Assembly (NCBI GenBank): GCA_045596385.1
Contig: JAZOCC010000013.1
Span: 18,818 to 42,817 of the forward strand
Direction: 5' to 3'
DNA from: Lachnospiraceae bacterium
GTDB lineage: Bacteria > Bacillota > Clostridia > Lachnospirales > Lachnospiraceae
DNA length: 24,000 nucleotides
Part shown: positions 1 through 24,000 of the stretch, piece after piece
Position numbering within the stretch: the stretch's first letter is position 1
Layout of the letters: the number at the start of each line of letters is the position of its first letter
Notes under the pieces: model-generated
What the model was told of the DNA's origin: nothing
The model's input: only the letters and a program-made list of their open reading frames with translations
The model's database searches: none
Translations under genes and position numbers: made by a program

Positions 1-1531
1 CCACATAGATGTCCGCCTTGCCAAATTCCGGCTTTCCGCTGTCCTTTGTAATCACAAGCAGATACGGACTCTTAATCTTAAGGACAAACGGTTCGTCCCC
101 GGACTCTTCCGTGGCCATCCAGTTATGCGGAAGCACCGGTGTACGGAAATTGTCCAGATTCATCTCCACATAATGCAAGTCCCCATCGGTCTCCGTAAAT
201 CCTCCACAGGAAATCTCTGCTCCCGCGAAGCCGTCCTGACGGTCCAGTAAGCGCACATTCACAAACTCCGGACAAAATACGGTCTCAAGATCCCCATAGT
301 CCGGCTCCACACCCGCCGGGGCTGCATCTGCCTGCGCAAACAAATAGTCCAGGCTGTCTGCCATAATCCGGTGGCCGTCGCTGGTCGGATGATAAATGTC
401 ATAGAAGAACCGGTTCTTGGAAATTATGCGTCCACCGTCTGCCGGAAGGTAAAACTGCTCCACCACCGCATCCCTTACGCTCACCATCGGCAAATCGTAA
501 CGGACGCCTACCGGAGACAAGCGCTCCTGCAGATTCCAGTCGTTCTCGAATACAGAAAACAATAAAATCACCGCCGGTGCATTGTCAGAGAATAAAATCT
601 TACGAACCAACGTCTCGTAACAATCCCCCTTGGTCTCGTCACCCTCATCGTTTACCGCAAACTCCACAACGACTACATCCGGCTTATCACCTCTGCCGAG
701 CACATCACGCTCGTAACGAATCATGCCCAGCTCCGAGGACGTACCGCCCACGCCGGCTTTGGTATAATGCACATTATCACCTGTTCCGAACCGCGCACAG
801 AACCGGTCATAGGCCACCTTGGAATAGCAGGTCTTCTGACTCGGCGTAGCACCGGCACCCTCCGTAATAGAGCCTCCGATAAACGCCACCGTCACATCCT
901 CACCGGCCTTCGCCTTTTCGATAGCACGCTTTAAACGGACATTATTTCCCAAAGAAACAAAAGACTTTGCAATCATATCCCTGTATGCCGCACTGTCAAA
1001 ATCCACCGGTGCATCCGGAATAAACTCCGGCGCCGTGTAACCGTCATTCAAATACAGACATACGTGAATCGTAGCCACTTCCCAGTCGGCAGCAAAACGG
1101 AACATAAACTGTCCCACACAAATATCATCACCGTACCAGTCAATCTCAGACAGCGGAATCTCCACCTCCGAACCGTTGGTCACTACCTTCGTCACATGCT
1201 TTGTCCCACTCTCGAACATGTCGGTCTTGCCGTACATATGTAGCACAAACTCCGCTTCCTGCGTCGTATTCTCACAGGCAACGGACACACCTACGGAATG
1301 CACCAGCCTGCGAAATCCTTCTGCGGACTTCAGAAGCTCCAGTATCGCTTCATCCTCTACCCGGCCGATGGTCCTGGCATAATTAGCCAGTCTTCCGTTA
1401 TCCAAAAACAGCGGGCTCGCACTACCGCCTTCCGGCATCTTGTATGCCTCAATGGTCTTGTCATACAACAAAAAAATACTCGGACGCTTCTTTGTCGGGT
1501 CCTTCGGGGCCTTCGGTCCTCCGTTACTCAT
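1..1531 (-). CDS. SGNH/GDSL-family hydrolase (esterase/acylhydrolase); C-terminus runs off the left edge of the window
   Basis: Absent from the ORF track because it is open at the window edge. My own minus-strand translation from ATG 1531..1529 (SD GGAG in GGAGAACGGTATG) reads without a stop to position 1. It contains VAFIGGSITEG (GDS-type block I), VVVEFAVNDEG (block III-like) and YHPTSDGHRIMA (DxxH block V). Confidence 0.8.
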   Translation of the reverse strand, partial: MSNGGPKAPKDPTKKRPSIFLLYDKTIEAYKMPEGGSASPLFLDNGRLANYARTIGRVEDEAILELLKSAEGFRRLVHSVGVSVACENTTQEAEFVLHMYGKTDMFESGTKHVTKVVTNGSEVEIPLSEIDWYGDDICVGQFMFRFAADWEVATIHVCLYLNDGYTAPEFIPDAPVDFDSAAYRDMIAKSFVSLGNNVRLKRAIEKAKAGEDVTVAFIGGSITEGAGATPSQKTCYSKVAYDRFCARFGTGDNVHYTKAGVGGTSSELGMIRYERDVLGRGDKPDVVVVEFAVNDEGDETKGDCYETLVRKILFSDNAPAVILLFSVFENDWNLQERLSPVGVRYDLPMVSVRDAVVEQFYLPADGGRIISKNRFFYDIYHPTSDGHRIMADSLDYLFAQADAAPAGVEPDYGDLETVFCPEFVNVRLLDRQDGFAGAEISCGGFTETDGDLHYVEMNLDNFRTPVLPHNWMATEESGDEPFVLKIKSPYLLVITKDSGKPEFGKADIYV

Positions 1532-1587
1532 ACCGTTCTCCTTCCCGGATGCTCCGGCCTTCCGTGCCGTCGCATTCCACGCGTTTA

Positions 1588-1601
1588 TGTAAACGCTTTC
1601 A
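1588..1601. promoter_or_regulatory. cre-like (CcpA catabolite-responsive element) operator in the 5' leader of the SGNH hydrolase gene
   Basis: TGTAAACGCTTTCA matches every constrained position of the Firmicute cre consensus TGWAANCGNTNWCA. It overlaps the palindrome GCGTTTA-tg-TAAACGC (1581..1596) and lies between the predicted -10 (1621..1626) and the start codon (1531). Confidence 0.4.
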
Positions 1602-1620
1602 TCACACATTTATAGAACTT

Positions 1621-1649
1621 ACTATACACGATTTCCGGAAAAATTTCAA
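1621..1649 (-). promoter_or_regulatory. sigma-A type promoter for the SGNH hydrolase gene
   Basis: On the minus strand: TTGAAA (1649..1644), a 17-nt spacer, then TATAGT (1626..1621), about 90 nt upstream of the ATG. Confidence 0.45.
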
Positions 1650-1697
1650 TTCAAAAAGTGAGGAATGAACAAAGATTCTTGCTTGTGCGATTCTCCT

Positions 1698-1742
1698 CCT
1701 GCGGCGGGTCGCTTCAAACGACAACTTCCAATCCGCCGCAGG
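1698..1742 (-). terminator. Stem-loop just downstream of the CDF transporter stop (possible terminator; no clean U-tract)
   Basis: Perfect 10-bp arms CCTGCGGCGG (1698..1707) and CCGCCGCAGG (1733..1742), with an inner GTCG/CGAC stem. It starts 12 nt after the stop at 1754. The U-run is weak. Confidence 0.35.
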
Positions 1743-1753
1743 GTACTTTCTTC

Positions 1754-2653
1754 TTACCGGGCGTTTTCCTCCTCCGGACCAATCTCATATCGGATTTGCA
1801 TCATTACCTTTCCTATTCCGAAGGTTCCGCAGCACATTCTTGTCTGCCGGTCCAACAACATCAAATCCTCCGTCCCCACCTCCTCATAAAGCACCATACA
1901 CACTTCCGCATTTTTGTCCTCTCCGTCCAAGGAATATACCCGAAGTTCTTCAACCACCCCCACAGCATTTAACTCCGTTAAGGCCTCCTGCAATCGTCTG
2001 TACTCCCACAGTTCTAATGGCGACCGCAATGTAATAATCCCGAAAATTTTTCTCAGATTACGTAAAACACCCACAAAAATCACAAACGTCATCCCGATGG
2101 ACAACACAGAATCCAGTACCGGCAGCTCATAAAAGCACATCACCGCACCTACCGCCAATACCGCCACCCAGGTCAGCACATCCTCTAACATATGCATACT
2201 GATGGTTTTCTCATTGATACTTTTTCCCCTTGCGGTCAACAGCATGGCAATTCCGTTTATCAGAATCCCGAACACCGCAAATACAAGCATCCCTTTTCCG
2301 TTAATGGGACGCGGGTCAAAAAAGCGCTGCACCGAGGTCACAATCAGGATTACTCCGCCCATCAGCAGAATCATATTATTGATAAGCCCCGCCACCACGG
2401 AAAATCGACGATATCCGAACTGATACCGCTCATTGGCCGGACGTCCCGACAGTTTCTCCATCCGCCAGGCCATCCCTAACGCAATGCAATCCCCGAAATC
2501 ATGGATGGCATCCGACAGAATCGTCACACTTCCGGTCAGTACACTTCCGGCAATCTCTACAAACGTAAATAACAAATTCAAAAGAAATGCTACCAGAATC
2601 CGGGTCTCCGCCCCCTTCCCGGCATGCGTCGCTTTCCGTATTCTCTTTTTCAT
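1754..2653 (-). CDS. Cation diffusion facilitator (CDF) family divalent-metal efflux transporter (CzcD/ZitB-like)
   Basis: 299-aa ORF starting at ATG. TM2 carries LSDAIHDFGD and TM5 carries HMLEDV (HxxxD), the paired CDF metal-site motifs. There are six hydrophobic segments and a C-terminal cytoplasmic domain. Confidence 0.9.
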   Translation of the reverse strand: MKKRIRKATHAGKGAETRILVAFLLNLLFTFVEIAGSVLTGSVTILSDAIHDFGDCIALGMAWRMEKLSGRPANERYQFGYRRFSVVAGLINNMILLMGGVILIVTSVQRFFDPRPINGKGMLVFAVFGILINGIAMLLTARGKSINEKTISMHMLEDVLTWVAVLAVGAVMCFYELPVLDSVLSIGMTFVIFVGVLRNLRKIFGIITLRSPLELWEYRRLQEALTELNAVGVVEELRVYSLDGEDKNAEVCMVLYEEVGTEDLMLLDRQTRMCCGTFGIGKVMMQIRYEIGPEEENAR

Positions 2654-2740
2654 AAAAAGGGACCGCCCTTTCCTACACTTACCTTACAGTGTATTCGGAA
2701 AAGACGGTTCCTGTTCTCCTATCAAACTTCTATTTTTCTT

Positions 2741-3502
2741 TTAGTAAATAAACAACTGGGTAAAATAGTTCACACCGCGGGCATTCTGCCGGTAGCCGAC
2801 ACCGAGCTGTGTAAACTTAGCGTTTAAGATATTTGCACGGTGTCCGGCAGAATTCATCCAAGCGGTCACTACCTCTTCCGGCGACTTCTGTCCCCAGGCG
2901 ATATTTTCCCCGGAGTAGCGGTAGGTAATTCCATGCTCCGCAAACACGGTGGAAAAATATCTTCCGTCCGGACGGGTATGGGAAAATGACTGTTCAATCT
3001 CCACGGCACGTACCTGCGCCGCCTTGCTGAGCTTTGCGGAATAGGTCACCGGTGCCAGTCCCGCTTCCGTGCGGTGCATATTTACCAGTTCCGTAATCCG
3101 AAGGCCGTACGCATAGGCTTGGTCCTGTACCTCCGGTGTTACCTCAGGTGCTTCCTCCGGCAGTTCCGGTACACCCGGAAGATTCGGCACATTCCAATCC
3201 GGTTGTTCTGTTTCCGGAATGTCCTCCTCCGGCGTACCCGGCTGCTCCGGTACATTTTCCTCCGGTGCCTCCGGCTGCTCCGGCAGTTCTACCTCCGGCA
3301 GATTGCCGCAATTCCATTTGGAAATCAAATCACGAATACTTTCACAGCCGTTCATCTGAAGTATCTTATCCTTTAATTCCTCTACGGTAGCGCAGTCTGC
3401 TTTCATTGTGTTTATCGGAAACATCGCTGCCTGGGCCTCCGATACGCCTCCCGTTGCAATTAACAGCGCTGCCGCAATTGCACATACGCCTGCTTTTCTC
3501 AT
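2741..3502 (-). CDS. Secreted CAP/SCP-domain protein (YkwD-like) with a Pro/Glu-rich linker
   Basis: The start was moved to ATG 3502, which has a strong SD (GAAAGGAGAAACTTATG) and a signal peptide MRKAGVCAIAAALLIATGGVSEAQA. CAP motifs are YSGENIAWG and WMNSAGHRANIL. The track's longer ORF (to 3649) would read through an upstream terminator. Confidence 0.85.
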   Translation of the reverse strand: MRKAGVCAIAAALLIATGGVSEAQAAMFPINTMKADCATVEELKDKILQMNGCESIRDLISKWNCGNLPEVELPEQPEAPEENVPEQPGTPEEDIPETEQPDWNVPNLPGVPELPEEAPEVTPEVQDQAYAYGLRITELVNMHRTEAGLAPVTYSAKLSKAAQVRAVEIEQSFSHTRPDGRYFSTVFAEHGITYRYSGENIAWGQKSPEEVVTAWMNSAGHRANILNAKFTQLGVGYRQNARGVNYFTQLFIY

Positions 3503-3619
3503 AAGTTTCTCCTTTCTGACTCTCCAACCAGTTACACGTATCCCCTGTATGGTACGGGTTCCCCGCCACACCGCTATCCTACCACAAAAAACCTCCCAAA
3601 GTACATAGGAGATGCATGG

Positions 3620-3645
3620 AAAAAGGCGCAGGATTTTCCTACGCC
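3620..3645 (-). terminator. Rho-independent terminator of the MoxR-DUF58-transglutaminase operon
   Basis: The minus-strand RNA is GGCGUAGG-AAAAU-CCUGCGCC followed by UUUUU. This is an 8-bp stem with one G-U pair, 14 nt after the stop at 3659. Confidence 0.6.
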
Positions 3646-3658
3646 TCATCTCTGATTT

Positions 3659-6364
3659 CTATTCTCTGTCGTCTTCCTTTGCCCGTTCGTACAACACCTT
3701 ATGGTATACCTGCTTACAGAACTCCACTTCCTCGTCCGTAAACTCGTTGTAGGAAAAGGCCGCTGCCTTTACCAGATGCATATATCGTTCCCGTTCTTCC
3801 CTGGACAGCACCGCACTGTATTTGCGCAATACCTCATCGTATTCCTCATCCCGTAAAAAGCGCTGATAGAATTTACCCTTTCCGTGTAGCTTACGATACA
3901 GCCTTTGATTCAACAGTTTGATTTTCTGCCGGTTGCCGAAGCGTTTCATCTTCTTCAAAAGCTTCCGTTCATCCGCATCTCCCCTCTTTCTCCGGAAGAA
4001 ATCGGACAACGGCACAATCACACCGAGGAATATGCCCACCACCGGTAATGCCAGCAAAAGAACCACCGGATTTACACTCAAATCTACCTTCGTTTCGTCC
4101 TTCCTTTTCTCTTCTTCCTGCGCTGCAGGCGTAGCTTCCCCGGTCGGTGTCGGTGTAGTTGCGCCTCCCACCTGGGATTCACTGCTTCCGCCCGCTTCAG
4201 ATGACGACGAACTGCCACCCTGCGTTCCGGACGGTGTCACGGATGGGTCCGGTGTCGGCGTCGGTGCCGGCGTCACAAACGGAAGCGTATGATGCCAGAA
4301 AAAACTATTCCCGTTCCCAGCCATATGCTCCGGCCAGTTTTCCTTCACTACCTTATACGCTCCGGTCTCGGTCTGCACATAGCTCTGCGTACCGGAAGGC
4401 ATGACACTGTAGCCCTTGGTGACCTCCACCGGTATCCACCCGACGCCCTCCAGATAAATCTCAACCCAGGCGTGAGCGGCACTATCCTTCACTACCGCCT
4501 CATACATCCGGCTCTCCGTATTATAGTTAAAACTGCCTGCCACATAACCGGATACGTACCGGGCCGGAACGCCCAGTTCCCGTAAAATCAGTACCGACGC
4601 CCCGGCATAGTGCATGCAGTAGCCCTGCCTGCTTGTTCCCAGGAAAAACTCCACCGGGTCGCTTCCCTTCGGCAACTCCGGCAACTCCAAACTGTAGGTC
4701 GTGTTCCGGCGCATCCAGTCCGCCACCTGATAAGCCTTGTTGATGCGGTCGAAATTCACCGAAAACCTTCCTTCGATCCGGAAGAAATCCCGTTCCCAGT
4801 TTCGTATTTCCTCCGCCACCGCCTTTACCTGCGTCATATCCTCCGGTACCGTCAGATATGCCTGCGTCACATAGGTCTCGTACCACTGCTCCCAGGCCTC
4901 TTTCTCCCATGCACTGTCGGTTTCGGTTCCCCGGAACATGATAGCAATCAATTCATCCACATCGTAATTCCAAAGAGCAAAGGGAACCTTCGTAAGATTC
5001 TTCTCCTTAATATACCGGCTGTCTCCCTCTGCCTGTACACCCTCTGCCGACATCTCCGCAAAATACGGCATATACGCCTTGATGCGGTTTGCCTTCGCAT
5101 AATACATCCAGCCGTTAATTCCCCGATAAGAGAACTCCGCCAGAGACTCCTTTCCGTAACGCTGCGCCACCCGGTCGGCCGCCAGCGTAATCAAACTGTC
5201 TGCCACATATTCCGGACTGTAACCTGCTTTTTCACAAATCTTCTCAAACTTCTTTACATCGGTATCCCATACCCCGTCCTCATAGGCATCCGCATAAAAC
5301 CCGATAAAATACGCACCGGAGGACGGCTTTTTCTCCAACGCCACCTTCAGTACCGTCACTTCCTCGTACTCCGGCGTTTCGTTATCCAGTTTAGCATAAT
5401 TGCTCTCCGGTATATTTCCGGTATCGATTTCCTTACGTTCCAAAAAATTCCGTACCGCACGTTCCACCGACTTTGCCACATTTACCTCCTGCCAGCCGGT
5501 CCACTCGGTAATCTGTTCCATAATCTCTTTGTTCTTTTGTTTTACCTTCCGTGCTCCGTCATCTACCGTCTCCTCTGCAGATGATGTTCCCGTACGGGTA
5601 ATGACAAGACACAACACCGCCGTCGCAAGCATCACAGGCACCCAGAAAAACGGCGTAAACTTCCCCGCCTCCCGGCCGTGCTTATCCGGGGCCGCCAAAA
5701 ATTCCGGTCTCCGGAAAGACGCCGCATTGGTCAAAAATACTGCAGCAAGTGCTACAAGCATACTAAGCCCCGTCGGTGTCACTCCTACAAAAAGCCCTGC
5801 CACCAGTGCAAGAAACGGCACAAGTACCGCTACACCGGCCCTCTTCCGCACCCTGCCGTACCATACCAAAAGAAAACAAAGCAACCCGGCCGCAAAGCCT
5901 ACAGCCTCTTCAAGAAGCAACACATCCCCTGACTCTAACCGGAAGGAGGTTCCGTAATATTTGTTCCATCGACTCAGATAATCGTTTCCTGCGGCTGCCA
6001 GACCGAATAAAACCTTTTCTCCCTGCTTTGTCCGTAACAGATGGAAAAGACTTCCTGCCGTGCCGGCTGCCAAAATCCCACCTCGGGTCAACGTCCTCAA
6101 CCACGGCTTGAACAGGCCTGTCACTTCTATCAAACCACTCACAAGCACCGTCACAAACAAAATCCGGAACAGCATCCCCGACGTCAGAAGCTGCCACTCA
6201 AACATGCTTTGCAGCATTCCGAAGGCCGCCCCGAACAAGAAAATCGTGCACAACAAAAACAGGGAAAACTCTCCAAGAAAAGAGCGTTCCGTTCCGAAAA
6301 ACGAAAGATGAAATTGTCTGATTCCGACAGGCGTATCCCATCGTACTTTTCGAGTTTTCTTCAT
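3659..6364 (-). CDS. Large polytopic transglutaminase-like membrane protein (TgpA-like; C-terminal DUF4129-like tail)
   Basis: The transglutaminase core is GYCMHYAGASVLILRELGVPARYVSGY (Cys) plus AHAWVEIYLEGVGWIPVEVT (His; the usual Asp position reads Glu). It has multiple N-terminal TM helices, a Pro/Thr/Ser/Gly-rich linker, one further TM helix and a basic cytoplasmic tail. The track start 6373 is GTG; I prefer ATG 6364, 5 nt after AGGTGG. The start is uncertain by 9 nt. Confidence 0.85.
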   Translation of the reverse strand: MKKTRKVRWDTPVGIRQFHLSFFGTERSFLGEFSLFLLCTIFLFGAAFGMLQSMFEWQLLTSGMLFRILFVTVLVSGLIEVTGLFKPWLRTLTRGGILAAGTAGSLFHLLRTKQGEKVLFGLAAAGNDYLSRWNKYYGTSFRLESGDVLLLEEAVGFAAGLLCFLLVWYGRVRKRAGVAVLVPFLALVAGLFVGVTPTGLSMLVALAAVFLTNAASFRRPEFLAAPDKHGREAGKFTPFFWVPVMLATAVLCLVITRTGTSSAEETVDDGARKVKQKNKEIMEQITEWTGWQEVNVAKSVERAVRNFLERKEIDTGNIPESNYAKLDNETPEYEEVTVLKVALEKKPSSGAYFIGFYADAYEDGVWDTDVKKFEKICEKAGYSPEYVADSLITLAADRVAQRYGKESLAEFSYRGINGWMYYAKANRIKAYMPYFAEMSAEGVQAEGDSRYIKEKNLTKVPFALWNYDVDELIAIMFRGTETDSAWEKEAWEQWYETYVTQAYLTVPEDMTQVKAVAEEIRNWERDFFRIEGRFSVNFDRINKAYQVADWMRRNTTYSLELPELPKGSDPVEFFLGTSRQGYCMHYAGASVLILRELGVPARYVSGYVAGSFNYNTESRMYEAVVKDSAAHAWVEIYLEGVGWIPVEVTKGYSVMPSGTQSYVQTETGAYKVVKENWPEHMAGNGNSFFWHHTLPFVTPAPTPTPDPSVTPSGTQGGSSSSSEAGGSSESQVGGATTPTPTGEATPAAQEEEKRKDETKVDLSVNPVVLLLALPVVGIFLGVIVPLSDFFRRKRGDADERKLLKKMKRFGNRQKIKLLNQRLYRKLHGKGKFYQRFLRDEEYDEVLRKYSAVLSREERERYMHLVKAAAFSYNEFTDEEVEFCKQVYHKVLYERAKEDDRE

Positions 6365-6375
6365 CACATCCACCT

Positions 6376-7485
6376 TTACAATACCAGTTCCACCTGCATA
6401 AGCGACTGCGCAACATCCTTATCGGACAACTGCGCCAGCACCTCGCCGTCCTTCTTTAACGTCAACATTTCATCTAAGGATATGCCCCATACATAAGGCT
6501 CCCGTTTATACTTTTCCTTATACCGGAGTATGATGTCCTCCTTGGGCTGCGTCCAAACGATATCCATCAGTATACTTAAGAAATAAAACAGCATTTCCTC
6601 GTCGTCCACCCGCAACCGCACAATATCCTGCAGTTCCTTATCAAACCAGACCACATAGTGCGGACAATCCGCATCGGTCAGGGAAAATACCAGTCCCGCA
6701 GCCACCTCCAGATACGGAATCATCCGTTCCTTCCTCTTCATCCGTTTGGTCGGATGCATATCCAGAAACAGCACCACAGGGCACCCCTTCGGCAAAGAAT
6801 GCTCCTTTACCATCAGCTCATCCTGCTTTGCCGTCAGCTTCCAGTGAATATTCTGCAAACGGTCTCCCTTTTGGTATTCTCTCACATCAAACAGCTCGTT
6901 GTTATCATGTCCCGGAAACATATCATCATAGGAATCCGTTTCTCCAAAGAAATTCCGCACCGCCAGACTGAGGCGCACCGGAATCTGATGAAGCCGCGGC
7001 ATTACCTGCACTTTCCGTTCGCTCTTTGCCCGCACCTTTCCCGAAAACAATCCGGTAAAATCATATACCTTTAACTTCTTTAACCGCACCTTGTAAGTAC
7101 CGGTACCGGCGAATGCCACGGACCTCATAAAGACCGTCTCTCCCCGCAAAACAGCGGCCGCCTTCATCCATTCCTTTGTCCTTTTTCCGGTACACTCATC
7201 CTCCACCGTCACAAGGGCTTCCAGACGGGCCATGGGCAAAAATCCCTTATTGGTAATCACCAGCTTTACCAGCGTCTCCTTGTCCGGCTCCGCAATGCCC
7301 ACCGGCACATCAAGACTTCCGCGAATGGTACATTTCCGGTAAATTACCGTAAAAAAAGACAGCACAAAAAGTGCTGCCTGTACATACACAAGTAACATTA
7401 ACTCCACACTCTCATATACCATTGCAAAATATCCCGTTGCCAGGATACTTCCTGCCAATACAAGAAAACTACCCACGATACTCAT
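6376..7485 (-). CDS. DUF58 family protein (vWA-like partner of MoxR ATPases) with two N-terminal TM helices
   Basis: DUF58 signature FDVREYQKGDRLQNIHWKLTAKQDELMVKEH. The ATG start overlaps the MoxR gene end by 17 nt, suggesting translational coupling. This is the classic MoxR-DUF58-TGase gene order. Confidence 0.8.
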   Translation of the reverse strand: MSIVGSFLVLAGSILATGYFAMVYESVELMLLVYVQAALFVLSFFTVIYRKCTIRGSLDVPVGIAEPDKETLVKLVITNKGFLPMARLEALVTVEDECTGKRTKEWMKAAAVLRGETVFMRSVAFAGTGTYKVRLKKLKVYDFTGLFSGKVRAKSERKVQVMPRLHQIPVRLSLAVRNFFGETDSYDDMFPGHDNNELFDVREYQKGDRLQNIHWKLTAKQDELMVKEHSLPKGCPVVLFLDMHPTKRMKRKERMIPYLEVAAGLVFSLTDADCPHYVVWFDKELQDIVRLRVDDEEMLFYFLSILMDIVWTQPKEDIILRYKEKYKREPYVWGISLDEMLTLKKDGEVLAQLSDKDVAQSLMQVELVL

Positions 7486-8497
7486 CCCTTTTCATGTAAG
7501 ATGCCGGCTGCTTCGTCTGGGCCAAAACCTCCTCCAGCACCGCTGCCTCCGTAACACGGGCCACTCTGGCCTTTGTATTTAACACGATACGATGCTTTGC
7601 GATATCCGGAAAAATGCTCACCACATCCTCCGGCAGCACATAATCCCTGCCCTCCAGATACGCCCAAGCCTTTGCCATACGTACCGCAGCAATGGAGCCG
7701 CGGGGACTTAATCCCAAATCGATATAAGCATGCTCTCTCGTACTTTTCGACAGCTGCGCCACATAAGAATAAATCGCATCGCTGACCTGCACTTTGTTTA
7801 CCTGATCCATGATTTCTAAGAGCTGTTCCCTGTCTATCACCGGACGCACCTCACGCTCCAAAGGGCCGCTCTTGCCCTTTAAAATCTCCACTTCATCCGC
7901 CACATCCGGATACCCCATACTCATACAAATCATAAAGCGGTCCAGCTGGGACTCCGGCAAAAGCTGGGTACCCGCACTTCCCTTCGGATTCTGGGTCGCC
8001 ATTACCACGAACGGCTCCGGTACCTTGCGGCTCTCGCTGTCCACCGTTACCTTACCCTCCTCCATTACCTCAAGAAGCGCCGACTGGGTCTTCGGGGAGG
8101 TACGGTTAATTTCGTCTGCCAGAAACAGATTACACATGATGGCACCTTCGTAATACACAAAGGTCCCGGTCTCCTTCTGGTACATGTTAAAGCCGAGAAT
8201 ATCCGCCGGCATGACATCCGGGGTAAACTGCACCCGATGGGTCTCCAGCGAAAGAGCCTTGGAAAAGGCCATCACAAGGGTCGTCTTTCCCACCCCCGGC
8301 ACATCCTCAATCAAAATATGACCGCCGGATAAAATCGCCGCAAAGGCCTTTTTGATACAATCATCCTTACCGGTCACCGCCTTCTTTACCTCACAAACCA
8401 CGCGGTACACCGTATCATTCATTCCTACGCCGCTTCCGCACTTTCCGCAAAAGCGCTCTCCCTTTGCAATGTGATTTCCGCACTTCTTACAAATCAT
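7469..8497 (-). CDS. MoxR-family AAA+ ATPase with an N-terminal zinc-ribbon
   Basis: Walker A is DVPGVGKTTL and Walker B/AAA_3 is LFLADEINRTSPKTQSALLEVMEE. The N-terminus MICKKCGNHIAKGERFCGKCG has a CxxC...CxxC pattern. SD AAGGGAG precedes ATG 8497. Confidence 0.9.
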   Translation of the reverse strand: MICKKCGNHIAKGERFCGKCGSGVGMNDTVYRVVCEVKKAVTGKDDCIKKAFAAILSGGHILIEDVPGVGKTTLVMAFSKALSLETHRVQFTPDVMPADILGFNMYQKETGTFVYYEGAIMCNLFLADEINRTSPKTQSALLEVMEEGKVTVDSESRKVPEPFVVMATQNPKGSAGTQLLPESQLDRFMICMSMGYPDVADEVEILKGKSGPLEREVRPVIDREQLLEIMDQVNKVQVSDAIYSYVAQLSKSTREHAYIDLGLSPRGSIAAVRMAKAWAYLEGRDYVLPEDVVSIFPDIAKHRIVLNTKARVARVTEAAVLEEVLAQTKQPASYMKRDEYRG

Positions 8498-8577
8498 GCC
8501 GTTACTCCCTTTCTATCTGCTGCTTTTGTCAAAACTGTCACGTTTGCTCAAATCGTTGCATTTATTAAAAATTCACG

Positions 8578-9048
8578 TTACTCTGCCTTTTTGGTCAATA
8601 ATTTTAACAGCGCCTGACAGCCCTTGGTTACATCCCGGTAAGTGGACGCGAAATCCCCGGTATACCACGGGTCCGCCACATCGAAACTCTCCCCCGCAAA
8701 GGTCAGGAGCTTATAAATCTTCCCCTCCGGATCCCCGTCCGCAATCCGGTTCATATTGCGGATATTGGCCGTATCCATTCCAATCAGATAATCGTAATAC
8801 TCATAATCCGCCTTAGTCATCTGCACCGCACGATGCGGCACCACCGGCACGCCCCGGTACCGAAGCTCATTCACCGTACCGTAGTGAGGTGAATTGCCGA
8901 TTTCCTCGCGGCTGGTTGCCGCGGAATTAATCTCAAACAAATGCTCCAAGTGAGCCTCCCTCACCAGGTGGGTCAAGACGCTCTCCGCCATGGTGGAACG
9001 ACAAATATTGCCGTGGCAAACGAATAATATCTTAATTTTCTCACTCAT
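8578..9048 (-). CDS. Low-molecular-weight protein-tyrosine phosphatase
   Basis: The P-loop is ILFVCHGNICRSTMAE (CX5R-S) and the Asp loop is DVADPWY. Length is 156 aa. SD GGGAGAGGG precedes ATG 9048, 13 nt after the upstream gene stop. Confidence 0.9.
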   Translation of the reverse strand: MSEKIKILFVCHGNICRSTMAESVLTHLVREAHLEHLFEINSAATSREEIGNSPHYGTVNELRYRGVPVVPHRAVQMTKADYEYYDYLIGMDTANIRNMNRIADGDPEGKIYKLLTFAGESFDVADPWYTGDFASTYRDVTKGCQALLKLLTKKAE

Positions 9049-9061
9049 ATAAACCCTCTCC

Positions 9062-10012
9062 CTACCTCATCTGCGACGGCTGAGCCACCTGGACAATCTT
9101 TGCCTCCTGCAGATTGCGGAGTAACTGCAGGCGCACCTGGCCCTGATACTCCGGCTTAATCATGTAGTGACAGTAGGCCTCCAATACCACGAAAAAGTCA
9201 TCGGTACGGCCTTCGATTTTGAAATTATTGAAGCCCATCGGCACGTACTTTTCCCAAATATCCTCCGGAGAAACGTAGGTGCAGAAATCCTTGATGGTAT
9301 GTACGTTTTGATGCGCACCGGCACAGAACTTACACTCCCACGGCTTTAACTCCACCTGCTGTTCCGGTGGCAGCGTCATATTCTTTACCATATTCTTCTG
9401 GTTCTCGGAAATGTGGCGATAGTGGGCGCCGCGTCTTGCGCAATTCGGCTCGCAGGCCGCGTTAATCAAAATCTCACATCTGGCCTTATCCGTAATCTTT
9501 TCCAGCTCCTCGAATTGATTGTTCATGTTATAATCCAGCACCACCAAATCGTAGCCCTTTGCCAGCTCGGTATTGACGCCCTCCGCGCCCTTAATCTGCT
9601 TACAGGTGGAGCTGGTAATCTTCATATTCGGGTAATTCTTACGCACATACTCCTCCAACAACGGAGACACCAAAATCACGCCGTTCATGCCGTTGTGGGC
9701 CACCTTCAGACAGAAATTACAATACGGGTCCTGCAAATCGGTCTCGTCCAGCAGCATATTCGTATAAGTAAAACGTACCGGAATGCCCCAGCTGTTCAAC
9801 GACTGCACCACACCGTTGATATAATCCGGGCTGCACTGGTCGCCCCTTGAATTCCGACCGCCGTTCCAAAGAGAGGTCGGAAACTCACCAAAGCAGGAGG
9901 CAATCTTCACACCCTCTCTGAAAAACTCCGGATGCCCTTTTAACATACCTAAAAACAACACATTTAACGGATAATTTCTGCGCAACCCCGGCAGATGAAA
10001 TTTAACTTCCAT
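9062..10012 (-). CDS. Uncharacterised Cys-rich cytoplasmic protein (316 aa); possibly a distant U32-peptidase-like TIM-barrel fold
   Basis: The start was moved to ATG 10012, which has a strong SD (GAGGAGGATTTTATG). The track start at 10111 is the TTG inside the -35 box of the predicted promoter. The block order (VRFTYTN, NGVILVSP...ITSSTC, CEILINAACEPNCARRGAHY) loosely parallels U32 proteins. The functional call is weak. Confidence 0.65.
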   Translation of the reverse strand: MEVKFHLPGLRRNYPLNVLFLGMLKGHPEFFREGVKIASCFGEFPTSLWNGGRNSRGDQCSPDYINGVVQSLNSWGIPVRFTYTNMLLDETDLQDPYCNFCLKVAHNGMNGVILVSPLLEEYVRKNYPNMKITSSTCKQIKGAEGVNTELAKGYDLVVLDYNMNNQFEELEKITDKARCEILINAACEPNCARRGAHYRHISENQKNMVKNMTLPPEQQVELKPWECKFCAGAHQNVHTIKDFCTYVSPEDIWEKYVPMGFNNFKIEGRTDDFFVVLEAYCHYMIKPEYQGQVRLQLLRNLQEAKIVQVAQPSQMR

Positions 10013-10082
10013 AAAATCCTCCTCAAATCTATGATATGGTGCCTTCCGCACACCCACTTTTTTCGCTAATCTCGCATCTTTT

Positions 10083-10111
10083 ATCATACACTTTTTTTGG
10101 CACGATGTCAA
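10083..10111 (-). promoter_or_regulatory. Strong sigma-A type promoter for the 316-aa gene / LMW-PTP (and probably the MoxR operon)
   Basis: On the minus strand: TTGACA (10111..10106), a 17-nt spacer, then TATGAT (10088..10083), about 70 nt upstream of ATG 10012. Confidence 0.55.
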
Positions 10112-10164
10112 TAAAAGTACACGCTCTCACCATTTACGTACATGCTCACTTTGCCTGCACGGAA

Positions 10165-10192
10165 ACAGCCGCCACATTACTGTGACGGCTGT
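10165..10192 (-). terminator. Stem-loop downstream of the esterase gene (weak intrinsic terminator)
   Basis: The minus-strand RNA is ACAGCCGUCAC-aguaau-GUGGCGGCUGU, an 11-bp stem with one G-U pair. It is followed only by UU, so the U-tract is poor. Confidence 0.35.
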
Positions 10193-10236
10193 CCTTCGGC
10201 CCCTCCCGGCCTTTATCGTTATTCTCCTCGGAATAC

Positions 10237-11832
10237 CTATCTTGTGAACCGGGAAATAAACTTCCAAGCGTTCTCGTTGGTATGATGTCTGCACTCATGT
10301 ACCTGCTCGCTGACGCTGGCAAATGCGGTACGGCATACGCCGTCCTCACTGTCAAAGTAATGGATGGTCAGGTCGCTGCCGCGGGAATCGTCATGAACCA
10401 CCTCTACACGGTCACCCTCGATGCCCCAAATCGGCTGTGCCCAGTTGTCCTTATCCGCATAGGATACATCAAACTTCTTCTTTACCTTATTGGTCTCTGC
10501 GCAGTACTGGATGCGCTCCAGTCCGGACTCTGCCTGGAACGGAAGCTCCGGCAAATGGGACTTCTCGCCGCCGGAATAGAAAATCGGCACCGGCACATCG
10601 GTATTAAATCTTCCGCTGTTGGACTGTGCCATCGGGTTGTTCTTTACCGGGAACAGTGCACTGGCCGGAGCCAGGCCCGCAAATGCCTCCGGGTACTCCT
10701 GGTACATATTCCAGGTCTTGCCGCTACCCATGGAGAAGCCTGTTGCGTAGATACGCTTCTCGTCAATATTGTACTTCTTCTTCAGGTCCTCAATCACTTC
10801 CATGACCTCGGTAGCGGTTACGTTCTGGTGATTCTCTAAAGATACGAACAGGAAGCCGTATCTGTGGGCAATCTCATACCAGCCTGCCACAAAGGTTAAG
10901 TACATGGAAGTGTCTCCACCACCGTGGAAGCCCATCATCAGCGGTGCCGGACCCTTGTCGAACAAATCATTGTTGTAATATGCAAAATAGCCTACCGGAT
11001 GGGTCTCAGTGCCCTTAAACTGGCCCATATTGTCCGGAGAGGTCTTAACCACCACGCAGCCTGCCTCCTCGGTCATATTCATAGCCGGGAAATCCGGTTC
11101 GATTTCCATCTTACCGCACCACATCTTAAACTTACGTACAAATGCCGCAAAATCCGCCTTATAGTCAGCCTCGGCCTTAATGAGCAGATTCTCGCAGTTT
11201 GCAAATGCGGCATTGACCTCGTCGGAATTACCTACACTAAGAATACCGATATCGGTACGCTCCACCTGCGGCACCACACTGAGCTTTTCCATGGAACACA
11301 TGGCCGGAGTAATCTCACCCGGTCCCCACAAATACTCACCGTTTAAGGTCTTCAGCAAATTCTTTGCCACGAAGTCTGCAGACGCACCGTAGCTGTAAAT
11401 ATCCGCTCTGAAAATCGCACCGCGGATAAAGAAGCCCTTGAACTCTCTCTTAAAGAAATCATGCTGTTCTACGATACCGTCCTCGTAACGCGGATCCATC
11501 TTCACCTCCGCAATCAAAGAGGAATACAACTCCTCCGTCGCATTGGCCCAACCGCCCTCACAGGTCGGATACACGAAAAGCACGCTACTGTCCACCGCAG
11601 ACGCAATATCCGCCAGACCGCTCTTCTTTGCAAAGGCAATGGCATCCTCCATGCTCTGTCTGTTCTCCTCGAAAACGAGAAGAAGCGGCGCACGGAAGGT
11701 GTAGTTATTCACCTGACCGTCAATCTCCGTTGCCGGCAAATACGCCTTCAAAAAAAACTTCTCATAGGTGTGCTCCCAATACTTTCCACCGTCGGCCATC
11801 TTCGTCACCAACGGACGCTCCATAATACCCAT
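10237..11832 (-). CDS. Alpha/beta-hydrolase esterase (PHB-depolymerase/LpqC-type C-terminal domain) with an uncharacterised ~270-aa N-terminal domain
   Basis: The nucleophile elbow is IYATGFSMGSGKTW (GxSxG), and HGGGDTS is oxyanion-region-like. There is no signal peptide. Strong SD AGGAGGAAGGTTTTATG precedes ATG 11832. Confidence 0.85.
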   Translation of the reverse strand: MGIMERPLVTKMADGGKYWEHTYEKFFLKAYLPATEIDGQVNNYTFRAPLLLVFEENRQSMEDAIAFAKKSGLADIASAVDSSVLFVYPTCEGGWANATEELYSSLIAEVKMDPRYEDGIVEQHDFFKREFKGFFIRGAIFRADIYSYGASADFVAKNLLKTLNGEYLWGPGEITPAMCSMEKLSVVPQVERTDIGILSVGNSDEVNAAFANCENLLIKAEADYKADFAAFVRKFKMWCGKMEIEPDFPAMNMTEEAGCVVVKTSPDNMGQFKGTETHPVGYFAYYNNDLFDKGPAPLMMGFHGGGDTSMYLTFVAGWYEIAHRYGFLFVSLENHQNVTATEVMEVIEDLKKKYNIDEKRIYATGFSMGSGKTWNMYQEYPEAFAGLAPASALFPVKNNPMAQSNSGRFNTDVPVPIFYSGGEKSHLPELPFQAESGLERIQYCAETNKVKKKFDVSYADKDNWAQPIWGIEGDRVEVVHDDSRGSDLTIHYFDSEDGVCRTAFASVSEQVHECRHHTNENAWKFISRFTR

Positions 11833-11902
11833 AAAACCTTCCTCCTAATTGTTCTGAAACTTTACTTGGCAATGCGTATATCCGCAAATGCCTCCGAGGG
11901 AT

Positions 11903-11931
11903 ATTTTACCACAAAATGCGAGCGGATTCAA
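11903..11931 (-). promoter_or_regulatory. Extended -10 promoter for the esterase gene
   Basis: On the minus strand: TTGAAT (11931..11926), a 17-nt spacer ending in TGG, then TAAAAT (11908..11903). Confidence 0.5.
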
Positions 11932-12045
11932 TCACTAATTTGAAATCTAATTTAAGATTTATTTTAATATTTTGCCCTTTTTCACTTTAGGCATTTTTCA
12001 CAAAAAAAGCGGAAAATTTCAGTAGTTTCGACGAAGGGATTTTTC

Positions 12046-12075
12046 TTGCCTGACGGGCGATGGTTGAGGTATAAT
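12046..12075 (+). promoter_or_regulatory. Candidate distal promoter (P1) upstream of the Rpn-like gene
   Basis: TTGCCT (12046..12051), an 18-nt spacer, then TATAAT (12070..12075). It would give a ~210-nt structured leader. Confidence 0.35.
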
Positions 12076-12179
12076 AGTTTTATGACAGAGAACTGCCCTT
12101 CCGACACAGCGCGCGTGTCGAGGCATACATTCACTCTGTTTCTTCGGCGGAGATCTGCCGGGAGATTCACATTTATAGC

Positions 12180-12266
12180 GCAGAAGGAAGAAACCTATAC
12201 GTTTGCCTTGCATTTTCCGTCCAATGCCCCTATAATAAAGGCAAAGGAATGTGTGCTTCTTTCTGC
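12180..12266. repeat. Nested inverted repeat enclosing promoter P2
   Basis: The outer arms are GCAGAAGGAAG (12180..12190) and CTTCTTTCTGC (12256..12266): 11 bp with one G-T position. The inner arms are TTTGCCTT (12202..12209) and AAGGCAAA (12238..12245), 8 bp and perfect. Confidence 0.6.
12208..12236 (+). promoter_or_regulatory. Candidate proximal promoter (P2) of the Rpn-like gene
   Basis: TTGCAT (12208..12213), a 17-nt spacer, then TATAAT (12231..12236), about 55 nt upstream of ATG 12291. Confidence 0.5.
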
Positions 12267-12290
12267 AACACCAAAGGGAAAGGAGTAAAT

Positions 12291-13280
12291 ATGACAGAAA
12301 ACACATACATTTCCGATGCATTAGAAGGAAATAACAGCAAAGACCGTTTAGATACGGAAGTCAAGAAAGTACTAAGCGATAAAACGGTATTAGCTTGGAT
12401 TTTAAAGTACACCACTGCCGAGTTTAAGCGATACTCTATCGAAAGGATAAAAACGTGTATCGAAGGCACTCCGGAAGTAGGCACTCATCCATTGAATCCA
12501 AAGTCCAAACACACCGGGAAATCTCAAAAAAGCAGTAAGCATGGTCAGTCTCCGGAGGCCATCACCGGAAGCGATACCGTAGATAAAGTACCGGGCGAAG
12601 GACATGTATACTATGACATTCGCTTTTACGCGGTTACGCCTACCAAGGATCGCATCAAGCTGATACTGAATGTAGAGGCACAAAAGGCTCTCTCATTAAA
12701 GTATGACCTTGTTACAAGGGGGATTTTTTACGCTGCACGCATGATTTCTGCCCAAAAGGGTACGGAATTTACAAAAAGCAATTATGATGATATAAAGAAA
12801 GTATATTCTATCTGGATTTGCATAGAAGTTCCCAGAAACATGGAATATACCATAACATCCTATCGGATGGACAAGAAAGTCCTTTTCGGCAATCCCAGGA
12901 GACGCTTCCGCTATGACTTGATGGAAGTTGTTATGATATGTCTCGGTAGAGAAGAAACGGCTAACACCGGAACTAAACTACACGGTATGTTAAGTACCTT
13001 GCTTTCACGAAAGCTGACACCCAAAGAAAAAGAAAAATGTTTAGCTGCAGAATATGATTTTGAAACATCAACAGAACTGGAAGGAGAATTGAGACAGATG
13101 TGTAATTATAGCGATTTGATAGAAGAAAGAGGCATTGAAAAAGGTATCAAACAAGGCATTGAAAAAGGCAAACTGACCATCCTGATTGCCCTGGTTCAAG
13201 ACGGCCTGATTTCTATAGAGGAGGCCGCAAAGCGGGCCGGTATGACCGTTGAAGACCTGCAGGCTCTTATGGCAAATTAA
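12291..13280 (+). CDS. Rpn-family / PD-(D/E)XK nuclease 'putative transposase' (TIGR01784/PDDEXK_2-like)
   Basis: The start was moved to ATG 12291, with SD AGGAG at 12281. The core YYDIRFYAV...ILNVEAQK...RGIFYAARMIS...VYSIWICIE fits the D..E.QK nuclease pattern of this family. The C-terminal IEKGIKQGIEKGK...EEAAKRAGMTVEDLQALM tail is typical of it. Confidence 0.75.
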   Translation: MTENTYISDALEGNNSKDRLDTEVKKVLSDKTVLAWILKYTTAEFKRYSIERIKTCIEGTPEVGTHPLNPKSKHTGKSQKSSKHGQSPEAITGSDTVDKVPGEGHVYYDIRFYAVTPTKDRIKLILNVEAQKALSLKYDLVTRGIFYAARMISAQKGTEFTKSNYDDIKKVYSIWICIEVPRNMEYTITSYRMDKKVLFGNPRRRFRYDLMEVVMICLGREETANTGTKLHGMLSTLLSRKLTPKEKEKCLAAEYDFETSTELEGELRQMCNYSDLIEERGIEKGIKQGIEKGKLTILIALVQDGLISIEEAAKRAGMTVEDLQALMAN

Positions 13281-13333
13281 AGACGCCAAAATCTCCCGTC
13301 GAAAGGCACTCTTGGCAACCAAATAAAAACCAC

Positions 13334-13390
13334 AAGCTCTTGTCGCCGGAAGCATCACCCGCACCCGACGACAAGAGCTTTTTTATTTTC
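13334..13390. terminator. Bidirectional rho-independent terminator between the convergent Rpn-like gene and the R-M operon
   Basis: The arms are AAGCTCTTGTCG (13334..13345) and CGACAAGAGCTT (13369..13380), extendable to 16 bp with one mismatch. TTTTTTATTTT follows on the plus strand and GTGGTTTTTATTT follows on the minus strand. Confidence 0.7.
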
Positions 13391-13451
13391 TTGATTCTTT
13401 CTTAATCCTTAAGTCAGTGACTTGTACCGTTTGAGGATCGTGCCTTTGCAT

Positions 13452-13478
13452 CCTCCGCGATTGCAGCAATTGCGGAGG
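13452..13478. repeat. 27-bp near-perfect palindrome in the core/island transition
   Basis: CCTCCGCGATTGC-A-GCAATTGCGGAGG has one non-Watson-Crick position. There is no adjacent U-tract on either strand. Confidence 0.6.
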
Positions 13479-13603
13479 CCCCAGGGTAGGAAGTAACGAT
13501 GAAACGTGGAATCTGTTTGTCATAGATTTCTCTTTTTGCTTTTTTTAACCAAATTCCTGACATAATACAAATAATTATTCAGTCCAAAAACAGCAAAACA
13601 CTT

Positions 13604-14149
13604 TTATTTCAAATCAAATTTGTATGATTGCTTACCAATTTGTATGTTCCCATTCTTCAAATTGGTATTAAGATACTCTAACGCATACGGTTGAAGATTA
13701 TACGCAAACGTGGTGAAATAACTACTTATAGAAGATGCTCTATATATTATATATCTACTCTCAAGTGCCGCTTTTCTTCCATCATTTATCTCTATTCCAC
13801 CAGTAGTATGAAAACATTCATTGTTTTCATCATAAAAAGCCTCTATTAAAAGTTGCTTTTCATCTGAACTCATATTATCTTTCATATATTTTAATGCAAT
13901 TCTTTTTTCATTGTAAATCCTTCTTTTCAAACATCTTATTAGCCACTCAACTATTCGGAACAAATAATATGAACCAAGAATTATCATTCCAATGCTGATA
14001 TACGTTTGATATGAATTTCTAAATTCATACACATTAATTTTTACTGCCCACTTTTCAGGAAGCAAAGTAAGAACTAAAGAAGCAATAAATACAATTGCCA
14101 AAAGTTCTTTTAGCTTAAGCTTATCAACGATAGACTTCAAAATATCCAA
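13604..14149 (-). CDS. SieB-like (superinfection exclusion protein B family, PF14163-like) small membrane protein
   Basis: 181 aa with a TTG start at 14149, 6 nt after a strong SD (GAGGAGGAGAATAAGTTG) and 14 nt after the hsdR stop. It has two N-terminal TM helices (LLAIVFIASLVLTLL, ISIGMIILGSYYLFRIV). The soluble C-domain carries MSSDEKQLLIEAFYDENN...NDGRKAALESRYIIY...LQPYALEYL, which matches my recollection of the SieB family pattern. Confidence 0.6.
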   Translation of the reverse strand: MDILKSIVDKLKLKELLAIVFIASLVLTLLPEKWAVKINVYEFRNSYQTYISIGMIILGSYYLFRIVEWLIRCLKRRIYNEKRIALKYMKDNMSSDEKQLLIEAFYDENNECFHTTGGIEINDGRKAALESRYIIYRASSISSYFTTFAYNLQPYALEYLNTNLKNGNIQIGKQSYKFDLK

Positions 14150-14163
14150 CTTATTCTCCTCCT

Positions 14164-17100
14164 CTACGCAATCTCCTCAGAATTACGCTTTATCTCTGCC
14201 ACTACTTCCATGATACGTTTGGCAGTTCCCATATCATCTTTAAACAGTGTTGTTATACTGCCTACAGAGCGGAACGGTTCCTCCATCAACACCTTATTAT
14301 CGTCAATATTGCCGTTTGCAACAATATAATCAACGATAAGATTTACAAAACGAATCTGATTTACATTCAGTCTCTGTTCTGCCAGGAACTCACTGAATGC
14401 CTCATTTACCGCTGCCCTGTCTACACCGACAATTCTACGGACCAAGCGACCGATTGGAGTGTCTCCGTATTCCTTCTCGTAATCAGATTTTGTACCCAAA
14501 TCTTGCCACAATATCTTTTCAAGAGCCTTCAAATCCGCCGCAGTCAGTTTCTTATTATTTCGAAGTTTATACACACACAGACTGCTACCATGTTCCTTCA
14601 AATAAAACTCAACCTTCTTCCGATAATCCTTAAGGTCGCTGGAATCATAAATCGGCGCTCCCTCTTTCATATCGATAATGGTATCTGTAAAGTTTTTATA
14701 ATAAATCGGACGTACTAACTTATCCAAATACTGCAACAAATCACGTAATGCAATTCTTACCGTATCCAGTTCCATAATCGTTACATCTTCCCAGAATTCC
14801 GGCAACTGTACACGCTCTATAATTTCTCTCTGTTTCTCGACCTGTGGAATCGAATACTTTGCGGACAATCGTTCTGCCGTAAAAATAACAATATTAATCG
14901 GCGTCTGTACATTCTTACTTTGCAATAGTCCTAGTTTGATGCTGTACATAAGATAGTCAAATCTTCTGGCGAGTTCATCTTCCTTTTTCGGCTTAATCAA
15001 CGGAGATACATGTTCTTTTATCTCAGAAACCTCAACGGTTTCAAGACTGTTCCAGTTGGACAATTCGCGGAACTTTTCCACATATCTTAAGTGCCTTTTT
15101 ACCATGAAACTGTTATTATCCAGTTCAACTACCGCTTTATGTTGACCAGACACCAATTCCATTCTATAGGTAATATACGGCTTATCTTTCGCATATACAG
15201 GTGCCTGTAACTCCCTGCAGATCAACGTCTTCGTGTTATAAATCTTCTCACAAAGAGTCTCCTGAATTCCGGTTTCACTCCCGTTAGTATTCACTCTGAA
15301 ATACTCAAAGTTATTACAGAAGTCAAATATCAGGAAACGCTCCTTATCGATCCCGGCTCCCAATAAATCAGGACAAAGTCTGGTTCCTCGTCCGATCATC
15401 TGCCAAAACTTTGCATAACTGCGCACCTTTTTAAAGAACACCAGATTCAAAATCTCCGGTATATCGATACCGGTATCCAACATATCTACCGACACAGCAA
15501 TCTGCGGCATTTTCTCTTTCGTGCTAAAATCGTCAATTAAAGTATCACAATATTTTATACTATAATCAATCTGCTTAATAAAGTCTCCACCACATTCCGG
15601 GAAGAGTACATTAAAGCGTTTCACAATCTCTTTGGCATGCAAACTATTCTTCGCAAAAATAATCGTTTTGCCAAGCTTGTCTCCACCTTCAATCTTCAAA
15701 CCTTTTTCCATTAATTCTTTCAAAACTTTATCAATCGTGTCTTGATTAAATAGCCACGTATTAATCGCAGAACTGGAAATATCCTCATCCACCATATCAT
15801 CGTCGGCAAAAGTCTCTTCAAACTCTTCCTTCTCTTCCTCAGACAACTCATCATAGTGAATGCCATCTTCCATAATCTTTGTCTTATATTCCAGCGTAGA
15901 ATAATTTACAAGATACCCCTCTTCTACGGCCTTTTCCAGCTCATAAGCAAAAGTCGGAACACCACGTTCCAGGTCAAACACACCGTAAGTATTCTTGTCA
16001 ATTTCATTCTTTGGAGTCGCGGTCATTCCCAACAACATAGCATCAAAATACTCGAAGATTTCCTGATACTTCCGATAAATCGAACGATGAACTTCATCAC
16101 AGATGATAAGGTCAAAATGTCCCGGAGAAAACAATCTTTCTCCATACTTATTCTTCTTTTCATCGATTGCATTCATCATGGTCGGATAGGTTGAAAAAAT
16201 CATTCTCGAACTTTCCGGGTCATCCTTACTGTCACATAAATTACAGCAAGATAAATCTTCTAACAAGCTTGTATAACTGTTCTTCGCCTGTTTTACAAGT
16301 GCAGTTCTATCCGCCAAAAACAGAATGTTCTTTACATAGTTGTGCCGTCTTAATACGTCCACAATGCTGATACTAACTCTGGTCTTACCGGAACCGGTTG
16401 CTTGAACAATCAGCATCTTTCTATGTTTCTTCGCAATCGCATCACACACCGCCGTTATTGCCTCTTTCTGATACGGTCTGTTAGTGATTATATCGCTGAT
16501 TTCAATACGGTCCAAAGGAATCCGCTGTTCTCTTCGGTCTACTTCTAACTGTAACTCTTCCTGCGTAAAGAAGCCAGACACTTGTCTTCTCGGGTAGCCG
16601 CAAGCATCATTCGTATAATAAAACTCAAAACCGTTAGTGGTAAAAATAAGCGGTCTACGCCCATACTTATTTTGCAAACAATCTGCGTACAACTTCGCCT
16701 GCTGACTACCTACAATCGCATCTACAGACGCCTTTTTCGCTTCCACCACAGCCAAAGGCAAATTATCTTTGCCCCATAAAACATAATCCACATATCCCGT
16801 ACCGGTAGGATTCGGCATACCGGTAACCGGCTCCTCAATGGTACAATTTCTCCCTATGACCCAACCGGCTTCCTGCAACTCCACATCAATATATCTTGCG
16901 CGAGTCTCTGCCTCGCTCATCGTATCCACATGGAATTCTCGTGTCTGCGTATGTACCTTACGTTCTTCCGCCATCTGCTTACGCAGTTCTTCATTCTCCT
17001 TAAGAATCTGTTCCAGTTTCACATCTTTACTGCTTAAACTATCATACAGCTTTTTAAGCTCCTCTGCTTTTACACGTTTCTCATCACCGGATACAAGAAG

Positions 17101-17514
17101 TGTCTCGTCAAAGGTTCTCTCCTCATATTCCTCAGAATAACAAAAATCAATCCAATCACAGAACTCAAACAAATCACGTAACGAAATAATTGCCTCATCA
17201 CGCTTGATATTGCTATTCGTATGTACTGCAACATTCCCCAAATGAATCGTATACTTAAGCATAGGAAACAAACGCGGCTCAATAATGTCGCGGAAGGATT
17301 TTTCATGAATCAAACTCGATATATTATCCTGATAAGGAAGCTGCAAATCTGCATCATACGAAAAAACAAATCTTACCGCCAACTCTAATGCTCTTCTTGC
17401 CAAAATTGCACAAGTTGCCGGAGAAATCGCAAGACTTTTCTCTGCTTCAACCGCCTGAGCAGCAAATCCTTTATATTCTTTTTTCGCTAACAGGTAATCA
17501 AAATTTGTTTCCAA
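14164..17514 (-). CDS. hsdR: Type I restriction enzyme R subunit (N-terminal DUF4145-like domain + coiled coil, PD-(D/E)xK nuclease, SF2 helicase, EcoEI-R-type C-terminal domain)
   Basis: The nuclease motif is GYVDYVLWG...VVEAKK. The helicase motifs are I QATGSGKT, II ICDEVHRS, III GMTATP and VI QMIGRGTR. The TTG start at 17514 is 7 nt after AAGGAGGG, and the N-terminus METNFDYL is typical for this HsdR class. Confidence 0.95.
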   Translation of the reverse strand: METNFDYLLAKKEYKGFAAQAVEAEKSLAISPATCAILARRALELAVRFVFSYDADLQLPYQDNISSLIHEKSFRDIIEPRLFPMLKYTIHLGNVAVHTNSNIKRDEAIISLRDLFEFCDWIDFCYSEEYEERTFDETLLVSGDEKRVKAEELKKLYDSLSSKDVKLEQILKENEELRKQMAEERKVHTQTREFHVDTMSEAETRARYIDVELQEAGWVIGRNCTIEEPVTGMPNPTGTGYVDYVLWGKDNLPLAVVEAKKASVDAIVGSQQAKLYADCLQNKYGRRPLIFTTNGFEFYYTNDACGYPRRQVSGFFTQEELQLEVDRREQRIPLDRIEISDIITNRPYQKEAITAVCDAIAKKHRKMLIVQATGSGKTRVSISIVDVLRRHNYVKNILFLADRTALVKQAKNSYTSLLEDLSCCNLCDSKDDPESSRMIFSTYPTMMNAIDEKKNKYGERLFSPGHFDLIICDEVHRSIYRKYQEIFEYFDAMLLGMTATPKNEIDKNTYGVFDLERGVPTFAYELEKAVEEGYLVNYSTLEYKTKIMEDGIHYDELSEEEKEEFEETFADDDMVDEDISSSAINTWLFNQDTIDKVLKELMEKGLKIEGGDKLGKTIIFAKNSLHAKEIVKRFNVLFPECGGDFIKQIDYSIKYCDTLIDDFSTKEKMPQIAVSVDMLDTGIDIPEILNLVFFKKVRSYAKFWQMIGRGTRLCPDLLGAGIDKERFLIFDFCNNFEYFRVNTNGSETGIQETLCEKIYNTKTLICRELQAPVYAKDKPYITYRMELVSGQHKAVVELDNNSFMVKRHLRYVEKFRELSNWNSLETVEVSEIKEHVSPLIKPKKEDELARRFDYLMYSIKLGLLQSKNVQTPINIVIFTAERLSAKYSIPQVEKQREIIERVQLPEFWEDVTIMELDTVRIALRDLLQYLDKLVRPIYYKNFTDTIIDMKEGAPIYDSSDLKDYRKKVEFYLKEHGSSLCVYKLRNNKKLTAADLKALEKILWQDLGTKSDYEKEYGDTPIGRLVRRIVGVDRAAVNEAFSEFLAEQRLNVNQIRFVNLIVDYIVANGNIDDNKVLMEEPFRSVGSITTLFKDDMGTAKRIMEVVAEIKRNSEEIA

Positions 17515-18592
17515 ATCTGTTCCCTCCTTCTTTATATATCCTCTGGCTTATGATAAGTAAAAATTTCAATTTGTCGACTTGTTCAACGAAGTTTGCAAAC
17601 TGCTCTTGTTGTTCAACTGGTGGCACAGGAATCCTAATATTCTCAACGATAGACTTAGATATTTCCTTGAATGTTGCACCACGTCCAAGAGCATTCAAGT
17701 ATTCTGTATTTAAGAGAAGAAGCGTGTATAAATATCGCGGAACAATCTCCTCATTGCAGATAATGTTCTTGAACCCCTGATTACAATAAAAAGTTGAACC
17801 TGCAATTGCAACCTTGCCAATAGGGGCTCTTGAAGACAAAATCACAGTATTAGCAGGCATTTCCTGCAAAGAGCAACTATCTACACCCGCTTTTGTCAAC
17901 TTGCGAACAGAATCATAAATATAACCGCTATCCGCATCAAGTTCAGCAGGAGTTATCCATTTGTATTCACCATCCCAATATTCCTCGATATTAGTTTTCG
18001 GTGTGGCGCCGCTCACAACCTTACCTATTTCAAAAATAGATTTCCAATCACTCTGAGAATAAGATAAATCAAATTCCCCAAACATCTCCACAAATCGGGA
18101 TTTGATGAGATTGTCCAGTTCTTCCAACTCTATCTTGCGCTTCTTCTTTATCTCAACGACCTTATTCAATTTATCAACTATACTTATTTGTTCCTCTAAT
18201 GTTCTTTTCGGTATCATCATCTTGCGCATAGCCGCTTGTGTCAACTTCTGTCTAGTTGCTCCATTAACCATTCCATCCACATTATAAAACATCAGAGAAT
18301 AACATAAATAATCTACATCTATTCCTTCTTTGGGTTTTAATACATGCGCGTGATTATTTACCCAGCACTTTCCTGAAACACGATAGGCAATAGGTCTTTC
18401 CTTGGAACCAAAGTTTCCACCATCCTCTGCCAATAAAACCAACTCATCATCAAATAAATAATCTGCCACATGGTCCTGAATTCCATTGGCACCATAATAT
18501 GGATATGGTCCCTCTTCTCTGTCCGATGCAGTAATCGGAACTCTCATGGAATCTAATATCTCACAGCAATCTTCTATGTATATTTTATCCAT
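17498..18592 (-). CDS. hsdS: Type I R-M specificity subunit, copy A (TRD_X - central conserved region - TRD_Y; aberrant C-terminal tail)
   Basis: It has two target-recognition domains separated by ELDNLIKSRFVEMFG. The distal conserved region stops after QFANFVEQVDKLKF and is replaced by LLIISQRIYKEGGNRFGNKF. It overlaps the hsdR start by 17 nt. The start is ATG 18592. Confidence 0.9.
   Translation of the reverse strand: MDKIYIEDCCEILDSMRVPITASDREEGPYPYYGANGIQDHVADYLFDDELVLLAEDGGNFGSKERPIAYRVSGKCWVNNHAHVLKPKEGIDVDYLCYSLMFYNVDGMVNGATRQKLTQAAMRKMMIPKRTLEEQISIVDKLNKVVEIKKKRKIELEELDNLIKSRFVEMFGEFDLSYSQSDWKSIFEIGKVVSGATPKTNIEEYWDGEYKWITPAELDADSGYIYDSVRKLTKAGVDSCSLQEMPANTVILSSRAPIGKVAIAGSTFYCNQGFKNIICNEEIVPRYLYTLLLLNTEYLNALGRGATFKEISKSIVENIRIPVPPVEQQEQFANFVEQVDKLKFLLIISQRIYKEGGNRFGNKF
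17564..17583. repeat. Distal-conserved-region repeat D, copy A (20 nt, identical to 19745..19764, direct)
   Basis: TTTCAATTTGTCGACTTGTT encodes (E)QVDKLK on the minus strand. Homology to copy B ends abruptly on the 3' (low-coordinate) side. Confidence 0.9.
18078..18106. repeat. Central-conserved-region repeat C, copy A (29 nt, identical to 20234..20262, direct)
   Basis: CCAAACATCTCCACAAATCGGGATTTGAT encodes IKSRFVEMFG on the minus strand. It contains the internal palindrome CAAATC-GG-GATTTG. Confidence 0.9.
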
Positions 18593-18597
18593 TTTAT

Positions 18598-18620
18598 ATC
18601 ATCTCCACAAATCTGAATTT
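18598..18620. repeat. hsdS 5'-junction repeat J, copy A (23 nt, identical to 20794..20816, direct)
   Basis: ATCATCTCCACAAATCTGAATTT supplies the SD (GGAG) of hsdS_A and begins 4 nt after the recombinase stop. Confidence 0.9.
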
Positions 18621-18624
18621 GCGG

Positions 18625-19596
18625 TTATCCGATGAATTTCCTATGAGAGTTCTTTACATTGCTCTGATTAACCATAGCATAATGCATGGTCGTATCAATT
18701 TGTTGATGTCCCAATAGGCGTTGTACTTGCTCTATCGGCATTCCTTTGTCTATTGCTTTTGTTGCCATGGAACGCCTGAATTTATGTGGATGTACTTTCT
18801 CAATATTGAGTCGACGTCCAAGATTTCTTAACCGTATCTCAACTCCACTTATCTTTAATCGTTCACTGGGCTTGTCCAGTGTCACAAATAAAGCTTCATT
18901 TCTATCTGTTCTGCTCTTCAAATATTCTTGCAGATGAATTTTAGCCCTTGCATCAAAGTATACTCGTCGTTCCTTATTTCCCTTACCATACACAACGCAT
19001 TCCCGTTCCTCAAAATTAATATCAGCCTTATTTAGATTCACCAATTCACCAACTCGAATTCCAGCAGAATACAACAAATCAATGATTGCCAAATCCCTTA
19101 TGTTTTTACAGTTATCGCGCATAACTTCAATGTTTTCGTCAGAAAAAGTTTCCTTCACACGGGTACCGGTTCTTACCTTATGAATTCGCCGTATTGGACT
19201 TTTCAATATATGATCTTCATCTTCCAACCAAGAAAAGAAACTGGACAAATTCCGTCGAATATTGTCAATCGTTACCCGCCCGCAATTATTCTTTACCTGA
19301 TACTGCGTTAAGTACTCTCGTAAGTCCTCTGTCGTGATTTGCCTTACCGGTGTCTTTATATCCAAAAACATATTCTGAATCGTGCTCCGATAGTACTCTA
19401 TGGTACGTTCAGAACACCCCTCAATCCGCTTGGCAGCAACAAACATATCAAGATACTCTTTATTATCAATCTCCCTTGTAATTTCCGGGTCCGTCCTCTG
19501 CAAATATTTTAGCAAACATTCCTGTAACCTTCTCATTTGCTGGACATCAAGACACTCCGACATATCGTTCAATATTCTACAAATCGCATTCTCCAT
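18625..19596 (-). CDS. Tyrosine site-specific recombinase (XerC/D-like, shufflon-type integrase)
   Basis: The N-terminal SAM-like domain is followed by a catalytic domain with AGIRVGEL (Arg), GKGNKERRV (Lys), HPHKFRRSMAT (HxxR) and LLGHQQIDTTMHY (His, Tyr nucleophile). Confidence 0.9.
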   Translation of the reverse strand: MENAICRILNDMSECLDVQQMRRLQECLLKYLQRTDPEITREIDNKEYLDMFVAAKRIEGCSERTIEYYRSTIQNMFLDIKTPVRQITTEDLREYLTQYQVKNNCGRVTIDNIRRNLSSFFSWLEDEDHILKSPIRRIHKVRTGTRVKETFSDENIEVMRDNCKNIRDLAIIDLLYSAGIRVGELVNLNKADINFEERECVVYGKGNKERRVYFDARAKIHLQEYLKSRTDRNEALFVTLDKPSERLKISGVEIRLRNLGRRLNIEKVHPHKFRRSMATKAIDKGMPIEQVQRLLGHQQIDTTMHYAMVNQSNVKNSHRKFIG

Positions 19597-19633
19597 TTTG
19601 GTATACTCCTTTTTTCACCCAGTATACCAAAAT
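19595..19633. promoter_or_regulatory. 13-bp perfect inverted repeat spanning the recombinase start codon, SD and predicted -10
   Basis: ATTTTGGTATACT (19595..19607) and AGTATACCAAAAT (19621..19633) are exact reverse complements, separated by a 13-nt spacer that contains most of the SD (AAGGAG on the coding strand). Confidence 0.7.
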
Positions 19634-19648
19634 CAAATATTTCTGCAA
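19621..19648 (-). promoter_or_regulatory. Candidate internal extended -10 promoter for the recombinase gene
   Basis: On the minus strand: TTGCAG (19648..19643), a 16-nt spacer ending in TGG, then TATACT (19626..19621). It lies in the 66-nt gap between the hsdS_B stop and the recombinase ATG. Confidence 0.45.
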
Positions 19649-19662
19649 GAACATCCTTTTAC

Positions 19663-20790
19663 TTATCCGAAGTACTTCTGCATAAGCGAATCCATTAGTT
19701 GCTGCGTTTCATCCAACGATTTCTGTACTTCAACTTTCAATTTGTCGACTTGTTTCGCAAATTGTTCAAACCCCCCTTGAAGCTCTATTGGTGGATATGG
19801 AAATGGATATGCTTTTAATGCAGGCATTTCAATACCGCTTTGTCCCGCTGTTCGCTGTGATAAACCATCCAAATAATTAAATAAACAATCTTGCTTCAAG
19901 AAATATCGTATAAACTCTTTATTTCCCATCTTTGGTGTTGCCTTCATAAGTGCAACATTATAAGCACCTTCAATGCCTTTAAGAATCTGGAAAATTGGGG
20001 GGCCATATCTTCCAATCATAATATCATCTGCATCACAAAATCTTTTTGCCATGGATTTTGGAATATATGTAACATAGTTATCTGTTTTATAATCTCTAAT
20101 CTGAATCAGACGAACATTATCTTCCGTTAGCTTATATTCAAAATATTTCTTATCAGGTTGAGCTCCACCAGTAAATTCTATGACATCATCAACCGTCAAC
20201 ATTGGAAACCCTTTTTCATTCGCATTAGGAGTTCCAAACATCTCCACAAATCGGGATTTGATAAGTTGGTCCAATTCAAACAATTCTTTCCGCCGTAATA
20301 CAAGTATTTCGCTACCCTTCTGCAGCTGATATGCAATTTTCTTTTGCACATCCATTTTAGGCACTTCTATCTCTATATTTTCAACAATTGACTTAGAAAT
20401 CTCCTTAAATGTAGCCCCTCTCCCTAAAGAATTTAAATAATCCTTCTTACACTTTAGAAACCAATAGAGATACTCATTATATATTTCCTCTGTACAAATC
20501 AAATTCTTGAATCCTTGGTTACAATACATCTCACAACCAGCAATTGCTACTTTCCCTATAGGCGCTCTTGATGATAAAATCACCGTTCCTTTCGGAAATG
20601 AATTTAAGCCTGTTTTCTCAACTGCAAGTTCAGTAATCTTTCTCGCAGAGTCTTCTAAAATATATGAATCTTCGGTTAATTCAGCTGGTGTAATCCATTT
20701 GACATCACCATCCCAAAATTCTTCCACATTAGTCTTGGGCGTACTTCCTGAAACAACATTACATATATCACCTAACCGTCTTTTTGCCAT
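19663..20790 (-). CDS. hsdS: Type I R-M specificity subunit, copy B (TRD_Y' - central conserved region - TRD_Z; intact C-terminal helix)
   Basis: It has two TRDs separated by ELDQLIKSRFVEMFG, and the distal conserved region is complete (FEQFAKQVDKLKVEVQKSLDETQQLMDSLMQKYFG). ATG 20790 lies 24 nt after the hsdM stop. Confidence 0.9.
   Translation of the reverse strand: MAKRRLGDICNVVSGSTPKTNVEEFWDGDVKWITPAELTEDSYILEDSARKITELAVEKTGLNSFPKGTVILSSRAPIGKVAIAGCEMYCNQGFKNLICTEEIYNEYLYWFLKCKKDYLNSLGRGATFKEISKSIVENIEIEVPKMDVQKKIAYQLQKGSEILVLRRKELFELDQLIKSRFVEMFGTPNANEKGFPMLTVDDVIEFTGGAQPDKKYFEYKLTEDNVRLIQIRDYKTDNYVTYIPKSMAKRFCDADDIMIGRYGPPIFQILKGIEGAYNVALMKATPKMGNKEFIRYFLKQDCLFNYLDGLSQRTAGQSGIEMPALKAYPFPYPPIELQGGFEQFAKQVDKLKVEVQKSLDETQQLMDSLMQKYFG
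19745..19764. repeat. Distal-conserved-region repeat D, copy B
   Basis: TTTCAATTTGTCGACTTGTT is identical to 17564..17583 and in the same orientation. Confidence 0.9.
20234..20262. repeat. Central-conserved-region repeat C, copy B
   Basis: Identical 29-mer in the same orientation as 18078..18106. Confidence 0.9.
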
Positions 20791-20793
20791 TTC

Positions 20794-20816
20794 ATCATCT
20801 CCACAAATCTGAATTT
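20794..20816. repeat. hsdS 5'-junction repeat J, copy B
   Basis: Identical 23-mer that supplies the SD of hsdS_B and overlaps the hsdM stop codon. Confidence 0.9.
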
Positions 20817-22278
20817 ATTTAAGTCCAAGCAAACTCTTAAGCTCCGAAAACTCCTTTTGAATCTCTGCCTCAATCTGCTCTATTTTACCGATAATTACTT
20901 CTGTAGACTCGTACTCAACCTGTTCATATACCACTTCTTTATACTTATTAATGGACAGGTCATAATCATTGGCAATAATCTCATCCACTGGCACAAAGAA
21001 GCTTTGCTCTGTTCTTGCTCTATCTGTCTCGGTTTCCAAGTTATTAAAACGCTTGATAATGTCCGGAATATCGCAGTCAGAAATCTCCTGTCGCTTATCG
21101 TCCAAACTATATCCATCAGCCTTCATATCATAAAACCATACCTTGTCCGTTCCGCCGGAACCGGTCTTCGTAAAGATTAAGATTGCCGTAGATACACCTG
21201 CATACGGCTTAAACACACCACTCGGCATAGATATTACTGCATCCAACTTATTGTTATTTATAATCTCTGTTCGAATCTGCTTATGTGCATTGCTACTACC
21301 AAACAACACTCCATCCGGAACAATTACAGCCGCTCTTCCACCCTTTTTCAAAATACGCAAAAACAGTGCCAAGAAAAGCAACTCTGTCTTTTTCGTCTTG
21401 GTTACTTTCAACAAATCGGCTGATACTGCTTCATAGTCCAAGCTCCCTTTAAACGGCGGATTAGCCAATACAAGAGTATACTTCTCCGAATCCGTATTCT
21501 GCTCAGACAGACTGTCTCTATAGGAAATATTCGGATTATCAACACCGTGTAACATCATATTCATGGCACCGATACGAAGCATCGTTCTATCCATATCATT
21601 TCCGTAAAACATTTCGTTATTGAAATGCTCTCTCAATTTAGCATTTAAGAACATGTCCGCATGATTATCCCTTAAATACTGTTGCGCCTCAATTAGGAAA
21701 CCTGCACTTCCCATTGCCGGGTCAATAATAATGTCATCCGGCTTCGGTTTTACCAAATCCACCATCATTCTAATGATATGACGTGGTGTTCTAAACTGAC
21801 CATTTGTACCTGCTGTAGCAACTTTCGAAAGCAAATACTCATACAAATCCCCCTTAGAGTCTGCATCCCCCAATTCTAGCTTGTCAATACCGTCAACAAT
21901 CTTAGTCAACATTGCTGCAGTCGGAATCTTAAAGATTGCATCTCCCATGTATCTGGCATATGCAGAATCTCCATCCTGATGCAAATTCTTTATAAACGGA
22001 AACACTTCATTTGCCACAAGCTTATACATCTCATCAGCAGAACCCAGATTCTTAAACTTGCTCCACTTATACTTCTGATAATCCCCTGCAAACATCGACT
22101 CAAACGGCACCCCGAGGAAATTAGCCTCATTCTCTTTTACGGTATCCATATCGTCCAACTGCTTTATAAACAGCAAATATGTAAACTGCTCAATAACATC
22201 CAGAGGATTGGTTATTCCTCCGGTCCAAAAGGTTTCCCATATCTTGTCTATCTTATTACGTAATTCGCCTGTAATCAT
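20815..22278 (-). CDS. hsdM: Type I R-M N6-adenine DNA methyltransferase subunit
   Basis: It has an HsdM N-terminal domain, AdoMet motif I IIDPAMGSAGFL and catalytic motif IV LANPPFKGS. Length is 487 aa and the start is ATG 22278. Confidence 0.95.
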   Translation of the reverse strand: MITGELRNKIDKIWETFWTGGITNPLDVIEQFTYLLFIKQLDDMDTVKENEANFLGVPFESMFAGDYQKYKWSKFKNLGSADEMYKLVANEVFPFIKNLHQDGDSAYARYMGDAIFKIPTAAMLTKIVDGIDKLELGDADSKGDLYEYLLSKVATAGTNGQFRTPRHIIRMMVDLVKPKPDDIIIDPAMGSAGFLIEAQQYLRDNHADMFLNAKLREHFNNEMFYGNDMDRTMLRIGAMNMMLHGVDNPNISYRDSLSEQNTDSEKYTLVLANPPFKGSLDYEAVSADLLKVTKTKKTELLFLALFLRILKKGGRAAVIVPDGVLFGSSNAHKQIRTEIINNNKLDAVISMPSGVFKPYAGVSTAILIFTKTGSGGTDKVWFYDMKADGYSLDDKRQEISDCDIPDIIKRFNNLETETDRARTEQSFFVPVDEIIANDYDLSINKYKEVVYEQVEYESTEVIIGKIEQIEAEIQKEFSELKSLLGLK

Positions 22279-22349
22279 GTTGTAGTTCCTTTCTTTGCAT
22301 TCATAGTGAGATTCATCAAAAGTTCCTCTTGTTTTTAATCTTCATTCAA

Positions 22350-23027
22350 CTACTCGGTTTGTAATGTACCATACCGGACACAAATCTCATAATCAAATTT
22401 TACTTCCTTTCCTTTATCAAAACGAACAGTCACATATTTCCCCTCTCGTCTTATTATTGTACCGCAACCACGCTTCCTGTGTCTAACACGACCACCAATT
22501 TCATTCAATCTATCAGCGTTCTTACTATCCTTGCAAGTTCCAATCCTTGCCCTAATCCATGTCTTATCCAATTCTTTCATTACATAATATCTAAGATATT
22601 TATCCTCGAGATAATATTTTCCATCTTTTATAGAAACATAGATTGGCTTATCCATTTTCTTATGTTCCTCATAGTACGCTCGCAATTCCGCCACCTTTTG
22701 AGAACTCGGAGGTTGCTTCAAAAACTTTTCCGGAACCACAATTTCTTTAATCTTAATAGTACGCACACCGACAAATTCTTCTGCCTCTTCCTTTTTCAGT
22801 TCTTGAATAACAGCCTTTGTTCGTTCAATTGTAGACACACCTTCTCTTCTGTTCTCCGCCTCTTCTTCCCCATAAAATCCACAATGAGCCGAGCCTCCAC
22901 ATCTAGACATATAAGCACAGGAACCGTCTTTATGATAATGTACACACCATTTTCTATGTCTTCGTTCGTCTTTCTTATGTACATATGTAATACCGTTTGT
23001 CCCTTCAACAAATCCGTGTTCTCTCAT
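22350..23027 (-). CDS. Uncharacterised three-module protein: N-terminal Cys/His cluster, ParB/Srx-like middle region, C-terminal Tudor/DUF3553-like domain
   Basis: 225 aa, starting at ATG 23027 with SD GAGGAG. The N-terminus is CVHYHKDGSCAYMSRCGGSAHC. The middle, IKIKEIVVPEKF...PIYVSIKDGKYYLEDKYLRYYVMKEL...IRARI, resembles the ParB N-domain layout but lacks a clear GxxR arginine motif. The C-terminus, RVRHRKRGCGTIIRREGKYVTVRFDKGKEVKF, resembles the PcrA/UvrD C-terminal Tudor-type motif. All domain calls are by eye. Confidence 0.6.
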   Translation of the reverse strand: MREHGFVEGTNGITYVHKKDERRHRKWCVHYHKDGSCAYMSRCGGSAHCGFYGEEEAENRREGVSTIERTKAVIQELKKEEAEEFVGVRTIKIKEIVVPEKFLKQPPSSQKVAELRAYYEEHKKMDKPIYVSIKDGKYYLEDKYLRYYVMKELDKTWIRARIGTCKDSKNADRLNEIGGRVRHRKRGCGTIIRREGKYVTVRFDKGKEVKFDYEICVRYGTLQTE

Positions 23028-23082
23028 AATTTCTCCTCATTTTATAAAACCACATCACATCAAAAAGTCTACCTGCTATTCT

Positions 23083-23583
23083 TTACTTTTCCTCTATTAT
23101 ATCAAGCAAGTCCTCATAAAATTCTTTTTTTAAACGTGCATTTTCTAAATACACTAAAGAAATAACGAGCACAACAACTAATGGCCCAAACTTTCCCGTA
23201 CTATTTATTTCCAGATTTTTTTTCATGAAGAAATCATCTATAGAAAGTAATGCAATATAGAGCGGAATCAAAATAATCTTTACTGCCTCCAACTCTCCTT
23301 TTGCATATCTCCTTTTCTGTTCTAGCCAATGAACAAAATTTTCTTTTTCACAAGAATTCTGTACTGGGAAAACCTCTTTTATATGATTTTTCCACTCCAA
23401 ATAGGTATCACAAAACTTATACTTATTTTCTTTCTTATTTATTTTCCTTCTGAACCAACGACGAATATTCAATATCCATCCACGATTTGCCGTTTTTCGG
23501 TTTCCATAATCCTTCCCTACATAGTGATATGTTTTCAACTCATATTTTTCATTAATATTATACGCTTGAAACTCATTCTTCAT
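23083..23583 (-). CDS. Uncharacterised small membrane protein (basic N-terminal domain + two C-terminal TM helices)
   Basis: The track start 23598 is GTG; I prefer ATG 23583, preceded by AAGTGAGG. The TM segments are AVKIILIPLYIALLSI and FGPLVVVLVISLVYL. No family was recognised. It is the first gene after the island promoter. Confidence 0.6.
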   Translation of the reverse strand: MKNEFQAYNINEKYELKTYHYVGKDYGNRKTANRGWILNIRRWFRRKINKKENKYKFCDTYLEWKNHIKEVFPVQNSCEKENFVHWLEQKRRYAKGELEAVKIILIPLYIALLSIDDFFMKKNLEINSTGKFGPLVVVLVISLVYLENARLKKEFYEDLLDIIEEK

Positions 23584-23626
23584 ATAATTTTGCCTCACTT
23601 TCTAACTCTTTCACCTTATCTCTTTA

Positions 23627-23655
23627 ATTATACTTCTTTTTCTAACACATTTCAA
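23627..23655 (-). promoter_or_regulatory. Near-consensus sigma-A promoter of the island operon
   Basis: On the minus strand: TTGAAA (23655..23650), a 17-nt spacer, then TATAAT (23632..23627), about 45 nt upstream of ATG 23583. I found no comparably good promoter upstream of the 225-aa gene or hsdM. Confidence 0.55.
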
Positions 23656-23736
23656 CCATTTTCATCAAATATTAAAGCCGTTTCCACTTTCCTGCTGCAA
23701 AAAATAATTTAGAACACTTTTACCAATCTTTCTCTC

Positions 23737-24000
23737 CTACACATCCTTTGCCCAAAGCCAAAATATCAAACCGCCTATCATGATTGCCCCCAGCAACTCA
23801 TTGACTATCGTTCCCACAAGAATCGCAATGATATAAAACACCCAGAACATTCCTGCAGATTCCGGGTCTGGACTGCTCCTTCGGCCTCCGCGACTTCCGT
23901 AGTTCTGTTCATCACAATCGCATCCGTAACCGGTACAACTTCTTCCGTGCTCTCCGTCATGTGGAATCATATTTCTTCTGTCATGTCCATGCTCGCTCAT
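23737..24000 (-). CDS. Small hypothetical membrane protein with a His/Cys/Gly-rich N-terminus (possibly 5'-truncated by the window edge)
   Basis: The 87-aa ORF has its ATG on the last three bases of the window, so the true start may lie outside. The C-terminal half has two hydrophobic helices (MFWVFYIIAILVGTIV, LLGAIMIGGLIFWLW). GC is back to core-like levels. Confidence 0.45.
   Translation of the reverse strand: MSEHGHDRRNMIPHDGEHGRSCTGYGCDCDEQNYGSRGGRRSSPDPESAGMFWVFYIIAILVGTIVNELLGAIMIGGLIFWLWAKDV

Follow-up and report, generated by a model that had tools for sequence, protein, structure and literature searches.

A probable tvr-type, direct-repeat restriction-modification locus in an uncultured Lachnospiraceae bacterium

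Why would the locus of a Type I restriction-modification system have two hsdS genes and a tyrosine recombinase that all point the same way? We considered this question for a locus from an uncultured Lachnospiraceae bacterium, using a 24-kb stretch of DNA (the window). The open reading frames and Pfam hits agree with the order proposed in the initial annotation, hsdM - hsdS - recombinase - hsdS - hsdR, with every gene on the minus strand. The operon begins with hsdM (20815-22278; 487 amino acids; N6_Mtase, 4.6e-71, and HsdM_N) and ends with hsdR (14164-17514; 1116 amino acids; ResIII, EcoEI_R_C, and Helicase_C), which starts at a TTG with GAAGGAGGG ahead of it. Between them are hsdS-1, in the putative expression slot (19663-20790; 375 amino acids; Methylase_S); the recombinase gene int, only 66 nt beyond hsdS-1 (18625-19596; 323 amino acids; Phage_integrase, 6.8e-36, and Phage_int_SAM_4); and hsdS-2, in the putative storage slot (17498-18592; 364 amino acids; two stretches of Methylase_S). 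Each hsdS has its own ATG, as had been claimed, with GGAG 8 to 10 nt ahead of it. The locus lies on a low-GC island, and the host is a gut Lachnospiraceae MAG.

Judging from sequence, this is probably a tvr-type (SpnIV-like) "translocating variable restriction" system. In the tvr locus of Streptococcus pneumoniae, the recombinase TvrR shuffles TRD modules via excision and reintegration at direct repeats (Kwun et al. 2018, Nucleic Acids Res 46:11438; PMC6265443). The pneumococcal genes lie on one strand, with "2+2" arrangements in which hsdS flanks tvrR on either side, and the circular intermediates, the midpoint (MPR) and tail-end (TER) direct repeats, and the dependence on TvrR were established experimentally (PMC6265443). 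The window recombinase is a TvrR homologue, 59.4% identical over its full length (E = 3e-146). HsdM is 64.9% identical to tvr HsdM, and HsdR is 48% identical to tvr HsdR, both HsdR proteins having 1116 amino acids (the pneumococcal tvr locus is L092 in our comparison set). The initial annotation took the layout and mechanism to be novel, which is wrong: both were shown earlier for tvr/SpnIV (PMC6265443), a clear homologue. The window locus is not a new kind of system, but a real and well-preserved gut Lachnospiraceae copy of one already characterised in S. pneumoniae.

How are the recombination sites arranged? Exact repeats shared by the two hsdS genes reach 29 nt in direct orientation and no more than 11 nt in inverted orientation, which bears out the earlier statement that all repeats are direct. 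The earlier list of exact repeats missed that they are organised as three pairs of sites (MPRu, MPRc, and TER), with all six sites in one orientation. Along the direction of transcription, the map reads hsdM-MPRu-X-MPRc-Y-TER-tail1-(hairpin)int-MPRu-Z-MPRc-X'-TER-tail2-hsdR. Here X (about 20263-20790) and Z (about 18107-18592) are the N-terminal TRD modules of hsdS-1 and hsdS-2, Y (about 19750-20233) is the TRD module between the central repeat and the TER core of hsdS-1, and X' (about 17579-18077) is the C-terminal module of hsdS-2; these and the sites below are all on the minus strand.

MPRc is a 29-nt central (midpoint) direct repeat, ATCAAATCCCGATTTGTGGAGATGTTTGG, that encodes (I)KSRFVEMFG (MPRc-1, 20234-20262) and has an exact copy in hsdS-2 (MPRc-2, 18078-18106). 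The pneumococcal MPR, AAATCCCGATTTAACGAGATGTTTGGGGA, opens with the same 12 nt as MPRc, AAATCCCGATTT. The TER core is 15 nt, GTCGACAAATTGAAA, and encodes VDKLK (TER-1, 19735-19749; exact copy in hsdS-2, TER-2, 17564-17578). The pneumococcal TER ends in a homologous sequence, ...GTCGACAAATCACAATT, which shares GTCGACAAAT with this core, and the TER-1 core sits within a 63-nt tail-end repeat (19732-19794) that is 75% identical to its partner. The 23-nt direct repeat MPRu, AAATTCAGATTTGTGGAGATGAT, is a variant form of the midpoint repeat. MPRu-1 (20794-20816) extends from within the stop codon of hsdM to 3 nt short of the ATG of hsdS-1 and contains the GGAG ribosome-binding site; MPRu-2 (18598-18620), which is 100% identical, lies between the recombinase stop codon and the ATG of hsdS-2. 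The MPRu site is also present at the hsdM/TES and int/TES junctions of three related loci (L081, L083, and L091). The paired sites are identical (23/23, 29/29, and 15/15 nt), whereas the surrounding DNA is merely 74-84% identical. A short core common to MPR and TER sites was reported for tvr (PMC6265443) and is only weakly visible in the window (AAAT-N4-ATTT-like).

By homology, the TvrR-like recombinase would join two like-oriented sites of one type and release a circle, roughly 2.2 kb long, bearing int together with one or two TRD modules. The predicted size is 2196 bp for MPRu x MPRu, 2156 bp for MPRc x MPRc, and 2171 bp for TER x TER. Reintegration at a different type of site would then place a new TRD pair in the expression slot, between hsdM and tail1, where four alleles would be possible: X-Y (the present state), Z-X', X-X', and Z-Y. 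The initial annotation had favoured such an excision/reintegration switch, and this is the best-supported reading, given the homology to tvr, the architecture of the sites, and the moved modules in relatives (see below). We infer that the window strain itself may switch.

Is the recombinase likely to work? Its reading frame is intact, it scores above the cutoff of an NCBIfam XerA-like model, each of the catalytic residues as we assigned them is present (R181, K205, H271, R274, H297, and Y306), and the mean column identity across homologues is 81%. Its leader contains a hairpin (19595-19633, minus strand) with a 13-bp perfect stem and a 13-nt loop, whose 3' arm and loop mask AAGGAG as well as the initial two bases of the ATG. 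The predicted RNA fold has an energy of -18.6 kcal/mol (z = -4.0), and none of 200 shuffled sequences was as stable. Across 75 distinct leaders, the structure is kept while the sequence varies: the median z is -2.47, versus about 0 for the leaders of hsdM, hsdR, and hsdS, and in 91% of the leaders, pairing involves at least 50% of the ribosome-binding region. The hairpin is probably regulatory; by covering the ribosome-binding site and start codon, it would keep recombinase synthesis, and hence switching, rare.

We also considered whether the locus might be locked or decaying, with an inherited tvr-type architecture but no meaningful rate of rearrangement. The hairpin might push translation of the recombinase very low or silence it, there is no toxin-antitoxin module to stabilise a circle, and natural pneumococcal isolates that do not shuffle are known, some with truncated repeats (Kwun et al., PMC6265443). 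However, the same hairpin is found throughout the family, also in lineages with moved modules; the three site pairs are intact amid diverged DNA; and the recombinase retains its reading frame and expected catalytic residues. A locked locus is therefore unlikely.

Might both hsdS genes instead be active? The initial annotation described them as complete. hsdS-2 does have two TRDs and an open reading frame, but it lacks the conserved C-terminal tail: its homology ends directly after ...FVEQVDKLK, and its non-conserved C-terminus (tail2, 17498-17563) is an unrelated 21-amino-acid read-through, FLLIISQRIYKEGGNRFGNKF, that overlaps the start of hsdR. After the TER core, hsdS-1 has a conserved, slot-specific tail (tail1, 19663-19734; VEVQKSLDETQQLMDSLMQKYFG) that matches the upstream-hsdS tails of most related loci and also the pneumococcal one, LAIQKSLEELETLKKSLMQEYFG. 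We compared the tails in 33 related loci, which supply 36 co-directional S-int-S pairs. In 27 of the pairs, the upstream hsdS has ...QKxL...LMQxYFG at its end; in the rest, its tail is of another, SGELDVS type or the copy is cut. About 30 of the 36 downstream hsdS copies stop or diverge directly after DK(L/S)K, as does the pneumococcal downstream copy; the exceptions are downstream copies that another int or hsdS follows, or loci of another HsdS/tail type. Slot-specific tails are the expected product of repeated crossovers at the TER core. Because the conserved C-terminal helix (tail1) is gained only in the first slot, hsdS-1 is expected to be the sole active specificity subunit, and hsdS-2 would be a storage copy.

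These tails bear on a static system, also raised earlier, in which both HsdS proteins are made from one operon and compete for HsdM and HsdR, yielding two fixed methylation motifs, while the recombinase is idle or has another purpose. Both reading frames are open, each with an ATG and GGAG, and hsdS-2 is probably transcribed, since hsdR lies downstream of everything; a search of the stretch from hsdM to hsdR turned up no strong terminator-like site. Yet hsdS-2, like most downstream copies in the family, is tailless, and in pneumococcal 2+2 loci, methylation was driven by the upstream hsdS only, the downstream hsdS giving none (PMC6265443). A recombinase that has the expected catalytic residues and is strongly conserved beside these repeats, and modules that occupy different slots in close relatives also argue against it, so we view a static system as quite improbable.

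In those relatives (L081 to L091, whose recombinases are 98-99% identical to the window's), the homology breakpoints fall at MPRu, MPRc, and TER. A 574-nt segment of the window (20816-20243: MPRu, X, and part of MPRc) recurs at 99.65% identity in L083 (2564-3137) and L085 (1218-1791). This module follows hsdM in the window and lies downstream of int in L083 and L085; the int DNA is merely about 90% identical. In a second lineage, L095 has a 1.66-kb TRD block upstream of int and L097 has that block downstream of int; the same HsdS body (95.7% identical across 345 amino acids) bears tail1 at one locus but tail2 at the other. The high identity of module X (99.65%) relative to its flanks (about 90%) could also reflect horizontal exchange of the module, by homologous recombination in conserved flanks. 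L085 is a metagenomic contig of 2322 nt with an exact 117-nt terminal overlap, which gives a unit of 2205 nt, tail1-int-MPRu-X-MPRc-TES-TER, that matches L083 1441-3657 at 99.4% identity. As read from the contig, this unit is circle-like and corresponds to the predicted TER x TER product of 2205 nt. Instead of a free circle, the self-overlap could represent two chromosomal arrangements mixed within one sample, or else a tandem duplication. Two exact-pattern scans of JGI metagenome contigs gave no match to the hybrid junctions predicted for the window itself, a collection from which the strain may be absent.

The TER partners at the L083/L085 junction share only about 12 nt (GACAAATTGAAA), and exact identity at the window's sites is 15-29 nt. 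Identity over such lengths is too short for efficient RecA-type recombination. It is therefore very improbable that homologous recombination at the direct repeats produces just deletions or gene conversion and that the integrase is a hitch-hiking gene from a mobile element: close linkage between the recombinase and this architecture is widespread, although low-level excision across the long pneumococcal TERs does persist without TvrR (PMC6265443).

Do such loci recur, as the initial annotation had suggested checking? We tallied 80 species-level loci whose recombinases are homologous. Fully co-directional ones (S+ int+ S+) number 27, which makes this the commonest single layout; their hosts include Lachnospiraceae, Veillonella, Clostridium, and Treponema. 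Another arrangement, an hsdS on the opposite strand (often of half size), is found in 21 of the 80. An ordinary invertible shufflon of the ivr/SpnD39III type with overlooked inverted cassettes or repeats is nevertheless refuted for the window, barring a cassette beyond its ends and outside the operon: a six-frame tblastn search of the whole 24 kb with both HsdS proteins revealed no additional hsdS fragment on either strand, the 11-nt inverted repeat is at chance level (shuffled mean, 10.4; at least 11 in 39% of shuffles), the best imperfect inverted repeat (16 nt at 88%, 17547-17562/19657-19672) is one of 29 similar chance-grade pairs, and the six sites are like-oriented.

The inverting shufflons (S. 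pneumoniae ivr/SpnD39III, Mycoplasma pulmonis hsd, and those of Bacteroides fragilis and Listeria monocytogenes) also have a tyrosine recombinase among several TRD-encoding sequences and change HsdS specificity combinatorially. However, their repeats are inverted, their silent cassettes are oppositely oriented, and one event suffices for each change in specificity. The window locus has direct sites only, so two events (excision and reintegration) would be needed, and the recombinase gene itself would move.

A widespread "clade 2 TvrR" group of hsdS-linked tyrosine recombinases was already defined, with hosts in Firmicutes, Bacteroidetes, Actinobacteria, and Euryarchaeota (Huang et al. 2020, Nucleic Acids Res 48:11468; PMC7672463). 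Based on 59% identity to TvrR, rather than phylogeny, the window recombinase appears to be a member. That survey centred on inverted repeats and described mixed orientations, with direct-repeat loci as a small proportion (one locus, from Sphaerochaeta, had direct instead of inverted repeats), and suggested excision/reintegration for a minority of loci (PMC7672463). Our proportions differ, as co-directional S-int-S loci outnumber those with any opposite-strand hsdS among the 80 closest species-level loci.

The closest parallel is tvr itself. Both loci are 2+2 arrangements with the order hsdM - TRD modules - tyrosine recombinase - TRD modules - hsdR and all genes on a single strand, both have a midpoint repeat (KSRF.EMFG) and a tail-end repeat (...FV.QVDK..) at equal positions and orientations, and in both, the downstream hsdS lacks the conserved tail. 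Their regulation seems to differ: the pneumococcal locus is controlled by the tvrAT toxin-antitoxin pair and a transcriptional attenuator (PMC6265443), while the window has neither the tvrA/tvrT (Phd/Doc) pair nor a terminator-type attenuator ahead of the recombinase, but instead the hairpin over the ribosome-binding site and ATG. The setting, a low-GC island in a gut Lachnospiraceae MAG, is different as well. TRD types are not strictly position-specific in the window, unlike in tvr: the N-terminal X and C-terminal X' are 64% identical as proteins (74% as DNA). Finally, the first pneumococcal module has no 5' repeat and does not move, whereas in the window an extra midpoint-type repeat (MPRu) stands between hsdM and the first module. 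N-terminal modules, or entire hsdS bodies, should therefore be able to exchange.

The part of the window from 14.1 to 22.3 kb is a single operon, as judged from open reading frames and Pfam matches, with all genes on the minus strand: hsdM (20815-22278), hsdS-1 (19663-20790), the tyrosine recombinase gene int (18625-19596), hsdS-2 (17498-18592), and hsdR (14164-17514). This bears out the co-directional layout described in the initial annotation. The spacers between the genes are 24, 66, and 32 nt, and hsdS-2 and hsdR overlap by 17 nt. The stop codon of hsdM and the ATG of hsdS-1 share one frame and are 8 codons apart. A scan for promoters and terminators gave counts no higher than in shuffled sequences, and we found no informative site between hsdM and hsdR. 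A tblastn extension (20892-20790) related the C terminus of HsdM to the central helix of HsdS, which we judged to reflect coiled-coil composition.

The operon lies on a low-GC island, at about 38% GC versus about 50% to the left of about 12.3 kb. This GC step marks the boundary of the island (window 12000-14200). In the boundary region are a plus-strand open reading frame that resembles PD-(D/E)XK_2 transposases (12249-13280; a weak Pfam match, below the cutoff) and, directly downstream of hsdR, a SieB-like superinfection-exclusion gene (13604-14149). The same 181-aa SieB gene follows hsdR in two of the related loci that we fetched (L081 and L082). Upstream of hsdM, two minus-strand open reading frames (22350-23027, 225 aa; 23083-23598, 171 aa) have no match in Pfam or NCBIfam. 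The housekeeping neighbors are shared with proteins that are named for a "Lachnospiraceae bacterium" MAG.

The two hsdS regions share three pairs of sites on the minus strand, all in one orientation. First, the upstream midpoint repeat (MPRu), the 23-mer AAATTCAGATTTGTGGAGATGAT, lies just upstream of each hsdS ATG (20794-20816 and 18598-18620) and provides the ribosome-binding site. Second, both central conserved regions contain the central midpoint repeat (MPRc), the 29-mer ATCAAATCCCGATTTGTGGAGATGTTTGG (20234-20262 and 18078-18106). Third, the core of the tail-end repeat (TER), GTCGACAAATTGAAA, encodes VDKLK at the 3' end of each hsdS (19735-19749 and 17564-17578); the 63-nt tail-end repeat around it (19732-19794 and 17561-17623) is 75% identical between copies. 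Within each pair, the copies of MPRu, MPRc, and the TER core are identical, while the surrounding DNA is only 74-84% identical. This makes four midpoint-type copies (two of MPRu and two of MPRc) and two tail-end copies, all of them direct. At most, the MPR and TER sites have a common core with a loose AAAT-N4-ATTT-like resemblance, as seen in AAATCCCGATTT, AAATTCAGATTT, and AAATTGAAATTT.

These sites do not suit an inverting switch. As the initial annotation had reported, the repeats between the hsdS genes are direct only: the longest exact repeat is 29 nt in direct orientation and 11 nt in inverted orientation, which is the chance level (in shuffled sequences, the longest inverted repeat averaged 10.4 nt and reached at least 11 nt in 39% of cases). 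A 16-nt inverted repeat with 88% identity (17547-17562 and 19657-19672) was considered as an inversion site and rejected as chance-grade. Nor is there a further hsdS fragment on either strand, in any frame of the 24-kb window.

Translated in a different frame, MPRu gives KFRFVEMM (20790-20820 and 18592-18625), which is close to the KSRFVEMFG of the central region, so the upstream site resembles the remnant of a central (midpoint) region that stayed in front of each N-terminal module. We refer to the TRD modules of hsdS-1 as X and Y and to those of hsdS-2 as Z and X'. X is in the N-terminal position and X' is in the C-terminal position, and they are 64% identical, which implies that TRD types are not position-specific.

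Beyond the TER core, the two hsdS genes are wholly different: hsdS-1 ends in a conserved tail (VEVQKSLDETQQLMDSLMQKYFG; tail1), and hsdS-2 ends in 21 unrelated codons that overlap hsdR (tail2). The initial annotation had described two complete hsdS genes. Both do encode two TRDs and have an ATG and a GGAG, but hsdS-2 lacks the conserved tail, so it is an open reading frame for an incomplete HsdS. We examined 36 co-directional pairs of hsdS on either side of int, from 33 related loci. The upstream hsdS has a conserved tail of the ...QKxL...LMQxYFG type in 27 of the pairs, and the downstream hsdS stops or diverges straight after DK(L/S)K in about 30. The pairs that depart from this either have another recombinase or hsdS after the downstream copy or come from loci whose HsdS has an SGELDVS-type tail. 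The overall pattern is the expected outcome of repeated crossing-over at the TER core: the tails go with the slot and not with the module. The absence of the C-terminal tail from hsdS-2, as is typical of the family, is consistent with activity of the upstream hsdS only. By homology, the protein from slot 1 (the expression slot between hsdM and tail1) would be the sole functional HsdS.

Comparisons between loci indicate that the modules move. For close comparisons, we chose loci with 98-99% identical recombinases (L081-L091). These are collinear with the window between sites only, and homology breaks at MPRu, MPRc, and TER. In particular, positions 20816-20243 of the window (574 nt, MPRu and module X) are 99.65% identical to L083 (2564-3137) and to the metagenomic contig L085 (1218-1791). 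In both L083 and L085, module X is downstream of the recombinase gene, and the recombinase DNA is only about 90% identical to that of the window. These alignments indicate that module X has moved between slots. A second lineage gives a similar picture: one HsdS body, shared at 95.7% identity over 345 aa, ends in tail1 just upstream of int in L095 and in tail2 just upstream of hsdR in L097. A 1.66-kb TRD block is on opposite sides of int in the two loci.

L085 itself (ENA ERZ27318230, k141_47084; 2322 nt) has an exact 117-nt overlap between its termini, which gives a 2205-nt unit in the order tail1-int-MPRu-X-MPRc-TES-TER. The unit corresponds to L083 1441-3657 at 99.4% identity, and, as judged from this match, it is the product expected of TER x TER excision from an L083-type chromosome. 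The partner TERs have about 12 nt alone in common at the join. L085 may derive from a free circle, from a tandem duplication, or from a sample with two arrangements; any of these implies site-specific exchange at TER.

Many homologous recombinases, in our table of matches, are on contigs of just 1.1-3.4 kb, often about 2.0-2.3 kb, and four contigs (L084 and L086-L088) terminate at an MPRc or TER site. The short contigs and their ends suggest that assembly graphs branch at the sites, with several arrangements coexisting in the samples. Two exact-pattern scans of JGI metagenome contigs for the hybrid junctions expected from the window (X'-TER-tail1 and hsdM-MPRu-Z) found no match, which is uninformative.

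By homology to the tvr system of Streptococcus pneumoniae, the recombinase would excise a circle whose size depends on the pair of sites: 2196 bp for MPRu x MPRu, 2156 bp for MPRc x MPRc, and 2171 bp for TER x TER. The circle would then reintegrate at another type of site, which would convert the slot-1 gene from X-Y to Z-X', X-X', or Z-Y. Crossovers would be expected within AAAT(C/T)C(C/A)GATTTGTGGAGATG or GTCGACAAATTGAAA. Since the site map predicts both how large the circles would be and which four alleles are possible, the switch is directly testable by long reads.

The recombinase is well conserved across its homologues and is 59.4% identical to TvrR, as encoded by the S. pneumoniae tvr locus that we fetched (L092), over 323/321 aa (E = 3e-146). 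The residues that we assigned as the catalytic set are all present (R181, K205, H271, R274, H297, and Y306). An NCBIfam name, "XerA / integron integrase," raised the possibility of an integron-like system. We rejected this reading, since models for integron integrases fall far short of their cutoffs and since the repeats lie in coding regions and are not attC-type structures.

Only 66 nt separate hsdS-1 from int, and this leader forms a hairpin (19595-19633, minus strand). This hairpin (13-bp stem; -18.6 kcal/mol, z = -4.0) hides AAGGAG together with the AT of the start codon, and there is no T-tract. Among 75 distinct int leaders from the related loci (L001-L098), the sequences diverge widely and the hairpin is kept: the median folding z is -2.47, 63% are below -2, and in 91% of the leaders at least 50% of the ribosome-binding region is paired. 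By comparison, leaders of hsdM, hsdR, and hsdS in these loci have a median z of about 0, with 7-9% below -2. From these predicted folds, the hairpin is plausibly a translational brake on switching. We found no description of it in the papers that we consulted. A hairpin over the start of the recombinase gene is a candidate rate-setting element, and it could be mutated to lock or to accelerate switching.

A widespread "clade 2 TvrR" group of recombinases was already defined, with mention of direct-repeat loci (Huang et al. 2020, PMC7672463). The initial annotation had proposed checking whether co-directional hsdS pairs recur in homologous loci, and they do. We surveyed 80 species-level loci that encode 60-77% identical recombinases. 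In 27 of them, including loci from Lachnospiraceae, Roseburia, Veillonella, Clostridium, and Treponema, the recombinase gene has an hsdS on each side, all co-directional. Another 17 have int followed by co-directional hsdS only, and several of these are M-int-S-S-S-R arrays from Bacteroidia. At least one hsdS, often half-size, is on the opposite strand in 21. The remaining loci are cut by contig ends or have no visible hsdS. Loci with a recombinase gene between two co-directional hsdS genes are common in gut anaerobes, and tools that search for inverted repeats only will miss such epigenetic phase variation. This layout frequency and the family-wide hairpin in the recombinase leader are the most useful by-products of the analysis.

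Some of the related loci have additional features. L003 (1424-5318) and L020 (4106-7902) contain tandem units of a recombinase with a half or whole hsdS (S-int-S-int-S-R), and their repeated hsdS copies bear identical tail1; these arrays could arise when a circle integrates into an intact locus, or when an assembly reads through circular forms. In L091, whose recombinase is 99% identical, a TIR-domain gene separates hsdM from hsdS, a RhuM-family gene separates hsdS-2 from hsdR, and a Fic gene lies upstream of hsdM. In L097, ThsB_TIR is found downstream of hsdR. In several loci (L005, L008, L009, and L011), open reading frames of 0.5-1 kb lie between hsdS-1 and int, which is the place of tvrAT in pneumococcus. 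The window has no extra operon genes of these kinds.

We tentatively propose a joint reading of TvrR-clade loci in gut Firmicutes, whose four parts, taken together, are somewhat more likely to fail than to hold. First, tvr-type excision and reintegration, not inversion, would be the prevailing way in which TvrR-clade recombinases diversify type I specificity in these bacteria. Second, this sub-family would be simpler and more permissive than the pneumococcal prototype, with every module preceded by a midpoint-type site that also provides the ribosome-binding site; whole hsdS bodies would then swap between expression and storage slots that are defined by the fixed tails only. Third, the switching rate would be set by a conserved, covarying int hairpin that sequesters the ribosome-binding site and start, in place of a TA module and attenuator. 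Fourth, excised circles may also carry modules between strains, as the 99.65% identity of module X against about 90% for its flanks would suggest.

In the tvr locus of S. pneumoniae, all genes are on one strand, with TRD-encoding sequences on both sides of tvrATR, and in "2+2" arrangements the recombinase gene is flanked on both sides by an hsdS (Kwun et al. 2018, PMC6265443). Its direct repeats are a midpoint repeat of about 18 bp and a tail-end repeat of about 70 bp, which share a core of about 11 bp; shuffling depends on TvrR, excised circles reintegrate at another repeat, and the upstream hsdS alone is active (Kwun et al. 2018, PMC6265443). The window differs from this system in four ways. 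First, L092 encodes tvrA and tvrT (Fic/Doc) and has a T-run after its hairpin, whereas the window lacks tvrAT and any terminator-type attenuator; we treated these as accessory regulatory features and not as part of the core mechanism. Second, the window has a midpoint-type site before the first module, whereas the first pneumococcal module has no 5' repeat and is immobile. Third, TRD types in the window are free of position. Fourth, the recombinase leader of the window forms the hairpin over AAGGAG and the start codon. The window differs from the inverting ivr/SpnD39III shufflon in having neither inverted repeats above chance nor an opposite-strand hsdS fragment.

The likenesses to tvr extend from the layout to the sites. 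The order hsdM-hsdS-1-int-hsdS-2-hsdR on one strand is a "2+2" arrangement. HsdM is 64.9% and HsdR is 48% identical to the proteins of L092, and both HsdR proteins have 1116 aa. We obtained the pneumococcal repeats from L092, which was fetched with a TRD sequence from Table S4 of Kwun et al. The pneumococcal MPR is AAATCCCGATTTAACGAGATGTTTGGGGA (KSRFNEMFG), and its first 12 nt are shared by the start of MPRc in the window (KSRFVEMFG). At its end, the pneumococcal TER reads ...GTCGACAAATCACAATT (VDKSQ), as compared to GTCGACAAATTGAAA (VDKLK), and the downstream hsdS of pneumococcus likewise diverges straight after VDKSQ. The midpoint and tail-end repeats of the window are thus homologous to the pneumococcal MPR and TER in both sequence and position. 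The initial annotation was right to propose a switch by excision and reintegration, but the layout and mechanism are not new: they are those of the known tvr/SpnIV system (Kwun et al. 2018, PMC6265443), of which the window locus is a clear homologue. The tvr mechanism, which had been characterized in pneumococcus only, appears to be conserved at each of its sites in this uncultured Lachnospiraceae from the gut.

Follow-up and report, generated by a model that had tools for sequence, protein, structure and literature searches.

Direct repeats as probable crossover sites for recognition-module swapping at a tvr-like restriction-modification locus of a Lachnospiraceae bacterium

The 24,000-nucleotide stretch of DNA analysed here (the window) carries two hsdS genes with a tyrosine recombinase gene between them, and the two otherwise diverged genes share short blocks of perfect nucleotide identity, which we call J, C and D. 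The question that this locus raises is whether these blocks are sites at which the resident recombinase acts. The comparisons described below suggest that they are very probably crossover sites for swapping recognition modules in a restriction-modification system.

Gene content and relationship to the pneumococcal tvr locus

The open reading frames and their Pfam domains define a set of co-directional genes, all on the minus strand, in the order hsdM, hsdS_B, the recombinase gene (int), hsdS_A and hsdR. The operon starts with hsdM (20815-22278; N6_Mtase and HsdM_N), specifying the Type I methyltransferase subunit, and the last gene of the system is hsdR (14164-17514; ResIII and EcoEI_R_C), which has a TTG start codon and a strong SD. 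Between them lie hsdS_B (19663-20790; Methylase_S) in the upstream, putative expression slot, int (18625-19596; Phage_integrase and SAM_4), and hsdS_A (17498-18592) in the downstream, putative storage slot. The modules of hsdS_B are, in order, TES1 (TRD_Y'), C, TES2 (TRD_Z), D and a canonical tail of 24 amino acids, VEVQKSLDETQQLMDSLMQKYFG; those of hsdS_A are TES1 (TRD_X), C, TES2 (TRD_Y), D and a non-canonical tail, FLLIISQRIYKEGGNRFGNKF, overlapping the start of hsdR.

The recombinase belongs to the TvrR clade. It is 59% identical to pneumococcal TvrR over its full length (323/323 residues aligned, E = 3e-146) and keeps the motifs RVGEL, GKG.KER, HPHKFRR, LLGH and Y, and the HsdM and HsdR proteins are 65% and 48% identical, respectively, to those of the pneumococcal tvr locus. 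The succession of co-directional hsdM, TES, recombinase, TES and hsdR is likewise found in the pneumococcal loci (L098-L103). These similarities identify the locus as a homologue of the tvr/SpnIV locus of Streptococcus pneumoniae, for which Kwun et al. (2018; PMC6265443) demonstrated TvrR-dependent excision and reintegration via circular intermediates at two types of direct repeat, midpoint and tail-end, that have a common core, and found that only the upstream hsdS drives methylation. The switching mechanism is already known from pneumococcus, and what the window locus adds is an extra J site beside hsdM, in a locus without tvrAT.

The tvrAT (Phd/Doc) pair is absent from the window, there being no open reading frame in the gap of just 66 bp between hsdS_B and int. 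Instead of tvrAT and the terminator-like attenuator of the pneumococcal locus, a perfect 13-bp hairpin (19595-19633, minus strand) holds the int ribosome-binding site and ATG in its loop and 3' arm. The hairpin (fold z = -3.1) is kept in close relatives, one of which (L003) shows a two-sided change, and it is possibly a brake on recombinase expression.

Three classes of direct repeat with a common core

All copies of the three repeats are read on the minus strand. J is a maximal exact match of 23 nt, present at the hsdM stop codon and hsdS_B leader, where it includes the SD (J1, 20794-20816), and again just past the int stop codon, before hsdS_A (J2, 18598-18620). C, of 29 nt, encodes IKSRFVEMFG and occupies 20234-20262 (C1) and 18078-18106 (C2). 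Both repeats agree with the original prediction, and so does an exact 20-nt repeat D encoding QVDKLK at 17564-17583; its second copy, however, had been put at 19745-19764, where there is no match, and is in fact found 10 nt away, at 19735-19754. Besides J, C and D the region has no long exact repeats, and the remaining exact matches of at least 14 nt in the window are isolated 14-15-mers. A 14-mer common to J and C (CATCTCCACAAATC on the plus strand) had also been pointed out, and it occurs exactly four times in one orientation (18083-18096, 18600-18613, 20239-20252 and 20796-20809); none of 100 dinucleotide shuffles contained four matches to it, even with two mismatches allowed. A search of the window for inverted repeats joining both hsdS genes returned none beyond chance length.

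The blocks were predicted to be islands of identity within generally dissimilar sequence, and a codon comparison of TRD_Y and TRD_Y' bears this out. The two are 60% identical as proteins and have the same codon at 38 of 94 identical degenerate residues, and 6 of the 17 codons of GRGATFKEISKSIVENI are common to both hsdS genes, whereas IKSRFVEMF (9/9) and QVDKLK (6/6) are codon-identical throughout between hsdS_A and hsdS_B. At the background codon-match rate, such runs would arise by chance with probabilities of about 7e-4 and 4e-3, respectively.

The palindrome CAAATC-GG-GATTTG, reported earlier for C, is indeed found in both C copies, and it lies over what is likely the recombinase core, AAAT-N4-ATTT. 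This motif has five exact copies in the window, only at J (twice), C (twice) and D. Its orientation never changes; in J and C it makes up the left part, and in D it lies at the right end. The J core, AAATTCAGATTT, is located at 20805-20816 in J1 and at 18609-18620 in J2, and the C core, AAATCCCGATTT, at 20248-20259 in C1 and at 18092-18103 in C2. With the core included, D2 extends over 17561-17583 and has a perfect core, AAATTGAAATTT, at 17561-17572, and D1, which separates the mobile TES2 from the fixed canonical tail, extends over 19732-19754 and has a degenerate core, AAATTGAAAGTT, at 19732-19743, its right half-site being AGTT in place of ATTT. Since D has the core as well, J, C and D appear to be one kind of site with differing 4-nt spacers (TCAG, CCCG and TGAA, respectively). 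The 14-mer, GATTTGTGGAGATG in its coding-strand form, is thus present in J and C as claimed, but as a candidate for the shared site it merely overlaps the right half of the likely core.

Related loci show the same organization. Across 80 recombinase-bearing loci, the density of AAAT-N4-ATTT is 0.83 per kb within the hsdS region versus 0.11 per kb outside it, and the spacers are class-specific. The C sites of one locus also vary together, with 3.7 as opposed to 7.8 mismatches per 36 nt (permutation p ~1e-4). Short direct repeats that match exactly are found in about 20 co-directional loci, from Lachnospiraceae, Veillonella, Catenibacterium and Holdemanella; most of these loci have them at each of the J, C and D positions, the rest at fewer. 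Inverted repeats are almost absent from these loci: the search found none where J, C or D would lie, and the sole inverted matches, in L003 and L021, are of chance length (14-17 nt) and located elsewhere.

The window repeats also have direct pneumococcal counterparts. C corresponds to the midpoint repeat, AAATCCCGATTT...GAGATGTTTGG, and matches it (AAATCCCGATTTAACGAGATGTTTGG) save for 3 nt, and D corresponds to the core, GTCGACAAAT, of the 68-nt tail-end repeat, although the exact block of D measures 20 nt as opposed to ~70 bp for the tail-end repeat. In both systems the core is common to the repeat types and has one orientation throughout. The window differs in its host, a gut Lachnospiraceae-like organism, and in having J as a third site class, directly after hsdM and after int. 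The hsdM-proximal TES of pneumococcus is immobile because it has no 5' repeat; in the window J adjoins hsdM, and the hsdM-proximal TES should therefore be mobile too.

Exchanged cassettes in natural variants

Near-identical loci differ from each other by slot swaps with J, C or D as bounds, so that TES cassettes are seen in either slot in different strains or samples, with breakpoints at the repeats. In L083 and L085, whose backbones are ~90% identical to that of the window, the DNA downstream of int is 99.65% identical to the J-to-C cassette of the window, and the identity opens with the first nucleotide of the J core and closes with AAATCCCGATTTGT of C. Loci L091 and L094 have 99.9% identical backbones with swapped cassettes; an AAAT/AAGT polymorphism in the left half-site is kept with the backbone, and the sequence past ...ATTTGTA travels with the cassette. 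The 576-bp repeated TES2 in this pair could also permit homologous recombination on the right side. L093 has in one slot the TES2 that L092 has in the other (100% over 573 nt), with C and AAATTGAAATCTG as its bounds. To judge from these alignments, the crossovers in natural variants map to the cores. As each pair joins loci of separate samples or strains, the exchange recorded is evolutionary and not clonal phase variation. No alternative arrangement of the window locus and no circle junction was found, and a context look-up with the exact Int protein returned nothing. As for a predicted J x C product, it finds no support, as the spacers of the two classes differ and the variant pairs compared include no such junction.

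The two slots are not equivalent. Within the family, the canonical HsdS C-terminal tail is present in 19/19 upstream-slot copies versus 1/21 downstream-slot copies (Fisher p = 3e-10), and a junk tail directly follows VDK[LS]K in 20 of the 21 downstream copies; the tails are split in the same way in pneumococcus, with the canonical one upstream only. At the level of sequence, the upstream slot alone yields a complete HsdS, and hsdS_A therefore looks like a silent reservoir copy.

Proposed mechanism and its alternatives

We consider it very likely that the TvrR-clade recombinase swaps half-gene cassettes at J, C and D, by excision and reintegration, between one slot that is expressed and another that is silent. 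The original prediction already proposed crossover sites at J, C and D, and the view that the resident recombinase uses them as such gains support both from homology to an experimentally characterised system and from the natural recombinant junctions in relatives. Four half-gene cassettes (TES) would be delimited by three classes of sites in direct orientation, J before each TES1, C between TES1 and TES2, and D after each TES2. The recombinase would act on these sites in the Lachnospiraceae host, pairing two sites of the same class and excising the intervening DNA, int included, as a circle, which would then reintegrate via a site belonging to another class. In the end, TES1 and/or TES2 would have been exchanged between the two slots, the upstream one serving for expression by supplying the canonical C-terminal helix past D, and the downstream one, with junk sequence and hsdR after its D, serving for storage. 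Four HsdS combinations would be possible upstream: Y'-Z, X-Z, Y'-Y and X-Y. Loss of the circle would leave a collapsed hsdM-hsdS-hsdR locus.

Could the repeats instead reflect plain family conservation, with J, C and D kept for the HsdS motifs (KSRFVEMFG and QVDKLK) and a ribosome-binding leader, and a recombinase that is unrelated or inactive? The original prediction had named conservation in single-hsdS loci as a sign of this, and C (as CCCGATTTGTCGAGATGTTTGG-like sequence) is in fact fairly well conserved in int-less single-hsdS relatives, several of which have very similar nucleotides including AAAGCCCGATTTGTCGAGATGTTTGG, so the identity of C is partly family or coding conservation; the int-less loci with conserved C may, though, be collapsed derivatives. 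The protein motifs are family-wide, too, and extend to a recombinase-less plasmid locus of C. botulinum. Other evidence nevertheless favours sites. The C. botulinum control has both protein motifs yet no J, its D (GTTGACAAACTAAAA) is without AAAT-N4-ATTT, and the Ser and Arg codons of its C differ. The right half ATTT of C is present in 64/64 int-plus sites versus 11/15 int-minus sites, and J lies outside both hsdS reading frames, the identity of J1 and J2 setting in precisely where the core starts, next to a backbone-specific left flank. Add to this the co-variation of sites within loci, the cassette boundaries of natural variants coinciding with the cores, and the experimentally established need for the homologous pneumococcal repeats in shuffling (PMC6265443), and conservation by itself becomes a scarcely credible explanation.

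Recombination of the RecA type, or gene conversion, between the short blocks, with a recombinase lacking any site-specific role, seems improbable, even though low-level excision on the longer tail-end repeats of pneumococcus continues without TvrR (PMC6265443) and the repeated TES2 common to L091 and L094 could permit homologous exchange. The blocks are just 20-29 nt long, the flanking identity between the window and L083 (~14-23 nt) is a poor RecA substrate, and one crossover falls within a 12-nt stretch of the core. A palindromic core with class-specific asymmetric spacers, conserved along with a recombinase that is at least 60% identical across phyla, is a signature of tyrosine-recombinase sites, and in Streptococcus suis, shuffling between 14-bp repeats that contain this core does not take place without the SsuCC20p recombinase (PMC10790761). 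The original prediction listed deletion products, and the corresponding rival is a one-way switch, in which irreversible excision leads to hsdM-hsdS-hsdR with no reversible shuffling. Collapsed int-less loci of this kind do appear to exist: L170, L125, L108 and L147 are single-hsdS relatives with a downstream-type junk tail, that of L170 being nearly identical to the downstream-copy tails of L168, L169 and L172, as expected for deletion products. Deletion would, however, be merely the first half of the reaction, because L091/L094, L092/L093 and window/L083 retain both slots and int with cassettes exchanged, which requires reintegration or an equivalent second crossover. A two-slot architecture kept across several Bacillota families is also hard to reconcile with a self-destroying switch, and experiments have shown reintegration at the homologous tvr locus (PMC6265443), which makes the one-way version highly unlikely.

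Comparison with other shuffling systems

Excision and reintegration at J, C and D would set the window locus apart from invertons, such as SpnIII/ivr of S. pneumoniae, the systems of Bacteroides fragilis and hsd of Mycoplasma pulmonis, in which oppositely oriented hsdS genes and inverted repeats allow switching by a single inversion. Both kinds of system have several hsdS half-genes with a recombinase linked to them and switch specificity through TRD reassortment, but the genes and sites of the window are all direct and two recombination steps would be needed. An inverton of the SpnIII/ivr type was rejected for the window, where the two hsdS genes have the same orientation (minus strand) and no inverted repeat beyond chance links them. 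Type I loci with the clade-2 (TvrR) recombinase, the clade of the window Int, are widespread according to Huang et al. (2020; PMC7672463), who counted 267 in Firmicutes, 88 in Bacteroidetes and 43 in Actinobacteria and noted direct rather than inverted repeats in some of them. The excerpted text of that survey is inverton-centred and does not describe the J/C/D anatomy, the AAAT-N4-ATTT core or the slot-swap variants. The 14-bp sites of S. suis SsuCC20p, TAAATCATCATTTA and TAAATGATGATTTA, have the same core as the window sites, are shuffled in a recombinase-dependent manner and go with a recombinase of the same clade, but they form oppositely oriented pairs around TRD2 and TRD4, and methylation in that system draws on the downstream hsdS as well (PMC10790761). 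The S. suis locus L067, which may be SsuCC20p itself, has the same CATC/GATG cores and a recombinase 61% identical to the window Int.

Integrons resemble the proposed system in relying on a site-specific tyrosine recombinase, in moving cassettes as circular intermediates and in expressing them from a position beside a fixed upstream gene, although the window cassettes are gene halves joined in frame. An integron proper was rejected: with the NCBIfam integron integrase model Int reaches 83 bits, far below the cut-off of 265, its best model being a generic XerA-like recombinase, and the repeats found at the locus include no attC or attI sites. The high identity of the window cassette to its counterparts in L083 and L085, as compared with the backbone, together with flanking identity of only 14-23 nt, suggests that one half-gene cassette was recently exchanged horizontally in a site-specific manner. 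Genes for Fic, RhuM and MNT-HepT toxin-antitoxin systems are located between J and the hsdS start in related loci and move with the cassette. It is conceivable, if rather unlikely, that the J/C/D cores and the recombinase make up a platform for cassette exchange between genomes that also captures passenger genes; if so, these loci would serve gut Bacillota as hubs, much like integrons, for specificity modules and defence genes.

Gene organization and direct repeats

The restriction-modification (RM) region comprises five co-directional genes on the minus strand, in the order hsdM (20815–22278), hsdS_B (19663–20790), the TvrR-clade tyrosine recombinase gene int (18625–19596), hsdS_A (17498–18592) and hsdR (14164–17514). 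All three proposed classes of exact direct repeats are present: J (23 nt; 18598–18620 and 20794–20816), C (29 nt; 18078–18106 and 20234–20262) and D (20 nt; 17564–17583 and 19735–19754, the second copy having originally been placed 10 nt off). Judging from sequence comparisons, they are very probably crossover sites of the resident recombinase, a role that had been predicted for them and is now backed by homology to the pneumococcal tvr system and by crossovers mapped to the site cores in natural variants. The 14-mer common to J and C indeed occurs four times in a single orientation, with four matches in none of 100 shuffles. Identity outside the blocks is low, as anticipated: the target-recognition domains TRD_Y and TRD_Y' share 60% of their residues, with a common codon at 38 of 94 identical degenerate residues, and the segment GRGATFKEISKSIVENI has 6 of 17 codons in common between hsdS_A and hsdS_B; the C and D coding blocks use identical codons in both genes. 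No meaningful inverted repeats join the two hsdS genes in the window; on this ground and that of the co-directional gene order, an inversion model was rejected.

The 60%-identical TRD type is C-terminal in hsdS_A (residues 182–343) and N-terminal in hsdS_B (residues 3–158; window 17942–18032 versus 20680–20770), an example of the 'domain movement' by which TRDs change position. A Y'–Y combination would yield near-symmetric specificity.

The RM region has a GC content of 38%, compared with ~50% in the left half of the window, and lies wholly within an island (~12000–24000) of 35–43% GC. The adjoining core genes of ~50% GC encode cation efflux, transglutaminase-like, MoxR AAA, DUF58 and LMW phosphatase proteins. 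The island also carries an Rpn/PDDEXK_2 nuclease-like gene (12249–13280, plus strand) and, directly after hsdR, a SieB-like superinfection-exclusion gene (13604–14149) that the related loci L081 and L082 share. No tRNA was found at the island border, the promoter and terminator scan gave counts inside the shuffle expectation, and an exact-protein context look-up of the window Int returned no record. An integron affiliation was rejected.

Comparison with the pneumococcal tvr system

The pneumococcal tvr (SpnIV) locus has the order hsdM, TES, tvrATR, TES, hsdR, all direct, where TES denotes a half-gene cassette; an ~18 bp midpoint repeat flanks the 5' TESs, the tail-end repeat measures ~70 bp, and a core of ~11 bp is common to both (Kwun et al. 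2018, PMC6265443). TvrR shuffles TESs by excising a circle that is then reintegrated at another repeat (PMC6265443). The tvr/SpnIV literature that we found concerns pneumococcus only, and Huang et al. (2020, PMC7672463) had catalogued the TvrR clade as widespread. We recovered pneumococcal tvr loci (L098–L103) and took the repeat sequences from the locus DNA. Along its whole length the window recombinase shares 59% identity with TvrR and keeps the catalytic motifs; for HsdM and HsdR the identities are 65% and 48%, respectively. The pneumococcal midpoint repeat AAATCCCGATTTAACGAGATGTTTGGGGA equals window C bar 3 nt in the shared part, and the tail-end repeat ends in GTCGACAAATCACAATT, matching GTCGACAAATTGAAA of window D.

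The window differs from tvr in its short D and in having J directly after hsdM, so that the cassette next to hsdM should be mobile too, as locus L083 indicates (see below). It also lacks tvrAT and the terminator-like attenuator, having instead a perfect 13-bp hairpin on the minus strand (19595–19633; ATTTTGGTATACT / AGTATACCAAAAT; fold z-score −3.1) that encloses the int RBS and ATG. This hairpin is kept in L001, L002, L081 and L083, and L003 exhibits a compensatory two-sided GG/CC to GA/TC change; by analogy with the pneumococcal attenuator, it may limit int translation.

Scanning with the recombinase across genomes, one for each species, recovered 80 loci in which the enzyme reaches at least 60% identity; they belong to Bacillota, Bacteroidota, Actinomycetota and other groups. 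Lachnospiraceae, Veillonella, Catenibacterium and Holdemanella retain the arrangement hsdM, hsdS, int, hsdS, hsdR, with all genes in one direction. About 20 such loci have short exact direct repeats (14–50 nt) common to their two hsdS regions; these occupy J, C and D positions, all three in most loci and fewer in the rest, and the two regions have essentially no inverted repeats in common. Site variants agree inside a locus and diverge from locus to locus, C-site mismatches per 36 positions averaging 3.7 within and 7.8 between loci (permutation p ~1e-4).

L009 contains a tandem duplicate of [int + C-TES2-D] (1472–5309; unit 2273 bp) and L032 (5799–10510) has two int copies; these duplications could be true unequal-exchange products, or the assembler could have threaded a circular intermediate into the chromosome. 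Many recombinase contigs measure 1–3 kb and end inside a flanking hsdS (e.g. L004, L027, L029, L041, L052, L057, L084–L090), which is compatible with assembly breaks from mixed arrangements in the populations sampled but does not by itself count as evidence, short contigs being common in such collections anyway.

Crossovers in natural variants

Exchange of cassettes can be traced in pairs of variants, which come from different samples. The window J-to-C cassette (20243–20816) matches the DNA directly downstream of int in two related loci, L083 (2564–3137) and L085 (1218–1791), at 99.65% identity over 574 nt. Identity of the backbone genes int, hsdM and hsdR between these loci and the window is only ~90–92%. 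In L083 the end of int forms the left flank and the start of hsdS_B the right side, and the match begins with the J core's first base and extends to AAATCCCGATTTGT of C. This suggests, on sequence grounds, a recent horizontal exchange of the J-to-C cassette alone.

In L091 and L094, with backbones 99.9% identical, [Fic + TES1a] and [RhuM-HTH-MNT-HepT + TES1b] trade upstream and downstream slots. Both loci have AAATTTAGATTTGTA as the upstream J and AAGTTTAGATTTGTA as the downstream J, and the sequence past GTA moves with the cassette; the J polymorphism being fixed in its slot and the post-GTA sequence mobile, the crossover falls within ~12 nt of the core. Similarly, one TES2 is found in opposite slots of L093 and L092 (100% over 573 nt), with C and, at D, AAATTGAAATCTG as its limits; the tail or hsdR leader remains with the backbone. 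Since these slot swaps retain both slots and int, deletion alone is insufficient and reintegration is needed.

Passenger genes (Fic/Doc, RhuM, an HTH gene and an MNT-HepT toxin-antitoxin pair) separate the J core from the hsdS start in L091 (3075–4376 and 6998–9462) and L094 (2039–4376 and 6998–8299), and also in L092 and L093, and are cassette-borne in the slot swaps. A DUF3990 gene and a 156-aa ORF are fixed upstream of int in related loci, where pneumococcal tvrAT sits.

A shared core with class-specific spacers

The motif AAAT-N4-ATTT is common, in the same orientation, to J (AAATTCAGATTT), C (AAATCCCGATTT) and D (AAATTGAAATTT in hsdS_A; AAATTGAAAGTT in hsdS_B). Its five copies in the 24-kb window lie only at J/C/D sites, and across the 80 loci its density is 0.83 per kb from hsdM to hsdR versus 0.11 per kb outside. 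The 14-mer was rejected as the recombinase core because the cassette shared with L083 stops at ...ATTTGT, short of GGAGATG, and because D has the AAAT-N4-ATTT part only. The original 14-mer overlaps just the right half of the preferred AAAT-N4-ATTT core. The palindrome noted within C proves to be the core itself.

The spacers are class-specific across the 80 loci. In co-directional loci of Bacillota they are TCAG, TTAG, TCAT or TCGG at J, CCCG at C and TGAA at D. In Bacteroidales (L033, L034, L043–L045, L055 and others) a same-clade recombinase directly after hsdM is followed by direct arrays in which AAAT-GATA-ATTT alternates with AAAT-TCTC-ATTT. Other loci (Gardnerella, Streptococcus suis and some Bacteroidaceae; L047, L049, L050, L059, L067 and L080 among those listed) have these cores arranged in inverted pairs; the CATC/GATG pairs of S. 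suis L067 are identical to the published SsuCC20p repeats TAAATCATCATTTA and TAAATGATGATTTA (PMC10790761). The core seems clade-wide, with the 4-nt spacer setting orientation.

A proposed expression slot and cassette store, and int-less relatives

The residues after VDK[LS]K depend on the slot (Fisher p = 3e-10): a canonical 24-residue tail (...QKSLDETQQLMDSLMQKYFG) occurs in 19/19 upstream copies and an unrelated, variable junk tail in 20 of the 21 downstream copies. D therefore marks the border between a mobile TES2 and a fixed tail present solely upstream of int. The window and pneumococcus follow the same rule, and in pneumococcus methylation is driven by the upstream hsdS only (PMC6265443). 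By this comparison, the conserved design of these loci includes the 'aberrant tail' of hsdS_A, and the downstream hsdS would be annotated as a silent cassette store, neither a pseudogene nor a second active specificity gene.

The identity of the blocks might alternatively reflect simple family conservation, which, according to the original prediction, their presence in unrelated single-hsdS loci lacking a recombinase would indicate. The outcome was mixed. A recombinase-free locus on a C. botulinum plasmid keeps both protein motifs with no J, no D core and other codons at C; metagenomic int-less single-hsdS relatives retain C-like nucleotide sequence, so part of the C identity is family conservation. 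The ATTT right half of C is present at 64/64 int-plus and 11/15 int-minus sites. This control is confounded, as several int-less relatives resemble collapsed derivatives: the junk tail occurs in 4 of 11 int-less single-hsdS relatives, that of L170 is almost the same as those of the downstream copies in L168, L169 and L172, and L125 looks like an L126-like locus after J x J collapse.

Such collapsed loci are consistent with the deletion products predicted earlier, with the exception of J x C: none of the compared variant pairs shows a J x C junction and the two spacers are different, leaving cross-class recombination unsupported. Under shuffling at J, C and D, same-class excision would yield circles of ~2.2 kb, and one expected junction would join the int end and the hsdS_B start through J as GGATAACCGC-AAATTCAGATTTGTGGAGATGAT-GAAATGGCAAAAAG; further expected junctions would be hsdM-end/J/hsdS_A-start, TES1_X/C/TES2_Z, TES1_Y'/C/TES2_Y and TES2_Y/D/canonical tail.

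AAAT-N4-ATTT cores, with the site class defined by the 4-nt spacer, provide a testable site model. Switching of Type I specificity by excision and reintegration, so far experimentally studied only in S. pneumoniae, would extend to gut Lachnospiraceae, Veillonella and Erysipelotrichaceae. Such loci would break metagenomic assemblies at the recombinase, and would create methylome and restriction heterogeneity in commensal populations.

Follow-up and report, generated by a model that had tools for sequence, protein, structure and literature searches.

The stretch of DNA analysed here, which we call the window, is 24,000 nucleotides long and comes from a Lachnospiraceae bacterium. It carries a type I restriction-modification (R-M) cluster, and directly upstream of hsdM lies an open reading frame (ORF) for a protein of 225 residues. 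Does this protein belong to the R-M system beside it, or to something else that resides in the same place?

The ORF and its surroundings

The ORF starts with ATG and is real and complete. The features that surround it are as follows.

14164-22278, minus strand: complete type I R-M cluster, downstream of the ORF (NCBIfam and Pfam hits, as for its five genes below)
14164-17514, minus strand: hsdR, EcoAI/EcoEI family
17498-18592, minus strand: second hsdS
18625-19596, minus strand: Xer-type recombinase
19663-20790, minus strand: hsdS
20815-22278, minus strand: hsdM
22279-22349, minus strand: 71-nt spacer between the ORF and hsdM (scanned for promoter and terminator matches)
22350-23027, minus strand: the ORF under study, with four-cysteine module, ParB/sulfiredoxin (Srx) domain and Tudor domain (ORF list; homologues)
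23033-23038, minus strand: Shine-Dalgarno sequence GAGGAG, a strong ribosome-binding site 5 nt 5' of the ATG (read from the sequence)
23083-23598, minus strand: ORF171, the upstream neighbour, a probable membrane protein of no family (ORF list; family searches)
23627-23655, minus strand: best promoter-like site of the region, TTGAAA-17-TATAAT, 11/12, upstream of ORF171 (consensus match only)

The first-pass annotation had placed the ORF just upstream of hsdM with no promoter-like sequence in between. Both statements agree with our reading: the two genes share a strand, the ribosome-binding site is visible, and our scan of the 71-nt gap found neither a promoter-like nor a terminator-like site. 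Co-transcription with hsdM in the window is plausible, and a transcript running from ORF171 through the ORF into hsdM may possibly start at 23627-23655, a site identified by consensus match only. Promoter-like matches in the region occurred at chance frequency (12 found, 11.3 expected), and a 10/12 match was located within the 3' part of the ORF itself (22485-22456, minus strand). The gene is situated inside an island of 38% GC that adjoins a core of 50% GC. Rfam and tRNA scans of the window gave no matches, and a 19-nt imperfect inverted repeat (14943-14961 and 22965-22983) was judged to be a chance match.

Domain architecture

A three-part architecture had been proposed from the letters of the sequence, and it stands, with the ParB/Srx and Tudor domains identified by profile and structure and the cysteine module by conservation. 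The peptides on which the proposal was built are all present, namely IKIKEIVVPEKF (residues 91-102), PIYVSIKDGKYYLEDKYLRYYVMKEL (128-153), IRARI (158-162) and GCGTIIRREGKYVTVRFDKGKEVKF (187-211). The parts of the protein are arranged as follows.

22854-23027, minus strand: basic four-cysteine module, residues 1-58, RRHRK-W-C28-x8-C37-x5-C43-x5-C49-x2-Y52 (95-sequence alignment)
22779-22853, minus strand: variable charged linker, residues 59-83 (no conservation in alignments A1 and A2; pLDDT below 50)
22530-22778, minus strand: minimal ParB/Srx-fold domain, residues 84-166, with a conserved DKP...LEDKYLRYYVAK..G motif (profile, Foldseek, AF2)
22362-22508, minus strand: UvrD/PcrA-type Tudor domain, residues 174-222, G178-x-x-V-x-H183-x-x-x-G187-x-G189...F203 (profile, Foldseek)

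The middle domain belongs to the ParB/Srx superfamily both by sequence profile and by fold. Its profile matched, among PDB entries, Noc (E 2.8e-7), Myxococcus ParB (4e-7), SbnI (2e-5), Srx (3e-5) and Spo0J (7e-5), and Pfam ParB_N (PF02195) was matched by 16 of 147 relatives (best 1.7e-6), the target alone remaining below threshold. AF2 modelled residues 80-170 with a pLDDT of 82-91, and Foldseek placed the model closest to the sulfiredoxin 6ky4 (E 7e-6, TM(target) 0.77), with further matches to Noc, ParB, KorB, PadC and SbnI, all limited to the N-domain (about 80-96 aligned columns); the BFVD matches were ParB/Srx proteins as well. The suggestion of a ParB/sulfiredoxin-like segment was thus sound, but the first-pass annotation had added that the arginine of the GxxR motif is lacking, and this part does not hold. 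When aligned by HMMER to Noc and to Myxococcus ParB, the target has R146 at the last arginine of GERR and K143 at the glycine, so that it reads D-K-x-x-R in place of (D)G-x-x-R, with only the glycine exchanged, for lysine. R146 is invariant in 16 close homologues and is the consensus residue in wider alignments.

The remainder of the pocket is of a different character. Across the GERRxR box (Box II) the aligned residues are K-Y-L-R-Y-Y, with two of the three arginines and the glycine lost, and neither Box II nor Box III of the ParB CTPase clamp was recognised in the target. Invariant charged residues (D126, K127, E141, D142, K143 and K151) cluster in the signature pocket, which is unlike that of every characterised member, so that nucleotide binding by it is putative. 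In the AF2 model the domain ends about 20 residues past the motif, a helix and then the Tudor domain come next, and no helix-turn-helix (HTH) or C-terminal dimerisation domain was detected with Pfam, NCBIfam or Foldseek. Compared with the ParB/Srx N-domains of Noc, ParB/Spo0J, KorB, PadC, SbnI and sulfiredoxin, therefore, the target has the same fold and keeps the pocket arginine, whereas it is minimal, of sulfiredoxin size, altered at the glycine and two of the GERRxR arginines, and without a ParA partner.

The C-terminal motif had been likened to the Tudor domain of PcrA/UvrD, and both searches bear this out. The domain profile matched the C-terminal domain of UvrD in 7egt_B (E 1.5e-7), 6yi2 (6e-6) and 7egs (9e-6) and that of PcrA in 5dma (0.012), and Foldseek aligned the model to 7egt_B with a TM(target) of 0.81 and an rmsd of 1.9 A. 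Residues 174-222 are therefore alike in profile and fold to the PcrA/UvrD Tudor domain (PF21196; PDB 5DMA, 7EGS, 7EGT, 6YI2), a five-stranded, SH3-like barrel with the signature GxxVxHxx[FYW]GxG. Pfam PcrA_UvrD_tudor (PF21196) was matched by 27 of 147 relatives (best 6e-6) and by the target alone at E 0.07, and further relatives matched Tudor_1_RapA, DUF3553 and CarD_TRCF_RID, the last of these in two relatives. The RapA and CarD/TRCF-RID Tudor families bind RNA polymerase (RNAP).

In both structure and profile, the closest matches are C-terminal domains of UvrD whose solved structures contain the RNAP lobe (7egs) or UvrB (7egt) as partner. H183 and position 186 line up with H and F in the motif RHAKFGEG of UvrD and are the probable equivalents of PcrA H681 and W684. 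Mutation of these two PcrA residues lowers RNAP binding (PMC5397179). The extended signature G-x-x-V-x-H-x-x-[FYW]-G-x-G-T-[VI] is common to the target, including the RNAP-binding histidine of PcrA, but the aromatic position 186, which is Y or F in most relatives, is arginine in the target, and a clear counterpart of PcrA K712 is not evident in it. The setting also differs, in that PcrA/UvrD carry this domain on an SF1 helicase and the target carries it after a ParB/Srx domain in a protein of 225 residues.

Neither a known family nor a known fold was matched by the N-terminal module. When 95 diverse N-terminal modules were aligned, R23, C28, C37, C43 and C49 proved invariant, with G9, D20, G45 and Y52 at least 90% conserved. 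The cysteine cluster that had been pointed out is therefore conserved rather than fortuitous; its spacing, however, is C28-x-H30-x-H32-x4-C37-x5-C43-x5-C49, and the x5, x6 and x6 first given were one residue too long in each spacer. The histidines of the C-x-H-x-H part vary in the wider family, where CxY is as common as CxH and AHC is sometimes AQC. Because of this variation, the ligand set is most likely the four cysteines, and the module is probably a metal site for Zn or Fe-S. AF2 gave residues 1-78 of the full protein a pLDDT below 50, whereas the module alone, modelled with the 95-sequence alignment, reached 73-80 in its core. Pfam gave no match to the module and Foldseek no match between its model and the PDB, and given the lack of a structural match its ligand and role are guesses. 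The CCCH zinc finger, with its C-x8-C-x5-C-x3-H spacing, and the WhiB-type Fe-S site were considered and are not claimed, since spacing and ligands differ and the searches gave no support.

Family extent and genomic neighbourhoods

A word-index search returned 17 homologues of 37-61% identity, and an exhaustive profile search extended the family to 931 cluster representatives at E<=1e-3. The three modules recombine freely. Among 165 representatives in which module combinations were determined, the N-terminal (N), ParB/Srx (P) and Tudor (T) modules occurred as N-P-T in 52, N-T in 26, N-P in 26 and P-T in 14, besides single modules and repeats, and the N-terminal module was found without the ParB domain in 26+9. 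Family modules are also fused to SNF2 and SF1 helicases, to an integrase, to HTH arrays with a cold-shock domain and to DUF6339. Pattern scans of metagenomes and GTDB yielded only five loci. A second word-index search, with a broad alignment, retrieved mostly another ParB_N family, the Bacillaceae 'plasmid stabilization protein', and no additional three-module members.

The target family is unnamed in every library that we searched. Single-sequence scans of the target against Pfam, NCBIfam, PHROG and PADLOC gave sub-threshold matches only, and PADLOC-DB 2.0 returned no family at E<=1e-3. Neither Pfam, NCBIfam nor PADLOC showed similarity to HsdM, HsdS, HsdR or a type I accessory protein, in agreement with the earlier remark that the architecture is not a described type I R-M component, and among the papers covered by our literature search none describes a Cys4–ParB/Srx–Tudor architecture.

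We surveyed the neighbourhoods of 14 non-redundant homologue loci. The genes found there belong to mobile elements and to conflict. They include relaxase/MobC, ArdC-N, RadC, DUF932, YqaJ, YodL and RepB_C, as well as ADP-ribose hydrolases (five of the 14 loci) and RNAP alpha-CTD-like proteins (six of the 14), and one locus carries GreA/B-like and sigma70-region-4 proteins. The defence systems found near homologues are ZacABC, a type IIG R-M system with HKD-SNF2, an MkoA-like SF1 helicase, GmrSD and type I R-M. The expectation that the family would recur in defence settings is thus borne out, in islands of defence or counter-defence genes. No neighbour gene is conserved at all of the homologue loci, and ORF171 is absent beside every homologue compared.

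The association with hsdM fared differently. The first-pass annotation had placed the gene in one operon with hsdM. That the protein belongs with hsdM is not supported by the survey: an adjacent hsdM occurs at only one of the 14 homologue loci (L012), and its product there is 23% identical to the HsdM of the window. When every window neighbour was compared with the homologue loci by tblastn, the only match was a weak one to hsdM at L012, with none at the other 13 loci, and the survey as a whole showed no conserved linkage to hsdM, hsdS or hsdR. The type I R-M cluster is therefore local context, outside the conserved neighbourhood of the protein family.

In mobile elements of gut Clostridia, relatives of the target occupy the variable regions that hold defence and counter-defence genes, and this placement indicates that the target is probably not a dedicated restriction-modification subunit. 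INPHARED phages and IMG/VR gave no match and PLSDB plasmids one partial match, a result that leaves a context in prophage structural modules unsupported. Because these databases gave almost nothing, the assignment to mobile elements rests on the neighbour genes of metagenomic contigs.

Possible roles and relation to known systems

If the protein were nevertheless a dedicated type I R-M accessory, co-transcribed with hsdM, it could for instance control hsdM/hsdS/hsdR expression while the system becomes established in a new host, or direct the enzyme to DNA. The shared strand and the short gap without a terminator-like site are compatible with this, and the L012 homologue (59% identical) also stands directly upstream of an hsdM-hsdS pair; given that its HsdM is so dissimilar, the two genes came, or stayed, together there independently. 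That the family is found twice beside hsdM genes that are not orthologous might point to a true connection with DNA methylation systems, and a distant ParB-domain relative fused to DUF6339 adjoins type I R-M genes at L007/L010. However, 13 of the 14 loci have no neighbouring hsdM, hsdS or hsdR, including four of the five closest homologues (53-61% identity), and the target lacks an HTH and any other known domain for operator binding. Moreover, two adjacencies in 15 are about the background of defence islands (a rough, uncomputed estimate), since R-M genes are frequent cargo in the same hotspots. We therefore regard the accessory role as improbable. Least credible of all is a canonical ParB-type CTP-dependent DNA clamp acting in partition or silencing, as with ParB, Noc, KorB and HerB. 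The best profile matches of the middle domain are indeed the CTP-binding N-domains of Noc and ParB, but the architecture of the target contradicts such a clamp: HTH and dimerisation domains are absent, the domain spans only about 83 residues before the Tudor domain with no Box III-like region ahead of it, and the GERRxR box is degraded. No parA-like gene was seen nearby.

A role on the side of defence, as a sensor, effector or adaptor for helicase and nuclease systems, has more in its favour, although we still consider it unlikely. The Tudor domain would then sense or ride RNAP on invader DNA, and the ParB/Srx domain would be an NTP-regulated nickase. The defence systems near homologues and the fusions of family modules to SNF2 and SF1 helicases are consistent with this; Tudor domains precede SNF2 helicases in BREX-related systems (PMC12839542), and GmrS, Osa and ParB-methylase fusions provide cases of a ParB/Srx domain that acts as nuclease or NTPase (PMC5512222). 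Against it, no PADLOC model matches the target, and at many loci the neighbours are instead genes of counter-defence or transfer (ArdC, RadC, ADP-ribose hydrolases and relaxase). Since the partners vary, no single system counts the target among its fixed components.

The reading that we favour, tentatively, is that the target, a protein that stands alone, belongs to a large modular family without a name, carried in the accessory regions (defence/counter-defence, transfer-associated) of mobile elements of gut Clostridia; its Tudor domain would have a docking role. We infer an accessory factor of mobile elements that docks on RNAP or UvrB and binds nucleotide or DNA. Following the solved partners of the UvrD C-terminal domain, the Tudor domain would dock the protein onto the beta lobe of RNAP or onto UvrB, and the Cys4 and ParB/Srx modules would bind nucleic acid and nucleotide, and may also have NTPase or nicking activity. 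The protein would then work to the benefit of the element at the contact of DNA with the machinery of host transcription or repair. After entry it would modulate how genes of the element, its cargo or the host are transcribed. Its position beside the type I R-M cluster would reflect that both reside in a cargo hotspot, and not that the protein is part of the R-M enzyme.

Several known proteins resemble the target in part. HerB (YfjB), from the leading region of the F plasmid, is a ParB-like reprogrammer of host transcription, 652 residues long and dimeric. It combines a CTP-binding domain (Boxes I-III) with an HTH and two C-terminal domains of novel type, binds chromosomal sites and occurs mainly in Proteobacteria (preprint PMC13370423). 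HerB and the target are both ParB-domain proteins of mobile elements outside partition systems, and both are plausibly aimed at host expression early after transfer, a function shown for HerB only. The target, however, has none of the extra domains of HerB and would reach transcription via its Tudor domain rather than by binding DNA sites. Osa of pSa and the DdrB-like ParB domains of polyvalent proteins serve plasmids and phages in conflicts between elements and are thought to be NTP-regulated DNases (PMC5512222). They are likewise stand-alone or fused ParB/Srx domains with ArdC, RadC and YodL in their neighbourhoods, as in the target family, but neither a Tudor nor a Cys4 module has been described in them (the word Tudor never occurs in PMC5512222), whereas the target family has both; furthermore, DdrB-like domains are mostly phage virion proteins, and the target family has no phage matches in INPHARED or IMG/VR. 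CarD/CdnL and the RID of Mfd follow the same logic, in which an RNAP beta-docking Tudor domain (predicted in the target) is joined to a nucleic-acid-binding part, although the domain order differs, the partner domains are unrelated and the Tudor domain of the target is of the UvrD/PcrA type, not that of CarD.

A bolder version of this proposal, which we think rather unlikely, would make the target the founding case of a widespread Firmicutes mobile-element family in which a UvrD-type Tudor domain brings the ParB/Srx and Cys4 modules to host RNAP. Conjugative or mobilisable elements could in this way rewire transcription, or the repair coupled to it, when they enter a host, and the target would be a protein-docking counterpart of HerB, which reprograms its host by binding DNA sites. 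Neighbours that recur, of the RNAP alpha-CTD-like, GreA/B-like and sigma-region-4 kinds, would then belong to the same toolkit for taking over transcription.

For annotation, hundreds of hypothetical proteins, represented by the 931 clusters, can now be described by domain, and position alone is no ground for the label of type I R-M subunit. If the proposed docking is true, a small factor from mobile elements of gut Clostridia would reach RNAP or UvrB through the type of Tudor domain used by UvrD and PcrA, and would carry along a nucleotide-binding domain of ParB/Srx type and a new module for metal binding. It would also take ParB/Srx chemistry beyond CTP clamps, nucleases and sulfiredoxins, and would represent a new route by which mobile elements act upon host transcription.

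Domain architecture of the 225-aa protein

The gene upstream of hsdM (225 codons from an ATG; window 22350-23027, minus strand) is preceded by a GAGGAG Shine-Dalgarno sequence 5 nt 5' of the ATG. The first-pass annotation described its product as a three-part protein, and this architecture proved largely right, as judged from profile and structure matches and a conserved Cys4 cluster; all of the peptide strings quoted there were found in the protein. Searched alone, the sequence gave sub-threshold matches to PcrA_UvrD_tudor (E 0.07), a ParB-like PHROG (E 0.065) and the UvrD equivalog at its C-terminal end (E 0.009), and no PADLOC model matched it.

For the middle domain (P, residues 84-166), a profile built from 74 domain sequences matched Noc (E 2.8e-7), Myxococcus ParB (4e-7), SbnI (2e-5), sulfiredoxin (3e-5) and Spo0J (7e-5) in the PDB, and Pfam ParB_N was matched by 16 of 147 relatives (best 1.7e-6). 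The AF2 model was confident over residues 79-225 (pLDDT about 76-91 per 10-residue block). Foldseek ranked sulfiredoxin 6ky4 first for this domain (E 7e-6; target-normalised TM 0.77), with Noc, ParB, KorB, PadC and SbnI after it, and its BFVD matches were ParB/Srx proteins only. These matches bear out the ParB-like segment proposed earlier. However, the accompanying statement that the arginine finger is absent was wrong, because HMMER alignments set L-E-D-K-Y-L-R-Y-Y opposite i-a-G-E-R-R-W-R, with R146 at the last Arg of GERR and K143 in the Gly position. What the domain lacks from the ParB CTP box is the Gly and the other two Arg; it is sulfiredoxin-sized, with no HTH, Box III region or dimerisation domain. 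It is a member of the ParB/Srx superfamily, not a canonical ParB CTP clamp.

The C-terminal domain (T, residues 174-222) was likewise confirmed as a PcrA/UvrD-type Tudor domain. A profile from 69 domain sequences matched the Thermus UvrD C-terminal domain 7egt_B (E 1.5e-7), 6yi2 (6e-6), 7egs_B (9e-6) and PcrA 5dma (0.012), and Foldseek superposed the domain on 7egt_B (TM(target) 0.81, rmsd 1.9 Å). Among the 147 relatives, PF21196 was matched by 27, and Tudor_1_RapA, DUF3553 and CarD_TRCF_RID by two each; apart from DUF3553, these are Tudor families that interact with RNAP. In UvrD alignments, H183 (conserved in at least 90%) and position 186 lie opposite the H and F of RHAKFGEG, and would correspond to PcrA H681 and W684. 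Most relatives have Y or F at position 186, where this protein has Arg, and K712 of PcrA has no clear counterpart here. The PcrA substitutions H681A, W684A, K712A and L714A lower RNAP binding (PMC5397179). UvrD-type C-terminal domains have been solved with two partners, the RNAP beta lobe (7egs) and UvrB (7egt).

The N-terminal Cys cluster (module N, residues 1-58) is also real, although each spacer is one residue shorter than first written: C28-x-H30-x-H32-x4-C37-x5-C43-x5-C49. It is more than chance, because the cysteines C28, C37, C43 and C49 are invariant, as is R23, across 95 aligned, diverse N-terminal modules; G9, D20, G45 and Y52 reach 90% conservation or more. Since the histidines are variable, the four cysteines are the likely ligands of a putative Zn or Fe-S site. 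The module has a basic stretch, RRHRK, followed by the four Cys without CxxC pairs. It matched no Pfam family, and its AF2 model on the 95-sequence alignment (core pLDDT 73-80) gave no PDB match by Foldseek.

Family size and modularity

A word-index search returned 17 homologues beside the window's own protein (37-61% identity), all unnamed and all from metagenomes or MAGs. With an exhaustive profile search, 931 cluster representatives passed E<=1e-3; 228 of them also passed <=1e-10, and 46 passed <=1e-30. The 165 best-scoring ones show free recombination of the three modules.

Module arrangements among the top 165 representatives
N-P-T: 52
N-T: 26
N-P: 26
P alone: 19
P-T: 14
P repeats: 13
N alone: 9
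T alone: 6

Longer relatives include fusions to an SNF2 helicase (with ParB and Tudor N-terminal), SF1 helicases, a tyrosine integrase, HTH arrays with a cold-shock domain, and DUF6339. At two loci (L007 5904-6979; L010 7176-8252), a gene that fuses DUF6339 with one of the family's ParB/Srx domains adjoins hsdS, an hsdM fragment, a HindI-like hsdR and three ORFs without family match, and this set may be an uncharacterised system. Our literature search found no description of the N-P-T architecture. The ParB/Srx and Tudor domains are of known kinds; what sets the protein apart is that they are joined to a new Cys4 module, that its pocket reads D-K-x-x-R, and that no family model covers it.

Gene setting and neighbourhoods of homologues

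In the window, the gene lies in a same-strand run.

23083-23598, minus: ORF171, probable membrane protein, no family
20815-22278, minus: hsdM, downstream of the gene
19663-20790, minus: hsdS
18625-19596, minus: Xer-type tyrosine recombinase
17498-18592, minus: second hsdS
14164-17514, minus: hsdR, EcoAI/EcoEI-family
13604-14149, minus: SieB-like protein (Pfam E 2e-19)

The 71-nt spacing to hsdM and its lack of a promoter, as first annotated, were both confirmed. Since this gap holds neither a promoter-like nor a terminator-like match, and the region's best promoter-like site (23655-23627) lies 5' of ORF171, co-transcription with hsdM is plausible from the sequence. That site, the strongest one, sits between ORF171 (171 aa, with predicted hydrophobic segments) and an 87-aa ORF (23737-24000, minus) that is Gly/Cys/His-rich with a hydrophobic tail; neither ORF has a family match or recurs beside any homologue.

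GC content is ~50% at positions 1-12000 and ~38% from ~12 kb to the window end, and this step places the gene within a horizontally acquired island. At the boundary (about 12000-13600) lies a PD-(D/E)XK_2 transposase-like ORF (12249-13280, plus; sub-threshold E 5e-4). No tRNA gene was found in the window, and no integrase but the hsdS-associated Xer. The SieB-family (superinfection exclusion protein B) gene shares its strand with hsdR, immediately 3' of it, and is a possible second defence gene of the island. HsdR has DUF4145 at its N-terminus, before the HSDR_N nuclease and helicase core, and ends in EcoEI_R_C. The two full-length hsdS genes flanking the recombinase (17498-20816) have the layout of phase-variable hsdS shufflons, but they lie on the same strand and share direct rather than inverted repeats: a 23-nt unit occurring four times (18081, 18598, 20237, 20794) and 57-91-nt segments 74-84% identical. 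In the 50% GC core, 3659-8497 (minus) is an ordinary operon of MoxR AAA_3 ATPase, DUF58 and transglutaminase-like genes, and an ORF of at least 536 codons (1 to about 1700, minus) runs off the window start; Rfam found no RNA in that interval.

Neighbourhoods were read at 14 non-redundant loci (L handles) with full-length homologues.

Gene classes near homologues (14 loci)
RNAP alpha-CTD-like proteins, 6/14: L002 1012-1852; L004 3693-4805; L008 4667-5035; L009 60-449; L011 1322-1576; L021 6052-6895
ADP-ribose hydrolases (PARG, Macro, ADP-ribosylglycohydrolase), 5/14: L004 7642-9048; L008 5738-6832; L009 451-1542; L013 4994-7905; L020 8773-10269
Defence genes, 6/14: L002 ZacABC; L008 GmrSD and MTase; L012 type I; L013 ZacA; L015 HKD-SNF2 with type IIG R-M; L019 MkoA-like helicase
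Transfer, anti-restriction or replication genes, 4/14: L001 RadC, DUF932, YqaJ, Mor, HTH_17; L005 ArdC-N, relaxase, MobC; L012 RepB_C; L021 relaxase, MobC, YodL

The alpha-CTD-like proteins are small, and twice their gene overlaps and pairs with an AsnC-type HTH gene; they represent an unexplained link to transcription. L013 additionally encodes a GreA/GreB-domain protein and a sigma70-region-4 protein. The ADP-ribose-removing enzymes suggest a counter-defence gene set of these elements. The tie to hsdM implied earlier is not conserved: hsdM adjoins a homologue (59% identical) at L012 alone, in the order RepB_C gene, homologue, hsdM, hsdS, with an HsdM that shares just 23% identity with that of the window. 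None of the window's other neighbours recurs at any of the loci. IMG/VR and INPHARED gave no matches to the family, and PLSDB one partial match. From these neighbour classes, the family tracks variable conflict or accessory regions of conjugative and mobilisable elements and Clostridia defence islands, not hsdM; of the two associations that the first-pass annotation proposed to check, defence islands held, joined by mobile-element accessory regions, and hsdM did not.

Possible roles

What is observed is that the protein has three modules, that these are modular across the family, and that family members reside in mobile-element and defence-island regions. The Tudor domain would dock on the RNAP beta lobe or UvrB, the basic Cys4 module would bind nucleic acid, and the conserved charged pocket of ParB/Srx (D126, K127, E141, D142, K143, R146, K151) would bind nucleotide; hydrolysis of that nucleotide, or nicking of DNA, may follow, as reported for other non-partition ParB/Srx domains (PMC5512222). 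N-T proteins, which lack ParB, are common, so the essential unit may be the pair of modules that dock and bind, and the ParB/Srx domain may be inserted as an optional enzyme or regulator. In function, the closest analogue is HerB (YfjB), a ParB-like protein of the F-plasmid leading region that reprograms host transcription. However, HerB is a 652-aa, CTP-binding, HTH-bearing dimer from Proteobacterial plasmids (PMC13370423), so the two would be alike in logic rather than by family.

A plausible alternative to this docking model is a sensor or adaptor that serves neighbouring helicases on the defence side. An accessory specific to type I R-M, as its place beside hsdM might imply, is weakly supported, and a canonical ParB clamp is contradicted by the architecture itself. 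An unusual function is so far hypothetical, but this is a large unnamed family, and the idea that its members may dock on RNAP or UvrB is directly testable.
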